Source of the DNA: Dehalococcoidia bacterium | Lineage (GTDB): Bacteria; Chloroflexota; Dehalococcoidia; Lucifugimonadales; UBA3495 | DNA length: 64,000 bases | Reading direction: 5' to 3' | NCBI GenBank assembly: GCA_963664725.1 | Contig: OY761558.1 | Location: 3,007,024 to 3,071,023, forward strand | In this document: positions 1 through 64,000 of the stretch, one piece after another | Layout of the letters: each line of letters opens with the position of its first letter | How positions within the stretch are numbered: the stretch's first letter is position 1 | The notes under the pieces: model-generated | Told to the model about the DNA's origin: nothing | The model's input: only the letters and a program-made list of their open reading frames with translations | The model's database searches: none | Position numbers and translations under genes: made by a program

Positions 1-1011
1 CAGGACGCTGCGTTTGCCCAGCAGCCCCGGGCCGGCGGGATGGAGGTTCACCAGGGGGACCACGGGACGCACCTTGCTCACCTTGAACCGGGCCCCGGCC
101 GGGTGGTCGAAGTGGCGGTAGGCGGCGGCCACCCCGCCCAGCAGTTCCTCGGCCCGCTGGGGCCGGGTCGCCTCCGGCAGCACGGCGATGACCTGGAGCT
201 CGGCGTCGAAGGCGATGCGGGAGACCTTCTCCCGGATCAGCAGGGGATCGTGGACCCGCCGTCGGGCCTGCTTCCAGCGCCACCAGCCCCAGCCCGCCAC
301 GGCGGCGGCGGCCAGGGAACCGGAGGCCAGGAGCGCCGCCTTCAGGTACTCCTCTTCCTGGACCCACAGGTAGCCCCGCAGGGCGGCCAGCGCGCCCGCG
401 CCCAGGACGGCCATGGTCACCCCGTCCAGCTTCAGGGGGCCGGTCTGGTAGGTGTAGGCGGGCTCCCGGTTCTCCGGCACGGCTGCCCGGTGGGCGCGGG
501 CCTGGTGGGCCTGGGACCAGTCGGGACCCAGGGAGCGCAGCAGCAGGCGGCACAGCACCCGCTCCCCCTCCTCCAGCTCCGAGAGGGCGCCCATCAGGGC
601 GATGAGGGGGTCGGAGCCCGGGTCCAGCAGGTCGTCGTCCCGGAAGGTGCGCAGGGGCACGTACTCGGGGCCGTCGGCCCGCAGCGTCATGTCCCACGCC
701 TGTTCGCCCTGGTGGACGAAGATGGGGTCCTGGTCCACGGGCACCTGCCGGATGCGGGCCTGGGGGTAGTGGGCGGAGAGCTGGCCCCGGACCACCTGGT
801 CGTCCTGGCAGCGGGCCAGCAGGGTCACGCCGTCCACGTCGGCGGCCAGTTCCAGGGAGAAGGGTTCGGGAACGGCGACGGACTGGAGCAGGTTCTCCAC
901 GCCCAGCATGGTGCGCTCGCCGGTGCGGGGCGGCGTCACCGCCAGCAGCACCGGGGCGCTGGGCTGGCGGTTGCCGAAGAGGATTTTGCCGGGGTTCAGT
1001 TGCAAATTCAT
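1..1011 (-). CDS. 5' part of a gene that runs off the left window edge (absent from the ORF track). Membrane protein at the distal end of the T4SS operon, possibly the N-terminal region of a coupling-protein-like ATPase.
   Basis: Own translation of the minus strand. ATG at 1011..1009 has GGAAGGA a few nt upstream, and the frame stays open to position 1: MNLQLNPGKILFGNRQPSAPVLLAVTPPRTGERTMLGVENLL... Two hydrophobic segments are present (VTMAVLGAGALAALRGYLW, LLASGSLAAAAVAGWGWWRW). The listed + ORF 40..1107 is its antisense shadow. The function is guessed from position after virB4. Confidence 0.55.
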   Translation of the reverse strand, partial: MNLQLNPGKILFGNRQPSAPVLLAVTPPRTGERTMLGVENLLQSVAVPEPFSLELAADVDGVTLLARCQDDQVVRGQLSAHYPQARIRQVPVDQDPIFVHQGEQAWDMTLRADGPEYVPLRTFRDDDLLDPGSDPLIALMGALSELEEGERVLCRLLLRSLGPDWSQAHQARAHRAAVPENREPAYTYQTGPLKLDGVTMAVLGAGALAALRGYLWVQEEEYLKAALLASGSLAAAAVAGWGWWRWKQARRRVHDPLLIREKVSRIAFDAELQVIAVLPEATRPQRAEELLGGVAAAYRHFDHPAGARFKVSKVRPVVPLVNLHPAGPGLLGKRSVL

Positions 1012-1075
1012 ATCGTCCTTCCTTTATATTGTTATGCGTGTTGGTGTTGGGAACGGAATTGCTCGCCCCTACCGG

Positions 1076-3328
1076 CTAGTGCCTGGGCCCGGGCCGCCAC
1101 TCGATGACCTCGGTCTCCTCGGGCGTGGCCTCGATGCGGACGGGAAAGCGGTTGCCCCTCGCCAGCAATAGGCCATCTCCGCGCGGGCAGGACAGCAGCC
1201 AGCGTTGCAGCTCTTCCGGCAGGTCGAAAGCCTCGCCCACGGTGCTGACGGCGGCGGCGTCCTGCTGGAGCAGCAGCTTGAAGGCGGCGTTCTGCAACAG
1301 GGCACGACCGGAGTGTCCGGTGATGGCCCTTGAAGAGTCCTCGCTGAGCAGGTCCTGCACGTCCTGGGTGATGAACTGCAAGCCCAGGCGGTGCTTCCTG
1401 GCCCGCTTCGCCATCGAGACCATGAAGGCCGCGCCCTCGGGGTGCTGCATGATGCTCCACACCTCGTCCACCACCAGCAGGCGGGGCCGGGGGTCCTGGG
1501 CGGCGGCGGCCCACACCGTCTCGGTGCAGACCATTGCCGCCGCCGGTCTCAGTTCCGGTTCCAAGAGGTGCAGGTCGAAGACGGTGACCAGGGCCTCACG
1601 GGCCAGCAGGTCGTCGCCCTCGTCGGAGAGCAGGTCCCGCAGGCTGCCGGTGGCGAAGGGACGCAGCAGGTGGGCGATCTCCGGCGTCTCCCCTTCCAGG
1701 TAGGCGTAGAAATCGCGGAATCCGGTGCGCTCCCTTCTCTCGGAGTAGTAGCCGGCCAAGGCGTGGTCCAGGGAGGAACGGCGCTCGGCGGACAGCCTCT
1801 CCCCCACCATCACCTCGATGAGGCGGCGCAGGCTGCCGATGCGCTGCAACAGTTCCTCGCTGTCGCCCCGGTCGATGACAAAGGGGTTCATGCCCTGGCC
1901 GGGGACGCCGGGGGACAGGACCCGCCCTCCGGCGGCTCTCGCCATGTCGGTGTACTCGCCCTCGGGGTCGATGATGTAGGCCCGCACGCCCCGGCACAGG
2001 CCCCGCAGCACGCCCAGCTTGGTGGCGAAACTCTTGCCGCTGCCGGAACGGGCCAACACCGCGGTGTTGGCATTGAGGTGGGTGCCGTCAAAAGGGTCGT
2101 AGACGATGGGAGCGCAGGCCCGCAGGTCGATGCCGTAGAGGGTGCCGCTCCTGGTGTCCAGGTCCGGCGGGGAGAAGGGGAACAGTCTCGCCAATGACGA
2201 CGTATCCAAAGTCCGCCACACCGCCACGGCGTTCAGGCCCAGGGGCAGGGTGGACAGCAGGCCCTCACGCTGGCGGAAGGCCAGGTTGTCCAGCTTGCCC
2301 AGGGTGGCGGCGAAGTGGGCCCGGGCCTTCTGCGTCAGGTCCTTGAGGGTGTCCTGGTCCCCGGCGTGGAGGGTGACGGACAGGGAGGCGTGAAAGAGCC
2401 GCTCCCGGCCCCGCTGCACCTCGTCCCTGAGCCTGGAAACGTCCTCCAGTGCGATCTCCGCCTCGGGGGACATGGAGCGACCTCGCTTGAAGGACAGGCT
2501 CTGGGCCGACTCGAACCTCACCTTCTGCCACTCCAGGGTGCGGGCCGCCTGGTCCGTGGGGATGGCGCCCAGATGCACCGACAGGTCCATGGGCGCTCCG
2601 GCGGCCATCAACCCCTGCAGGAAGCCGGGGACCAGGGAGCGGGGCCACTTGCCCAGGTGCAACGAGCGGACCAGCCGGTCGCCGATGCGGATGTCCCGGC
2701 GGTTGACCTCCACGTCCATCTCGGCGTCGTCGTCGCGGTCCTGGGGCGAGCCGCCCAGGGCGCAGGCCAGGAGCAGCAGCTTGAGAGAGTTGCCGTTCAG
2801 GGGAAAAACCCCGAGACCGGCCCGCACCAGCAGGGAGCGCAGCTCGTCGGCCCGGGCGTGCTCGCACACGGCGTAGAAGCGCCGGTCCAGGATGCCCTCC
2901 CGGTTTTCAAGGGTGGTCAAGAGCCGCCCCAGGCTGTCGGCGGCGTCCCTGGTCTGTTGGGGCAGGTCCTCGGGCTGAGCCTCGGTCAACCTGTCCCTCA
3001 ATGCCTGCAACACCGGCGGGTGTTGGCGCACCAGCAGTTGCACCGGGAAGTCCACGGCGTTCAGGGAACCGGCGAAGGCGCCCAGCTTGGGCTCGTCCAG
3101 CTCCAGCCCCATCACCTCCATGACCGCCAGCTTCACACCGTCCAGGCGCACCGGGCCGTCCTCCTCCAGGTGGGACAGCATGAAGAACAGGGGCAACGGG
3201 GGCGGGGGCTTGGGTTCGACGGCGGGTTCCTCCCCGCCGTCGAACTCCTGGGGCTGGGACCGGCCCGGCGGCCACCGCCGGGCCAGGTCCCTCAGGTTGC
3301 TGGGGTTGGGTAACGTCAATCTCACCAT
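1076..3328 (-). CDS. virB4: VirB4/TrsE-family type IV secretion ATPase
   Basis: 750-aa ORF with ATG at 3328 and an AAAGGAG RBS. Walker A is ARSGSGKSFATK and Walker B is LLVVDEVWSIM. Size and layout match conjugation VirB4/TraE ATPases. It is embedded in an operon of small membrane proteins. Confidence 0.88.
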   Translation of the reverse strand: MVRLTLPNPSNLRDLARRWPPGRSQPQEFDGGEEPAVEPKPPPPLPLFFMLSHLEEDGPVRLDGVKLAVMEVMGLELDEPKLGAFAGSLNAVDFPVQLLVRQHPPVLQALRDRLTEAQPEDLPQQTRDAADSLGRLLTTLENREGILDRRFYAVCEHARADELRSLLVRAGLGVFPLNGNSLKLLLLACALGGSPQDRDDDAEMDVEVNRRDIRIGDRLVRSLHLGKWPRSLVPGFLQGLMAAGAPMDLSVHLGAIPTDQAARTLEWQKVRFESAQSLSFKRGRSMSPEAEIALEDVSRLRDEVQRGRERLFHASLSVTLHAGDQDTLKDLTQKARAHFAATLGKLDNLAFRQREGLLSTLPLGLNAVAVWRTLDTSSLARLFPFSPPDLDTRSGTLYGIDLRACAPIVYDPFDGTHLNANTAVLARSGSGKSFATKLGVLRGLCRGVRAYIIDPEGEYTDMARAAGGRVLSPGVPGQGMNPFVIDRGDSEELLQRIGSLRRLIEVMVGERLSAERRSSLDHALAGYYSERRERTGFRDFYAYLEGETPEIAHLLRPFATGSLRDLLSDEGDDLLAREALVTVFDLHLLEPELRPAAAMVCTETVWAAAAQDPRPRLLVVDEVWSIMQHPEGAAFMVSMAKRARKHRLGLQFITQDVQDLLSEDSSRAITGHSGRALLQNAAFKLLLQQDAAAVSTVGEAFDLPEELQRWLLSCPRGDGLLLARGNRFPVRIEATPEETEVIEWRPGPRH

Positions 3329-3347
3329 TCAAAACTCCTTTCTGGTT

Positions 3348-3677
3348 TTAGATTTCGGGCAGGACCTCGATGATCCTGCCGACGATGCCGGCAGCGATGC
3401 CCTTGGCCAGCAGCACCACCACCAGGCCGACGATGGCCATGAAGACGGCGCTCCTGGCCTTGCCCCGGTTCTCCCCCTCGGCGCCCTCGGCCATCAGCAG
3501 GAACCCGGCCCACACGATGGCGAAGAAGCACAGCCCCGCCCCCAGGTAGGCCATGCCGGTGAGCGCCGCGTCGAAGGCGGCGGTCAGGTTGTCCATCTCG
3601 TCCTGCCTCGAGGTGGCGGCGATGGACGCCAACGCCGCCACACCCGACAGCAGGAAGGGGGTCAGCCGCCGGGCCAT
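3348..3677 (-). CDS. Small two-TM membrane protein, VirB2/TrbC-like pilin candidate
   Basis: Internal ATG at 3677 of the 326-aa track ORF gives 109 aa: MARRLTPFLLSGVAALASIAA... It has a signal-like N-terminus followed by two hydrophobic helices separated by a charged loop (EGAEGENRGKARS). It overlaps the stop of the upstream gene, which suggests translational coupling. Confidence 0.6.
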   Translation of the reverse strand: MARRLTPFLLSGVAALASIAATSRQDEMDNLTAAFDAALTGMAYLGAGLCFFAIVWAGFLLMAEGAEGENRGKARSAVFMAIVGLVVVLLAKGIAAGIVGRIIEVLPEI

Positions 3678-5308
3678 AGCCAGCTCCACCAGTTGGAACC
3701 GCCCACCGGCGTCTGCTCCGCCTTCGGCGGCTCCGGGGTGGGCGGCGGCACGTACAGGGCCCGGTAGGGGGCGTCGGCGCCCAGCCCGGTTGTCACCGGC
3801 TGCGCCGTACCAGACACGAGGGGCACGGTCTCGGACCTGGTGCGGGTGACGGGACCGCGCTGGTGCTCCGTCGCCCGCACGTGCTCCGGGTGGTGGACGT
3901 AGATGCGCACCGTCTTGACCGTGGTGCTTTCCCCGCAGCGGCAGGTCACCCGGCGGGTGTACACGTCGGTGCGGGCCGGGTGGTGGACGGTCTGCAACAT
4001 GGGCGGACGGGGGACGTTCAGCGTCGCCGTCAGTTCCGCCGTGATTTCCAGCTCTTCGGTGGCCCGCGCGTTGGCGACGGGCAGGGTGAAGGCGGTCTCG
4101 CCGTCGGCGACAAAGGTTGCCGTGGCGGAGTGGCCGCCCCACTCGACGCCGACCGTTCCCGTGATGCCGGTTACGTCGGCGTCCAGCATTGCCGGGACCG
4201 ACTGGCTGAAGTGGCCGCCGTAGACCGGCAGGTCCTCCTCGTGGCGGGTCTCGGCGACGCACTGCGAGGCGACGACGCCCCTGATGCTGCCGGGCGTCCA
4301 CTCCAGGGCGGTGACCTCCAGGTCGCACAGCTCTCCGTCAACGGACGGCAGGGGGTAGGGGATCTGGTGGTTCTTCAATGACGTGGCTCCGCTGCGGCCC
4401 AACGCGTCCTGCCAGGAGAAGGTGGAGGACGGCGACGGGCCGTCCAGGGTCAGGTTGTAGCTCTTGCTATGGCCCGCCGTGAGGCTGGTGTTGAAGCCCA
4501 TCTTCAGGGTCCTGCCCGACCTGCCGCCGAAGACCCGGCCCTTCAGGTCCAGGTCGTGGGCGGCGCGCAGGGTGACGGCGGCGGTGTCGCCGGAGACGGC
4601 CAGCCGCTCCACGTAGACGCGGCGGCCCGGCACCGGGTCCGGCGGCTCAAAGTAGATTTCGCCCAGCCGCCAGGCGTCGCCGTAGGGGTTGTCGTCCGGG
4701 TCGTCGGCCAGGGCGCTGCTGGGCAGCAGGACCACCGTCAGCAGCGCCAGGATGCCCACCGGCAGGAAGCGACTCCAGGGCCGACCCCGTGTCTGACGCG
4801 GGGTCTTCTCCTGCTGGCTCTCCTGGGGCCGGTACTGCTGGTTGCCCGCGTCCTTGCGGCGGCCCCGCCCGAACCAGCTGTGGGGCCGGAAGGGACGGCG
4901 GCCCTTCCGCCTCACCGCCTTCACCGCCCGGCCCACGCCGGAGGCGGCCTTCTTCGCCAGCAGCCGCAGGGGGTCGGGCCTGGCCTCGGGCTGGGGCGGC
5001 GGCTCGCTGGCGGCGAGCTGGGTGGGTGAGCCGACATAGCGCCGGGCCCCCAGCTTGAACTTGAGCAGGTCGGCGGCCACCAGGGGCAGCCCCCGGCCGC
5101 CCACCTTGCCCACGGTCATGGCGATGCCGATGATGCCCAGGACGATGGCGAAGGCCAGCTTCAGCCCCGTGGGGCCGAAGGGGAAGTAGCGGTAGACGCC
5201 GTAGGCCACGGCGCAGGTCGCCACCACCGCCACGATCTGGGGGAAGGTGAACCACAGCAGGGCCTTGTCCTCGGCCTGCACGTGGGTGGGTACTTCATGC
5301 TCTCTCAT
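3662..5308 (-). CDS. PrgI/VirB3-like membrane protein fused to a large extracytoplasmic domain
   Basis: The N-terminus EDKALLWFTFPQIVAVVATCAVAYGVYRYFPFGPTGLKLAFAIVLGIIGIAMTV matches the two-TM PrgI/VirB3-type module of Gram-positive-type T4SS. A third TM segment and a ~330-aa beta-rich domain follow. ATG 5308 is preferred over the track GTG 5314 because AGGAGG lies 8 nt upstream of it. Confidence 0.7.
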   Translation of the reverse strand: MREHEVPTHVQAEDKALLWFTFPQIVAVVATCAVAYGVYRYFPFGPTGLKLAFAIVLGIIGIAMTVGKVGGRGLPLVAADLLKFKLGARRYVGSPTQLAASEPPPQPEARPDPLRLLAKKAASGVGRAVKAVRRKGRRPFRPHSWFGRGRRKDAGNQQYRPQESQQEKTPRQTRGRPWSRFLPVGILALLTVVLLPSSALADDPDDNPYGDAWRLGEIYFEPPDPVPGRRVYVERLAVSGDTAAVTLRAAHDLDLKGRVFGGRSGRTLKMGFNTSLTAGHSKSYNLTLDGPSPSSTFSWQDALGRSGATSLKNHQIPYPLPSVDGELCDLEVTALEWTPGSIRGVVASQCVAETRHEEDLPVYGGHFSQSVPAMLDADVTGITGTVGVEWGGHSATATFVADGETAFTLPVANARATEELEITAELTATLNVPRPPMLQTVHHPARTDVYTRRVTCRCGESTTVKTVRIYVHHPEHVRATEHQRGPVTRTRSETVPLVSGTAQPVTTGLGADAPYRALYVPPPTPEPPKAEQTPVGGSNWWSWLWPGG

Positions 5309-5320
5309 GTTCACCTCCTC

Positions 5321-5629
5321 CTAGCCGCCGCCGCCGGTGGTGTCCCCACCACCGCCGCCGCTGTTGCCGGGGTCGGGCACGTCCAGGTCCACCGGGCTGC
5401 CCACCACGGCGTTGATCACCAGTTCCACCACGCCGTAGGCCACCAGGGCCAGCACGATGCCGGCCAGGGCGGTCATCATGGCCGTCTTGCCCCGTTCCAT
5501 CTGGTTGGGCGCGCCCGAGGCGGTCAGGTACAGGTAGGCGCCGTAGATGAAGTAGCCGACGCCCACGACCCCCACCAGCCCCAGGAGGATGCCCACCAGG
5601 TTCGATATGGTCTGTGTCAGGTCGTCCAT
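5321..5629 (-). CDS. VirB2/TrbC-like pilin candidate (second copy)
   Basis: 102 aa, with ATG at 5629 and an AAGGAGA RBS. Two hydrophobic helices are separated by the loop ASGAPNQMERGKT, and the tail is Gly-rich. The layout parallels 3348..3677. Confidence 0.62.
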   Translation of the reverse strand: MDDLTQTISNLVGILLGLVGVVGVGYFIYGAYLYLTASGAPNQMERGKTAMMTALAGIVLALVAYGVVELVINAVVGSPVDLDVPDPGNSGGGGGDTTGGGG

Positions 5630-5784
5630 AAAGTCTTTCTCCTTTTCGCTTGCTCGGTGGTTGAGTTGCTATCGTTCGGACTGATTCCTCACCTCTACTG
5701 GCACATGGCGCACCTCCAGAATGGCCGGACGGAGCGGACCGGTTCCGCTCCGCTGCTGGTCGTGGTTGTCGCAATTGCCGGTCG

Positions 5785-6762
5785 CTACGGCCCTTGACTG
5801 CGGGGAGTGGGACCGCTCTGACCGGTTGGGGTCGAGTTCTGCGCCGCCGAGTTCACCGCGTTGGCGGCGGTGTTGGCGGTCGTAGTTGTCGCCGCGGCAG
5901 CCGCTCCCGCTCCCACTCCCACGGGACCCCCGGCGGCTCCCCCGGCGATCAGCCCGATGGAGCGGGCGGAGCGCATCATGGAGCCGGGCAGGGACATGCC
6001 GAAGTAGAGGGTGTGGAGCCAGGCGTCGAAGGTGCCCTGCTGCCCCAGCATCGAGGGGACCCGGGTGGCCAGGTACATGAAGGCGATGGCCAGCAGCAGC
6101 TTCCAGACCAGGTCCTGCACCGGCTCGAACTGGCCGATGGCGGCGAACTCCCCCAGGAAGGCGAAGCCCAGGGCCACGGCGACGAGCTGCACCGCCTGCT
6201 GGAACACCGTGGTCATGAACATCCGCAGCCAGTGGCGGCCCCAGTTGGCGGTGTGGGGCAGGATCCACAGCCCCAGGGCGATGGGGGCCAGCGCCAGCAG
6301 GATGTCGATGAGGGCCAGGCGCAGGATCATCTGCACCAGCAGGTAGAGCAGGATGCAGCCGAAGACCAGGTAGAGCAGGGCGATGAAGATGGCCACCCCC
6401 ACCTCGCCGGTCTCCACGGCGGCTAGGAGCGCGAACAGGGGCGCCCGCAGCAGGTCGCCGGGGGTGACGCTCAGGGTGGCGGCGATGAACTGGGAAACGG
6501 CGTGGGCCACGTCGATGACCAGGGCGCACCACCACAAAGACGACGCGGCGGCCACCAGGCCCAGCACCAGCCGGGGCACCATCTCCCGCCAGCCCGATTG
6601 GTGCCTGCCGAGATGCTCCTGGACGATGAAGCTCAGGCCCATCCAGCCCAGGATCACGGTCAGGGCGGCGGTGGTGACGGCCCAGACCGCCCACCACGCA
6701 GCCTGCACGAAGGGGTGCAGGTAGGTGAGGTTTGGAGGGGTTCCGGTGAGGATGTCTCCCAT
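5785..6762 (-). CDS. VirB6/TrbL-like polytopic membrane protein
   Basis: Internal ATG at 6762 with a GGGGAGGG RBS, inside the 542-aa track ORF. About 6 hydrophobic helices are present (e.g. GVAIFIALLYLVFGCILLYLLVQMILRLALIDILLALAPIALGLWIL), and the tail is low-complexity Ala/Thr/Gly. The N-terminal 216 aa of the track ORF is Arg/Pro-rich junk that overlaps the next gene. Confidence 0.7.
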   Translation of the reverse strand: MGDILTGTPPNLTYLHPFVQAAWWAVWAVTTAALTVILGWMGLSFIVQEHLGRHQSGWREMVPRLVLGLVAAASSLWWCALVIDVAHAVSQFIAATLSVTPGDLLRAPLFALLAAVETGEVGVAIFIALLYLVFGCILLYLLVQMILRLALIDILLALAPIALGLWILPHTANWGRHWLRMFMTTVFQQAVQLVAVALGFAFLGEFAAIGQFEPVQDLVWKLLLAIAFMYLATRVPSMLGQQGTFDAWLHTLYFGMSLPGSMMRSARSIGLIAGGAAGGPVGVGAGAAAAATTTTANTAANAVNSAAQNSTPTGQSGPTPRSQGP

Positions 6763-6767
6763 ACTGG

Positions 6768-7379
6768 CTACCCTCCCCCGCAGTCGTCGATGTCCGTCTG
6801 GAACACTCCCTGAAACACGCCGCACAGGGTCCCGTGAACTCCCTGGATCACCCACTTGGCGGCGGCCCGCGCCCAGCGGTCCGGGTCCAGGGCGCCCAGC
6901 ACCCGGTCCCACAGACCCTTGGGCTGGTGGACGGGAATCAGGGCGTAGAAGACGTGGCGCTCGCCGCCGCCCTGGCGGGGCACGGCCAGCATCAGCAGGA
7001 GGGGCTGTTCGGGGTGGAGCTCGGGCTGCTCGCCCAGGGCCGGGTACTCGAAGGTGTATTCCCAGCCCTCGGCCAGGCGCTTCTCGCCGCCGCGGACCTG
7101 GTAGGTGTTGGTCAGCCAGTCGCCGGTGTCCGGGTGGCGGATGGCGTAGTGGAGGACACTGACCTGGCGGCTGAAGATGGGGCGGGCCACGAAGTCGCCG
7201 TCCTTCTTGCGCTCCACCAGCTGCCGGTCGCGGTTGACCAGGCTGACGTCGTCGGAGGGGGGAGGGGATTGGGCCAGGGCCAGGCCGCTGGCGGGGATGG
7301 CGGCGATGGCGGTAAGCAGCAGCGCCGCCGTGAGCAGCGCGGCCCGGCGCCGGACCCTGGGTCTGAGTTGGAGCGTCAT
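6768..7379 (-). CDS. Secreted protein of unknown function, first gene of the T4SS operon
   Basis: MTLQLRPRVRRRAALLTAALLLTAIAAIPASGLALAQ is an RR-containing signal peptide. The body is globular. ATG 7379 is preferred over the track GTG 7388 on the spacing to GAGAGG. Confidence 0.65.
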   Translation of the reverse strand: MTLQLRPRVRRRAALLTAALLLTAIAAIPASGLALAQSPPPSDDVSLVNRDRQLVERKKDGDFVARPIFSRQVSVLHYAIRHPDTGDWLTNTYQVRGGEKRLAEGWEYTFEYPALGEQPELHPEQPLLLMLAVPRQGGGERHVFYALIPVHQPKGLWDRVLGALDPDRWARAAAKWVIQGVHGTLCGVFQGVFQTDIDDCGGG

Positions 7380-7716
7380 CTCGTTCACCTCTCTGGGTTC
7401 TGCTGCGCCTCAAGGGGCCGCAGCGCCGCCGGAAAGTGTGGACAAAATCGGCTCCGGAAAAGACCCCTTATGGGGGGCCGCATCCGTGCGGGGTCTTACA
7501 GGGCCTCTTTTTTTCCGGCGCCGTCTTGCATCATTGGGGGTGTACAGGAATTTGGTTTTCGTGGTGATGCGGAAAAGAGGGCCGTCTCAAAGCTGAAACA
7601 GGCACGAATCGGGCCTGAATTCGCCCCCAACCCGTTAACACTTTGGTGAAAGGCCCCAGTCCGGCGGCCCGTGGCAAAACCGGGTTGGGGGGCCAACAAA
7701 AAAATCGAACGCCCCG

Positions 7717-7730
7717 GCGCGAATTCGCGC
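7717..7730. promoter_or_regulatory. Perfect 14-bp palindrome GCGCGAATTCGCGC in the divergent intergenic region
   Basis: Read directly from the sequence. It lies between the T4SS operon start (7379) and gene 7920..8780. Its role as an operator is only a guess. Confidence 0.25.
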
Positions 7731-7800
7731 ATTTCTCCCTATAGGGGTCGGCATGAAACGGCCCGTGTCGGGCCGGGCCGGGCCGGGAGTCCTGGCGAGG

Positions 7801-7891
7801 ATGGCCGGGGTCGATGGCCGGGGTCGATGGCCGGAGCCGATGGCCGGGGTCGATGGCCGGGGTCGATGGTCGGGGTGTATGGCCGGGGTGA
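7801..7891. repeat. Tandem direct repeat, 7 copies of a 13-bp unit ATGGCCGGGGTCG
   Basis: ATGGCCGGGGTCG occurs at 7801, 7814, 7827 (variant GGAGCCG), 7840 and 7853, and as degenerate copies at 7866 and 7879. The array ends 28 nt before ATG 7920. The 13-bp period is not a codon multiple. Confidence 0.9.
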
Positions 7892-7919
7892 AGGTGTCCG
7901 GCGACAAAGAGGAGAGATC

Positions 7920-8780
7920 ATGGAAAAGGAACCGGGCGGCATCGACGGCAGCAGGAGCGTGCGGGACATGCACCACCTGCGGCTGATGGCGCTGTTGCAG
8001 GAGCAGGTGCGGAACCACGGGCGAAGGCGGGCGGCGGAGAAGCTGGGAGTGGACCGCCGGACATTGGACGCCGCCCTGGACCAGGGGGCGCTGAACCGGC
8101 GCATCCGGGGGGCTTTGGAGCGGGCGCTGCAGTCCGGGGCAGGCTCCGCCGCCGCGAAGCAGCGGGACCGCAACCAGGTGCTGGAGGACCGGCTGGGGGA
8201 CCTGGAGGGCGTGGTGGAGGAGCAGGGCCGGGAACTGCGCGCCGGGCGCCGGGCCGCCGAGGACGAGATCAGGAAGCTGCGGGAGGAGCAGGCCCAGGCA
8301 TTTCGCCAGGTGGAACGGGCGCTGGCCGGGCTGGACGCTGGGGGTAATTCAGCGGGAGAGGCGCACCGACAGACGCAGGGACCGGCGTCCGTATCGCCAA
8401 CCGGCGGCAGGCAGTCCCCGCCCAGGCGGGAATACCCTGAACTGGTGACCCTGGATACCGCCGTAGACGACCCGGACGTATTCGGCGACGCCTGGGAATT
8501 GATCCAGGAATGGCGGGAATTGAAGGAGACCCACCCTAACGCGGGCCGGGGGCTGGACTGGCTGCTGACGGAGGAACGGTTCCTGGCGGTGGAGCTGGCC
8601 CTTTTGGAGGATCACGGCCTGACCCTGCCCCCGGCCCGTTTTCCCCTGCGGGGCTTCGACCGCAGCGGCCAGACGGGCTGGCGCCGCAAGGCCCTGGAGG
8701 ACACCCGGCGCAAGCTGCGCCGGCGGATGCTCCCGGCTTGGGTCCGGCGGTTGCTCACCCTCGAACGGTGGCGGAAATAG
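7920..8780 (+). CDS. HTH plus coiled-coil protein, putative regulator of the conjugative module
   Basis: ATG at 7920 follows AAAGAGGAGAG. AAEKLGVDRRTLDAALDQG resembles an HTH. A long Glu/Arg/Leu coiled-coil segment is present (LEDRLGDLEGVVEEQGRELRAGRRAAEDEIRKLREEQAQ). The track ORF start at 7671 would translate the 13-bp repeats and is rejected. Confidence 0.65.
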   Translation: MEKEPGGIDGSRSVRDMHHLRLMALLQEQVRNHGRRRAAEKLGVDRRTLDAALDQGALNRRIRGALERALQSGAGSAAAKQRDRNQVLEDRLGDLEGVVEEQGRELRAGRRAAEDEIRKLREEQAQAFRQVERALAGLDAGGNSAGEAHRQTQGPASVSPTGGRQSPPRREYPELVTLDTAVDDPDVFGDAWELIQEWRELKETHPNAGRGLDWLLTEERFLAVELALLEDHGLTLPPARFPLRGFDRSGQTGWRRKALEDTRRKLRRRMLPAWVRRLLTLERWRK

Positions 8781-9020
8781 AACGATGGCGGGAATAGAAG
8801 GGCTGGATGCAGGGGTTCCGGTCAACAGTTTGGGCGGAATCTCCGGGGGGTGTTGGAAGGGGTCTTTTCCCGCCCCGGCGCCTGTGATAATGGCCGTGTT
8901 GTCTGGATTTGCCAGGATTTCCAGCCATAGAAATCCTGGGGGCACGATTCCCTGTTGCCCGGGTTGACCGTAGGTATGATTCGCTCTCCCGAAAGTCCCC
9001 AAGAGGGAAGGCTGCCGCCG

Positions 9021-9084
9021 CGGATTTGACCCAGCTCTCCGCAGGCAGCGCGGACCGGATCGACGGATTTGACCCAGGTCTCCG
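9021..9084. repeat. Two 21-bp direct repeats CGGATTTGACCCAG(C/G)TCTCCG
   Basis: Copies at 9021..9041 and 9064..9084 share 20/21 positions. They lie inside the ORF-free stretch. Confidence 0.8.
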
Positions 9085-9096
9085 TCCCCGGTCCAG

Positions 9097-9203
9097 TCCG
9101 GCAGTTGGAGTCTGACGCAGGTCCTCCGGCTGCCGGGCGCCCGCTCCGCGGTTCGGGGTTGCCCCCGGGTCGCTGGGCACCCGTCCGGCAGGTTGGAGTT
9201 GAC
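9097..9203. repeat. Imperfect direct repeat pair TCCGGCAG(G)TTGGAG(TC)TGAC
   Basis: Copies at 9097..9116 and 9184..9203. The first is part of the hairpin CCGGCAG...CTGCCGG (about 9098..9136). Confidence 0.6.
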
Positions 9204-10018
9204 CACTCCACTCGCTGGGCGGCGGAGACGTAGCGGTTGGTCCCGCTCCGTTTCCACCCTGGCCGAGGCGTTCGTGGGTTTCCCCCGCGGCGCCCCGGCC
9301 AGGACCCTCAACCCACCGAGGCGCACGGCGGCGTCTTACCAGGAACCCCTATCCCAGGCGCGGAATCCCGACCCAGCGGCGCACCATAATCCCAAGGAGG
9401 TAGCCTACAGAAACAGCACGGCGTCCCGGATTTCCTCACCCACTGAGTGCACCCGGCGGAGCGGTTCGACCCGCTGCGCTGGTTTCTCACGACGCGGCTG
9501 GAACCAACAACCGGCTCCGGCTGCTTCCCCACGCCTGCGGCGTAGCTGCTGAACACGGACAGCGGCGCCGCAGGTTCCGCACGCTCCGGTCGGCGGCCTT
9601 ACGGTCGCGGGGCGGACGCTTGACGTTGCAACGCGGTTGCCACCGGGCAGGCCAGTGACCAAGTAGCCCGTTGCCGCGCCGCATTCCCCTTCACTCACCC
9701 ACGCAACATCAGCCCCGGAATGACTCCCTGGGCGAGCTGCGCCCTGCGCCAACCCACGTCCGTCCTTTGGTTGGATTGCCCGACCCTGGGAGACGTGCGC
9801 CTTGCGCCGGACGCCTGCTCCGAGCGGCTGACTCTCGCCGTGGGCCAACTGCGCCCGTCGCCAATCCCATCGCGGCGTCTTCCATCCGTTGGCTCACCGT
9901 GGGTGGAGCGTGTCCGGCGCCGGGAGGCAGGTCCGGCTTCAAACAGCCTTCGCAAATCCAAGGCGGCCGGATGAGCCGCCACCGACAAACAAACATCCAA
10001 CAAGTACAAGTTTGCACA

Positions 10019-10064
10019 CGAGCGGGGCCGTCCCTTTCCCACGGAAAGGAGGCGGCCCCGCTCG
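10019..10064 (+). promoter_or_regulatory. Long GC hairpin immediately upstream of the RBS of gene 10086..11090
   Basis: CGAGCGGGGCCG (10019..10030) pairs perfectly with CGGCCCCGCTCG (10053..10064). An inner CCTTTCC/GGAAAGG stem closes a 3-nt loop. GGAGGA lies 10 nt downstream. No U-tract follows, so this is not a classical terminator. Confidence 0.45.
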
Positions 10065-10085
10065 CTGCGTTTCGGAGGAATGAAC

Positions 10086-11090
10086 ATGTTCACTAACACC
10101 AACACCACCAGCACCGGCACTGGCACCGGCATCGGCATCGGCATCGACGCCAACCACAACCACAACAGCAGCGGACACCCCGTCGCCAAAACCCGCGGGC
10201 AGGCGCTCGACTCCGGCGCCGCCACCGACGAAACCACCGCCAGGGCTGGCCGGGCCGAGAGCGCCCTGGCCGCAGCCGCCCGGCAGCGCGGCCTCACCAT
10301 CGGGGAACTGGCCGCCCTGATGGGCGTAACTCCCTCCCACCTGTCCCAGGTCGCCCGGGGCAACAAGCCTCTCACCACCAACATGGCCGCCAAAATCGAG
10401 GCGGTCCTGGGCGAGATCCCGCCCCAGGGCATCGTCTACCGCCAGGGCGGCGTGGTTCACGGCGGACGGACCACCTACGTCCGGGAGCGGGCCCGGGAGC
10501 AGGGCCTGACCCTGCGGCAGGTGGCGGACCGGGCCGGAATCAGCTACGGCTACCTGGTCCAGGCCTCCCGGGGACATCGCAACCTGAGCCCCAAAGTGGA
10601 GAAGCAGGTGGAGGCGGTGTTGCAGGCCCCGGTGAAGGTGGAAACGGCCGATGTCGCCGACATTGACCCCCGGGTCCTGTGGGAGCGCATGGACGCCCAC
10701 GGAATATCGCAGAACGAGGTGGCCCGGCGGGTGGGCATCAGCACCGGGTACCTGTCCCAGGTGATGAACGGCCAGAGGAAGCCTTCAGCGAAGGTGCTCC
10801 GGGGCCTGCACGACGTGCTGTTCGCGCCGTCGCCGGCCGAGTTGGTGGCGCCGGTGGAAATGAAGGTGATGGCCTGGAAGAAGGGCGGACGCAACGGGGT
10901 AGTGGTCAAGGGCGCCGGCGGGCCGGGCGGCGATACGATTCGCACCGGCGGTCGGATACCCTGGGGCGCCCAGGTGGAATTCGCCTACACCACCGGCTAC
11001 GACAGCCGGGGCCGGGTGTCGGTGAACCACGTCGTGGACCAGCGGAGTTGTTCGGCCATGCTGAAGCGGCCGGAGCGGCGCGGGGCGTAA
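10086..11090 (+). CDS. DNA-binding protein with three tandem XRE/Cro-type HTH domains
   Basis: Three copies of the XRE pattern are present: GLTIGELAALMGVTPSHLSQVARGNKPL, GLTLRQVADRAGISYGYLVQASRGHRNL and GISQNEVARRVGISTGYLSQVMNGQRKP. The N-terminus is low-complexity Thr/Gly/Asn/His. The second ATG (10086) is preferred because GGAGGA directly abuts ATG 10080. Confidence 0.8.
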   Translation: MFTNTNTTSTGTGTGIGIGIDANHNHNSSGHPVAKTRGQALDSGAATDETTARAGRAESALAAAARQRGLTIGELAALMGVTPSHLSQVARGNKPLTTNMAAKIEAVLGEIPPQGIVYRQGGVVHGGRTTYVRERAREQGLTLRQVADRAGISYGYLVQASRGHRNLSPKVEKQVEAVLQAPVKVETADVADIDPRVLWERMDAHGISQNEVARRVGISTGYLSQVMNGQRKPSAKVLRGLHDVLFAPSPAELVAPVEMKVMAWKKGGRNGVVVKGAGGPGGDTIRTGGRIPWGAQVEFAYTTGYDSRGRVSVNHVVDQRSCSAMLKRPERRGA

Positions 11091-11206
11091 CCAGGGCGCG
11101 GGAGCGTCACGCGGCGTCGAACCGCAACGGCGGTTGTCCGTCGGGGAGGGGGGTGAGTTGAATGGTACGGCGCCCCCCTCTCTCCGTGCTGGCGGCTCCT
11201 GGTGCG

Positions 11207-11263
11207 GCACGGATAGGCACGGATAGGCACGGATAGGTACGGATAGGTACGGATAGGGCACGG
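11207..11263. repeat. Tandem repeat, 5 full copies plus one partial copy of the 10-bp unit GCACGGATAG
   Basis: GCACGGATAG x3, then GTACGGATAG x2, then GGCACGG. The array sits between convergent genes and abuts the stop codon of the minus-strand gene at 11264. Confidence 0.9.
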
Positions 11264-11917
11264 CTAAAGGGCGGACGCAGCGTCTGCCCTTGGCTGCCAG
11301 GGCTGCCACTTCACGGAAATCTCCAGCTCGCCGCCCAGGGTGCGGGCCGCCTCGCCGCGCGACACCCAGGAACCCCCGCTACAGCGTCGTTCACCTGACC
11401 AGGACTCATGGCTGCTCCATCCATCCCCTCCAGGTTGGCGGCGCATGGCTTCCCGAAACCGCCCGGCCACCACGTCATCCAACAGTTCCGTGAACCTCAC
11501 GAACTCATCCTCCGGCTGCTCGCCGCAGGCGTCGCAGTGACAGGAGGGGAAGCCGTCGGTGAACCAGCGGCCGGCACGGACCTCAAGGCCGGGGGAGGCG
11601 GTGAAGGCGATGGTGATGGGCGCGCCGGTGTCCCGGAGCGGCGTCAGCCTAATCGTTGGCCTGCCCAGCGGGGCGCGTTCCAGCCGGTCGTCCATTCCCT
11701 CCCCTTCGTCCCGGACCACCTCGTACTCCCTTTGCAGCTGCGCCGCGGCCTCCAGGGCCCAGTCGTGCAGCGGGAGGAAGCGCTCCGAGTCGGTGAAGCG
11801 CGAGTAGGCGTCGTCCAGCGGTTCCTCTCCCCCGGCGCCGCCGGTGAGGGCCGCGTAGCTGAACCAGCCCTCGCTCCGCTCTCCTGAATGGTCCCGTTCC
11901 ATCCATCGCGATTCCAC
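11264..11917 (-). CDS. Hypothetical protein with a CHCDACG motif (resembles an actinobacterial DUF family from memory)
   Basis: Coding-like composition, with the motif FPSCHCDACGEQPEDEF. GTG 11917 lies 7 nt after GGAGG. The track start at 11986 is a TTG without an RBS. Confidence 0.6.
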   Translation of the reverse strand: MESRWMERDHSGERSEGWFSYAALTGGAGGEEPLDDAYSRFTDSERFLPLHDWALEAAAQLQREYEVVRDEGEGMDDRLERAPLGRPTIRLTPLRDTGAPITIAFTASPGLEVRAGRWFTDGFPSCHCDACGEQPEDEFVRFTELLDDVVAGRFREAMRRQPGGDGWSSHESWSGERRCSGGSWVSRGEAARTLGGELEISVKWQPWQPRADAASAL

Positions 11918-12045
11918 GGCGCTACCTCCCCTGAAGGAAATCTCGGTGTGGTCGCCACCGCCCCGGTGGGACTTGCTCCATTCCAAGTTGGCAAAGGCAT
12001 TTTCACCCGGGCCGGGGAGGGTACGCTTCGGTAGTCCCCGCCGGT

Positions 12046-13479
12046 TCAGCCTTCTTCCGCCTCCGCCCCGGCCTGCTCCAGGGCCAGCCGCCTCTCCTCT
12101 ATAATGGACGGGTCGCCGGGGAACCGGCGCAGGATCTCGCCGTAGTCCGCCACCGCCTTCTCCGGTTCCCCCAGGCCGAGGTACACCAACGCCCGGTGGC
12201 GCCGGGCCTCCACGTTGGCGGGGTCCAGGTCGATGGCCCGCCCCAGGTCCTCCACCGCCCGGCGTCCCTGCCCCAGGTGGGCCAGGGCGTACCCCCTCAT
12301 GTGGTACGCCACCGACTCTTCGGGCATCAGCTCCACCAGCCGATCGTAGTCCTGGAACGCCCCCTGGTGATCTCCCAGGGCGGTGCGGGCCATTCCCCGG
12401 GACAGGTAGGCGCCCACGTTGTCCGGGTCCATCTCGACGACCGCGCTGAAGTCCTCCATCGCCTTATCGTGCCGGCCCAGGTTCACGTACTCCGTGCCCC
12501 GGCTGTAGAGGACGAGGGTATTGCCCGGGTCCTGCTCGATGACCCGGCTGTAGTCCTCTATGGCCCGCTCGTGCCGCCCCAGGTCGGCGTGGGCCAGCCC
12601 CCGGGCTGCCAGGGTCTCGGCGTTGCCCGGGTCCAGCTCCAGGGAGCGGTCCAGTTCCGCCATCGCCTCGTCGTGGCGGCCCATGGCGCCCAGGGCCACG
12701 CCCCGGCCCCGCCGCGCCGGGGCATTGTCCGGGTCCAGGGCGAGAACGGCGTCGAAGTCGTCCAGCGCCTTCTCGTACTCTTCCAGGTTCACGTGGGTGA
12801 TTGCCCGGGCGTAGAAGGCCAACCCGTATTCCGGTTCCAGTTCTATGGCGGCGTCCAGGTCCTCCAGGGCCTTCTCTATCTCCCCCAGGTCGCGGTATGC
12901 GTGGGCCCGGTGATAGTGGGCCTCCGGTTCCTCCGGGTCCAGTTCCGTGGCCCGGCCCAGGTCCTCCAGCGCCAGCAGGAGCTCGCCCATCTCGGCGTGG
13001 GTCACCCCCCGGTTGTAGTATGCCTCGGGATCCTCCGGGTCCAGCAGGATGGCCACGTCGAAGTCGCTCATCGCCCCGGCCAGGTCGCCCAACTCGGCGC
13101 GGCACCCGCCCCGGCTGGAGTGGGCGGCGGCGTTGCCGGGGGACAGCCGGATGGCGGTGTCGTAGTCCGCCACCGCCAGGCGGTGCTCCTCCAGTTCGCC
13201 GTAGACCCGGGCCCTATCCAGGTGGGCGCCCGCGTTGCCGGGTTCCAGGGCGATTACCCGGCCGTAGTCCTCGGCGGCGCGGCGGTAGTCCCCCACCTGC
13301 TCGTGGGCCAGCCCGCGCGCGGACAGGGACTCGGTGTCCTGGGGGTTGGCCTCGATCACTCCGTCCAGGTGCTCGATTATCCGGCCCAGCCCATCTTGTC
13401 CCAGGGCGTTCATCATCCGCAGGAACTCAGCGTAGTCCACCTGCGGCTCCATCCCGTCGTGTTCATGTTCTTCCGTCAT
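12046..13479 (-). CDS. Tetratricopeptide (TPR) repeat protein
   Basis: About 12 consecutive 34-aa repeats of the form A..Y.RG.A...LG....A..D...AI.LDP....A. ATG 13479 (MTEEHEHDG) follows GGGGAAG. The longer track ORF adds an Arg/Pro-rich leader. Confidence 0.85.
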   Translation of the reverse strand: MTEEHEHDGMEPQVDYAEFLRMMNALGQDGLGRIIEHLDGVIEANPQDTESLSARGLAHEQVGDYRRAAEDYGRVIALEPGNAGAHLDRARVYGELEEHRLAVADYDTAIRLSPGNAAAHSSRGGCRAELGDLAGAMSDFDVAILLDPEDPEAYYNRGVTHAEMGELLLALEDLGRATELDPEEPEAHYHRAHAYRDLGEIEKALEDLDAAIELEPEYGLAFYARAITHVNLEEYEKALDDFDAVLALDPDNAPARRGRGVALGAMGRHDEAMAELDRSLELDPGNAETLAARGLAHADLGRHERAIEDYSRVIEQDPGNTLVLYSRGTEYVNLGRHDKAMEDFSAVVEMDPDNVGAYLSRGMARTALGDHQGAFQDYDRLVELMPEESVAYHMRGYALAHLGQGRRAVEDLGRAIDLDPANVEARRHRALVYLGLGEPEKAVADYGEILRRFPGDPSIIEERRLALEQAGAEAEEG

Positions 13480-13966
13480 TGCGATCTTCCCCTGCGTAAT
13501 AATGTCTCTCCATCGGGCCGGTTTCCCGGGGCATAGCCGGGCGCTCCTGGATGGAATGACCCCCAGGCCACCGTACGGAACAACCGCCGCTGCCGGCCGG
13601 AGTCCGGCCCGCAGGCCGCATTGATGTGTTGTCAATGTGTCCGTCGCGGTCTCCGCCGGTTCCTGGCGGGACCGCCGCCAGCGGCAGGTCTATGATGGGA
13701 CAGACGTCACTTCAATGCAACGGCCTTCCGTCATAGGGCGCTATGCCCCCATGCGGCTGCTGTGAACGGGCGGCGGGCGAGCGGTGAGAGGGTACCCTTG
13801 CCTCTGCCATAGCCGGAACCGGAGGAGTCGGATGTTCTGGATTGCGCCTGCTGCCGGGCGCTGCCGATTCGGTTGGCGGCGGTGAACACTCCAAACTGTT
13901 ACGCCTGCGACTTGCCGTCGTCGGGCGGGATGGCTATGTAGGCCTCCCTTTTCGCGTTCCAAGCCC

Positions 13967-14212
13967 TCAGTCGGTGAACAGGTGTCCCAGGCCGAAGGAG
14001 TCGGCCAGGGCCAGCAGCGCCATCAGGTGCTCCCCGTTGGGCCGCACCCCCTGGTCCCGCCAGCGCCTCAAGGTCTCGGGGTCGACCCCCAGGCGGCGGT
14101 AAATCTCCGCCCAGGGAAGCTCCGACTCCCGCTGGAATCGCTTGAGCCGCTCCCCGAAGTCGCTGGGGAATTGGTAGGTGATCCTGCTGTGGTGGGTGCG
14201 CTGTCTCGGCAT
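13967..14212 (-). CDS. Small HTH-domain protein
   Basis: 81 aa from ATG 14212, with a GAAGGA RBS. LPWAEIYRRLGVDPETLRRWRDQGVRPN is HTH-like. The track start at 14254 is a TTG. Confidence 0.55.
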   Translation of the reverse strand: MPRQRTHHSRITYQFPSDFGERLKRFQRESELPWAEIYRRLGVDPETLRRWRDQGVRPNGEHLMALLALADSFGLGHLFTD

Positions 14213-14440
14213 CGGCAGCGTCCTTCGGTAATGTGGCAACTCCAATGGGGCCAAATGAATACGAGCGTCCAGCCGCAGGCGGACTCCCGCGTTCGTGAGC
14301 CTATGGTACGGCGGATAACGCCCACTCTAGCCGCTCTCCAACTCCCTAAGCGCGTTGGCTGGGGTGGAATCCATTATTTGGACAGGGTCAGGCCACAAAT
14401 CAGTGGGACTCCTGCACCGCTCCGTATGATACCAAAACTA

Positions 14441-14476
14441 TGGTGGGGAATTAGCTTGGCTCGCTAATCCCCACCA
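14441..14476. terminator. Long hairpin at the G+C transition, possible bidirectional terminator
   Basis: TGGTGGGGAATTAGC (14441..14455) pairs with GCTAATCCCCACCA (14463..14476) with one bulge. Flanks on both sides are T-rich. Confidence 0.3.
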
Positions 14477-14535
14477 TTATTAGAACATATGAGCACAACA
14501 TTGTGCTACTCTGGACCTTAATAAGGATTAAAACT

Positions 14536-14739
14536 ATGGCTAGCGAAAGCCTGAACAACGCGGGTTTCCCTCCAAATGGGCGCTGCTACGATTGCGGCCA
14601 ACTGGCCAACCGGGGCCGGCACTATTGCTCGGGAGGTGACAGCCAAATCGTTGGCACTCTGCTCGCCAACCCCGTAACGGCGGCTAATATGCGCCGGATT
14701 ATCCAGGATCACCTAGACAGCTTGCCGGAAGCAGCATAA
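14536..14739 (+). CDS. Small hypothetical Cys-containing protein
   Basis: ATG at 14536 (MASESLNNAGFPPNGRCYDCGQLANRGRHYCSGG...). A clean intrinsic terminator follows directly. The RBS is weak. Confidence 0.45.
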   Translation: MASESLNNAGFPPNGRCYDCGQLANRGRHYCSGGDSQIVGTLLANPVTAANMRRIIQDHLDSLPEAA

Positions 14740-14752
14740 CCAATAGGAACCA

Positions 14753-14779
14753 GGGGGCGGGAATGCCCGCCCCTTCTTA
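14753..14779 (+). terminator. Rho-independent terminator
   Basis: GGGGCGGG-AATG-CCCGCCCC followed by TTCTT. Confidence 0.7.
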
Positions 14780-14870
14780 CATAATGCCCAAAATTCGCTC
14801 CCGCTCCCGTAAGACTTCAGTAATGCAAATGCCTATAGTGTATGCGAAGCAATTATGCAAGGAGGATGAT

Positions 14871-14921
14871 ATGGAACGTCGGACCCGGGCCGGGACCGGG
14901 AACAAGAATCACAAATGTTAA
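14871..14921 (+). CDS. 16-codon upstream mini-ORF (MERRTRAGTGNKNHKC) in the leader of the surface-protein gene
   Basis: A strong AAGGAGG lies 7 nt before ATG 14871. The stop is 12 nt before the main ATG 14934. There is no evidence beyond the RBS. Confidence 0.25.
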   Translation: MERRTRAGTGNKNHKC

Positions 14922-14933
14922 GGGAGATATCAT

Positions 14934-17900
14934 ATGAGAAAATTAATCAATCCGATTCTTAGCTCGGCCGTGGTAATGGCCCTGGCTCTGGCCGCCGTCT
15001 TTGGCGCAATGAGCCTGGCTAATCCCGCCTACGCCGCAACGCCTTCTGGCCTAACGGCAACGGGTGCCGACAATTCGGTAGTTCTGAAGTTCCGGGATCA
15101 GACAGGCATCAACGCTGACAACTGGGAGGTTCAGCACAGAGAAGATGAGGTTGGTGTAGCTTATTCTGACTGGGCAGATGCTGATGAGGCTCCCTATGCG
15201 GTGACGGCAGAACCTATCACCGGCACGGAGCCAGTAACATCGTCCAGCATGGTAACTGTTACCGTGAGTGGTCTGGCAAATGAATCGGAATACTGCTTTA
15301 GGGTTCGTGAGCAGGCCACAGACGGTAGCCCCAGCGGCGCCGCAGGTCCGGTCTGTGCCGTCCCGAACGAACCGCCGGACATCACTGCTTACAGTGAATT
15401 TACGGTGGAGCCGGGCGATGATGGTGGCTCCCTGGACGTTGAATGGGAAGCGGCTGAAAGCAAACAGGATGCGTGGCAGTATCGGGTTGATGTTGATGCC
15501 GATTATGACAGCTCAACTGATGCCAAGATGGGCAATTGGAGAATGGTGCCGGGCGTCACGAACGACGACGAAGGCGAATTTACAATCTCCAATTTGGAGT
15601 CATTGCCAACCACGGTAATGATTAGGCCGGTGGCCCTATACGATACCGGAAATATTACCGGTTTCGAAGGCGGTGGCACCGACACCGCTAACCCCGTCGT
15701 CGCAGTCCCGGTCCCCGCCAAGCCCACGGTTACGGCAAAGGCGGGCAATGGAATGGTTACTCTCAGTTGGAAGCCAGCCTACATGGACAGTGGCATAAAG
15801 GGCTGGGAGTACAGGCACGATACGACTGCGGACTTTACCGATGACGGCGAAGGCTGGACTTCAGTCCCTGCATTGAGTAGTGACGGTACGGAAATAGCTT
15901 CTGGAAATTCTGGCTTTACCGATGCTTGGAAGGCCATGCGTATGGTGGAAGTTCCGGATTTGGACAACGATACCGAATATACCTTCGTGGTGCGGGCTGT
16001 GTCAGAAGGACCTGCAATTGGAACCGCTGACACTAGCGAGGCTGATGACGAGGGCGGCGACGCCTCAGACCAGGAAATGGCGACGCCGGTTGAGCCGACA
16101 CAGTCCACCTTGAAGGAAGGCGGCATACCCAACCCGCCCATGCTCGGCATCGGGGATGCAGAAGTCAAAGATCTGAGCATGTATTTCAACCAGGGCGCAG
16201 GCTCTGGAGCTATTGAGCGCTACGACGTAATCGTAGCTGGCACGGACAACGTTGCAGTAACGGGCACCAGGGCCGCAATGGATGGTACAAGGTACACCGA
16301 AACTGGCGTTATCACCGTTACCGGTCTCCGGGAGGGCATTGCGGTGGTTACCGTGATCGCCGTTGCCGAAGACAGCGATAATTTTGACGATGTTTCTGCG
16401 TCCTTCACGGTTACCGTCGGTGACGTTGCAGAGGCGGTCAACACCGCCGCCGCTCGGAGCGGCTTCATAACGGACCGGACCCTGACTGTAGGAGCCAGTC
16501 AGACGCTGGACGTAAGCAACTATTTCACTGACGGCGAAGGGAACGGCCAGATCACCAACTACACCTTTATGTCCGACGACGCAGCGGTAACGGTCAACGC
16601 CGAGTCTGCTGTTGGACGGCTGGACATCACTGCCGCCGCCGTGGGTGAAGCGACCATAACCGTCTATGCCGTCGACGGGAACACCGCCGATAACCCCATG
16701 CAGACCTTCAACGTCACGGTGGAGGCAACTCCGGTTGACCCCGACGAAGGCTCCACTGCTGCCAGCGTATCGGGGACGGGCATTCCTACCCAGAGCGTAA
16801 CTATTGGCACGGCCACGGTAGTTGATGAAGCCACAGTCATGGCCGCATTCACTGCAGGTACCGGTACCGGTATGATCGCCAGCTACTCCGTGAGCAGCAC
16901 CGGCGGCTCAAGCCTGATTGCCCAGTACGTTACGGGTCATGGCGTTCTGCTGAATGGCTACAACGCAGGGGGCGCGCTGGTAACGGTAACCGCCCACGAC
17001 GGCCATGGCGCTGCCGACCCCTCGGTAACGTTCCTGGTCAATATCGTGGAGCCGGACGCTGTTGTAGTGGACGCTCCGTACACTCCCCGGACTCCCATGG
17101 GTTCCATGGTGGATCCGATGAGCGACGCGTACACCTTCACCGCTTCCAGCGATGAGCCGGGTGACGGCGCTCGCTACGACATCAAGATCGCCGTAATGGG
17201 TGCGATCGACACCCTGAACGACGAGCTGGAAATCAAGCTGGAAGACTTCGGCTTCCCCTCCAGCGTGTCGCCCAGCGACATCGGTATCACCGTTAACGAA
17301 GAGGACGGCGCCGGACAGGACCGCCGGTTCAGCCCGGACACGGTGACGGCGGGCAGCGACAAGCTGACCATCACCCTGGGCGACATGCTGACCCGCGACG
17401 ATGACCGCGAGGACTTTGAGATTAGCGCGGGGAGCAACATTGACATCGTAATCCGCCAGAGCGCGGGGATAACCAACCCGACCGAGGCCAAGGGTGACGA
17501 CTACGGTCCGAAGGTAACCATTGGTACCGAGGTCATCGACGGCTTCGAAAACAACGCCGATTATCCCATGATGCAGCTGCGCGTCCCCCACGTGGTGAAG
17601 CTCAGTGAAGAGGACGGCGGAGTCGGCGACATTCTTACGGTCGAGGGCCTCGGCTTCAAGAACGGCACGACCATCCACTTCTTCGTGGACAAGGACGAGG
17701 ACATGTTCCTGGATCCTGACGAAGACGTATTATGCTCGGATCCCATCGTTGGCGGTGACGACGTGGGCAGTTGCGAGTTCACCGTCACCACCCCGACCTT
17801 TAGCGGCGGCAGGAACGTCGTCAACGCGGTGGACGGTCGCGACAACTACGACATCGACCCGGACGGCGACCAGGAGTTCGTGTTGAAGCCTTCGCTGACG

Positions 17901-19292
17901 GCCACGCCTGAAGGCGGCAGTCCCGGCGAACTGATCCTGATTCAGCTCTCAACCTTCCCGCAGGGAGCGGTGACCAGGGTTACCATTGGCGGCGTGGACC
18001 TGGATAAGAATGCCTTCTCCGGTTCCGTGAATTCCCAGGGCAGCGGCAGCTTCTCGATTACCGTACCCAACTGGGCCAAGGCCGGCCAGCAGCAACTCAA
18101 GGTTTGGGCCGGTGGCGAGAGCGCCGACACCAACATCGTCATCAGTGGTCCTGCCATCCAGGTGACGCCTGGGTCGGTCCTGGCTAACCAGCGCATCAGT
18201 CTGGTGGGAACGGGCTTCAGCAGCAACGCCTCCATCGCCAGGGTTGGCGCGGGGCTTAGGCAGGTATCCAAGATTTCCATCAGCGGCGAGGACATCGCCT
18301 GGGCCCGCATAAACGGCGGTGAGCCGGTGGACGTTGACAGCGGCGGAAACTGGTCCGCCTCCGTTGACCTGCCCTTCACCGACGCCACCATCGGTTCTGG
18401 TGACCGCATTGTAAGGGTAACCGACTCAGGCGGTCGCACCGGATCGGTGGATGTAACCATCCCGGAGCGCACGATAACGATCACCCCGGACGCGGGTCGC
18501 GTGGGCACCCTGGCCGTGGTGCGCGGTGAGAACTTCCCCAGCAAGAACGACGAAGGATCCAGCTTCAATATTGAGATCGTCTACGACGCCGGCAACGACA
18601 AGACCACCACGGTCTCGGCGGTACCCGACGCCAGCGGACGGTTCGAAGCACAGATAAGGATTCCCAGCACGGCGGCCATCCCGTCCTCCAACCAGATCAC
18701 GGTGACCTTCGAAGACGACGATGACCGCGCAGTACCCACCTCGGTCACCCACGAGGTGCCGGAAGCTGAAATACAGCTTTCTGCCAGCAGCGGTGGCCCC
18801 GGTACGCAGCTGACCATCAACGGCATAGGGTTCAAGGCTTTCGTACCGGTCAACGTGGTGAAGATCGGAACCGTGGACATCACCCCCGCGCCGAAGCCAA
18901 CTACCGATGGCAACGGAATGGTGTCCTTCAGCGTGATTATTCCCGGCCTGGACGTGGGCATCCAGACCCTTGAGATGGAAGTGGGTCGCACCACGGCCAG
19001 CATCGGTTTCACGGTGACGGAGTCCGGCATCAACCCCGGCGACATAGTCGAGATTGCTGCGGGTCTGGAGGAACTGGGCGACAACATCGTCAGCGCCTGG
19101 CACTTCAACAACGACTCCAAGGTCTGGTCCTTCTACGACCCGACCCTGGAAGAGGGCAACACCCTGACCCACATGATCAGCGGCGAGACCTATCTCATCC
19201 GGGTCAAGTCGACCGTGGAGGTCATCCTGAACCACGACACCAGGAGCCTGACCTGCGTGGGCGACAACTGCTGGAACCAGATAGTCTGGTAA
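14934..19292 (+). CDS. Giant secreted surface protein with FN3-, Big/Ig- and IPT/TIG-like repeats
   Basis: 1452 aa. The signal peptide is MRKLINPILSSAVVMALALAAVFGAMSLANPAYA. The body has repeated ~90-100-aa beta-rich modules such as ...TVTVTGLREGIAVVTVIA... and ...GEATITVYAVDG.... The C-terminal part repeats GxxxxVxGxGF (IPT-like). It is acidic and Thr/Val/Gly-rich. Confidence 0.85.
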   Translation: MRKLINPILSSAVVMALALAAVFGAMSLANPAYAATPSGLTATGADNSVVLKFRDQTGINADNWEVQHREDEVGVAYSDWADADEAPYAVTAEPITGTEPVTSSSMVTVTVSGLANESEYCFRVREQATDGSPSGAAGPVCAVPNEPPDITAYSEFTVEPGDDGGSLDVEWEAAESKQDAWQYRVDVDADYDSSTDAKMGNWRMVPGVTNDDEGEFTISNLESLPTTVMIRPVALYDTGNITGFEGGGTDTANPVVAVPVPAKPTVTAKAGNGMVTLSWKPAYMDSGIKGWEYRHDTTADFTDDGEGWTSVPALSSDGTEIASGNSGFTDAWKAMRMVEVPDLDNDTEYTFVVRAVSEGPAIGTADTSEADDEGGDASDQEMATPVEPTQSTLKEGGIPNPPMLGIGDAEVKDLSMYFNQGAGSGAIERYDVIVAGTDNVAVTGTRAAMDGTRYTETGVITVTGLREGIAVVTVIAVAEDSDNFDDVSASFTVTVGDVAEAVNTAAARSGFITDRTLTVGASQTLDVSNYFTDGEGNGQITNYTFMSDDAAVTVNAESAVGRLDITAAAVGEATITVYAVDGNTADNPMQTFNVTVEATPVDPDEGSTAASVSGTGIPTQSVTIGTATVVDEATVMAAFTAGTGTGMIASYSVSSTGGSSLIAQYVTGHGVLLNGYNAGGALVTVTAHDGHGAADPSVTFLVNIVEPDAVVVDAPYTPRTPMGSMVDPMSDAYTFTASSDEPGDGARYDIKIAVMGAIDTLNDELEIKLEDFGFPSSVSPSDIGITVNEEDGAGQDRRFSPDTVTAGSDKLTITLGDMLTRDDDREDFEISAGSNIDIVIRQSAGITNPTEAKGDDYGPKVTIGTEVIDGFENNADYPMMQLRVPHVVKLSEEDGGVGDILTVEGLGFKNGTTIHFFVDKDEDMFLDPDEDVLCSDPIVGGDDVGSCEFTVTTPTFSGGRNVVNAVDGRDNYDIDPDGDQEFVLKPSLTATPEGGSPGELILIQLSTFPQGAVTRVTIGGVDLDKNAFSGSVNSQGSGSFSITVPNWAKAGQQQLKVWAGGESADTNIVISGPAIQVTPGSVLANQRISLVGTGFSSNASIARVGAGLRQVSKISISGEDIAWARINGGEPVDVDSGGNWSASVDLPFTDATIGSGDRIVRVTDSGGRTGSVDVTIPERTITITPDAGRVGTLAVVRGENFPSKNDEGSSFNIEIVYDAGNDKTTTVSAVPDASGRFEAQIRIPSTAAIPSSNQITVTFEDDDDRAVPTSVTHEVPEAEIQLSASSGGPGTQLTINGIGFKAFVPVNVVKIGTVDITPAPKPTTDGNGMVSFSVIIPGLDVGIQTLEMEVGRTTASIGFTVTESGINPGDIVEIAAGLEELGDNIVSAWHFNNDSKVWSFYDPTLEEGNTLTHMISGETYLIRVKSTVEVILNHDTRSLTCVGDNCWNQIVW

Positions 19293-19367
19293 GTCAAGGC
19301 CAGGAAGTAGTTTCTTAGGGGCGGGCAGCCGTCCGCCCCTAACCCCCTAGTTTACAAGGAGGAATCA

Positions 19368-20105
19368 ATGGCAAAAGTCAGTAGAATCCTGGCCCTGCTA
19401 GCGATAGTGGCGATGCTGTCTGCGCTGCCCTTGACGGCATTTGCGCAGCAGGACGTTCCCCACGTACTGCTTGGCACGGCCATGTTGAACGGCGCAACGC
19501 CGCCAGTTGACACTGAAGTCGTCGCCATGGAGGGCAACACCAAGCTCGGCTCGACCATGACCATGGCCGGCGGCAAGTTCTCACTCCAGGTGATGCGGCC
19601 TCCCGGCGGTGGTGCAGTGACCTTCATGGTTGCTGGCGTAAATGCCAGCGAGAGGCTTACCAGTTGGGAGTTCGGCAAGATTCAGCCCGACTTCAACATC
19701 AGCGCCCAGGCTTCCGGCACCGTTGGCCGCGTCGGACCTCCGGGCCCCGCAGGTCCCCCAGGCGCCGCTGGCGCCGCTGGCCCCGCCGGTCCTGCCGGCC
19801 CCCGCGGCGCTGCTGGCGCTGACGGCGCCCAGGGTCCCGCCGGCGCCGATGGTCCTGCCGGCCCCGCCGGCGCTGATGGCGCTCGCGGCCCCGTAGGCCC
19901 CCAGGGCGACCCCGGCGCGCCCGGTGTTGCGGGCCCCGCTGGCGCTGATGGCGCAGCTGGTCCCCAGGGCCCGGCTGGCCCCGCAGGCCCCGCTGGTTCA
20001 AATGGGCAGGACGCTTCCGGAACCATTGGCATAGTCGCCATCGTTATTGCAATTGTGGCGGCGATCATCGCCATAGCCATGCCCTTCGTGATGCCCAGGC
20101 GGTAG
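19368..20105 (+). CDS. Collagen-like triple-helix repeat protein with signal peptide and C-terminal TM anchor
   Basis: AAGGAGG RBS and signal peptide [26 protein letters not shown]. About 30 uninterrupted G-X-Y triplets are present ([25 protein letters not shown]...). The C-terminus [26 protein letters not shown] is a TM anchor. Confidence 0.85.
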
Positions 20106-20130
20106 AGCGGAGGAACGGGTAAACAGAGTA

Positions 20131-20169
20131 AGGCCCCTTCGCCGGATTGGTGGAGGGGCCTCTTCTTTG
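20131..20169 (+). terminator. Rho-independent terminator after the collagen-like gene
   Basis: AGGCCCCT...AGGGGCCT stem followed by CTTCTTTG. Confidence 0.7.
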
Positions 20170-20289
20170 AAAAGGAAGGGGATACAGTAGATAATGGTCT
20201 GAATACAATTGAGGGCCGCACCAGCGACTCCCCAGTCAGCTGCTGCCCTCTCCAACCCAGAATCCCCACCTCGTTTAAGGAGCAGGACA

Positions 20290-20466
20290 ATGGATATATG
20301 GGAAAATGCAAAACCCGGAGATAAGGACCTGTCAAATTGGGTATTACTTCTTGAGGCAGTAAGCGCCTACAATAAGGCGATGGAGGACGAGTCCATCCGC
20401 CAGGAGATGGCTACCAACGAACAGAGGGCAAACCGCCGGTCTGTGGATCCGGGCTATCACCGGTAA
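20290..20466 (+). CDS. 58-aa hypothetical helical protein
   Basis: ATG at 20290 lies 7 nt after AAGGAG: MDIWENAKPGDKDLSNWVLLLEAVSAYNKAMEDESIRQEMATNEQRANRR... The track ORF start at 20209 is less likely. Confidence 0.5.
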   Translation: MDIWENAKPGDKDLSNWVLLLEAVSAYNKAMEDESIRQEMATNEQRANRRSVDPGYHR

Positions 20467-20492
20467 CATCATCCGGCGTTTCCTGCTATAAT
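20463..20492 (+). promoter_or_regulatory. Candidate sigma70-type promoter (GTAACA - 18 nt - TATAAT) firing into the GG-phased repeat leader
   Basis: A perfect TATAAT lies at 20487..20492 and a 4/6 match to the -35 box at 20463..20468. The predicted start near 20500 is just before repeat unit 1 (20503). Confidence 0.4.
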
Positions 20493-20502
20493 CTAAAATC
20501 CC

Positions 20503-20946
20503 AGGCGGGGTGGGGTACGGTCGGGCATGGAGGACCAAGGCCAGGTAAGGCAAGGTTTAAATCAACATTCAGGCGAACATTTACTAGGCGGGGCGATGCG
20601 CGGTATGGCTGGGGGCGACAAGGTCAGGCAAGGCAGGGACTCCTAGAAAGGCACTATTACGGGTACCTTCATACTCAAGGCGGGGCGAGGTCAGGTTTGG
20701 TTGGGGGAGACAAGGTCTGGTTAGGCAGGGTTTTTTGGAAAACATCCATTCAGCTAGGCGGGGCGAGGTACTGCGAGGCTGGGGGAGTTAAGGCAAGGTG
20801 TGGCAAGGAGAGGAATTTAGGAAATAAACTTTTGACAAGGCGGGGTGAGGTAAGGCCCGGCATGGAAGCACAAGGTACGGCAGGGCAAGGTTTTACATTA
20901 ACATTCCAGCCGGGCTGGGGGAGTTAAGGCGAGGCGAGGTAAGGAC
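20503..20946 (+). repeat. Five full copies plus one partial copy of a 75-92-nt unit. Each unit is a 53-nt core of eleven 5-nt-phased NGGNN pentamers plus an A/T-rich spacer.
   Basis: Cores start at 20503, 20586, 20678, 20756 and 20838, with a partial core from 20912. They align without gaps: AGGCG GGGYG AGGTA NGGYN NGGYW KGGRR NNNCA AGGYN NGGYN NGGCA RGG. The last unit supplies the SD (AGGTAAGGAC) of gene 20951. Confidence 0.85.
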
Positions 20947-20950
20947 TTTT

Positions 20951-21553
20951 ATGATCTACGAAGTAACCATCAGGGGAATACGACCGCTACTTATGCACTC
21001 GGGCGAAGGAGTTAACCCGGATCATCCGGCAAATATCGAGAAGGATGAAATCCTACGCAAAAGGACGACGAGCCGCACGGAGTCTGAGACCGAGCGCCTG
21101 CACGAGCTTGAGTGCAGGGTGTCCTTGTGGTTGACGGAGGATGGGCGCCCAACCATACCATCTATGGCAATAAGGGCCTGCCTGGAAGTCGCATCAAGAA
21201 GGCTTCGCCAGGGGCCACAAGTCAGGGAGGGTCTGAGTGTACTTCCCGAGACCACCTTTGAATATGATGAAGAAAAGTACGGCACCACCCTGGATGAAAT
21301 TGTGCAGAATGCCCAATTTCGTACCGGTGTCGTGGTCCAGCGCCAGAGGATTCTCCGGACCCGGGCCCGCTTCGATCTCCCTTGGTCATGTACCTTCCAG
21401 GCCGACTGCGACGATGCTGTGGTGGACCAGCGCCAGCTCGAATCTTGGCTGGAGATCGCCGGCAGACGCATTGGCCTTGGGGACTGGAGGCCGGAGAAGA
21501 GCGGTGATTACGGTCGGTTTGAGTTTACGAAGCTGGAAGGTATCGAGGACTAA
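20951..21553 (+). CDS. 200-aa protein with RAMP-like sequence features (hypothetical)
   Basis: The ATG follows GAGGTAAGGA. There is an N-terminal strand plus PLLMHSGEG. TIPSMAIRACLEVASRRL recalls the IPGSS(I/L)KGxLR helix of Cas7/Csm3-type RAMPs. The C-terminal IGLGDWRPEKSGDYGRFEF recalls the glycine-rich loop plus final strand. This is pattern-level resemblance only. Confidence 0.7.
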   Translation: MIYEVTIRGIRPLLMHSGEGVNPDHPANIEKDEILRKRTTSRTESETERLHELECRVSLWLTEDGRPTIPSMAIRACLEVASRRLRQGPQVREGLSVLPETTFEYDEEKYGTTLDEIVQNAQFRTGVVVQRQRILRTRARFDLPWSCTFQADCDDAVVDQRQLESWLEIAGRRIGLGDWRPEKSGDYGRFEFTKLEGIED

Positions 21554-21567
21554 GTGAGGAGAAGGCC

Positions 21568-22047
21568 ATGGCTGTTTGGATCATTCTAGGCGGCAATGGC
21601 CCGGGTAATGCGGAGAGGGAGTTCTTAGCGACTGGGCCAATAGGAATAGGGTTCTACATAGAGGGCGACATCAGAGGGCTCAGCCGAGAGAGAGTGCGCC
21701 TTAGAACCCAGGCCGGATATTTGCGGTACTTGCGAGACGAAGGAATTGACGCGCGTGTATGGCGGCTTCAAGGGACCGTTACATGGTTCCTACACCAGGT
21801 GCTTAACTTCAGGGACACAGTCAGAATTGGCGACACCATAATTATGCCCAGGAAGGCATCGGGCGGACGCCGCATTGCTCATGACACCGTAGCAGGTAGA
21901 TACAGATTTACCCCTAGGGCCAGGTATCCACACCGCCGCCGGATAAACTGGATAGACCAAGACCTGCGACCACACGAGATCGCGACCCTGTACCCGTTTT
22001 ATGAGCCGCAAAGCGACAATCGAACCGTAATAAGAATTGAGCGATAA
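21568..22047 (+). CDS. 159-aa protein resembling the small N-terminal PUA/EVE-like sensor module found on McrB-type defence ATPases (hypothetical)
   Basis: GAGGAGAAGG RBS, 14 nt after the upstream stop. The pattern is VWIILGG...EREFLATGPIGIGF...D...LSRE, then IGDTIIMPR......IAHDTVAGRYRF.....YPHRRRINWI. The fold assignment is a guess. Confidence 0.65.
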   Translation: MAVWIILGGNGPGNAEREFLATGPIGIGFYIEGDIRGLSRERVRLRTQAGYLRYLRDEGIDARVWRLQGTVTWFLHQVLNFRDTVRIGDTIIMPRKASGGRRIAHDTVAGRYRFTPRARYPHRRRINWIDQDLRPHEIATLYPFYEPQSDNRTVIRIER

Positions 22048-22081
22048 ATGCCGGCTGTTGTGGCTTGAAAACGCCGGCAGG

Positions 22082-22438
22082 CTATACTCCTCTCCTTGAT
22101 TTCCTCTTTGTTGTAGTCCTTGCAGGTACGTAGTGCCGTTGCCTTCTTCGCCTTATAGCAGGACCGCCAACCCCTTCCCCGCGCGCTGGCGGCGGCATTT
22201 GCCGGTCACTGTAGCAAATTTTGCAAAGCTCGATGTCATACCCGTGTTTGTCGGCCAGGTCATAAGCGACCTGTTCTGCCCGTTCTTTGGTCAGGAATGG
22301 TTCCCGCCAATACCCACTCTTGGAGCCGAGTCCCTGGGGCCGATGCTGCCAGTTCTCTGTCGGCGCATGAATGATGATGGCCGTTGAGGGGGATTTGCGG
22401 ACCCGTATATGATAGCCGATTTTAATCTCTTCGGTCAT
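22082..22438 (-). CDS. 118-aa hypothetical protein with a basic tail
   Basis: ATG at 22438 (MTEEIKIGYHIRVRK...) follows GGGAGA. It is convergent with 21568..22047. A GCCGGC...GCCGGC hairpin lies between them. Confidence 0.5.
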   Translation of the reverse strand: MTEEIKIGYHIRVRKSPSTAIIIHAPTENWQHRPQGLGSKSGYWREPFLTKERAEQVAYDLADKHGYDIELCKICYSDRQMPPPARGEGVGGPAIRRRRQRHYVPARTTTKRKSRRGV

Positions 22439-22728
22439 AGCCTGAGTCTCCCTCTGCCCCGTCAAGGCGGCAACTGCCGGTGCGGAGGCGGGTAGCTGGC
22501 AACTGGCGCTTTGTTCCGGCTCTTGTATGGCTCCTTCGCTTCGGTAGATTGTTTCCGTTTCTGTTCAGCCAGGACATATTCCTCCGCTGCTGTCCTGAGT
22601 GATTCAGGCGCGGTCTTAGGTTAGGTCCAGGCTTCCGCTTGACGGGTTCAACCGTGATGTTTTTGGGTTCAGCAACTACCCCGCCCATGCGGGCCATGCC
22701 CTCCCAGCTATCGCCCCAGGGCACCTGT

Positions 22729-24430
22729 TTAGCCTCAATCCACCGAAGAGATGAGTCTTGCGGGGTGGTGAAGGGGTAAGAAAGTGCTCCTTTGCATCTG
22801 GGATAATGGTTTTCGAGAGAGAAAACCGACCAGAAACAAGGAGCACCCAAGAGATGCTACCACTTGAGCACCCCGATCGCATTCAAATCGCCTTCGACGA
22901 CACCCGCCTGGTCAACAATGCTGGGCTGCTCTTTCCGGCCACCCTGGCCCTGCACCTCGGCCTTTCCCAACTGGTACAGGAGCACCTGGACCTGGGAGAT
23001 GCGCCGGGTCGGGCCAACACAGGAGACAAGATGCTGACCCTGGTGGCCTCCGCGCTGGCTGGCGGCGGCTGCCTCGACGACGCCGATGCGCTGCGTTCCG
23101 GCAGAACCGCTGCGGTGCTGGGTTGCACCGTGATGGCCCCTTCCACCCTGGGTACCTTCCTGCGCAGCTTCCGGTGGGGCCATGTCCGCCAGTTGGACCG
23201 GGTGAGCCGGGAACTGCTGGCGCGGGGCTGGGCCGCTGGAGCCGGACCCGGCGACGGGCCGCTGACCATCGACCTGGACTCCACCATCTGCGAGACCTAT
23301 GGCCTGGCCAAGGAGGGAGCCCGCCACCACGGCTACACCGGCCAGCGGGGCTATCACCCGCTGCTCGCCGTGGCCGCTGGCACCGGCGACGTTCTGATGG
23401 CCCGACTGCGCGAAGGACGCTCCAACACCGCTCGGGGCGCCGCCCACTTCCTGCGGGAGACGGTGGGTCGAATGCGTCACGCCGGGGCCAAAGGACAACT
23501 CACCGTGCGGGCCGACAGCGGCTTCTACACTCATGGGGTGGTATCCGTCTGCCGCAAGACAAAGGTGCGCTTCTCCATCACCATCCGCCAACGTGCCAGC
23601 CTGCGCAAACTCATTGAGGCCATACCCGATGATGCCTGGACGCCCATCCCTTATTGGATGGAGGGTGCCGCCGATGTGTCCGAGACCGTTTACACTTCCT
23701 TCAGAAGCAAGCCCGATGCCGCGCCGGTGCGGCTCATCGTCCGCAGGGTCAAGCCCACGCCCTGCTCCCAACTGGTTCTGTTCGCCAACTACAGCTATCA
23801 CGCCTTCATCACCGACCGCGGCGGCAACACGCTGGACCTGGAGGCCGACCACCGCCGCCACGCCGAGATCGAAAACGCCATCCGAGACCTGAAGTACGGT
23901 GCAGGGCTCAACCATCTCCCCTCGGGCCGCTTCGCAGCCAACGCTGCCTGGCTGGCGGTGCAGGTCATGGCACACAACCTGGCCCGCTGGACCACGCGCA
24001 TCGGTCTGGGCGAGCAGATAGTGACCACCAAGACCCTGCGGCGACGCTTCTTCTCCCTGGCCTGACGGCTCACCCGCTCGGCCCGCCGCCTCACTTTGCA
24101 TCTTCCCAGGCGCTGGCCCTGGGAAGCCCAGTTCAGTCGCGCCCTGGCAAGGCTCCGATCCTTACCACTCCCTGCCTGACGCCGCTATCCGCAACCAGCC
24201 CAACGCCTCCAAACTCGCGTCCGCCCGGTCCGCGAGTGCATCTTGTTGCGTCCGATCTCAACTATCACGCGGTTCCCCACGTCCATAGACCGCTCTCGGG
24301 GATCTGCGCGGCTACCGAAAACCCGCTGCCGTGACACATCGGTCCCAATGGAGGCCAGGTTTCTCCCTTGTAGGCTCCCTCATCCCAACTTGCCCAGCCT
24401 TCACGTCTCCCTTCGGTGGATTCGGGCTAA
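22729..24430 (+). mobile_element. IS1380-family insertion sequence (~1.7 kb)
   Basis: The terminal inverted repeats are TTAGCCTCAATCCACCGAAG (22729..22748) and CTTCGGTGGATTCGGGCTAA (24411..24430), matching at 18/20 positions. They enclose one transposase gene. Confidence 0.8.
22854..24179 (+). pseudogene. IS1380-family DDE transposase with an in-frame TGA at 24063..24065
   Basis: MLPLEHPDRIQIAFDDTRLVNNAGLL...DSGFY...HRRHAEIENAIRDLK... is typical of IS1380 transposases. After the TGA the same frame continues RLTRSARRLTLHLPRRWPWEAQFSRALARLRSLPLPA. That is the conserved C-terminus of the family as I remember it. Confidence 0.8.
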
Positions 24431-24781
24431 GGGCAATGCAGAAGCAATTGAACCGGGAAATCACTGAACAGTGGCTACGAAGGATCGGCAGTGGTTGTTG
24501 ACCTGTCTCCTGCGACCCTGGTTAATCGAGAAACGTTGCCCAGGGAACTCAATTGCTGTTGCAGGAAGTGGGGCATTCTTATCTCGGTCACACTCTGTAC
24601 CTAGAGATACTCTGAACAAGGCCCATCGCGGCCTGAATGGCGGCTGACCGATGGGCAAGGGCCGAAATTCACCGTCCCTGACTGGTCCTATTTCTTCCAA
24701 CCTCAGCATTTCGCTCCCTTTTCGGGGCAGTTGGCGGCTTGTCACGAGGTAGAATGCCGGTGAATCTGGCCCCGGGGCCCA

Positions 24782-25760
24782 CTACCCCCTCAGTCTCCTC
24801 AGTTTACCCTCTGCAATCAACAGGTTGCCCAGCCCGAACAGCAGGGCCGTCCGTTCCGTGTTCTTTGCCAGTCCCCGGGCCAGCCCCCGGTAGCGTATTT
24901 TCCAATACCCGAACTGCCGCTTCAACCTCTGGAAGGGGTGTTCCACCTTGGCCTGCTCCGTCCGTGCCTCTTCGCTCTCCGGCTCCAGCTTCCGCCGTTT
25001 CCCAGGCCGCATCGCCACCCGCCATTCCACCGCCAATTCTAGATTCTCCTCTCGCTTGTGAACTCCCTGATACCCAGCATCTCCCCACACCACCGTCTCG
25101 CCCCCGTGCAGCAGATTGTGGGCCTCCGTGACATCGTGAGCGTTGGCCGCCGTGGTGCTCATTCTGTGGACTATTCCGGTCTCAGAGTCCACCCCAATAT
25201 GCGCCTTCATCCCGAAGTGCCACTGGTTCCCCTTCTTGGTCTGGTGCATCTCTGGGTCCCGCTCCTGGTTCCGGTTCTTGGTGGATGACGGCGCCTCGAT
25301 GATGGTGGCGTCCACAATGGTTCCTTCCCTGAGCTTCAGTCCCTGTGACTCCAGGTGGGTTGATCTCCTCCAGGAGACCCTGCCCCAGATGGTGCTGCTC
25401 CAATAGGTGGCGGAAGTGGAGGATGGTGGTCTCGCCGGGCAGCGGGCCGGTGAGCTTCAAGCCCACGAACCGCCGCACCGGATCGGACTCGTAGAGCAGA
25501 TCCTCCATGCCAGGATCACTCAGATTGTAGGAGATCTGGACGCAGTGGACTCGCAGCATAACTGGAAGGGGATAGGGATGGCGGCCCCGACCGGCCTTGG
25601 GATAGAAGGTATGGATGCGGCCTTCCAGCTTCTGCCAGGGAATCAGGCTTTCCATCCGCTCCAGGAACAACTCCCGTCTAGTCTTGCGCTTCTTCCCCCG
25701 TATTCCAAGTCGGAAAAGAGCCTGCCCTCGTGAAGACGAGGGTGGGTTGCTCCATCCCAA
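24782..25760 (-). pseudogene. IS5-family (IS5/ISL2-type) DDE transposase, frameshifted near 25320-25360
   Basis: The N-terminal ORF contains KRKTRRELFLERMESLIPWQ...YPLPVMLRVHCVQISYNLSD. The second frame contains IVDATIIEAPSSTKN...WHFGMKAHIGVD...GDAGYQG...AKVEHPFQRLKRQFGYWKIRYRGL. Confidence 0.8.
25719..25742 (-). repeat. Hairpin mini-insertion copy 1 (in IS5 tnp): CCCTCG-TCTTCA-CGAGGG-CAGGCT on the coding strand
   Basis: Read directly from the sequence. It is 24 nt and in frame, and it adds PSSSRGQA near the N-terminus. Confidence 0.7.
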
Positions 25761-25870
25761 TTCACCTCTCTACTGGTCTGGCCTGCCTCCCCTTACTATG
25801 CCATAATTACGCCAGACTTGTTCAGAGTATCCCTAACATTCTCCAAAACTTGGGAGTGGAGGTGTGCGGA

Positions 25871-26326
25871 ATGACTACTACCCTGGTGGAACTGATTGAA
25901 CGCGCCCCGTGGCGGGAAGCGGTAACCTATCGGGAGACGTGGCCCCATGAGTACGTACTGTCGGAGAGGGACGGGCAGAAAGAATTGCTGGCGGCGGTAG
26001 TGGAGCGTTTCAAAGCAGGCGAGGGGGTGGCCTGCCACTTCTTTAGCATGTACAACACCTACCTGTTCGTCGGCGACCACAAGTATTGGTTGATGGTGAA
26101 CTACAACGAGGTGGATGCCCTTGGAACAGCAGGCGACTACGTGCTGAACCGGGCCCGATTGTACCGGGACCGACGGGATTTTGTGATACAACCCGGGGAT
26201 ACGGGGATGCGGGAGGATTACAGGGGGAACGGGCGCGGGAGTGGTAGGTTACCTTGTACGCTAAGAGCGTATGGAGAAGCATACGAGCCATTTACCGAAC
26301 CCTGCCCGAATCCGGAAAATTCATAA
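25871..26326 (+). CDS. Conserved hypothetical protein (W..A.TY..TWPHEYV family)
   Basis: ATG at 25871 follows GGAGGTG: MTTTLVELIERAPWREAVTYRETWPHEYVLSE...YKYWLM... I recognise the pattern but know no function for it. Confidence 0.6.
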   Translation: MTTTLVELIERAPWREAVTYRETWPHEYVLSERDGQKELLAAVVERFKAGEGVACHFFSMYNTYLFVGDHKYWLMVNYNEVDALGTAGDYVLNRARLYRDRRDFVIQPGDTGMREDYRGNGRGSGRLPCTLRAYGEAYEPFTEPCPNPENS

Positions 26327-26339
26327 AGGAGAGAAGCAC

Positions 26340-27311
26340 ATGTCGTCTCGAGATTTGGGAACTCTGCAGCCAGTGCCGTTAAGGAACATATGGGGCCACG
26401 AAGCTCATAACTTCACTCCATGGTTAGCTGAGAATATCTCCCAATTAGCAGAGGTTATAAACATAAAGCTGGAAGCCAGCCAAAGAGAACATTGGAAGTC
26501 CGGAGAGGGTTTTGTCGATATTTTGGCCAGGGAGACCGAGTCCGACCGAACCGTCGTCATAGAGAACCAGCTTGAGATTTCCGACAACGACCATTTTCTA
26601 CGGTTGATGAGCTACGCTGCAAGTCGGAAAGCGAGCACCCTGATCTGGATAGCTTCGGAGTTTACGGAATCGCACCGTAGTATATTGTCTTGGTTGAGTG
26701 GGAGCGGAGTGGAAATTTATGCTGTTAAGGTAAGTGCCTATCGGATCGAAGATGCTTACGCTCCTTGGTTTGAAATAATTGTCAGCCCAGAAGGCGCCAC
26801 AGAAATTGCGGATGCACGCCCATACGGTGACAGTCTTTATGCGCGTTTCTACCGTCCGCTGACTGCCCTGTTGAGAATTGAAGGACTCTACGCCATTGGT
26901 GGGCGCCAAGGCGGATGGACAGGGAGGTATCGCAGGTTCCGGTCCAAGGCGCTACTGGAGACAGCCGGGATAACCTATTACACTGTCCTGGGACGAAAAA
27001 CCGAGAATTGTTCTGCAGGGCTCATGTTCCTCGGGGACCAACAACAAACCGACTTTCACGATGCCATCTTCGAATCTAAGAGTGACTTAGAAAAGGATAT
27101 GGTAGGTTTTACGGTGCAATGGGATAGAGACCCAGTACGATCCTACGTGCACTATGTGAACGTTAACAAAGTTGGTATTACCGAAGAAGGAGAAAATGCC
27201 TTGGAAGCAACAAGACATTGGATGAGGGACTCATTGCTGCGTCTTCGACAAGTATTTGAGCCTAAACTGGAAGAAATAGTCGAGTCTAGGGAGAACCCGC
27301 TTTCGGATTGA
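26340..27311 (+). CDS. PD-(D/E)XK-like nuclease N-domain plus DUF4268-like C-domain protein (paralog A)
   Basis: AAAGGAGAG RBS. Motifs: FVDILARE...VVIENQLEISDNDHFLRLMSYAA...LIWIASEFTESHRSILSWL. It is clearly homologous to 52819..53769. Confidence 0.75.
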   Translation: MSSRDLGTLQPVPLRNIWGHEAHNFTPWLAENISQLAEVINIKLEASQREHWKSGEGFVDILARETESDRTVVIENQLEISDNDHFLRLMSYAASRKASTLIWIASEFTESHRSILSWLSGSGVEIYAVKVSAYRIEDAYAPWFEIIVSPEGATEIADARPYGDSLYARFYRPLTALLRIEGLYAIGGRQGGWTGRYRRFRSKALLETAGITYYTVLGRKTENCSAGLMFLGDQQQTDFHDAIFESKSDLEKDMVGFTVQWDRDPVRSYVHYVNVNKVGITEEGENALEATRHWMRDSLLRLRQVFEPKLEEIVESRENPLSD

Positions 27312-27334
27312 ACAAGGAAGGGACTGAAACATCC

Positions 27335-27487
27335 CTAATACTACAGTCGCACATCGCATTCTTCAGGTTCAGTTGGTTCCCAGCGAATCCCGTTCGGACA
27401 GTACTTCCCGCTGGTGAGCAAAGCTGAATTCACCTGCCTTGATACACCGGAAAAGGTGAGCCCAAAATTGTGCGACTGTAGTATTAG
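27335..27487. mobile_element. 153-bp MITE-like element with 19-bp terminal inverted repeats CTAATACTACAGTCGCACA
   Basis: The left TIR is at 27335..27353 and its exact reverse complement is at 27469..27487. The internal 27361..27484 recurs inverted at 29531..29654. Confidence 0.8.
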
Positions 27488-27508
27488 CGCTTCAGCTATA
27501 CTTTACCC

Positions 27509-29398
27509 ATGGGCCTGCTTTCCAAATCCGTTACCATCTCTATGGCGTGTGTGGCCGGGGTACTTGGCGTCCTCTTCCTGTTCTCGAATGTGGTGGTTCC
27601 CCTGCTGCCTGAACAGGAGCAAAAGACCGAAACTCCCTGGAATCCTGCGGCAACCCCGGTTGCCGTTTCTTCTCAACCCACACTATTGCCTGCGCAGGCC
27701 TCCAGGCCAACGGCAACGTTACCGACTTTGCCGCCGTCTACGCAGTCCCGCGAGTCCATAGGCTTTTATTCCCTGCGAAATGCCCAGGAACTTGAGGAAG
27801 TTTCACCCGCGGCCGTCCGAGTAATCCGGGAGCTTCCATGGATTGCAGATGGTATCAGCCGGGAGGAACAATACGGAGCCGAAGCCTTGACCCATCTGTC
27901 AGCCACGCTGCCGGCAACTTTTGGGTACTTGATCGAAAAACCCTGGGTATCAACCGGAAGCCATCAAGAATTGGGCAAGGCCTTACTCGCCTTGGAAAGT
28001 ATTGGCAATGATGATCCCATTCTTGTTCAAAAGATAGTTTCTATGCCCTTTCTGGAGGAACTGGACTCGCAAGATGTGATTGCCCTGGATTCTCTGGCCT
28101 ATCTGGCCTATTCGGACTTCATCGCTTTCAGGAACATTATCAATCACCAAAGGCTTGGGGACGGTATCGATAGTGAAGAGGCAAAGATAGTGGCCGTTCT
28201 CGGGGAAGTGAACGAAATAAATCCGGACTTGACTGACATTCTGCTCGACCCCCAGCAGACTACTATCGAAGAAAGGCCAATTGGCTTGCCGTTGGCTGGG
28301 AACATCACCTTGGCTATCATCCGTACGAGGCCGGGCGCTATTCGCAGCATGGACTTGCTGGAAAGTGCCGTAAGGGGGGCAGAGTCCTTCATTGGCGAAC
28401 CATTCCCCAGCCGTTACATAGCCCTCCTGTTTGAGGAAGCCGTCCCAGGCAGTTTTGCCGGGAGCAACAACGGGGCACACATGACCATATTGCCACAATA
28501 CGACGTCGATGATCAAAGCTACGAGTCTGCCCTGGCAAACCGGGCCATAGCCCACGAGGTAGCGCATTACTATTGGCACGGAGGAGAACCCTGGCTCGAC
28601 GAGGGAGCGGCAGAATTCACCGCGACCTACGTAGAGTACCTAGCCGAGGGCAGGCCGCTTGAACCGGTCAATTACCCGTGCAGTCCCGCCAGCACAATTC
28701 GCTACCTTGAGAACAAGGGCTTTGCGGAGTCGGACCCCGCTTTTGCGTGCAACTACGCCGTTGGCGAAAGGTTCTTCCTGGACCTGTACGGAAACCTGGG
28801 AGAGGAGCAATTTCGGCGGGGTTTCCGTGACCTCTACCGGTTCGTGAAAGAAACTGATCCCTTTGGGAATAATGCAACCGGAATGGAGGAGGTCCGTACG
28901 GCCTTCGGTGACTTTCAGTCAAAAGGACCAGCCAATTCCTTTAACCCTGTGTCGCATGCGGCCGAGAGGTGGTACGAAGGGAAATTGCCAGACAGGGAGA
29001 ACCACTATGACCCTCGTCCGGCGGTGGCCGAATTGCCCACTATAAACGGTTGGATTAACCGCGCTTACGTTTCAATGACTGAAGGAGGAACGTCGGTCGA
29101 GGAAGTATCGGCATCGCATCCAGGAGCCTGGCTGTGGCTGACCTTACAGTATTCGCACGGCTATGCGGGACCTCCCCAGGAGTTGAGCTTCGAAATAGTG
29201 GAATACTACGAAGACGGCTTTCCCTACCGCCGCGATACCTTGACCATCCAGGTAGACCGCAGGTATTCCGGTGGTGTGCAGTGGATTTCCGTGGGGCCGG
29301 GGCCAGGCCAGGAATGGGCAGACGGCCGCCACTGGGTCTACGTGTACCACGAGGGCCGTAAGGTGGCCCAGGTGGAGTTTGAGGTAACGCCCCGATGA
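27509..29398 (+). CDS. Membrane-anchored gluzincin (M1-like) zinc metalloprotease
   Basis: N-terminal TM segment MACVAGVLGVLFLFSNVVVPLL, then a Pro/Thr linker. HEVAHYYWH is followed 18 aa later by WLDEGAAEF, which gives the HExxH+E signature. Confidence 0.75.
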   Translation: MGLLSKSVTISMACVAGVLGVLFLFSNVVVPLLPEQEQKTETPWNPAATPVAVSSQPTLLPAQASRPTATLPTLPPSTQSRESIGFYSLRNAQELEEVSPAAVRVIRELPWIADGISREEQYGAEALTHLSATLPATFGYLIEKPWVSTGSHQELGKALLALESIGNDDPILVQKIVSMPFLEELDSQDVIALDSLAYLAYSDFIAFRNIINHQRLGDGIDSEEAKIVAVLGEVNEINPDLTDILLDPQQTTIEERPIGLPLAGNITLAIIRTRPGAIRSMDLLESAVRGAESFIGEPFPSRYIALLFEEAVPGSFAGSNNGAHMTILPQYDVDDQSYESALANRAIAHEVAHYYWHGGEPWLDEGAAEFTATYVEYLAEGRPLEPVNYPCSPASTIRYLENKGFAESDPAFACNYAVGERFFLDLYGNLGEEQFRRGFRDLYRFVKETDPFGNNATGMEEVRTAFGDFQSKGPANSFNPVSHAAERWYEGKLPDRENHYDPRPAVAELPTINGWINRAYVSMTEGGTSVEEVSASHPGAWLWLTLQYSHGYAGPPQELSFEIVEYYEDGFPYRRDTLTIQVDRRYSGGVQWISVGPGPGQEWADGRHWVYVYHEGRKVAQVEFEVTPR

Positions 29399-29534
29399 CT
29401 TTTGACCGATGCGCCTGTGACCAAACAACCGGTACTGCGCGAGAAAGTTCAGGCCCTGGACAAGGCCGACGTAAAGACAGTAGCCGGTTGAAAGCTCCCG
29501 GGTAACAGATCCTTTAATGGACATCTTAGTACTA

Positions 29535-29654
29535 CAGTCGCACAATTTTGGGCTCACCTTTTCCGGTGTATCAAGGCAGGTGAATTCAGCTTTGCTCACC
29601 AGCGGGAAGTACTGTCCGAACGGGATTCGCTGGGAACCAACTGAACCTGAAGAA
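29535..29654. mobile_element. Second, inverted and one-end-truncated copy of the MITE
   Basis: It starts CTTAGTACTACAGTCGCACAATTTTGGG. 29531..29654 is the exact reverse complement of 27361..27484. Similarity ends after GAACCTGAAGAA, so the second TIR is missing. Confidence 0.8.
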
Positions 29655-29710
29655 AATGAAAAGGCCCTGCGGCTCGCTGGCCTACGCCGCCTGAATGTAC
29701 AAAGTCCAGC

Positions 29711-30109
29711 TTAGTAGTAGATGTACTTACTCCTGCCGTACTTGATGTACCGGCGCCTGCCGTTCCCCTTGACGACTCCTAACAATCCGATGACGGCCAT
29801 TATTATCCCCATGACCAACATCACCATTCCGCCAAACCCGATGAGCCAGTGCACGAACCACAAGTGAAGGACGAACTTCATCACGATCCCCATCACAGAG
29901 ACGGCAACGCCCGCAATCAGCAACGCCACTCCAATGATCTTGCCCACCAGGTCTCCAAAGATCACGGACGAGCCGCCGATCACCGCTGCGGCAATTCCAC
30001 CGAAGATGAACAGGTTCCCCGTCCGGTCGATGAGGGACTGCATAAGGCCCGACATGATAGATAGGCCCATCAGGGCTAGTATGACGCCCATCACCATCAA
30101 TCCGAGCAT
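29711..30109 (-). CDS. 132-aa polytopic membrane protein, unknown function
   Basis: GAGGGAG RBS. There are four Gly/Ile/Met-rich hydrophobic helices, and the C-terminus is basic (GNGRRRYIKYGRSKYIYY). Confidence 0.6.
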   Translation of the reverse strand: MLGLMVMGVILALMGLSIMSGLMQSLIDRTGNLFIFGGIAAAVIGGSSVIFGDLVGKIIGVALLIAGVAVSVMGIVMKFVLHLWFVHWLIGFGGMVMLVMGIIMAVIGLLGVVKGNGRRRYIKYGRSKYIYY

Positions 30110-30910
30110 AGTCGAACTCCCTCACAATATCGAAAAAGATTCACTCTAGTAGATCAACACAGATGTAGCGATGGGTAAAGGGACTTTAGCTTGATTCGTG
30201 CATCCTCAGTGGTGAAGCGCCATTCGACTTGGATTGCGTCTTGGTTCCGCCCTCTTTGCCAGGCTGCGGTCTCTGCCCTCAGGGTTTCTCGGTCGGGAAT
30301 GCGGCGGTCCAGGCATTGGCGTCCCAGCACCCCCAATTCTATTTCGGCCATGTTCAGCCAACTGCCGTGCTTGGGGGTATAGTGAATCTCCAGCCGCTGG
30401 GCGATGCGCTGGGCCTCGGCGGGTGCAAAGGCCTCATATAATGAACTGGGGTGATGCGTGTTCAGATTGTCCATCACCAGCACGATCCGGTCCTTGTCGG
30501 GATAGTCCTGGTCCACCAGTTGCTGGACCTGGCGCGCCCAATCGACTTTAGTCCGGCGCTCGGTCACCTCCACCCTCCGCCAGCCCTCCAGGGGCGCGAA
30601 CACCATGAACAGGTTGCTCACCCCGTTGCGCTGGTATTCGTGGTCATAGGCTTGGACCGCCCCGGGTTTCGGCGGCCGAGGCGGGCGGGTCTCCCGCACC
30701 TGCTGCTTGCTGGTCTCGTCCAGGCAGACCAGCACTTCGTTGTCCTCATATCGGCGATGATAGACCTCCAGCACGTCCTCCATGGCGCACACGAAGGCCG
30801 CGTTGCCCTGGGGCGGGATGCACCAGCATTCCTTCAGCCAGGGCTTGAGTTCGTTTTTTTTAAGGTCCGCCGCACCGTCTCGGAACTGACCCTATGGACT
30901 AACAAAACTG

Positions 30911-32299
30911 TCATGTTGCCGCGGCCTCTGATCCTTGGTGCAGTCCCGAAGTTGGAGCATCGGGGAGAGGCACCAGCTGATAGCCCAGTTGCGCCGCCCG
31001 GCGCTTGGCCGCGTGCAGCGCCCGGTCCTGATACTGCTTCTCGTAGTACTCCGCTCCGGCATCCACGTACTCCTGACCGTAACGCAGCATGGTGTAGATG
31101 AGCCTGGCCAGCTTGTGGGCGGTGGCGGTGATGGCCTTGGGCGCTCCCAGCTGCGCTTTCTTGCGGCGCAGGAAGGCGCCCAGGGCGCTGTCGGAGCGGT
31201 GCAGGGCGTTGGCCGCCAGACGCAGGGCCGCCGCCGCCCGGCTGGCACTGGGCTTGGTCTTTGAGCTGATCACCTTCCCGCCGGTGATGCGGTTGTTGGG
31301 GCTCAGCCCCAGCCAGGATGCGAAGTGCTTGGCGCTGGGCCATTTGGTCATGTCCGTGCCGACTTCGCTGACCACTTTCAAGGCCGTGAATCCGTCCACT
31401 CCGTCGATCCGGGTCAGGTCCACTCCCGTCATCCGGTATAGTTGGCCCTGGACGTCGAAGCGGGGCGCGTTCTTCTGGTTACGCTTTTTGCCGTTGGGAG
31501 CCGGAGGTTGGCCGTCGCTGTGGTCTTCAAATAGCTCCAGCTGGGCTTCAATTTCCCGGTCGCACTCGGCAATCTTATCCTGATAGAGCCGGTACAGTTC
31601 CAGGGCCTGGCTCAGCTCGAAAATGTGCTCTTCCCGCCAGTGCCCTCGCAGCGACTTGGCGATGGTCGCCTCGTCGGCCTTGATCCGTCGGTCGCGCAGT
31701 CGGGCCAGCTTTCGGGGATCCCGCTGGCCGCCCACGATGGCCTCCATGATGTCCATGCCGGTCTTGCCTGTGATGTCCCTGATCACGTGATGGAGCTTCA
31801 CGTTCATCTGGGTCAGGGCCTTCTGCATATGCTGTATATGCTGGGCTGCGTACCCCACCAGCATGGCCCGTTGCCGTAGGTAGCTGCGCAGCCGCCGGAT
31901 CTCCCCGTCGGGCCGGAAGGCTCCGGAGAGCAGTCCGTAGGTGTGCAGTTGCTGCAGCCACTGGCAATCCCGCACGTCGGTTTTGCGGCCCGGCACGTTC
32001 TTGATGCGCCGTGGGTCCACCAGCATCACCTGGAAGCCCCGCTCCTCCAGCACCCCGAACAGAGGTATCCAGTACACGCCGGTGGACTCCATGACTACCG
32101 TCTCCACCCCACACTCCTCCAGCCAGTCCGCCAAACGGTACAGGTCCGCCGTGAAAGCCTCAAACTCCTGCACCGGCTGCTCCGACCGCTCGGCGGGAAC
32201 CGCCACATAGTGGCTGCTGGCGCCCACGTCGATGCCCGCCGCGTTCAGGTTCAATGGGGACATACCTTCCGGTTTCTTGCCGCTCTTGCTGCTGCTCAT
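30911..32299 (-). CDS. IS110-family DEDD transposase/recombinase
   Basis: ATG at 32299 follows GGAGGCAACA. Motifs: LNAAGIDVGASSHYVAV...VVMESTGVYW...C-terminal GLSPNNRITGGKVISSKT...AAHKLARLIY. It appears intact at 462 aa. Confidence 0.85.
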   Translation of the reverse strand: MSSSKSGKKPEGMSPLNLNAAGIDVGASSHYVAVPAERSEQPVQEFEAFTADLYRLADWLEECGVETVVMESTGVYWIPLFGVLEERGFQVMLVDPRRIKNVPGRKTDVRDCQWLQQLHTYGLLSGAFRPDGEIRRLRSYLRQRAMLVGYAAQHIQHMQKALTQMNVKLHHVIRDITGKTGMDIMEAIVGGQRDPRKLARLRDRRIKADEATIAKSLRGHWREEHIFELSQALELYRLYQDKIAECDREIEAQLELFEDHSDGQPPAPNGKKRNQKNAPRFDVQGQLYRMTGVDLTRIDGVDGFTALKVVSEVGTDMTKWPSAKHFASWLGLSPNNRITGGKVISSKTKPSASRAAAALRLAANALHRSDSALGAFLRRKKAQLGAPKAITATAHKLARLIYTMLRYGQEYVDAGAEYYEKQYQDRALHAAKRRAAQLGYQLVPLPDAPTSGLHQGSEAAAT

Positions 32300-32558
32300 T
32301 GTTGCCTCCGCGCCTGCAAGGTGGAGGTGTCGCCGGAGGGAGACGCTAATATCGAACAATCTATGGAACGGGATCGCTCCGCTTGGAGTGTCACCAATGA
32401 TGCAGTCGCAAGTCTCCCAGACCATGCTCTCCAACGGGCAATTAGCACCAATGTCAGCTCGGTCTTGATCCGGACGGCACCCCTTATCATAAGCATACAT
32501 CCTTGGGCGGACTCACCAGTTAGTCGCCTCTGCACGGCCCGGATACGGGCATAACTCT
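32300..32558 (-). ncRNA. Candidate bridge (guide) RNA region in the 5' non-coding end of the IS110 element
   Basis: The call is by position only. IS110-group elements carry their structured guide RNA between the left end and the recombinase start. I did not fold or align the sequence. Confidence 0.3.
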
Positions 32559-33055
32559 GCTCTCCACTATCTCGCACGCAACCATCCGGTCCGCCAGCAG
32601 CTTAAGCGTCCAACTGGTCCGGCCCTCCGGTGGTTCGCTGCAGGCCAGCGCCACCAGATAGGCCTCTCCCTGACCATCCAGTCGCTTCTGCGGCCGGTTC
32701 AGTTGCTCCTTGCGCCCCAGGGCACGCTCCAGACCCTCTTCCACGCAACGCCGCCGCACCCGCTCCACCGTCGCCCTCCCCACCTTCAGGGACCGGGCTA
32801 TCTCCTCGTCCTTCATCGCCCCTTCAGCCCCGTTCTCATCGCTTAACAGCAGAATCCGGGCATGGGTCTGCCGGTAGGCTGTCGCCTTCCCCTTCGATAC
32901 CAGAGCCTTTAGTCCCTGCCGCTCCTCCTCCCCCAACTCCACCCGGTACTTCTTTACCATCACTCCCACCTCACTCCTCCAGCTTCTCTCTACTAAACCA
33001 TTCTACCCTATCCCCCATCATTGCATCTGTGTTGATCTACTAGTACCCGGTCAAG

Positions 33056-34193
33056 TTAGGAATTGATGGGATAGAGTCGATGGAGCTTGGTGCGGGCATC
33101 AAGAATGTTGAAGCGCCAGTTGATGCAGGCTTTAGCTTCGTTCCGTTCCAGTTCCAGGGCATGAATCTCCCGGCAGAGGGATTCCTCGTCGGGGAGACGC
33201 TGTCTGAGACAACTGCGGGAGAAGACGCTGAACTCGATCTCCGCCATATTCAGCCAGCTACCGTGCTTGGGCGTGTGGTGAAACTCCAGCCGTTTGGCGA
33301 TGCGTCTTGCCTCCGCTGGCGGGAAGGTCTCATAGAGGGACGCCACCCGATGGGTATTCAGGTTGTCCAAGACCAAGCGAACCACCGGCACCTCAGGGTA
33401 AGCCTGGTCTACCAGCCAGCGCATCTGGCAGGCAAAGTCCTCGGTGGTACGCCGCTGGGTCACTGCCACGTGGCGCCAACCCGCCTTGGGCTCGCAGAAC
33501 AGGAACAGGTTGCGGGTCCCCTCTCGCCGGTACTCATAATCCTCCCGCTTCGGCCTGCCAGGCTTGGTGGGAATCGGTTCTCTGACGTCCGCCAGCAACC
33601 GGGTGGAACTCTAGTCGAAACAGACCACCGGCCGCTGGGGGTCGTAGGGCTCGGCATACAGAGCCTGCCCCGTACTGGATACGGGGTCCAGCACATCCTC
33701 CATGTGGGCAACGAAGTCAGGGCTCACTTTGGGGATACACCACTCTTTCTTCTGCCACGGCTTAAGGGAGTTTTTTCAGATGCAGCCGCACCGCCTCGTG
33801 GGACAAGGACTCCACCACTCCCAACTCCACCATCCGGTCCGCCAGCAGCCGCAGATTCCAGTGGTCGTGGCCCTCTGGGGCTGGGCTGCAGGCCAGGGCG
33901 ATGAGATGGGCCTCCTCCAGGTGGTCCAGCTTCCGGTACCGGTGGGCCTGGACTCGGTCCTTCAGCGTCCCCTCCAACCCATCTTCGGCGAAACGCCGCT
34001 TGAGCCGGAACACCGTGCCTTCAGATACGTCCAAGGCCTGGGCCACCCGGGGCGCCGACCAGCCCTCGTCGATCTTGAGCAAAATGCGGGCCCGAGTGGC
34101 AACCCGGACGGAACTCTTCCCAGCCCGGACCATGTGCTCCAGTTGGTCGCGCTGCTCCGGCGTCAGCCGAACCGCAAATTTCTCCCTGACCAC
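33056..34193 (-). pseudogene. IS630-family transposase with a frameshift at an A6 run, an in-frame TAG (33611..33613) and a hairpin mini-insertion
   Basis: The HTH part is MVREKFAVRLTPEQRDQLEHMVRAGK... The DDE part contains LVLDNLNTHR...HHTPKHGSWLNMAEIEF. PVVCFD*SS stands where relatives have E. Confidence 0.8.
33662..33686 (-). repeat. Hairpin mini-insertion copy 2 (in IS630 no.2): CCCCGTA-TCCAG-TACGGGG-CAGGCT
   Basis: Removing 24 nt restores MEDVLD|LYAEPYDP, the expected IS630 sequence. Confidence 0.75.
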
Positions 34194-34282
34194 ACCATCA
34201 CCTCACAACAACACGTTCTATCAACAGATTAGCACTACCAGTCAACCACCCTTGGAACACTCAAAACAAGCTTGACAAGGTA

Positions 34283-35477
34283 CTAAACCAAAGCCAAGGT
34301 GGGATGTGCATTTGCCTGAGGTGAGGAATCGTGCTGGGAATTTAGCTGGAGTGCTTGGGCCCTTGACTGCAATACTGTCCGGCAGCGCTGTCTCACCGCG
34401 TCCTTCCGGTTGGACAGACCAGACAGGAAGTTGCCGACCCTCTCCTGCACCGCTTCCCTGGTCCCCAGGCAGAGGTTGCCGGTGGCCTCCTCTCTCGCCC
34501 AGCCCCAGATGGCCTCATCGGCATTGAAGTCCGGGCTGTAGCCCGGTAGATTCACCAACCGCAGGTCAAGTCCGGGTGTCCGCAGATATTCCCGCACCGC
34601 CTCGCCACGGTGGGCTGGCGCGTTGTCCCAGATGATCCTGAGCGGGCCAGGGTGTTTTCTCCGCAGTGGTTCTAGGAAAGTGACCGAGGTCCCGCTGTTG
34701 CTGTTGCCCTCCAGTTCCATCCATTCCACATCTCCCGTCTCCAGGCACACCGCCGAATAGTAGCTGGCCTTCTCCCCGTACCTCGGACTGTTGGAGTTCA
34801 CCAACGCCGGCTGGCCCTTCAACACGCACTTGCCCCGAAGCTCCGCGTCCGACCGGAAGTGGGCCTCATCAGCGAAGAATATCCTGGCTTCAGCCTGACC
34901 AGAATCCTCCCTCAGTGCGGCATACTCCGCCACGAAGGCCTCCCGCTTGGCTTCATCCGCCTTGAGCAACCGCTTCTTGGGCCGCTTGAAAGCAAACCCC
35001 AAGCGGTGCAGAGCCTGCCCCCGTGGAGACGGGGGTAGTTCAGGCAACTGCTGCGGCACAGGCTGATGCCGTATCGGTCCGCCGCAAACTGGTGGACCAC
35101 TTTCCAATTCCAATTGGCCAAGCCGATGCCCACGGCCTCAGGCAATTCTTGCACCGCCCCTTTCAGCGCCGCTTGTTGCGCTTCACCGAGGGTGGGGGGG
35201 AACCACCGGTCTGCTCGAAGATCAGAGCCGCGGGGCCACCGTCACCGAAGGCCGCCGCCCATCTCCCGATGGTGTGTGGGTCCCGCTCCAGCGCCCTGGC
35301 CACCGCCGAGGCGGTCCACCCCTGGGCCAGCAGCCAAACGGCATGCCAGCGTTCCCGCTCCCGAGGCGTCGGCGCCAGAATCAGCCTCCTGTGCACTTCC
35401 TTAGCACCCATTTCCCATTGTTCAAGAAACCCCTCAATCCCCCTCACACCCTTCACCATCCCTTCTCTCACCCCCAA
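34283..35477 (-). pseudogene. IS630-family transposase, multiply frameshifted
   Basis: Recognisable pieces: RERWHAVWLLAQGWTASAVARALERDPHTIGRW (HTH), LHRLGFAFKRPKK, IFFADEAHF and WDNAPAHRG...LPGYSPDFNADEAIW (DDE). Confidence 0.8.
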
Positions 35478-35544
35478 TGCTATCCCCAGTCTCTCCTCCT
35501 AATCTACCTCATCTTTCTGCACATTTCACCGTGGCTTTGGTTTA
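34284..35544 (-). mobile_element. IS630-family element no.3 (1261 bp), abutting no.2 at a shared TA
   Basis: TIRs are CTAAACCAAAGCCAAGGTGGGATGTGC (34283..34309) and GCACATTTCACCGTGGCTTTGGTTTAG (35519..35545), matching at 24/27 positions. Confidence 0.75.
35022..35045 (-). repeat. Hairpin mini-insertion copy 3 (in IS630 no.3): CCCCCG-TCTCCA-CGGGGG-CAGGCT
   Basis: Removing 23 nt joins ...SSCLNY to LHRLGFAFKRPKK in frame. Confidence 0.75.
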
Positions 35545-35602
35545 GGCTTTTATCACGGCGGTTCTGGTGGTTATTCGGGCAGCCGGCCAGGGCAACCCCA
35601 TT

Positions 35603-36854
35603 CTAATTTGCGAGGATGGAGGGCAGGTAGTCGTTGTCCTATGCGGCCAGCTTTCGCCTGGCTTTGATCGAGATTTTGGAATGCCGGTCTTGCCGGAGCA
35701 GGTTCAAGGCGGCAGGTTCAGGGCGGCGTGCCGCATTATCGCCATGTTCTCCGGTGCGTTTCCGGTCCTCACCCGGCTTTCGTCCTCCCGGAAGGACACG
35801 TCCAATACCCAATGCACCGAATACTCAATGCCCCTATGTCTTCGCGTCGCCTCCAGGAATCGCTGGGCCTCCGCTGCCAGGCTGGAGATGTAGTAACGGG
35901 ACTGCTCCGTAGTGCCGCTGTCCGTCTCACGCCGGCCCACCACCCGAATCACTGACCGCAACCCAGGCCAGTCCTGCCCAGTGCTCAGATACTCCAGGCA
36001 GGACGGGTTGCTGATCACCTGGCATTCTCTTCTTTCTATGCGCCCGTGCCCCTTGTTCAGGGTGGTGGAGTAGTCGTGGGGAACTCCCTCGTAGTCAGCT
36101 TCCTCCGCCCCCTCGAACAGGTCCCGGATGTCCTCGTACAGCCTCCCCTGGTTCTCCTTGACCGCCAGCAGATAGTTGGCCCCCCGGTCCAGGATCGTCC
36201 GGGCGATCTCTTTCTGGCAGCCCATGGCGTCGATGGTGACGATGCAACCTGACACGTCCAGTAGCTGGAGCAACTCTGGAATAGCGGTGATTTCGTTGGA
36301 CTTGGTATCGGTCCGGGTCTGGCCCAGCACCAGAGAGTTTTCCGAGGCCCAGGCACTGACCATGCGGATGGCCTCCTTACCCGACCTCCGGTCGTGGGAG
36401 CGGCACAGGGTCTTGCCGTCCACGGCAATCACCTGCCCCTGGGTCAGCCGGTGGACGCCGCTTACCCATTCCATGAAGCAGTCTCGGAAGCAGTCTCGGA
36501 AGCGGTCCGGGTCTATGCGGGCGAATACCCGGGCGAAGAGCCTGCCCCCGCGAAGGCGGGGGTGTCAGAGCAGGGGATGCCATTGGGCAACTCCAGGAAC
36601 CGGCTGAACCAGTGGACCTTGCACCGGGCGAACAACTCCACATCGTCCCATCCCTCGGCGCCTGGCACCACGGCGCAGATGGTCATGGCTATGATGTCCA
36701 GCAGATTGTGCCGCCTGCCCTGCGGCCTCCTGGGGTTCTCCAACCTGCCGAAATGCTCCACCAAGCTGATTCCCTCGTTGCCCCAGTTCCTCCCCACCCT
36801 CCCCAAACTGAATATACCCCTTGCCTCGCCCCCAGATTCTATCAGCCCCTTCAA
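35603..36854 (-). pseudogene. ISAs1-family transposase carrying a hairpin mini-insertion, a 14-nt duplication (TGAACCTG-CCGCCT-TGAACCTG near 35690..35715) and an in-frame TAG (35639..35641)
   Basis: Motifs: LENPRRPQGRRHNLLDIIAMTICAV, LPNGIPCSDT, VIAVDGKTL, TIDAMGCQKEIA, LLAVKENQ, VHWVLDVSFREDESR, then AA*DNDYL where relatives have W. Confidence 0.8.
36539..36562 (-). repeat. Hairpin mini-insertion copy 4 (in ISAs1): CCCCCGC-CTTC-GCGGGGG-CAGGCT
   Basis: Removing 23 nt restores GIPCSDT|FARVFARIDPDRF in frame. Confidence 0.75.
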
Positions 36855-37032
36855 TTTAGAATGCGTTTGCCCTGGGCAGCCGGCTTTCTAGAGCAAGCCT
36901 TTTTCCGATACAATCTTGCATAACGGATGGAAGTTGGACAACTTAAGGAGGTGTCTCAGGTATGGAGAGTGCGGTCGTTTGCAAGGAAATCGGCTATTTT
37001 AGTTAGGAGACTTATACGGCTTCGGGGCCTTC

Positions 37033-37305
37033 ATGGTTCTCTTGTTGCTAATGATGGCCGGGGACAAATTCGAATGGCTGCCACTGAGAACGAACTCCGC
37101 TATGCTGGTGGCAATTCTTCCTTACTCCGTGGTGGCCTGGGTTTTGATGGGGTGGAGGTTGATATTGCTTTGCTCCCTGTTGATGGGACTGGCAGTAATG
37201 ATGGTCTATTGGCTCAAGGCGATGGATGGCGCCAACGCTCCACTCGAATTATTATTGGTGCCGATACCTGCATTTGTCTTGGCAAGTATAGACTGGGCCC
37301 GATAG
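37033..37305 (+). CDS. Possible 90-aa membrane protein (uncertain)
   Basis: Hydrophobic ORF (MVLLLLMMAGDKFEWLPL...AILPYSVVAWVLMGWRLILLCSLLMGLAVMMVYW) in a lower-G+C patch. No clear RBS. Confidence 0.3.
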   Translation: MVLLLLMMAGDKFEWLPLRTNSAMLVAILPYSVVAWVLMGWRLILLCSLLMGLAVMMVYWLKAMDGANAPLELLLVPIPAFVLASIDWAR

Positions 37306-37349
37306 CGCGTTTCGCTTTGAAATGTGCTCTGAGCCACAAGAACTGTCCG

Positions 37350-37571
37350 ATGGCTGGGCCTGGGGCTCAAGTCTTGGCAATGCTCTCCCTGTTCCTGCCA
37401 ATGATTCTGATAGCCACATTCGTCCCTGGAATGCTGGACCTCAGCGAAATTTGGTCGGCGGCGTCCCTTACCATAATCGGTGTCCTGTTGAGTGCCGTAG
37501 TTGCGCAACCATTACGGTGTTTCTTTTTGGAATGGGTGGAGTTGAATCTGAATAAGAACGGCGATCGGTAA
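37350..37571 (+). CDS. Possible 73-aa membrane protein (uncertain; may be a frameshifted continuation of the previous ORF)
   Basis: MAGPGAQVLAMLSLFLPMILIATFVPGMLDLSEIWSAASLTIIGVLLSAVVAQ contains two hydrophobic helices. Confidence 0.3.
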   Translation: MAGPGAQVLAMLSLFLPMILIATFVPGMLDLSEIWSAASLTIIGVLLSAVVAQPLRCFFLEWVELNLNKNGDR

Positions 37572-37749
37572 CGGGCCGGGAGGTGGCGCCTAGAAAAACG
37601 GTGTAGCCAAAGGCTGACCGGAAGCCAGTATCTCGTGGGGAGTCACTGGTATGATACCTATCCAAGTCAGCCCAGGCGCAGGTATAATGCTTCGAAGAGA
37701 CCAGTCCATCGCCCACCGCAATCCCACGCTAGACCCACCGAGGTTCGGC

Positions 37750-38511
37750 ATGACCACCGCCAACACCACCGGCGAGACGCCCAAAGTCGGGCCACGTTTC
37801 CGGCTGCCGGACATACCAGACCGTGAGCCAGATGAAGTGACCCAGTACGACCAGATTACCAAGACCGGCAGCGCCCACTACCTGGCCCTACACTTGGGCA
37901 ACCCGGAGACCACTTTGGTGGAGGCTGACCGCTGGGTCGTTCCCACTACTGATTTCGACAAGCGCCGGGCCCGCTACCCCGATCTGCTGGTGGCCTTCGG
38001 CGTGGACCCGGCGTCTTACAAGGCCAGCAACGGGTACATCGTGTCGGAGCAGGGGAAACCGCCGGACTTGGTGCTGGAGGTGGCGTCGGAGAGCACGGGG
38101 GAAATGGACGTGGGTCCCAAGAGGGACTACTACGCGGCCCTGGGGATAGGGGAATACTGGCGGTTTGACGAGACGGGGGAGTACCACGGGACGAAGCTGG
38201 CCGGGGACGTGCTGGTGGGAGGTCGGTACGAGCCGGTGGAGATAGAGGAACTGGCCGGCGGGGTGTTGCAGGGGTACAGCCGGGCGTTGAACCTGAACCT
38301 GCGGTGGGAAGATGGTCGGCTGGTGTGGCACGACCCGGCCACGGGGCGGCCCATCGCAACCCTGGAGGAGGAGCGGCAAGCGCGCCTGCGCGAACAGGAA
38401 GGCCGCATTCAGGCCGAAGCCCGTGCTGACAACGAACGAGAATCCCGCATTCAGGCCGAGGCGCGCAACCGGGAGTTGGAGGAAGAACTCCGCCGGTTGC
38501 GGGGGAACTGA
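37750..38511 (+). CDS. Uma2-family (DUF820) endonuclease with a coiled-coil tail
   Basis: ATG at 37750 follows GAGG. Motifs: YPDLLVAF, PPDLVLEVASESTGEMDVGPKRDYYAALGIGEYWRFD. The C-terminal repeats RIQAEAR are typical of this family. Confidence 0.8.
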   Translation: MTTANTTGETPKVGPRFRLPDIPDREPDEVTQYDQITKTGSAHYLALHLGNPETTLVEADRWVVPTTDFDKRRARYPDLLVAFGVDPASYKASNGYIVSEQGKPPDLVLEVASESTGEMDVGPKRDYYAALGIGEYWRFDETGEYHGTKLAGDVLVGGRYEPVEIEELAGGVLQGYSRALNLNLRWEDGRLVWHDPATGRPIATLEEERQARLREQEGRIQAEARADNERESRIQAEARNRELEEELRRLRGN

Positions 38512-38865
38512 AGGTCGTGCCACAGGGGAAGACAGGCCAACCAGCTATGATCTATACTCGCGGCCTATAGACTCGCCTGCCACAATTCGAAAACGGTTCT
38601 GTCTACCGTCAGGATAGGCCTACCCCGAGAACCTGGAACTCTCCGCCAGGGCGGCTTTGTCAAAACTTACAGAGCCCCCAACCACATCTCGAAGATAGTT
38701 CCACCTACCGTGCACTCAGGCCCACCACACTGGACAAAATCAAGAACTTTTCAGATCAGGTTCGTTCTGGACCTGTAGGCGCCTCTGGAAAAGACGCATC
38801 GTGTTTTATCCATTGCGAGGCCGCGATCTCCACCCCCATCTTCATCTTCCTTGTACAACAAATTC

Positions 38866-38891
38866 ACATCCCACCTTGGCTTTGGTTTAGG
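38866..38891. repeat. Solo terminal inverted repeat of the IS630 no.3 type
   Basis: CACATCCCACCTTGGCTTTGGTTTAG is the exact reverse complement of 34283..34308. The nearer partner at 35519..35545 is less similar. Confidence 0.8.
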
Positions 38892-38908
38892 TGGGAGTCT
38901 GCAGGTAA

Positions 38909-40015
38909 TCAGAAATACTTGCGGTGAATCAGTTCGTTTATCGTTCGCTGTAGGTCTGCCAAGAAATTCTCGTCAATCGTGTCCGTCCACCAATGAGCGA
39001 TATCATCCCTGTACTCAGTTAGCTCCAATAGGGTCTTGTTGCCTGCCACAGCTTTGTTGTCGTACCTAATGCTGTCCCCTTGGTAGTCCAGATATTTCCG
39101 TCCTGCGTCTACCAAAGATTGCCACAGCCCCAAGTACTGGAGTCGCCGGTAAGTATCGTCTTTGTGCTCATCGCTGTATAGCGAGTTGACGAGCAACGCC
39201 AAGTGCGGGGCACCTATGTCCTGTTGCATAGCGGCAATCGCTCCAGTTATCTCGGATACCCTACCTCTGTAGGCTGCGGTGTCCATCGGCGTGGCTGTGC
39301 TTCCTCTCGCAGACATTGTAGGTCGAATCATCCCAACGAACCTGCCGTCGTCCGTCACAAGACCACTTTGATCCAGGTACTTGCGTATCGGACCGGACAT
39401 CCGTTGGCCGGCACGGATGCAGGCCAGTACCATGTTGACCTGTTGTTGATTATTGGGCAACTCTGGCCACGATCCATCAACGGTAGCCCAGGCAGTAATG
39501 AACTCCTCGCCCTCCCTACCACCGACCAGAATCGGTACATTCTCGCCATCTCGCTCAGCCACCTCGGCCGTAATACCGCATTCACCCTTGACCATCTCTA
39601 CTGGCGTCAGCTGATTGAATTCCTCAATTACTAGGTACACCGGTACTTGCCCTTTCTGCTGAGATTTGATCTTGTCATCGGTCTCAATGACCGAATGTCG
39701 CAAGCTGGGGCTGATGGCGTAATGCTTGCTACTCGTGGAGTTCACGAAGTAGTCCTCCAGATCTGAGGAGACGCACGCTTGCACCGAGGGAGAGGTATAG
39801 ATCGCGTGGTGGGGTTCGTCGCCGTCGGGTTTGAAATCAATCCCCGGAAACTCGAAAATTTGTGTCCGACAATAGCCGTTGACTATGCAATGAAACTCTT
39901 TGCCTCCCATGCCTTCGTACAAACGCCGCACTTCGGCCAGCGTAAAGTTCGCTTTCGGAGGAATTGGTTCGAGAGACTTCTGCCGATCAGCTACCGGACG
40001 ATACTTTCTTGTCAT
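38909..40015 (-). CDS. 368-aa protein with a C-terminal HEPN-like Rx4H motif (candidate abortive-infection/RNase effector)
   Basis: ATG at 40015 follows GGAGTAAAG. The patch is lower in G+C. The C-terminus is ...KTLLELTEYRDDIAHWWTDTIDENFLADL, in which RDDIAH gives the Rx4H motif. I do not recognise the N-terminal ~300 aa. Confidence 0.6.
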   Translation of the reverse strand: MTRKYRPVADRQKSLEPIPPKANFTLAEVRRLYEGMGGKEFHCIVNGYCRTQIFEFPGIDFKPDGDEPHHAIYTSPSVQACVSSDLEDYFVNSTSSKHYAISPSLRHSVIETDDKIKSQQKGQVPVYLVIEEFNQLTPVEMVKGECGITAEVAERDGENVPILVGGREGEEFITAWATVDGSWPELPNNQQQVNMVLACIRAGQRMSGPIRKYLDQSGLVTDDGRFVGMIRPTMSARGSTATPMDTAAYRGRVSEITGAIAAMQQDIGAPHLALLVNSLYSDEHKDDTYRRLQYLGLWQSLVDAGRKYLDYQGDSIRYDNKAVAGNKTLLELTEYRDDIAHWWTDTIDENFLADLQRTINELIHRKYF

Positions 40016-40082
40016 TGCGACTTTACTCCGACAGGAAGGGTTGGCAGCCGGCCAACAGCGCCCGCTCCAACTGCCCTAGGGC

Positions 40083-41040
40083 CTACCGGCGTTGCTGCGC
40101 CCCGGGGTGGGTGAAGTCCTGGGCCGTGCTCCATAGCCGATGGACCTCCCCAGCCCACCGGGCCAGTTCCTGATCCTTGGGGTAGAGGGACTTCAGGTCG
40201 TGAATGTCCCGCAGCAGATGGACCCACCAACGCTGCTTTGGGCCGTCGTAGCGGTGGTAGGCGGCGTAGAAGTCGCTGACCACCAATCCGGCGAAGGATT
40301 CGCCCAAGGCCTCATCCACCACTTCCTTGTTGCAGCCCCGCCGCAGGAAGCAGCGCTGGGTGGGGGTGCTGAAAGTCCGGACGTAGCCGTTGCGCACGTC
40401 CTGGCGCCAATCAGTCTCATCGGCGCGGACCACTGGACTGGCCCGGATGCGGCCCACAATGCACGCCAACTCCGGTTGACCCCTTCGGGCCACCCGTTGC
40501 ACCGCTCCGACGATGGCCCCAGGCTGAGGCGCAGTTGATGTACAGTGTGCAGATACTACTGGATGGTGCGCAACGGCGGCCGGCTCTCTTCCCGCAAGGC
40601 CGTAATCAAGCTGAGCAGATTCACACCCAACCGCTGCTTCCCCAAGGCCGCCCCCGCCAGGTCCCGCAGGGGCGCCCGGCGTTGCTCACACATTGGGCAA
40701 GTCAGGGAGATATAGACGTGCTCCACGACTTCCGCCGGAGCTACGGGCAGGGCGATGACCTCCCGGGTCCGCTGCACCCAACTGCCAGTAAGGCCGGTAC
40801 CGCACTCCGGACAGGACTCCAGCACGTGTTCCACCCGTCGGGTGGGCGTCATCCGCTGACGGGCGTAGCCGGACGGCCGGGGATTCCTGGGACTATTCTC
40901 AGCACCCTTCTCCGGCCCCGGTCCTTGGAGGGCCGCTGGCTCGATTTGGGCTTGATGCCAGGCATTCCCCTCGGACCGCCAGGCTTGGCCTTTCCTTCCA
41001 GGATCTCAATCCGCCGCTGCAACTGGGCGATTATATCCAA
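40083..41040 (-). pseudogene. IS66-family transposase remnant (N-terminal ~300 aa, in-frame TAG at 40556..40558, frameshift, 3' truncation)
   Basis: Recognisable pieces: leucine-zipper start IIAQLQRRIEILEGK, zinc finger CPECGTGL...CPMCEQ, RTIQ*YL, RADETDWRQD, VVSDFYAAYHRY. Confidence 0.75.
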
Positions 41041-41170
41041 TCAGACTTCCCGAGGGCCGACTTCCAGGTCGAGGCTCGTTTTCAAGTAGTAGGTTTACCA
41101 TAACTGACCAACTCTTGCCCTCTGCTCTTTCGACGACTTTCCGTCCATTTACCTCCCCAACGTTGAACTG

Positions 41171-41720
41171 TTACAGCGCCCGCAGCAGCTTGACGATCCC
41201 GTCGGCCAGCAGGTTGAAGGTGTCCTTCACCGCGCCCCAGCCCAGGATGTTGGTCGTGTCAAGCGCCACCTTCATGCTCCGCTTTTTCAGGTAGCCCGAC
41301 TCCCGGGCCAGCCGCAGGCTGGACTCGAATACCTCCCGCACCTTCTCGTGCAGGATCAGATGGGCGCGGAACACCTGCAGCGTGCTCTTGGCGAAGGGCC
41401 AGTTTTCCACCTCTATCCCCAGGGCTACCCCCGGTCGTGGCCGAGGGCAGGTCCTTCCAGCGGAGGTCGAAGTCGGTCCGGGCCTTGGCCTGGGCGTCGC
41501 TGACTTTGTCGTGGGTCTGCTGCGGCAGCGCCGTCGCCAGCAGGGTGGGCGGCGCACTGTCCCGCCCGTTGTCGGCGCAGTAGAACTCGGCGTCCAGGAA
41601 CAGGCGGCCCCGTAGCGAGACCAGCAGGCCATAAAAGGCCTCCCGCCCCACATGGTCCAGGTACAACCGGTCCGCTTCCGACAGACCCCTCTGATCCGAA
41701 CGCTCTCCCAGCATTCTCAA
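41171..41720 (-). pseudogene. N-terminal fragment of a DUF772-containing (IS5/IS1182-superfamily) transposase, frameshifted and truncated
   Basis: Recognisable pieces: FYGLLVSLRGRLFLDAEFY...GRDSAPPTLLATALPQQTHDKVSDAQAKARTDFDLRWK and ...VALDTTNILGWGAVKDTFNLLADGI. Confidence 0.65.
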
Positions 41721-41864
41721 CCCTCGCTATACTCCTTGACCCCAAGTATAAACCTCAGCCAACTCATGCCACTTTCCGGCCAGAATTCTAGTGTGGTGTA
41801 ACTGAAGTTAGTTGTAATAGTGTTGGCTATGAGGTATCCTTTCGATCACCGATTGAGGAGAGGG

Positions 41865-42959
41865 ATGATCATGGTGATGGGAAGGCCAATGCCGCCGCTG
41901 ATATTGGACGACACCGAAAGGGAAACGCTGGAACGGTGGGTTCGCCGTCCCAAGACGGCCCAGGCGTTGGCGCTGCGGGCCAGGATGATTCTGGGGTGTG
42001 CCGAAGGCCGCAGCAATACCGTGGTGGGCGCCGACCTGGGAGTGTCCGATGAGACGGTGGGGAAGTGGCGTTCCCGCTTCCTGGAACGGAGGCTGGACGG
42101 ACTGTCGGACGAACCGCGCAGCGGCCGACCGCGAGCGGTCACCGATGACCACGTGGAGCGTGTGATTACGCTGACGCTGGAGACCACCCCCAGGGACGCG
42201 ACCCACTGGAGCACCCGATCCATGGCCCAGCGCAGCGGGCTGAGCCACAACACGGTCAGCCGCATCTGGCGGGCCTTCGGATTGCAGCCCCACCGCACCG
42301 AGACCTTCAAGTTGTCGGCAGACCCCTTCTTCATCGAGAAGGTCAGGGACGTGGTGGGACTCTACCTGAATCCACCGGACCGGGCGTTGGTCCTGTGCGT
42401 GGACGAGAAGTCCCAGATCCAGGCCCTGGACCGCACCCGTCCGCTATTGCCCATGCGCCCGGGACAGGTGGAACGGCGCAGCCATGATTACCTGCGCCAC
42501 GGCACCACCTCGCTGTTCGCCGCCCTGGACGCCAGGACCGGCCAGGTGATTGGCCAGTGCCACCGGCGCCACCGGGCCGTGGAGTTCCGCAAATTCCTCG
42601 ATGCCATCGAGGCCGCGGTGCCCGCCGACCTCGACATCCACCTGATTGCCGACAACTACGCCACCCACAAGACGGCGCTGATCCGGAACTGGTTGGCCAA
42701 GCGGCCCCGCTTCCATATGCACTTCACACCCACCAGCGCCTCCTGGCTGAACCTGGTGGAGCGCTGGTTCGGTCTGCTCACCGAAAAGCAGTTGCGCCGC
42801 GGCGTGCATCAGAGCAGCGCCGAACTGGAGGCTGCCATCTACCGCTACCTGGAGGTCACCAACCAGGATCCAAAACCTTTTGTCTGGACCCAGACCGCCG
42901 ACCAAATCCTGGCCAACGTCGCCCGCTTTTGCCGGCGTACTTTGGATACAGGACACTAG
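41865..42959 (+). CDS. IS630-family transposase, apparently intact (element ends not resolved)
   Basis: Uninterrupted frame from the HTH region (ETLERWVRRPKTAQALALRARMIL) to the DDE region (VLCVDEKSQIQAL...LIADNYATHK...HFTPTSASWLNLVERWF). GAGGAG lies upstream. Confidence 0.85.
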   Translation: MIMVMGRPMPPLILDDTERETLERWVRRPKTAQALALRARMILGCAEGRSNTVVGADLGVSDETVGKWRSRFLERRLDGLSDEPRSGRPRAVTDDHVERVITLTLETTPRDATHWSTRSMAQRSGLSHNTVSRIWRAFGLQPHRTETFKLSADPFFIEKVRDVVGLYLNPPDRALVLCVDEKSQIQALDRTRPLLPMRPGQVERRSHDYLRHGTTSLFAALDARTGQVIGQCHRRHRAVEFRKFLDAIEAAVPADLDIHLIADNYATHKTALIRNWLAKRPRFHMHFTPTSASWLNLVERWFGLLTEKQLRRGVHQSSAELEAAIYRYLEVTNQDPKPFVWTQTADQILANVARFCRRTLDTGH

Positions 42960-43200
42960 CCGAGATTCCCCGGTCGCGAAGTAGCTGGGCCAACTGGACT
43001 TTGACACCCTCTTACCGGATCGTGTCGGAAACATTTTGCTGACTGGTCATATCCACGATTACACACCTGCAAGATTTGTGCGTTAGCGATCCGGGCACAA
43101 TACTCGCCCGGGTGAGGTGTTCAGACGTTCCCTGAAGTCTGGTTGTATCTCTTACCGAACGACGTGGTCTGTGCTCGAGATCGGCCAGCCTCGCATTTGG

Positions 43201-43563
43201 CTATTCGGCCGAAAGCATTGCAACGCCTCGATGAAATGCCCTCTGTGCGGCTGACCGTCGGCTGTCCAGTTCTGCAGGACGTAGCATCCGATTGTAGAAG
43301 TGTCGGTGCAATTGGTCCGCTGCCGCGATGTCCGACTGCCACGTTACATTGGGCTGTTGCTCTGCCAAGTGTCTGGCTATTTGGAAATAACCGCCGTGCC
43401 AAGGGCACGGCCAGTTGTTGACCTCCGCTATCGCGAGCAGGGCTTGTGCGACCGCTCCCCACAGCAGTTCGGCCGCAATCATGGTATTGCCGCCCTGGTC
43501 GAATTCTTGGTCTGAACGTCGGGCAAACTCCCTGCTGGCCGCCTGTCGTTCAGCCGGTGTCAT
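43201..43563 (-). CDS. PaREP1/HEPN-superfamily-like small helical protein
   Basis: 120 aa. AAELLWGAVAQALLAIAEVNNW...H...ARHL...AADQLHRHFY follows the PaREP1-type pattern (E..WGA....L.A.A......H.......LH..FY) as I remember it. Its start overlaps the upstream stop by 4 bp (ATGA). Confidence 0.55.
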   Translation of the reverse strand: MTPAERQAASREFARRSDQEFDQGGNTMIAAELLWGAVAQALLAIAEVNNWPCPWHGGYFQIARHLAEQQPNVTWQSDIAAADQLHRHFYNRMLRPAELDSRRSAAQRAFHRGVAMLSAE

Positions 43564-44291
43564 AATTGCTTCCGGGCGAGTTGGTCAGCCAGATTGACAA
43601 CGGTTTTGGCGAACAGCATGGCCTCGTCCTGGGTTCGTCCGGCTTCGTCATAAGCTCCACTGCGGACATCTGTTGGCTGTCCTATTGCAGCCGCGAACGC
43701 ACTGTTAAGGTCTTGACCCTCCCGGGATGCGGACTTCAACAGCTTGTAGATGCTCTCGCCCTCGGCAGGCAATGCGCCAGTGGCTAGGCCGACCACAACT
43801 CTGAGGTCGTCGTCCTGGTCACGGTGGGGCCATCCCATCAGTGCGGCGGTGGCGGCTATGGAGCAGACAATGCCACTGCAAAGGTGCTCGGTGGCTTGGG
43901 CTCGTTGGCCTTTCTCGAAGAGGGCGGTTGCAGTGTTGAAATGGTTCTCGGTTGCTTCCGCCGCACTCTCGTGGATGGCTTGACGCCATTGGTCGCTGAC
44001 TGGTGTCGTGAATCTAGCCAGGCCCTCGTCCCAACCCAGATGCGGTTCCCCCTCTTGTTCCGCTATTGCAGTGTTAGTGGCCACTGTGCCAGCATGTCCG
44101 GCATCTGCTGCGGCATCGAACTGACCCAGCAACCCCAAAATGGGGTAGCGACCAGTGTATACAGGAATCCGTCCCTGGATGTTAGTGCACAGTCTCTGCG
44201 CTTCCGCCGGGGAGAGTTCGCCTCTGGATGTTTCAAGAACCCTGCAGGCAGCGCGTATGATCACGTCCTGGATCTCGTCACGTACTGTCAT
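43560..44291 (-). CDS. 243-aa hypothetical protein, operon partner of the PaREP1-like gene
   Basis: Good coding composition. The central part ATALFEKGQRAQATEHLCSGIVCSIAATAALMGWPHRDQDD resembles the same helical module. Confidence 0.55.
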   Translation of the reverse strand: MTVRDEIQDVIIRAACRVLETSRGELSPAEAQRLCTNIQGRIPVYTGRYPILGLLGQFDAAADAGHAGTVATNTAIAEQEGEPHLGWDEGLARFTTPVSDQWRQAIHESAAEATENHFNTATALFEKGQRAQATEHLCSGIVCSIAATAALMGWPHRDQDDDLRVVVGLATGALPAEGESIYKLLKSASREGQDLNSAFAAAIGQPTDVRSGAYDEAGRTQDEAMLFAKTVVNLADQLARKQL

Positions 44292-44480
44292 TAGTTCACT
44301 CCTGATCCGCTGGCCGTTGCGTGGTGGCCACTTTGAATACCAGGATGGTTGTTTGACTAAAGCCCCAAGGACAGCCTAAAGCCGGGCACATCTCCCTGGA
44401 TTGTTGTCGTCGCGTTTCCAGACAGTAATATTCATCAAGCTCCAACTACCGGGACCTCGGGGATTGAGCCCATCTCATCG

Positions 44481-47400
44481 CTATGCCAGCTCCATGCATT
44501 GGTCAAGGAACTCGTTCACTTTCTTCGTGAGGCGCACCCAGTTCAGTGTTTCAAGCAACTGCCGCTTGAGGATTTCGGGGTCCGTTGTACGAGTCTCTGC
44601 CCCAATGAGTGCCAGCATTGCGGCGACTTCATCGGGTGGAAGCTCTTCCAACTCCCGGGGGCCGCGTTCTCGGAGGAAGACCTCGGGAGTGCCAGGCTCT
44701 CTCAGCACAAGCTGCTGTTGCCCTTCCTTCTTGAGTGGATTCGTAGCAATCAGCAACCCCTTTCTAATTGCTTCTGCGCAGGCTTGATTCAGCGCCTTAC
44801 GAGCCGGGGCCGTCAATCGCTGACTTCCGGATGCCCGGTTGATCAAGCGATAGGCGCGAATGGCAACCACAGGTCCTTCACGCACGGCAACGTCCGCCAA
44901 TAGAGAAACCAAGTGGTCCCTTTCAGCAATTCTTGGGTCAGGAACCAAGTCAGCCGGTTCCCATTCTACGTATCGTGCCAGGCGACCAGCACCGTCCGAA
45001 TCCGAGGGTATTGGCACCAGATGCGGCGGCGCAGATTGCGGATAGGGAGAGACCAGTTCTCCATCGTAATGAGGTCTGAATGGGCTGGAAGGGTCTCCCT
45101 GCTGCCATAGCATTTCTGACTCGATGGATTGCTGGTCGGCTTCATCATTGACAGGCGGTTCTGTCCGACTTGCCCCGTTTCGGCGCATCTCTTCTTCACT
45201 GTTGGGAAAGACCTGGCGGCGTTCAAGAGTCTTCCAAAGATCGGTCAGCGCCTCGTGGGGGTCGAGGCGGAATACTCCTTCACGGACCCGCCAGAATTCC
45301 CAGCCGCAGCGTTCCAGGTCGCGCTGGCGTGCGGCGTCCGCCTCGTAGCGGTCCGGGCCGTGCCAGGCATCACCATCACATTCCACGGCCAGGCTTCCGT
45401 CCAAACCCTGCACGACCAGATCGATTCTATAGTCCCCTACCTCCACCTGTGGGATTACCCGATACCCCCGGCGGGCGATGGCCAGAAAGATGTCCAACTC
45501 GAACCAGCTATCGAACGGCGCCGGAGGACTTACGAACTGGCGGTCAGCTTGCAAGGCCATCGCTTCAAGCTGGGGCACGTCCAGTCCTGACACATCTGAA
45601 ATCGCCACCCTGGGGTTGGAGCAGTACTCAAGGAGTTGATACCGTACGCATCTTGGATTCAGGTCTCCGAGAGTGGCGGTGTGGAAGAGATACATCTGGT
45701 CCCTGGCACGGCTTGCTGCCACATTGAATCGCCTCTGGGCCTCGTCGTCGGTCATCGCCGGGATGCGACGGTTCTCCTGGGGAGCCGAAACCAGGCTCAG
45801 GAACATGACATCGCGTTCGTCGCCCTGGAAGGCGTAGGCGTCCCCGCAAACGATCTGGCGGCGCTCCATTTCTTCGGGACCAAGCCGATTTATCAATAGC
45901 CTCTCGATCTCCCTGGCTTGAGCTTCACCCACCAGGCTGATGACGCCAAACGTCTTGTCTGCGTATGCCGAGTCTTCCTGAATTCGGGCAACCTCCGCGA
46001 TTATAGCTTCCGCTTCAGGCGGGTTCACCTGTCGCGAGCCAATTCCCCTCAGATAACCGTCGCTTACATGTCGGGTCAGGACCGTTGGCTCAAGACGCCC
46101 GGCTCCGTATTGCCGAAGCGGAACAAGCGGCTCGCCCTGATATGCCAGGTTGTTCGAAAACTGGATGATCTCGGGCATACATCTGAAATGCTCGCGCAGC
46201 CGGATCCGGCCACTGTACCGGATTTCCGCGAGATCAAAGAAACTCTGATTCACGCCGTATGCGTCGGCGTGTGGGAGGGCCGAGATATAACGTTCCCGGA
46301 GTTGGTTTACGTCCGCGAAGTTGACCCCGGCGTAGGTCGGCTGGATCTGCTTGTCGTCGCCAACAACCACGAGTTTCTTGGCCAGATAGGCAAGCAACAG
46401 TGCCTCGGGACCGGACTGGCTGGCCTCATCGATGATGGCGATGTCGAAGAGTTCAGACCCGGGTCTGATGGTCTCAGCCACACGGTGCAGCGGCATTACC
46501 CAGGCGGGTATCGCCGACCTGCTCTCGTTCATATGCTTTCGCGCATTGGCCCGATGTATCGGTGCATACTTCCCGGTGCCCCTTCCAATTGCACGCACCG
46601 CCTTTGACCAAGCGACCAAACTCTGGCGCTCTTGCTCCGTCATTCGATTGAAGCAGTGAGTCCAGGCTTTCTCAGCAGCCAGTTGTTCAAGCGCGCCGGC
46701 GATCCGGGCCCGGATATTCTCAAGTTCCATCCGCAACTGTTCCTCGGAACCAGGGGCGGATAGTCTCACCACCCAACTGTGCGCCCGGGAGCAGTTCCAA
46801 GCCCGCTCGAAATTCGATGCCCTTTCATCCCATATGGGGTCGCCAAATGTCTGTATGAGCCCTTGCGCCAGTTCCGGCGCGCCGTCCTGCAACCGGCGGA
46901 GCAGTGCTAACTTTCGGCTCAGCTGCGCATCGAGTTCGCGGTTTTCCACAGCCCGTCGCCTTGCGTCCCGGTATTTGGACGGGTCGCGCTCAATTACCGC
47001 GGCTCTCAGGTCCGCTGCGGACGCATCGATTCGCCCTCGAAGACTCTGCGTCCGTAGTTCTTCGAGGGTCCCATCAATCTCATTCCTTTCGAACTCGTAG
47101 AGGTGCGTGAATTCAATGGCGGCGACGGCATCGAATAGGTGGTCCAATGTTTTGGGGTCGGACCAGTCTGGTTCAATGCTTGTAGATGCGCGCCGGAGAA
47201 TCACGGACAATCTCCGGACCATAGCCAGCGCCGCGAATGCCTCATTTAGGGGCTCGCACAGGTCCCTGAGTTCGGCAACCTGATCCGCGAGGGTCAATGA
47301 CGCTATGCCATGATGGGGTGCCCAGCGTTCACGAATCCGCGTAAACTCTATCTCGGCCCGGAGCCGCGTCAGCAGGTCGCTCAAGGCATCGGGCGTCTCG

Positions 47401-49676
47401 CACAAACGTCCGCCGATCCGTAGACTTCGCACATAAGATGCTCGCTTAACGACGGGGGCGCGGAAGGGGCCGAATCCCCAACCTCCTCCGGCCCGGAGAT
47501 GACTGAGCAGGTCCCTGGCATCTCCTTCAAGTTGCTGAGGATCAACGGGTGGCTCGGGGCTGATCTGGTTCCTGTCGAGCCATTCCACATATTGTGCCGT
47601 GGATTCCACAACCCTCTTCGTATCTTCGTGCAAAAGGCGCCACGCACGCTCCAGGTCTCCTAGAACTTGCTGGGTTGCAGTCTTCGTCCAATTCAGCGGC
47701 CTGCGCTGTATTCGCTCGATAATCTGGACGACTTCACCTAACCCGTGAATGAAATCCTGGCGCTCTTGCTCAGACAGGTCCTGTAGAGCGCGATACTCTG
47801 GCCGCTGCCGGATCGACGCCTCCTCATCGTATTTACCGCGTGTCCACTCCTCGGACTGCACAGCACGATCGAACCACTCGGCGGTGGGCAAGGCATCAAT
47901 ATCAACGCTCATACATCCGTTGATTTCCCACTCCGTGATTCGCTCATTCCTGAGCAAAAACAGCAACTCCGCTAGCTCAGAAGCCGTCAAAGGAGGCTCG
48001 GCGTCTTCCGCTGCAACGGCGGGCAACCAAGACAGCTGGTCTCGCTCGCCCCGCAGACTTTCCGCGATGCGAGCCAGCGTTCCCGAGTACCCAAACTTTG
48101 CGTCGTGCTTCAGGGTCTCCCGCTCCCGCATCGAGCGGAGATCTTTGAACACTTCAGCTTGACGCCTCCGTGCTTGATCCAGGTCGTCTTCGAGCCGTTT
48201 GATCTCTCGCTCGCTGGCTCCGGGGTCCCATGTGTTTTGCCGGGTGGTGATTCCCTGGACGGACTCTTCCATTGCGAGCAACGCTTCCCGGTCGTCGCCA
48301 AGCAGTACAACGGAGAGCGGAGCAAGGTCCGGTGCCCTTTCGACGATCATGTTCCGGAGTACCTTCAGCGCGCGTACCGCGTGGCTGGTCACCAGTATGC
48401 GTTCACCTGTGGCGAGTGCGTGGCAGATCAGGTTGACGATGGTATGCGATTTACCCGTGCCCGGCGGACCCTGGACCAACACGCCCTGGTTAGTGGTCAA
48501 ACGCTCTACAATCTGCCGCTGCGCCTCATTGGCTGGGAGCGGGAAGAAAGTTTCTATGGGACCATGCCCGTTGACACTCCCGTTTGGAAAGCCGGTGGGC
48601 CGTAGATCGTCGGACACACTGATGAAGCGCGATACGCCTTCCGGAACAGGCTCGCCAGAGACAAGCTGTGCGATGATCTCCTCGAAGGCCCGGATATATG
48701 ACCGTTCCGTTCTTTGCCGCAATATGAGCGCCGGAGCCAGATGTACGTTCGGTTTTCGGTCCGCGCGCTCTGGTGGGTCGAGTGCGGCGCTGTACTCGCC
48801 TATGGCAGCTACGGAATTCACCCAACTGTTGAGCAGGTCGTCAAGCGGACCTGCATCCCACAGCGAATCGCCAAGCCCCTCCAAGTCCCCTTCTATAGAG
48901 TTCAGAACCTGCGGGTCGGGACGGTTCTGGGGGTCCAGCATGTCCTGCTCCAATGAAGGACGTGCGCCTTCACCCGCAGGAACGACCGTCAGCGTTCCAC
49001 TCGTGCTGTCGAACACGACGCTGACACGGGCGCTTACCAGGTGGCGGCGTACCGCGTGACCGTCAGGTGTTTTCCAGTTCAGGAAGCCAAGCCCGAAAAC
49101 GACCTCGAAGCTCTCTCCGAGGCGTTGCTGCCTCTGGAACATGGAGAAGACTGACGTGTAGGCCTTTTCGACCTGCTGCTCGCGCCGGTCGCGGTCTGCC
49201 CAATGCCACCACTGGTTCTCGATGTACGCGTCCCACGCCTTCTTTACGTCAGGGTAGTCTTCCAGGCTGCGGGGCGGGTCGTCATCAGCTTCACCCGGCA
49301 GGGTTTCGTACAATCCCGGAGAGTCAAGGGATGAATCGCCTAGTTGGTCGCGCCGAACCCAGGGGTCCACTAGTTCGGGCGGTTCCGGTGGTTGCGACGG
49401 GCGTGGCTTCCGAATTTCCACCCACACTTCGTCGGACGAGGAGGAGGAGAGTCTGTCCCATGCAATGCAATAGCAGCCGCCCTCCCTCGGAATTTCAGAT
49501 GCCCACAGGACCTGTCCTTCCCGCTCATATTGTGAAACATCGCGGGTGATCTTGGTACGGAGCTGCGCAAATTCCTTTAGGAAGGAATACAGGGCGATTG
49601 CGTTTTCACGCTCGGTCAAGGCAGTCCTCGGTGGTCTGGCCAGAGGGCAACGGGAGAGTCGTGTTGTCGCTTCCAC
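44481..49676 (-). CDS. 1731-aa Upf1/DNA2-like SF1 helicase fused to a DUF559/Vsr-like endonuclease and a DUF3320-like tail
   Basis: Motif I is VQGPPGTGKSHTIVNLI, motif II is AIIDEASQSGPE, and late motifs are FQGDERDVMFLSLV and FNVAASRARDQMYLF. The nuclease core is SWFELDIFLAIARRGYRVIPQVEVGDYRIDLVV...LAVECDGDAWHG...ARQRDLERCGWEFWRV. Confidence 0.85.
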   Translation of the reverse strand: MEATTRLSRCPLARPPRTALTERENAIALYSFLKEFAQLRTKITRDVSQYEREGQVLWASEIPREGGCYCIAWDRLSSSSSDEVWVEIRKPRPSQPPEPPELVDPWVRRDQLGDSSLDSPGLYETLPGEADDDPPRSLEDYPDVKKAWDAYIENQWWHWADRDRREQQVEKAYTSVFSMFQRQQRLGESFEVVFGLGFLNWKTPDGHAVRRHLVSARVSVVFDSTSGTLTVVPAGEGARPSLEQDMLDPQNRPDPQVLNSIEGDLEGLGDSLWDAGPLDDLLNSWVNSVAAIGEYSAALDPPERADRKPNVHLAPALILRQRTERSYIRAFEEIIAQLVSGEPVPEGVSRFISVSDDLRPTGFPNGSVNGHGPIETFFPLPANEAQRQIVERLTTNQGVLVQGPPGTGKSHTIVNLICHALATGERILVTSHAVRALKVLRNMIVERAPDLAPLSVVLLGDDREALLAMEESVQGITTRQNTWDPGASEREIKRLEDDLDQARRRQAEVFKDLRSMRERETLKHDAKFGYSGTLARIAESLRGERDQLSWLPAVAAEDAEPPLTASELAELLFLLRNERITEWEINGCMSVDIDALPTAEWFDRAVQSEEWTRGKYDEEASIRQRPEYRALQDLSEQERQDFIHGLGEVVQIIERIQRRPLNWTKTATQQVLGDLERAWRLLHEDTKRVVESTAQYVEWLDRNQISPEPPVDPQQLEGDARDLLSHLRAGGGWGFGPFRAPVVKRASYVRSLRIGGRLCETPDALSDLLTRLRAEIEFTRIRERWAPHHGIASLTLADQVAELRDLCEPLNEAFAALAMVRRLSVILRRASTSIEPDWSDPKTLDHLFDAVAAIEFTHLYEFERNEIDGTLEELRTQSLRGRIDASAADLRAAVIERDPSKYRDARRRAVENRELDAQLSRKLALLRRLQDGAPELAQGLIQTFGDPIWDERASNFERAWNCSRAHSWVVRLSAPGSEEQLRMELENIRARIAGALEQLAAEKAWTHCFNRMTEQERQSLVAWSKAVRAIGRGTGKYAPIHRANARKHMNESRSAIPAWVMPLHRVAETIRPGSELFDIAIIDEASQSGPEALLLAYLAKKLVVVGDDKQIQPTYAGVNFADVNQLRERYISALPHADAYGVNQSFFDLAEIRYSGRIRLREHFRCMPEIIQFSNNLAYQGEPLVPLRQYGAGRLEPTVLTRHVSDGYLRGIGSRQVNPPEAEAIIAEVARIQEDSAYADKTFGVISLVGEAQAREIERLLINRLGPEEMERRQIVCGDAYAFQGDERDVMFLSLVSAPQENRRIPAMTDDEAQRRFNVAASRARDQMYLFHTATLGDLNPRCVRYQLLEYCSNPRVAISDVSGLDVPQLEAMALQADRQFVSPPAPFDSWFELDIFLAIARRGYRVIPQVEVGDYRIDLVVQGLDGSLAVECDGDAWHGPDRYEADAARQRDLERCGWEFWRVREGVFRLDPHEALTDLWKTLERRQVFPNSEEEMRRNGASRTEPPVNDEADQQSIESEMLWQQGDPSSPFRPHYDGELVSPYPQSAPPHLVPIPSDSDGAGRLARYVEWEPADLVPDPRIAERDHLVSLLADVAVREGPVVAIRAYRLINRASGSQRLTAPARKALNQACAEAIRKGLLIATNPLKKEGQQQLVLREPGTPEVFLRERGPRELEELPPDEVAAMLALIGAETRTTDPEILKRQLLETLNWVRLTKKVNEFLDQCMELA

Positions 49677-49693
49677 GAATGGAAACCACTTGG

Positions 49694-49849
49694 CTAATTT
49701 CTGATGACGGTTTCCTTCCCATCCAGTCGCTTCAATTCGCGGGTCAAGGCCTGAACCACCAACTGAGTAAGGGAAATGCGAAGCCTGGCCGCTTCTGCCT
49801 TGGCCTCAGCATGGAGAGCTTCTGGGAGATTTAAGGTCGTCTTCTGCAT
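49694..49849 (-). CDS. Ribbon-helix-helix (CopG/Arc-like) protein immediately upstream of the giant helicase
   Basis: MQKTTLNLPEALHAEAKAEAARLRISLTQLVVQALTRELKRL follows the strand-helix-helix pattern. Its stop is 17 nt before the helicase start. Confidence 0.55.
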   Translation of the reverse strand: MQKTTLNLPEALHAEAKAEAARLRISLTQLVVQALTRELKRLDGKETVIRN

Positions 49850-50108
49850 TTCCAAGGGTCCGCTCCTAACTGGCAACAACAGTTACAGATTACCATATCG
49901 CTGTTTTTCTGTCGTCATCACTTGGAAGGGGAGGCCGGGGCAGCAGTTGAGTGCCCTCAAGCCCTTCGGCGAGTTACGGTTCTTTGCTTGTCGCTGATGT
50001 TAATGACGGCTACGCCTACGTGGCAACCGGGCCGTAGTTGCTACGCGCCGCGCCTGTACTGACACTTGCCGGCTGACGGCGGCGGCCCCCGGCTGATACG
50101 CTGGAGGC

Positions 50109-51814
50109 ATGGCATTCTCACGCGAGCGCATCCTGGACGCCCTGGCCCTGCTGCCCTTCATAGACGCGGGGGAACTGGTGATGATCCTGGGCGAAGCCCA
50201 CATTGCCATCCACCGGGGGCTTACCGCCCTGCTGGACTACGGCACCGTGGAGCGCGTCAGCCACGGCACCGCCCACCTGCCGTCGAGCAAACGGTACTAC
50301 TTGACGAGGAAAGGGATCCCCGAGGCTGCCGATGCCCTCGGCTACGACACGCCCTCGGACTTCGTGCGGCCTACCCGGCGTCCAGGGAGTGGCTCACTTT
50401 GCTCATCCGCCGGATGGACGCCGTGGCCACGGTCTACCGCGTGGCCGCGTCCCTGTCTCCCGGGACCGACGGGCTGCGGACGCAGGTGGATTTCCACCGC
50501 CGGGGCCGGTTCTACGCGGTTATCACTCTCCATAATGGCCGCAGCTTCGGGGTGGTGCGCCAGGGTCCGGCGCTCAGGCGCCGCTCCCTCTACGACCGGC
50601 TGAGGGGCATCGCCGAGTACGGGTACCGGCGCCGCCCCGGCACGGTCCTGGTGCTGACCCCCAGCGTCTGGGAACAGAAGCTGACAACCCGGTTCTGCGA
50701 GCGGCTGAACATCGACGACTGCTACGTGGCGGTGGAGTCCCGGGATGCGTTGGAGGACCGGAACCGCAACGTCTGGCGCTACACATCGTGGCTCTTTGGC
50801 AGCCTGCCCTACTCGCTGGAGTTCATCAGCACTCGCGGCCGCCCGAACCGGGGGCGTGTCACGGAAGCGCCGGAGCGCAAGCGGGCCTCGCTGCCCGACC
50901 CGCAGCGGATGGTATCGTCGGCGCCGGCCTTCGCCCTGACCCCGTCGGAAAAGCGGACGCTGGACCTGATCACCGACCACCCGATGCTTCCCCGGGAGCA
51001 CCTGGCCCGCTGGCTGGGAGTGTCCGAGGGGAGGGTCAGCCAGATGCTGCACAACCTGGTGAACGCCTGCGGCCTCGTGGAACGCCGGGGCAAGCGCGGC
51101 GACGTGCGCTACACACTGTCGGAGGAGGGCATACGCTACGTCACCCGCCGGGACCGGGCGGAACTGCCGACGACGCGGGGCATCTGGAGCACGGAGCTAA
51201 CCACGGACAAACGCGGGCGCACACGGCACCTGGGCCACCGCATCGAGACCTTGGCGCGGCAGACCAGGCACGCCGACGGTGTTACCTGGTTCCTGGCGGA
51301 GCTGGCTGCCGAAGCGCGGGCTACAACATACTCCGAGCTTACGTGGTCCATCCCCACGGCCAAGACCGACCGGGCCTTCGACTGGGGGGAGTCGGCCATC
51401 GCCCCCGACGCCGTGGGCCATCTCATTGTTGACGGTCTGCACGTTCCCTTCTACCTGGAGCACGAGCTGCGCGCCCGCCATCCCAAGGGAGTGCTGGCCC
51501 GGCTGCGGCCCTACACCCGCTACTACCACTCCAACGCTCCCGGGGAGGACATGGCCCCGTTCCCCACCACGCTATTCGTGGTAGACAACGAGGAAGTGGA
51601 GGAGACCTACGCGAGGACGGCGGCCCAGATGAACCTGATGACGCTGCCCATCCTGGTGTCATCCGCAGACACCTTGACCCGGCGCGGGCTGCTGGGGCGG
51701 TCCTGGCGTCCCCTGTGGGAGTCGCGCTCCCCGAGGCTGGCGCTGTCGGGACTGCGGGCCTACCAGTGGGACTCCCTGCGGCACCGGATGCGTCCAATAG
51801 AGGGGGTTACGTGA
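50109..51814 (+). pseudogene. Replication-relaxation family protein (two wHTH modules), frameshifted near 50365..50372
   Basis: Frame A reads MAFSRERILDALALLPFIDAGELVMILGEAHIAIHRGLTALLDYGTVERV...SDFVR. The sense then continues in the frame of ORF 50066 with AYPASREWLTLLIRRMDAVATVYRVAAS...PDAVGHLIVDGLHVPFYLEHELRARHP. There is no start codon at the junction. Confidence 0.65.
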
Positions 51815-52074
51815 TGGGGCAACTGACGCAGCCCCATCCGCCCTCTACGCCCGCTGGGTGTCCAAGATTGTCCCGGGAGGCCCAAAACCAGTGGTTAGGG
51901 GAGGCCGAAAAGGCCTGAAATGGGCTGGTTTCAGCTACGAAATGGGGTTGACGCATCGCCTGAACAGTCAGTAGCAAAAATGAAAAGCGGGACTAAAATA
52001 CCCGGGGTAAAATGTACCGGAATTGGACAACTTGCAACCCCCCGACGTGTCAGCCCATAGCGAGGTGAAAGGCG

Positions 52075-52539
52075 ATGGCAGAGCAAGTCCGCTGGGTGTC
52101 CAAGATGGAGGCATCGGAGGAGTTGGAGGTCTCCATGTCCACCCTGGACCGGATGATCCGGCGTGGCGAGGTCGAGGTTCGGCGGGAGGGGCGGCGGGTG
52201 TACGTGCGGATGGAGGGGCCGGAGTACCCAAGCGATGAGGAACTGCTGTACCGGTCCCTCGCCAGGGAGGAGGAGCTCCAACGAACTGTGCGGGAGTTGG
52301 AGCAGAGCGTATCCGAGTGGCAGTTCCGAGCGTCCGAGTTGGAGCGAGAGCGGGACGAGGCCCGGGAGTCCGCCGCCAACGCCAACCGGCCTTACCACGA
52401 GCTTGAGATGGAGCACCGGAAGGAGGTCAATGCGCACAAGGATACGAAAGAGGCACTCAGCGCAGCCCGCGTAGGCGCCCTGGTGCTGCTTGTGCTGCTG
52501 GTCGGCCTCGTTCTCCTGTGGTGGTTTGTGCTGAGGTAG
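52075..52539 (+). CDS. Excisionase/MerR-type HTH protein with a coiled coil and a C-terminal TM helix
   Basis: GAGGTG RBS. ASEELEVSMSTLDRMIRRGEVEV is an Xis-type HTH. The Glu/Arg coiled coil ends in VGALVLLVLLVGLVLLWWFVL. Confidence 0.65.
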   Translation: MAEQVRWVSKMEASEELEVSMSTLDRMIRRGEVEVRREGRRVYVRMEGPEYPSDEELLYRSLAREEELQRTVRELEQSVSEWQFRASELERERDEARESAANANRPYHELEMEHRKEVNAHKDTKEALSAARVGALVLLVLLVGLVLLWWFVLR

Positions 52540-52818
52540 GGACCCTGGCGCCGGGTTGCCGCCGGATGGTGAATGGAAACGGGCGACTGGCAGGACAGAA
52601 GTATCGGTGGAAAACCCAGCCACGTGGGAAGAGATGACGGTTGCCCTTGGCACCGTCCTTGAAACGGGCGACCTGGGTTGCGTCATGGGTATAATTGGGT
52701 AGACGGCCCGTTCCCACCTGCGGCGGGAGTCGGGCGGTTTACGCAGACGCTGGTATAGTTGATTTTGGTCTAATAGTCCCTGATCTCTCGGACAAGCGAG
52801 CTGCCAGAAAGGAGAAAA

Positions 52819-53769
52819 ATGCCGCAAATAAGTGCGCTGGAACCCGTGAGCTTGAGGCAGGTATGGAGCGACGAAGCCCGTGACTTCACACCCTGGCTGA
52901 AAGACCATCTGCAAATGCTGGGGACCAAACTAAACCTCACATTGGAACTTGTGGCGGCGGAAGCCGCTTTGCCCGGAGCCGGGCGAGTGGACATCATTGT
53001 GGAACAGGCTAGCACCAAGGCCAGGGTGGTGATTGAAAACCAGTTGGAAGTATCCGACGACTCCCACTGCCTTAGGCTGTTGGGATACGCGGCCAACGCT
53101 GACGCCAACATCCTGGTTTGGGTGGCACAGGACTTCACTGACTACCACCGCAGCATCCTGTCCTGGCTCAACGAAAGTGACAACATCGCGGTGTATGCCG
53201 TGGCGGTGAGGGCTTACCGGGTGGGGGACGCCATAGCCGCCGACTTCCAGCTGGTGGTCGAACCACCGCAATCGCAACCGGGAGCAGCATCCACATTTAA
53301 CAGAGTTACCACGAACACATACTACGCCGACTTCTATCGCCCGGTGGTAGCGCAACTACGGAGGTCGGGAATGGTCCCGGTAAGCCGGGGCGGATGGAGG
53401 GGCCGGTGGCGGTCCTTCGAAACCGGACATCCCCAAGTGGTCTACGGCGCCGGGTTGAGCGAGGACAAGGCGTGGGCCTTCCTGTCCGTAAACGGTGTCC
53501 ATAACCAGTATATCTATCACACGTTGACCCAACACTGCGGCCAGATAGGTGCCGAATTGGAAGGCTGTGTAGAGTGGGTACAGGGAGAGAACGAATCCTG
53601 GGTAGGGCTGCAAACGCCAGCGGCGCTCAGCGATCCAATGATAAACCTTGAAGCCCTAGGAGAATGGATCACTGAGAATCTGTTACGCCTGAAGTCGGTA
53701 ACACAATCTTACTTGGATCAAGTGATGAACGACGGAACCTCCTCGCCCGACGACGAGGAGGCAGAATGA
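52819..53769 (+). CDS. PD-(D/E)XK-like nuclease N-domain plus DUF4268-like C-domain protein (paralog B)
   Basis: AAAGGAG RBS. Motifs: RVDIIVEQ...VVIENQLEVSDDSHCLRLLGYAA...LVWVAQDFTDYHRSILSWLN. It is colinear with 26340..27311. Confidence 0.75.
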   Translation: MPQISALEPVSLRQVWSDEARDFTPWLKDHLQMLGTKLNLTLELVAAEAALPGAGRVDIIVEQASTKARVVIENQLEVSDDSHCLRLLGYAANADANILVWVAQDFTDYHRSILSWLNESDNIAVYAVAVRAYRVGDAIAADFQLVVEPPQSQPGAASTFNRVTTNTYYADFYRPVVAQLRRSGMVPVSRGGWRGRWRSFETGHPQVVYGAGLSEDKAWAFLSVNGVHNQYIYHTLTQHCGQIGAELEGCVEWVQGENESWVGLQTPAALSDPMINLEALGEWITENLLRLKSVTQSYLDQVMNDGTSSPDDEEAE

Positions 53770-54133
53770 AGTTGACGGTACTGATGGCCGTGGCGCGACC
53801 CGGTCACCTGCCGAACTTCGTGGCTTCTCGTATGTGTGCTGCTATACAGGGACGGACAGCGTACGTTGCTGGAGGCCGTGTGTCGCTGGATATGTGATGG
53901 GGGGCATTTGCGGGATCATTCTTTGGCCGACGGACGCAGTACCTGTTCATTGGGTTTTACAAATATTGGTTTCCGAGGCATTGCGACCAGATAGACCGGG
54001 TAATGCAGATACCGAACATATCCTCAGCCGGGGGGGCCCAGCTCCAAGACCGAATTCATGAGGGCGACACGGTACTTCTTACAAATGATCCCGGCCCTAC
54101 AATGGTCTGACAGGTAGCTATCACCTGAAGCCC

Positions 54134-55441
54134 ATGGAATTGACCAGTCTTCGTCCGCAACGGGATCAAGATGGGGGAAAGGTCGTACTGTTAAAGCAGA
54201 CCGTCTCGATCACTCTAACTACTAATCTTGAAAGGATGATCCTCTATGAGAGTCAGCTTGCCGACTTTCAGGTACAGGTGCCGGCGGCCTGGGAGGAAAT
54301 GTGGCCCGACGAACAGGACTCAGCCACGGCTTTCCAAGCGGTAAATCAGGAACAAGAAGCGTTCCTGTTCATTCAGGAATTCGATCTGTGGGCATCAAAT
54401 GAGAGGCAACCCTTGGCGGATCTCGTGGCCTCTGTACTAGTGGAGTTCTCCGAGGATGGGTTTACGATCCAAGATCAAAAAGAGTACTTCACGTCTTCGG
54501 GGGACCCGTTAGTAGTACTTGACCTCGGACATAAGCATTTGACAGGGACTGTTGTAAAGGTGCTGGTCAGTATTCAGGACGATCGCTTCGCTTTCATGAT
54601 GTACTACGTGTTCCTGGACGCCGAGTCTTCAAAGGAGTTGGCCGAATACTCCTTTGAAACATTTGACTCTTCAAAGCCGGGGCGGTATTACCGGGGCCCG
54701 ATACTGCATGTGAGCGTTGTCAGCCTAGAACGGACGCCGGAGTTCCGTTACTCCACTGTTGATCCCAGTGATGCAATCCATCACTGGGCCCTTTTCCCGT
54801 CCCATCCCGGCAATGAATTGGTGCTGGCACGTCTCAAGGTGGAAAACCACACCGTACCCAGTGTCAACTTCACAGTTGACCGATTCGCCGCTGAGTTGCG
54901 TAGCCTGGACAACTCGCTACACCAGCCTATATCCATCGGGGACTCGGTGTGGAAGGACTTGCATGGTAGGCCGGAGGCCCTGGTGAGGATAGACCGGGGA
55001 GGATGCTTCGACGGAGGTCGCGCCCTGATTGAGCCAGGGACGACGGTCCGCTGGCAGAGTGAGGCCGATACGGTTCAATATCTGGCCTTCGAAGACGCCT
55101 CGCGGTCGCCGTTTAGATTGCATGGGAAGGCTGAACTCGGCCCCAGAGAGTCCGTATCGCATGTTTTCGAGGTAGCCGGTACTTATCACTATGTCTGCGG
55201 AAGCTCCGATGGGCCGGAGCGGCCAGCAGAGGTACGGGTAATAAGGGACGCCGACCGGAGCGATACTCCCATGCGTTCGCTGCTTTTCCTGGAGGGACCC
55301 TTTGAGTTGCCGGAAGGGCATGGGTTGGACGGCTACATGGTCTTTGAAGTTCCCAAAGGGGGCACGTTCAGAGATCTGCGCTGGCTGGCCGGTGATTCCG
55401 TCACCATTCCCGCGAGAGGATTGTCTATTCCGGCTGATTAG
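54134..55441 (+). CDS. 435-aa hypothetical protein with a cupredoxin-like segment lacking copper ligands. The same frame continues into LRRs after its TAG.
   Basis: GTTVRWQSEADTVQYLAFED...VSHVFEVAGTYHYVCGSSDG resembles plastocyanin-type strands but has no His/Met ligands. No clear RBS. Confidence 0.5.
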   Translation: MELTSLRPQRDQDGGKVVLLKQTVSITLTTNLERMILYESQLADFQVQVPAAWEEMWPDEQDSATAFQAVNQEQEAFLFIQEFDLWASNERQPLADLVASVLVEFSEDGFTIQDQKEYFTSSGDPLVVLDLGHKHLTGTVVKVLVSIQDDRFAFMMYYVFLDAESSKELAEYSFETFDSSKPGRYYRGPILHVSVVSLERTPEFRYSTVDPSDAIHHWALFPSHPGNELVLARLKVENHTVPSVNFTVDRFAAELRSLDNSLHQPISIGDSVWKDLHGRPEALVRIDRGGCFDGGRALIEPGTTVRWQSEADTVQYLAFEDASRSPFRLHGKAELGPRESVSHVFEVAGTYHYVCGSSDGPERPAEVRVIRDADRSDTPMRSLLFLEGPFELPEGHGLDGYMVFEVPKGGTFRDLRWLAGDSVTIPARGLSIPAD

Positions 55442-55965
55442 TCTGCAACTAGTGCCTCTTATCCTGACTGCGCGGGGCAGGGGAACGCGCTGGCAGCGTT
55501 GTACAACTCTACTGATGGCGCTGAATGGTTGCACAATCATAACTGGTTGAGCAACGAACCGGTTAACAATTGGTCTGGCATTGCCGCTGATAGGGACGGT
55601 TGCGTCACCGAATTGCATCTGTTAGGGAACGGCTTGAGCGGCACAATTCCGGCGGAGTTGGGGGACCGGTCAACGCTGAAAGAGCTCTCCCTGTCCATGA
55701 ACCGATTGAGTGGAGAGATACCACAGGAACTGGGGAATCTCTCCAAGGTGGAGGAACTGTTCCTCTACGACAACTAACTTTCCGGGGAGATTCCGGTGGA
55801 GTTGGGGGACCTGTCAACGCTGAAAGAGATCTCCCTGTCCATGAACCAGTTGAGGGGGGAGATACCACAGGAACTGGGAAGTCTCACCAACCTGGAATTG
55901 TTGTATCTTCACGAGAATCAATTGAGCGGAAAGATACCAGAGGCGCTAGGCAACCAAACTGGATA
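55442..55965 (+). pseudogene. Leucine-rich-repeat (plant-type 24-aa LRR) gene remnant with an in-frame TAA (55775..55777) and a terminal frameshift
   Basis: The LRR N-cap is ALAALYNSTDGAEWLHNHNWLSNEPVNNWSGIAADRDGCVTELHL. Repeats follow: LxxNxLSGxIPxELGxLSxLKELSLSMNRLSGEIPQELGNLSKVEELFLYDN*LSGEIPVELG... There is no start codon of its own. Confidence 0.7.
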
Positions 55966-56199
55966 AAATCAAGAACTTTCCTAATGCGGTTCAGGCTCGA
56001 TTTCTAGATTTGACCTATACACGGCTCACTTGGATGTCTGGTTGCTCAGGGAGCCGCCTCTTGGATTGGTCAAGATTGCGTGACCCGGCTGGTCAGATGC
56101 CTGTGTCGAAAAACAGACCGTCAAAGCGATTCCTGCGGACGCAACATCTGACAGGTCTCGGGATATTCGGAGCATATCCGTTAACCCACGTCGCCCTAC

Positions 56200-56760
56200 C
56201 TAATGGATGGTGCTACGCTTCAATACCAAGAGAACGTGGAGCGGCACAGCAATTGTGCCTTGCCCTGGTACCGATTGGTAGTTTCCAAACGCAAAAGTCG
56301 AATACCTGCGAAAATGGTTCTTACCGGCGGTTAGCTCCTGCTCCGTCCACATTTGCAATGTACCATTGTCGTCCAAGAACAAAATCCGATACTCTGCCGG
56401 AACTTCAACTACGTGATGTGCGACTTCACCTGGGAACGTAAGGGTCCCTATTCTGTTTAACCTGAAATGATTGATCTTCCAGTTGTTGGGATCGTCATTT
56501 GGACCTCCGTCATCGGTCTCGACTATGCCGAATCGGACCTGTACGCCGAACATTCTTGCCCAAGTAAAAGGCAGCCTTTCATACGGTGCACCTAACATGA
56601 GAAATAAGATCATTAAGCCGGCCAGTGTTTCACGCTCCTCTAGACCTACGAAGGACTCCAACAACAGGGCCGCTGTGACAGCGGCTCCAAAGTGCCATAG
56701 CCGCCGTGGCCGTTGAAGAACCCATGCCACGGTGTTCTTAATCGTTTCCATTTCGCTCAC
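56200..56760 (-). CDS. Membrane protein of unknown function
   Basis: Two N-terminal hydrophobic helices (WHFGAAVTAALLLESFVGL, LAGLMILFLMLGAPY) precede a soluble domain. GTG 56760 or ATG 56751 is coupled to the upstream stop. Confidence 0.55.
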   Translation of the reverse strand: MSEMETIKNTVAWVLQRPRRLWHFGAAVTAALLLESFVGLEERETLAGLMILFLMLGAPYERLPFTWARMFGVQVRFGIVETDDGGPNDDPNNWKINHFRLNRIGTLTFPGEVAHHVVEVPAEYRILFLDDNGTLQMWTEQELTAGKNHFRRYSTFAFGNYQSVPGQGTIAVPLHVLLVLKRSTIH

Positions 56761-56761
56761 C

Positions 56762-56962
56762 CTAACACAAGTCGGCTTCGTTCAGTGTTTGCAGTATTCG
56801 CTCCGCAATGGACGGTTTTGTGCATTCCATTCTTCTTATTCGTTTCAGCAGGAAATAGTGGATCGCCCTATCGGGAATGGTGGGTAGTACCATGTCATCC
56901 TCTTCCGTCAGTGCGCGGTGGGTTCTCCACCAGCATTGATCGTAGAGACACAGGACTGTCAT
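56762..56962 (-). CDS. 66-aa hypothetical protein, coupled to 56200..56760
   Basis: ATG at 56962. Its stop is 1 nt from the next start. No domain recognised. Confidence 0.4.
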   Translation of the reverse strand: MTVLCLYDQCWWRTHRALTEEDDMVLPTIPDRAIHYFLLKRIRRMECTKPSIAERILQTLNEADLC

Positions 56963-57118
56963 GGCATCAACTTGGATTGCCCGATTAAGGCGTCACGAAG
57001 CTCTGTATCATGACCGGATCGTATTTCATGGATTCTCCGTGAAAGGAGAACGTCCCCTCGCTCTGGCTCGCCTTCTCCCCCGCAGAGATTTTATCACCAT
57101 TTATGCTATACTGCATTT

Positions 57119-58956
<1,838 letters not shown>

Positions 58957-58960
<4 letters not shown>

Positions 58961-60201
58961 CGCTATCCGTTGTATCAGCAAAGCTCGGCGATCCAGGGGT
59001 GGCCTCGTTGATTCTTGGCCAGTCGCCCCCATCATCAACCTACAATGAGATTGGGGATGGCCTCCCGTTCTTTCAAGGCAAGGTGGATTTTCGGCTGCTC
59101 CACCCAATCCCACGGGTTTGGTGCACGGATGCTCGGAAATTCGCAGAACCTGGAGACATACTGGTTTCCGTCCGTGCTCCAGTCGGTGATGCCAATGTAG
59201 CTACGGTGCGTTGTGCAATTGGAAGAGGCCTTGTAGCAGTTCGCCCAGGCCCGGATAGTGACCCGTGGTTCCTCTACTTTGCCTTACTCTACTGCAAGCC
59301 GATCCTAGAGGCTAGAGCCACAGGATCAACCTTTGCCAGTGTCAATAGGAACACTCTGAACGACCTGGATATACCAATTTTCGATAGGCTGACGCAGACT
59401 GCAATTGGACGATTTTTCCGCTCACTCGTTCGCCAGATCGAACTGGAAGATCAAGCCCTTCATTCGACGCAAACCCTCAAGCACGCCGCGATGCGAACTC
59501 TGTTCACACGCGGGTTGCGGGGCGAGCCGCAGAAGGAAACGGAGATCGGGCCAGTGCCGGAAAGTTGGAGAGCCGTCAGCTTCGAGTTCGTGCGGCAGAA
59601 ACTCCAATATGGCACGTCAGTTCGGTGCACATACGATGTATCTAAGCGCCCGGTGATTCGTATCCCAAACATCGAGCCACAGCGTGTGACTGCGGACGAT
59701 CTCAAATACTGTGCGCTCACGGATGATGATGCCGCAAGATACCGACTTGAAGACGGAGACCTACTCTTCATCCGGACGAACGGAGTACTGGATCGTCTTG
59801 GATCGTGCGCTGTCTATGCCGGCTATCCTGCCGATGCTCTGTTCGCATCGTATCTGATACGCGCTAAAGTGAAGTCGGACTACGTGGTCCCACACTACGT
59901 AGCGTCCTTCTTCGGCTCTGAACTGGGAACTAGTATCGTGGCCGGGAGAGCCATTTCAGCCTCTGATGGGAAGTTCAACCTCAACACGGCCGCAATTGAC
60001 AGCCTGCTGCTCCCGTTGCCGCCTACACTCAGTGAGCAACACGAGATCATCGCCGTCCTCGATGCCATTGACCGCAAGATAGACCTGCACCGCCGCAAGC
60101 GCGCCGTGCTGGAGGAGCTGTTCAGGGCCCTGCTGCACAAGTTGATGACGGGGGAAATGCGGGTGAGGGAGTTGGAGCCCATACACGCGAAAGATATTTG
60201 A
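58957..60201 (+). CDS. hsdS: Type I R-M specificity subunit (two target-recognition domains)
   Basis: The GTG start overlaps the hsdM stop. The central and C-terminal conserved helices are [41 protein letters not shown] and [41 protein letters not shown]. Confidence 0.88.
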
Positions 60202-60213
60202 GGAGGCGGCCAA

Positions 60214-61476
60214 ATGAACCGACAAAGCACCAACTTTCTAGATATTAAGGAATGCCTAGAGCGGATTGATCAAGTGGTTAGCTTTAGTTCTAGTGTTTTG
60301 GGAAGTAGCACGGCATCACATCTAAAGCTGATACATCAGACAAGGCCCGACCTACGTATGTTTGTAGGCCTAGCTGAGCCACAAACAAACTCCACCCAAT
60401 TGGAATACTTGAATGGGTACCTGAGAATCGCACTCGCTGATCATTTGACCCCAGATCAGGACACGGTTCCAAACAGATTGGTAAGACTAGCTGGAGGGCT
60501 ATCGCACCTGTCTATCCCTGACTTTGCCAAGGGTCTTATTCGCGTAACAGCTTTGTTTGGTGCTGATCATGCAATACAAATGCTCACCGGATGGGTCGCA
60601 AACAAGCCCATACGATATTGGCAACACATTGTGCTGGATGGACTCTCTGTTGAGCAAACATTGGAGGTAAATCCGGCTCTACGGGCAATGAATCTCCCTG
60701 CCTCCTCTGACCAGCTCTCTCGTCATATCCCGCATCTTTTGCGAGGCTTCCTGCATGGAGAAGCCGTCTTTATGAACAGAGCCAAATTGCTGGTTGAGCA
60801 TGAATTTTCAATTACAGCCAAAGACGGTTCGTTGGATGAGGCCAAGCATACTTGCCTTGGCATTCCAGATTTCGCCATTGAAGAGTTTTGCCAATGCTTG
60901 GCACTGGCAAGCAATCAGTACGTTTCGTGGTTAGCGATTTGGTACGAATTAGACGTATGGGATGTGTTCGGTGGGCATGGCAGTGGTATGTCGCACCGTG
61001 ACAGTTCAAATAATGGACCGTCAGTCTTAAGCCCTGATCAACTAACTCACGCATGTAACTTGTTCGCGCTTAGTCGACCATCCGGACCATCGGGGAAACG
61101 CCTTAATATAGCCATCGCCCGTTGGCTTAATTCCAAGCGACAAAGGGCCACTCTAGTTGACCAGTGGATTGATCTTCGGATAGGACTTGAAGCACTCTAT
61201 CTGACCGACGCAAGTGGTGAGGCCCGCTTTCGTGTTTCAACTCATGGGGCATGGTATTTGGGTAAAGACTTCAGCAGTCGAAACCATTACCAAAGGACCT
61301 TGCGTGATGCGTATGACCTTGCATCGCGGGCCGTGCATTTAGGTGAAGTCAATCCTACGGAGGCTAACCGAAAGTTGCTGAGCGAAGCTCAAGACCTGTG
61401 CCGGGCGGCCATTCTCAAGCGACTAAGAGATAACGAAGAACCCAAATGGAATGAATTGATATTGGGCGGTGAATAG
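60214..61476 (+). CDS. 420-aa unknown protein embedded in the R-M operon, with a degenerate HEPN-like C-terminus
   Basis: GAGGAGG RBS, and noticeably A+T-richer than its neighbours. The C-terminus IGLEALYL...FRVSTHGAWYLG...LRDAYDLASRAVHLG resembles Apea-type HEPN helices. The usual Arg of RSxxxHG is replaced (ASRAVH). Confidence 0.6.
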   Translation: MNRQSTNFLDIKECLERIDQVVSFSSSVLGSSTASHLKLIHQTRPDLRMFVGLAEPQTNSTQLEYLNGYLRIALADHLTPDQDTVPNRLVRLAGGLSHLSIPDFAKGLIRVTALFGADHAIQMLTGWVANKPIRYWQHIVLDGLSVEQTLEVNPALRAMNLPASSDQLSRHIPHLLRGFLHGEAVFMNRAKLLVEHEFSITAKDGSLDEAKHTCLGIPDFAIEEFCQCLALASNQYVSWLAIWYELDVWDVFGGHGSGMSHRDSSNNGPSVLSPDQLTHACNLFALSRPSGPSGKRLNIAIARWLNSKRQRATLVDQWIDLRIGLEALYLTDASGEARFRVSTHGAWYLGKDFSSRNHYQRTLRDAYDLASRAVHLGEVNPTEANRKLLSEAQDLCRAAILKRLRDNEEPKWNELILGGE

Positions 61477-61486
61477 ACGGCATCTT

Positions 61487-62899
61487 ATGAAGTCCGAGCA
61501 TGTAGCAAGGCTCGCCGCCTTTGGCGAGTCCGAGACGCTGGAGTTCAAGGCCACGACCGGCACGCGCCGGGAGGCGGTCATGACGGTCTGCGCGTTTCTG
61601 AACCAGGGCGGCGGGCAGGTGTTGTTCGGTGTCACGCAGGCCGGGGCGGTCGTCGGGCAGCAGGTCAGCGACCGCACCATCGAGGAGTTGAGCGCCGAGC
61701 TTCGGCAGATCGACCCTCCGGCGTCCCCGACGGTCGAGAGGGTCCCGGTGGACGGTGGCCGTGAAGTCATCATCGTCAGCACGGGCCAGGGAGCGTCGAG
61801 GCCGTACTCCTACCGCGGCACCGCCTACCGTCGCGTCGGGAATACCACGCTGGTAATGTCCGCCGATGAGTACAATCGAATGCTCTTCGAGCGGATGCAC
61901 AGCGAGCAGCGCTGGGAGAACCAGCCCGCCGCCGGATGGTCAGTAGAGGATCTGGACGAGGCTGAGATTCGACGGACGGTTGCTGAAGCGGTCCGACGTG
62001 GACGGCTGGAGGAGCCTGTAAATAGAGATCCAACCGACCTACTGCGCGGACTCGGCCTTCTGCGTGACGGTGTGCTGCTTCGGGCGGCGGCAGTGCTGTT
62101 CGGCAGCACGGAGCGGCTGGAGTTCGAGATGCCGCAGTGCCTGCTGCGCGTCGCCCGTTTCCGGGGAATCGACCGGATGGAGTTCCTGGACAATCGCCAG
62201 TTCAACGGCAACGCCTTCACCCTCTTGGCGAACGCGGAGCGCTTTCTGCGCGACACCCTGCCCATCGCGGGGCGGTTCGAGCAGGACCGATTCGAGCGGA
62301 TCGACGAGCCTCTGTACCCGCCCCTGGCCATACGCGAGGCGTTGGCCAATGCTCTGTGCCACCGTGACTACTCCATCGGCGGCGGCTCGGTAGGCATAGC
62401 CGTCTACGACGACCGCCTGGAGGTCACATCCTCCGGTTCCCTGCACTTCGGCTTGACGCCCGAGAAGCTGTTTGGCCCGCATGAGTCGCGCCCGTGGAAC
62501 CCGTTGATCGCCCGCACTTTCTATCGGCGCGGGATCATTGAGGAGTGGGGAAGTGGGACGTTGAAGATAGCCGAGCTGACGAGCAGCGCAGGGCTTCCGG
62601 TCCCGGATATCGAGGATGACGGCGGGGCCGTCACCGTGCGCTTCCGACATGGCAGGTTCGCTCCAAGACCTACAACCAGCGGCGTGAGCGGGCCTGAAGA
62701 ACGACGGGAGACGATACTCGCCCTGCTGGAAGGCGTGGAGGACGGCTTGACGCGCCTCGAGATTCACGCGCGTCTGGGTCCTGAGGTCAGCGAACGTCAG
62801 GTGCGAACGACACTGGAAGAGTTGCGAGACCACGGCCTGGTCACGTCCACGGCTCGCGGCCCATTGACGCGATGGAGACGTGTGGTGGGTGCGGGATAG
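61487..62899 (+). CDS. AlbA_2 (Schlafen-type) DNA-binding domain plus HATPase_c_4-like plus wHTH protein
   Basis: Motifs: ESETLEFKAT...AVMTVCAFLNQGGGQVLFGV (AlbA_2), PLAIREALANALCHRDYSIGGGSVGIAVYDDRLEVTSSG (ATPase-like), and a C-terminal wHTH. This is a frequent passenger in type I R-M loci. Confidence 0.75.
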   Translation: MKSEHVARLAAFGESETLEFKATTGTRREAVMTVCAFLNQGGGQVLFGVTQAGAVVGQQVSDRTIEELSAELRQIDPPASPTVERVPVDGGREVIIVSTGQGASRPYSYRGTAYRRVGNTTLVMSADEYNRMLFERMHSEQRWENQPAAGWSVEDLDEAEIRRTVAEAVRRGRLEEPVNRDPTDLLRGLGLLRDGVLLRAAAVLFGSTERLEFEMPQCLLRVARFRGIDRMEFLDNRQFNGNAFTLLANAERFLRDTLPIAGRFEQDRFERIDEPLYPPLAIREALANALCHRDYSIGGGSVGIAVYDDRLEVTSSGSLHFGLTPEKLFGPHESRPWNPLIARTFYRRGIIEEWGSGTLKIAELTSSAGLPVPDIEDDGGAVTVRFRHGRFAPRPTTSGVSGPEERRETILALLEGVEDGLTRLEIHARLGPEVSERQVRTTLEELRDHGLVTSTARGPLTRWRRVVGAG

Positions 62900-63020
62900 G
62901 TGCTCGATGGTGCGAGATCGGGTGCGAGATGATGCGAGATACAGGCGTCATCATGCAGGATTCAAGGGGTGAGATGGGGGCGTAATTACAGTCAGATAGG
63001 GGCGCGATAGGGGTCAGACC

Positions 63021-64000
63021 ATGACCGAGTCGAAGATCACAGAAGCAAGCAGCGTCCAGTTTCCGATGGTCCGTCACGCGGCGGAGATCGGCTGGATTCC
63101 TGTACGGCCAGCGGATGCCCTCGCAATGAGGGGTGGCGAGGCCGGGTTGCTGTTTCGCGGCGTGTTGGAAGAGGCGCTGCATCGCTTCAATTCCTGGATG
63201 ACGGACGACGCCGTCCGGTCAGTGGTCGAGAACATCCAGGCGCTTCCGCCGACCATCGAGGGAAACCGGCAGATGCTGGCCTGGCTGCGGGGAGAGCGGC
63301 AGTGGTACGACGAGACTGAGCAGCGTCACCGGCAGGTCAGGCTTGTCGACTTCGATGACCCAAGGGCCAACGTCCTGCACGTGACCTGGGAATGGCGGCT
63401 CAAGCCTCCGGCCCGCAAGGGCAACCGCGCTGACGTGATGTTCGTGATCAACGGCATACCGGTCGCCATCGTCGAGCACAAGAACCCGACGGACGCCGAC
63501 GCCATCGAGCGGGGCGTCACGCAGCTACGCCGCTACGAGATCGAGACACCCGAGTTGGTGGGCACAGCCCAACTTTTCAACGTGACCCACCTGCTCGACT
63601 ACTGGTACGGCGTCACCTGGAACCTGTCGCGCCGTTACATGGCACAGTGGAAGGAGACGCAAGAGGAGAGCTACCGCTTCGCCGTCCAGTCCTTCTTCGA
63701 GCCGACAGACTTCCTGCGCACCCTGCGTGACTGGATACTCTTCTACGTAGAGGACGGCGAGATGCGGAAGACTGTGTTGCGCCAGCACCAGCGTCGCGCA
63801 GTAGACCGCATCGTCAAACGCTGCGCCGAGACGTTGAGACATAGGGGCCTCGTCTGGCATACCCAGGGGGCAGGCAAGACCTTCACAATGCTCACCGCCG
63901 CCCGCCTGGTCCTGGAGGCCAAGGAGGAATTCCATAACCCAACGGTGGTCGTCGTGGTGGACCGCACCGAGTTGGAGGGCCAGCTTGCGGGTTGGGTCGA
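63021..64000 (+). CDS. hsdR: Type I restriction enzyme R subunit, 5' part (runs off the right window edge; not in the ORF track)
   Basis: Own translation from ATG 63021: [25 protein letters not shown]...[19 protein letters not shown] (nuclease domain)...LRQHQRRAV...[15 protein letters not shown] (helicase motif I). Confidence 0.85.

Follow-up and report, generated by a model that had tools for sequence, protein, structure and literature searches.

The closest described relatives of the gene presented here are the anti-phage proteins Hhe and ProA. Both follow one design, in which an N-terminal domain precedes a Upf1-like motor split by a helical arm, followed by a Vsr nuclease and a tail of the winged helix-turn-helix (wHTH) type. 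The hhe gene is a single-gene system directed against lambda, T3, T7 and PhiV-1, and a point mutant of its nuclease is inactive (10.1101/2022.06.16.496414). Phage DNA-metabolism genes act as its triggers (10.1101/2024.10.10.617714). The Hhe motor has been classed as SF1_Upf1, as have those of the Mokosh proteins MkoA and MkoC (PMC10925250). ProA, a giant single polypeptide, is represented by the NCBIfam model NF058533, which corresponds to the PADLOC candidate PDC-S37; the Raoultella plasmid protein WP_004118855.1 is an example. The literature search yielded background on hhe only, and no paper describing the ProA name or the helicase–nuclease family treated below, the members of which are currently annotated merely as "AAA domain-containing" or "DUF3320 domain-containing".

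The gene was found in a window of 64,000 nucleotides, which is the whole stretch of DNA analysed, from a Dehalococcoidia bacterium (contig OY761558.1). All features of the locus lie on the minus strand. As the first-pass annotation had stated, one uninterrupted open reading frame of 5.2 kb is present. It extends from a GTG start over positions 44481..49676 and contains the helicase motifs GPPGTGKSH, IIDEASQ and NVAASRARD. The length of 1731 aa given there holds for this maximal frame. The closest homologues (87-92% identical), however, all begin with "MTERENA", corresponding to the TTG codon at 49619, which has GAGGA just upstream; the probable product therefore comprises 1712 aa, encoded by 44481..49619. 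The accompanying claim that no other very long gene in the region has stayed intact does not hold, since a 1452-aa fn3-containing frame at 14934-19292 is intact as well.

The motor belongs to the Upf1-like SF1B helicases, the motifs I, II, III, V and VI of which are all present, in order, and invariant in the family alignment. The first part of the RecA-like domain 1A (48267..48542) contains the Walker A motif GPPGTGKSH with K409 and is matched by Pfam AAA_11, AAA_30 and AAA_19 (aa 383-523); residues G403 to H411 are invariant across the family. The rest of domain 1A, with motif II (IIDEASQ) and motif III (VVVGDDKQ), lies together with domain 2A at 45642..46508 (Pfam AAA_12, aa 1145-1330). Domain 2A carries motifs IV to VI, including NVAASRARD. 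In this part of the protein, D1083, E1084, Q1284, G1285, R1288 and S1322 are invariant in the alignment, and R1323 is nearly so. Sequence matches in the PDB are confined to the motor and comprise Upf1, Sen1, IGHMBP2 and DNA2 (E 3e-12 to 2e-10), while the IGHMBP2 family model TIGR00376 is matched below its cut-off.

The motor is followed by a Vsr-type (MTES_1575/DUF559) endonuclease domain at 45219..45524. Pfam MTES_1575 recognises it at aa 1392-1484 with 95 bits (cut-off 38) and is matched by all 26 aligned family members; the match to DUF559 is weak (19 bits). Its residues D1419, E1432, D1434 and H1439 are invariant. The C-terminal tail (44484..44981, aa 1566-1731) is DUF3320-like. Pfam DUF3320 has no match in the window protein and matches weakly in 10 of the 26 family members, and the models of ProA and PDC-S37 run almost to their ends over the tail (position 1901 of 1903 and 1530 of 1550, at aa 1713 and 1728 of the protein). 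DUF3320 is known to overlap two wHTH domains (PMC3710099), and the tail probably consists of tandem wHTH domains. Many homologues of ~1450-1550 aa cover ~85% of the query and apparently lack it. Pfam revealed no domain of RNase type, either in the window protein or in the family members. Taken from end to end, the order proposed at first, namely an N-terminal region without assignment, a Upf1/DNA2-type SF1 helicase, a Vsr-type nuclease and a DUF3320-like tail, is borne out, for the tail by way of the ProA and PDC-S37 alignments.

The window protein resembles Hhe and ProA in architecture, with homology that extends from the Walker A motif into the tail, and stands far from both in score, reaching 147-230 bits on the Hhe, ProA and PDC-S37 models against curated cut-offs of 1500-2000. 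ProA is matched with 218 bits, ~7x below its equivalog cut-off of 1500, and PDC-S37 with 215 bits. A true ProA scores 2224 bits on the former model and 1181 bits on the latter. The same two models are the top NCBIfam and PADLOC matches in each of the 26 aligned family members, and PDC-S37 is also the best result of the PADLOC-type scan that had been suggested for this locus. Like ProA, the window protein is a giant single polypeptide with a Walker A motif, a long insertion, motif II and a second RecA domain, and a Vsr/MTES_1575 nuclease; ProA possesses a DUF3320 tail, to the last positions of which its model aligns here, and a distant family member aligns to the model from the Walker A motif through the nuclease. 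The two differ in the stretch before the Walker A motif, which measures ~640 aa in ProA and ~385 aa here, and no RHH (ribbon-helix-helix) gene is annotated beside the ProA example.

The Hhe model (NF042953/PDLC02194) yields 147 bits for the window protein, compared with a cut-off of 2000 and 2731 bits for a true Hhe; the best E-value among the 26 family members is 2.3e-47. A profile comparison with hhalign gives 99.8% probability and 31% identity over 444 columns, covering the C-terminal part of domain 1A, domain 2A and the nuclease. Both are encoded by a single gene (hhe occurring on plasmids and islands) and fuse a Upf1-like SF1 helicase to a Vsr-type endonuclease, in which the catalytic glutamate is kept within (I/V)ECDG, the Hhe motif being IECDG. 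Hhe differs in its insertion of ~940 aa, as opposed to ~590 aa here. For its N-terminal DUF4011 domain, Pfam (PF13195) gives a match in 0 of the 26 family members at E<=0.1. Hhe and ProA cross-score with 825-1131 bits on each other's models, so this family is much more remote from both than they are from one another. Because its scores fall far below the Hhe and ProA cut-offs, the family represents a separate, unnamed branch, and because the equivalog thresholds are missed about ten-fold, the function of Hhe or ProA cannot simply be transferred to it. Membership in Hhe or ProA was accordingly rejected (147 vs 2000 and 218 vs 1500 bits for the whole protein).

The suggestion that the gene might be Hhe- or Mokosh-like in identity fails for Mokosh too. 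The likeness is confined to the C-terminal part of the Upf1-like motor (aa ~1073-1343), where the PADLOC models score 130 bits for MkoC and 98 bits for MkoA; the SF1 motors of Mokosh and Hhe belong to one helicase subfamily. Nothing in Mokosh corresponds to the N-terminal region, the tail or the Vsr nuclease. The effector of Mokosh is a nuclease of the PLD family. Pfam found no PLD domain in the window protein, and ~80 loci showed no conserved partner, so Mokosh membership was dismissed as well.

The two parts of the protein that depart most from the described relatives are the N-terminal domain and the helical insertion. The former (48543..49619; aa 20-378 in the numbering of the maximal frame) spans ~360 aa and is conserved across phyla in the family alignments. 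A profile search with it retrieved 2587 clusters at 50% identity, and among the 150 matches listed it always occupies the N-terminus, the full-length ones measuring ~1450-1990 aa. An AF2 model (pLDDT 84.9, pTM 0.74) found no significant counterpart in the PDB by Foldseek (best E 0.44); its best match in BFVD is a phage-metagenome "AAA domain protein", which is marginal (E 8e-3, TM 0.21). Compared with the N-terminal profile of Hhe by hhalign, the domain gives weak alignments of 50-64 columns with a probability of 4.8% and then 29.6%, centred on a GLGFLxW motif that lies at an equal distance from Walker A in both proteins. The probability for ProA is 1.1%, although a "GxxxLxxGFLxW" motif is common to both. 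Given the weak match to a DUF4011 core, this family-specific domain is possibly a divergent DUF4011-like module.

The insertion of ~590 aa (46509..48266, aa 471-1056) splits domain 1A and is all-alpha in its AF2 model (pLDDT 90.1, nearly all residues helical). Foldseek against the PDB gives no significant match, only generic coiled coils including Rad50, SMC and MukB (TM ~0.1, best E 0.012), and in other family members the C-terminal part of the insertion aligns to the PDC-S37 and ProA models.

The gene forms part of a mobile cassette of ~5.5 kb, composed of a promoter, a small putative repressor gene of the RHH type and the giant helicase–nuclease gene. Its boundaries at 44487 and 50014 are the points where blastn homology to three close relatives (L081, L082 and L083; 89-93% nucleotide identity) begins and ends. 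The flanks beyond these points differ from those of the relatives, save for a 3' block that is common to the window and L081, in which it follows an insertion of ~700 nt. With its sharp edges and unrelated flanks, the cassette is a mobile unit. The intact promoter–RHH–helicase unit is found again in the close relatives, where it adjoins CBASS and transposases, GmrSD and an integrase, or a prophage. Purifying selection acts on both genes, the dN/dS ratio being 0.03-0.21 for the RHH gene and, as determined against three relatives, ~0.2 overall for the helicase–nuclease gene. Within the latter, the motor and nuclease range from 0.05 to 0.10 (first part of domain 1A, 0.05; nuclease, 0.08; rest of 1A with 2A, 0.10), and the N-terminal domain and the insertion evolve faster than these catalytic cores (0.25-0.29, the insertion at 0.29).

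The RHH gene (49694..49855) encodes a putative autorepressor or controller. The small gene itself had been recognised in the first-pass annotation, with 51 aa and a gap of 17 nt to the next frame; its conserved start is, however, the TTG at 49855, as the ATG at 49849 is replaced by ACT in relatives, which results in 53 aa and leaves 74 nt between its stop codon and the TTG at 49619. The protein is a bare RHH core with no toxin-binding extension. Its match to Pfam HicB, in the C-terminal RHH part of that model, is weak (24 bits, cut-off 21), and its match to the NCBIfam model YlcI_YnfO_N lies below the cut-off. An RHH gene is present at identical spacing in L081, L082 and L083 and occurs in L088 also; tight linkage to the helicase–nuclease gene is seen in five loci. 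It is missing in three relatives at 63-66% identity and has no upstream copy in ~60 loci with a locatable gene start, out of 80 reference-genome loci. Among 135 reading frames upstream of distant members, an HMM search revealed no credible RHH protein.

Upstream of the RHH gene lies a conserved element, GACAGAAAAACAGCGATATGGTA (49891..49913), which surfaced only in the cross-locus alignment and had been missed by a repeat search and a generic promoter scan. In it, a -35-like hexamer (acGACA) is set apart by a 17-nt spacer from an extended -10 region (TGgTAATCT), and tandem half-sites, ACAG-N5-ACAG, are present; it would serve as promoter and operator. From the end of the element to the RHH start there are 35 nt (28-36 nt in all RHH loci), and it occurs once in the window, where 0 copies are expected by chance. 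In 99 loci it is found once per RHH locus and nowhere else, and it is conserved in every RHH-bearing locus regardless of the downstream cargo, which is either a type II methyltransferase (MTase_II) or the helicase–nuclease. A motif scan of metagenomes gave 108 matches; as only 3 of them precede an RHH gene, most are attributable to chance. Matches on viral contigs had no RHH gene downstream in any of eight cases.

In the methyltransferase cassettes, which carry a convergent reading frame of ~790 aa, a related RHH protein (66-75% identical) and the same upstream motif stand at the head. This double use points to a portable controller as the role of the RHH protein, as opposed to an antitoxin. 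Judged by its sequence organisation, the unit fits the pattern of a restriction–modification (R-M) controller, in which the regulator comes first, has its operator in its own promoter and heads several restriction-type cassettes. With the C proteins of R-M systems it has in common a small DNA-binding protein encoded first and an operator, predicted in this case, that overlaps its own promoter; it differs in that the controlled gene is a helicase–nuclease without a methyltransferase. Classical C proteins, moreover, are helix-turn-helix proteins and not RHH proteins.

The family as a whole comprises ~2,600 clusters at 50% identity and is distributed patchily over very distant phyla, from Acidobacteriota to archaea. 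Members occur on 89 plasmid records, and in some genomes copies of the gene are broken by IS elements or frameshifts. A search of 50,697 phage genomes found no member, a result counted neither for nor against a role in defence. Clustering of the neighbours in ~80 loci showed no neighbour family in more than 5 of them, hence no conserved partner, and no conserved synteny with genes of repair or replication. On Acinetobacter plasmids, including those of A. baumannii and A. pittii, a distant member comes immediately downstream of BREX-1 pglZ-brxL; a paper on this BREX system (PMC9122589) is silent on the adjoining gene. Other relatives are found near HicAB, TIR or RadC genes or within an integrase island, and one at 63% identity sits amid housekeeping genes. 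The 142 immediate neighbours of distant members are a mixture that includes defence-type matches (GajB/UvrD, HmaB, type I and II methyltransferases, Mrr, AriA and ParE) as well as metabolic AMP-binding, CoA-transferase and LacI genes.

Being distantly related to Hhe and ProA, which are anti-phage proteins, the gene in all likelihood adds to the bacterial immune genes of known types without representing a new one. The earlier proposal of a candidate single-protein defence system retains its substance, through this homology, the lack of a conserved partner and the occurrence of relatives beside CBASS, GmrSD, BREX, TIR, toxin–antitoxin genes, integrases and prophages, although the gene equals no named system. 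It is probable that the locus constitutes a two-gene mobile immunity cassette, in which a helicase–nuclease effector acts on the invader and an RHH protein is the controller. The N-terminal domain would then be the likely recognition or regulatory part of the effector. By analogy with Hhe and ProA, the ATP-driven SF1B motor, its first RecA domain split by the helical arm, would load on the DNA of an invading phage or plasmid or on its replication intermediates and move in the 5'->3' direction, placing the nuclease to cut, and the wHTH-like tail would bind DNA. The invader would be destroyed, or the infected cell would be halted if the effector were over-activated. Binding of the RHH protein to the tandem ACAG sites overlapping its own promoter would keep transcription of the cassette low and controlled. 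C proteins give such control to R-M systems that enter a new host.

The substrate could be RNA, since motors of the Upf1 type can use this as well as DNA; Upf1, Sen1 and IGHMBP2 work on RNA or RNA–DNA hybrids. An immune function of another kind can accordingly be envisaged, in which the motor senses or unwinds phage RNA or R-loops, the nuclease cuts indiscriminately and the cell dies. Co-expression of hhe with a phage gene is toxic, and several phage DNA-metabolism genes are indirect triggers (10.1101/2024.10.10.617714), as such a mode of action would lead one to expect. Vsr-type nucleases and wHTH tails are nevertheless DNA-directed (PMC3710099), and Pfam found no RNase-type domain in the family, which makes this version unlikely, even though the sequence by itself does not tell abortive infection apart from a direct attack on the invader's DNA. 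The matches to the motors of DNA2, Upf1, Sen1 and IGHMBP2, the role of Vsr as a repair nuclease and the housekeeping or metabolic neighbours of some relatives would also suit a DNA2- or AddAB-like enzyme of repair, recombination or replication that serves the host or maintains a conjugative element. A gene of that type would hardly be expected to show the patchy distribution over very distant phyla, the plasmid-borne and disrupted copies or the sharply bounded cassette in unrelated contexts, nor to lack conserved synteny with repair or replication genes. Its nearest characterised relatives are anti-phage proteins, and its N-terminal domain and insertion evolve faster than the catalytic cores. 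A housekeeping role is therefore quite improbable.

The pairing with an RHH gene could further be taken for a toxin–antitoxin or addiction module, the RHH protein neutralising a helicase–nuclease toxin and so stabilising the host mobile element. RHH proteins are a common antitoxin type, the match here is to a HicB-type model, the two genes are tightly linked in their five loci, and the region is a mobile element with IS elements and TraC and Replic_Relax genes. Against this stand the bare DNA-binding fold of the 53-aa protein and the fact that most of the family is not paired with it, as well as the methyltransferases behind the same RHH gene and operator, which are not toxins. The examined Hhe and ProA relatives, too, stand alone on plasmids with no antitoxin-like neighbour annotated, hhe being a single-gene system (10.1101/2024.10.10.617714). 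An addiction module is thus very unlikely, and the immunity cassette with an RHH controller remains the preferred interpretation.

In a broader sense, the family may, as a tentative view held with somewhat less than even confidence, form a third, deep-branching lineage within the Hhe/ProA superfamily that is widespread and unnamed, has a structurally new N-terminal domain and a helical arm as its recognition module and includes one clade that captured a portable RHH–operator controller, elsewhere in use in type II R-M cassettes. If so, establishment control of the C-protein type would extend beyond R-M to helicase–nuclease immunity genes, and the RHH–operator unit would be a compact example of a regulatory part reused across immunity cassettes. 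Should the family prove active, a great number of proteins from a wide range of taxa, including the BREX-adjacent copies on Acinetobacter plasmids, would gain a function, the Hhe/ProA design would be seen to tolerate complete replacement of its N-terminal module, and the sensor would be sought first of all in this module. Bacterial immunity in its general outline would look the same, a known class being extended.

Downstream of the cassette, a PaREP1/HEPN-like gene pair had been reported. Only the 120-aa reading frame at 43201-43563 matches PaREP1, barely above the cut-off (25.5 vs 24.4 bits); the 243-aa frame matches no family and has no similarity to it. The pair was excluded from the system, as it is missing from two of the three close relatives (L082 and L083), is separated from the cassette by extra genes in L081 and consists of mutually unrelated proteins. 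In the 80 reference-genome loci, no homologues were found of the RHH, 243-aa, PaREP1-like, Replic_Relax and PDC-S11 proteins of the window. In addition to PDC-S11, TraC and Replic_Relax, the window carries a type I R-M system, a Schlafen/AlbA2 ATPase, Uma2 and several IS elements.

The helicase–nuclease gene lies on the minus strand of the window, where the ORF listing gives an uninterrupted ORF at 44481..49676 with a GTG start and 1731 aa, and a small ORF upstream of it that ends at 49694. The ORF listing and Pfam bear out the first-pass annotation of a single large ORF with helicase and nuclease, and every motif string quoted there is found in it. Both this gene and the upstream ribbon-helix-helix (RHH) gene are real, but their starts have to be moved. 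The N-terminus of the three closest homologues (87–92% identical), 'MTERENA', corresponds to TTG 49619, a start conserved in all three, and GAGGA sits 5 nt before it. Since this start, its Shine–Dalgarno sequence and the 74-nt spacer are conserved in the DNA of relatives, the product most likely comprises 1712 aa. The 1731-aa ORF numbering is kept here; subtracting 19 gives the 1712-aa numbering. The ATG previously chosen for the RHH gene is ACT in relatives; its conserved start is TTG 49855, which yields 53 aa.

Comparison by blastn with three close-relative loci (L081, L082 and L083) revealed 89–93% nucleotide identity with limits at window 44487–50014, one ~160 nt before the RHH start and the other 6 nt past the stop codon of the helicase gene. 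Outside these limits the loci are unrelated, save for a downstream block common to the window and L081. Homology confined to this interval between unrelated flanks argues that promoter, RHH gene and helicase–nuclease gene form one discrete cassette. The L082 copy is accompanied by a CBASS-like operon (SMODS, TIR-SAVED, ThiF) and three transposases, and the L083 copy by GmrSD, a ResIII helicase and an integrase. The first-pass annotation had noted a PaREP1/HEPN-like pair immediately downstream of the helicase. This pair, at window 43201–44291 (-), consists of a 243-aa ORF without family assignment and an overlapping 120-aa ORF that barely passes PaREP1. It recurs in L081 alone (L081:13836–15281, 88% nucleotide identity), set apart from the helicase gene by ~700 nt of extra DNA, and is an independent two-gene unit; an IS630 element is also among the neighbours of the L081 cassette. 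A Replic_Relax/MarR gene adjoins the cassette at window 50066–51814 (+). Its 76%-identical homologue at L083:1–1454 is 6 kb more distant, and genes for GmrSD, a TPR protein and an ADP-ribosylglycohydrolase separate it from the cassette. This arrangement points to a hotspot for variable cargo within a related mobile element.

The protein motor fits an SF1B Upf1-like helicase, because a sequence-profile search of the PDB recovered the motors of Upf1, Sen1, IGHMBP2 and DNA2 alone (E 3e-12 to 2e-10). Hhe, MkoA and MkoC have been placed in the same subfamily by a published phylogeny (PMC10925250). Pfam assigns AAA_11 to aa 383–523 plus a second stretch further on, AAA_12 to aa 1145–1330, and the Vsr-type nuclease family MTES_1575 to aa 1392–1484 (95 bits, cut-off 38); of the earlier Vsr/DUF559 assignment, the Vsr type stands and the DUF559 match is weak. 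Across 26 aligned full-length relatives, whose identity falls to 44% and which come from Acidobacteriota, Gammaproteobacteria and one Aenigmarchaeota archaeon, conservation extends over the whole length (mean column identity 57%). Among the invariant residues are Walker A (G403–H411, with K409), motif II (D1083-E1084-A-S), motif III (G1106-D1107), Q1284-G1285-x-x-R1288, motif VI (N1318-V-A-A-S1322; R1323 nearly so) and the nuclease residues D1419, E1432, D1434 and H1439.

An insertion of ~590 aa interrupts RecA domain 1A between Walker A and motif II. This helical insert was modelled with confidence by AlphaFold2 from a 15-sequence alignment as nearly all alpha-helical (pLDDT 90.1), and Foldseek against the PDB returned nothing beyond generic coiled-coil arms, for example of Rad50, SMC and MukB (best E 0.012, TM ~0.1). 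The N-terminal domain (N-domain, aa 20–378; pLDDT 84.9, pTM 0.74) also models well; it comprises a long helix and, after it, a three-stranded sheet with helical elements. Among solved structures it has no neighbour (best E 0.44, TM <=0.12), and BFVD yields a single marginal match, to a 440-aa 'AAA domain protein' of phage-metagenome origin (E 8e-3, TM 0.21). Behind a poorly conserved linker, the tail keeps EGP, R and P-x-x-E positions. Pfam DUF3320 matches weakly in 10 of the 26 relatives; this family overlaps two wHTH domains beside the 'novel Vsr-REase' of MTES_1575 (Anantharaman et al. 2013, PMC3710099). Many homologues of ~1450–1550 aa align to just ~85% of the query, which suggests that they lack the tail and that it is optional.

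Whether the protein equals a named system such as Hhe had been left to a search. It reaches 147 bits on the NCBIfam model of Hhe (cut-off 2000 bits) and 218 bits on that of ProA (cut-off 1500 bits), an order of magnitude below both curated thresholds, and 215 bits on PADLOC PDC-S37. Two control proteins calibrate these scores. A Klebsiella plasmid Hhe obtains 2731 bits on Hhe and 1131 bits on ProA, and the Raoultella plasmid protein WP_004118855.1, which its scores mark as a true ProA, obtains 825, 2224 and 1181 bits on Hhe, ProA and PDC-S37, respectively. As the latter matches PDC-S37 end to end, this model is essentially ProA. With cross-scores of 825–1131 bits, Hhe and ProA are close cousins, and the window family appears to be a third branch, much more distant from them than they are from each other. 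All 26 aligned relatives score alike (best E-values 2e-75 for ProA and 2e-47 for Hhe). On further PADLOC models the window protein scores 130 bits (MkoC), 107 bits (Hhe) and 98 bits (MkoA). Its match to these models and to those above is mainly confined to the C-terminal part, starting at ~aa 1050, with one further short segment; ProA and PDC-S37 align across the tail up to their final positions.

True homology to Hhe and ProA is nevertheless indicated by the hhalign comparison of the 26-relative alignment with Hhe (probability 99.8%, 444 columns covering helicase domains 1A-C and 2A and the nuclease) and by the ProA/PDC-S37 alignments, which reach further upstream: in more distant family members they extend into the helical insert, and in an Acinetobacter member they begin at Walker A. 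The N-terminal module, unlike that of Hhe, is not recognisably DUF4011, and Pfam DUF4011 matched no family member examined. The N-domain aligns weakly with a 102-sequence profile of the Hhe N-terminus (hhalign probability 4.8%); a 251-sequence N-domain profile raises this to a still weak 29.6% (pairwise E 6e-4), over one element. It is always this element that aligns, 'QRQQRLGE-FEVVFGLGFLNW...R' in the window family and 'IEEtGaNILYLalGFLEW...R' in Hhe, at equal distance from Walker A in both; ProA aligns there with 'LEEGGANTLFLAVGFLKWKK'. A divergent DUF4011-like core is a probable, though tentative, reading of this match.

A search of 1.84 billion cluster representatives with the N-domain profile gave 2587 clusters at E<=1e-3, of which 684 pass E<=1e-30. 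Among the 150 matches listed, the N-domain is always N-terminal, full-length proteins measure ~1450–1990 aa and the shorter entries are apparently fragments. Beyond the taxa of the 26-relative alignment, homologues occur at reference-genome loci of Actinomycetota, Deinococcota, Planctomycetota and an ANME-2 archaeon. Public databases name the proteins 'AAA family ATPase', 'DUF559 domain-containing protein', 'DUF3320 domain-containing protein' or 'very-short-patch-repair endonuclease'; they represent a large unnamed sister family of Hhe/ProA. Syntenic Streptomyces proteins of ~1900–2100 aa (L048, L050, L061, L062), with conserved AMP-binding-enzyme neighbours, match the C-terminal helicase–nuclease part alone (query aa ~890–1510) and appear to differ in architecture.

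Pfam HicB matches the RHH protein (24 bits, cut-off 21) solely through its C-terminal, DNA-binding RHH portion, and the match to NCBIfam YlcI_YnfO_N lies under the cut-off. Its 53 aa (KTTLNLPE, helix, S, helix) fit a bare RHH fold. The RHH family is small (21 clusters) and extends beyond helicase–nuclease cassettes. Members 66–75% identical to the window RHH stand directly upstream of a type II N6/N4 DNA methyltransferase gene in three independent contexts (L092/L093, L094, L098), each with a convergent, unannotated ~790-aa ORF that is presumably the endonuclease. In L095–L097 the RHH gene precedes a truncated-looking methyltransferase-like ORF, in L145 a more divergent copy precedes another methyltransferase, and in L108 and L150 a divergent RHH is followed by a 198-aa protein matching PADLOC 'cll' and then a methyltransferase-like ORF.

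The upstream DNA of the RHH loci is unrelated apart from one conserved block, TTGACAGAAAtACAG-NN-ATATGGTAT, which reads acGACAGAAAAACAGcGATATGGTAa in the helicase cassettes and ends 28–36 nt before the RHH start. It can be parsed into a putative -35 hexamer and an extended -10 separated by a 17-nt spacer, and it contains tandem ACAG-N5-ACAG half-sites. Across 99 loci, the degenerate pattern occurs exactly once per locus in eight RHH-bearing loci and nowhere else; the L088 block deviates at one position. The window contains it once, at 49891–49913 (-), with 0 expected by chance (100 shuffles). The element GACAGANWWACAGNNATATNKTA lies at L092:6946–6968, L094:6946–6968, L098:4331–4353, L145:1385–1407 and L108:603–625, the last heading the 'cll'-like nuclease cassette. 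In a metagenome collection, an RHH gene followed only 3 of 108 matches, so the pattern alone is not specific at that scale. RHH and putative operator/promoter can be read as a portable controller attached to varied restriction-type cargo, this helicase–nuclease included, and analogous to the C-proteins of R-M systems. As far as we found, such an RHH–operator controller, shared with R-M cassettes, is undescribed; it would be a modest addition rather than a new principle.

Beyond the close relatives, a 65%-identical homologue with RHH (L088) adjoins phage terminase, portal and Mu-F genes. Three homologues without RHH (62–66% identical) lie with a transposase, HicAB, RadC, SNF2 and a TIR protein (L089), in an integrase/AlpA island (L090), and with transketolase and isocitrate dehydrogenase genes (L091). 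A distant 1576-aa member on the A. pittii plasmid NZ_CP069540 (L087:1–8356; N-domain against the window family, hhalign probability 77.5%) directly follows BREX-1 pglZ-brxL and precedes an AAA ATPase and then Phd/YefM and RelE/ParE toxin–antitoxin genes. Similar copies occur in ~20 Acinetobacter plasmid records, including A. baumannii AYE NC_010404.1, and may represent a clinically relevant, uncharacterised candidate defence gene. The N-domain was found in 89 plasmid records and in 0 of 50,697 phage genomes. Across 80 reference-genome loci, each neighbour family is present in 5 at most, and the protein has no obligatory partner. The 142 immediate neighbours are heterogeneous in family counts: defence-type genes (GajB/UvrD-like 3; HmaB, type I methyltransferase, type II methyltransferase, Mrr, AriA and ParE 2 each) occur, and metabolic genes likewise.

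The view that the gene is under selection is upheld by Nei–Gojobori dN/dS among the four close cassettes (dS ~0.2–0.35): values of 0.20–0.24 for the helicase–nuclease, with 0.03–0.21 for RHH, imply that it is maintained by selection. Within the protein, dN/dS is 0.05 in the Walker A part of domain 1A, 0.08 in the nuclease, 0.10 in the rest of the motor, 0.22 in the tail, 0.25 in the N-domain, 0.29 in the helical insert and 0.48 in the linker. The non-catalytic modules thus evolve fastest, as would be expected of recognition surfaces in conflict systems. Decay occurs elsewhere: an IS701 transposase splits the member on the Deinococcus actinosclerus plasmid CP029776.1 (L085:7757–14070), whose N-terminal fragments carry separate hypothetical-protein annotations, and several MAG copies are broken, which assembly errors may explain.

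Every catalytic motif of the ATPase and the nuclease is intact, and purifying selection acts on them all. We consider it rather likely that the whole is an immune cassette, its protein predicted to work like Hhe/ProA, with which it shares ancestry. The hhe system consists of one gene, which encodes helicase and Vsr nuclease domains, protects against lambda, T3, T7 and PhiV-1 and is inactivated by the nuclease point mutation E1731A (10.1101/2022.06.16.496414). Its triggers include several T7 DNA-metabolism genes and one Bas63 gene (10.1101/2024.10.10.617714), and phages encode inhibitors of it (10.1101/2024.04.14.589459). By analogy, the N-domain and helical arm might sense or select the target or auto-inhibit the enzyme; the motor would move 5'->3' along single-stranded stretches in DNA that is invading or replicating, the nuclease would cut, the wHTH tail could contribute to DNA binding and RHH may limit expression of the cassette. 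These individual steps are much less sure than the immune explanation as a whole, and an RNA-directed or abortive variant of the mechanism is conceivable.

Were the cassette a toxin–antitoxin module, RHH would be the antitoxin; this is unlikely because RHH is minimal, dispensable across the family and shared with methyltransferase cassettes, which the same RHH–operator unit heads. Its presence on restriction-type cargo instead lends guilt-by-association support to an immune function of the helicase–nuclease. A housekeeping role in repair is likewise unlikely, given the patchy distribution, the mobility of the gene, its plasmid copies and the absence of conserved synteny.

The window is a foreign, mobile region. 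Its GC content is 0.69–0.71 at 1–14000 and 0.52–0.64 beyond ~14 kb, with an exception of 0.67 at 50–52 kb; the low-GC stretch and a TraC/VirB4-like ATPase at 1076–3328 (-) are consistent with a large acquired or conjugative region. IS110, IS630 and IS4 transposases, Uma2 and Replic_Relax are also encoded. At 52819–53769 (+), 3 kb from the cassette, a 316-aa protein strongly matches the PADLOC candidate system PDC-S11 over its full length (190 bits), which makes its gene a further defence candidate. The stretch 57119–62899 (+) encodes a type I R-M HsdM with an N-terminal HTH_3 domain, HsdS, an unannotated 420-aa ORF (60214–61476) and a Schlafen/AlbA2 + HATPase_c_4 + HTH protein (61469–62899); no HsdR was seen between the HsdM/HsdS stretch and the window end. 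The helicase–nuclease gene had been described as the only very long gene left intact here, but a 1452-aa fibronectin type III ORF in 14934–20105 (+) is intact too and is followed by a 245-aa collagen-repeat protein.
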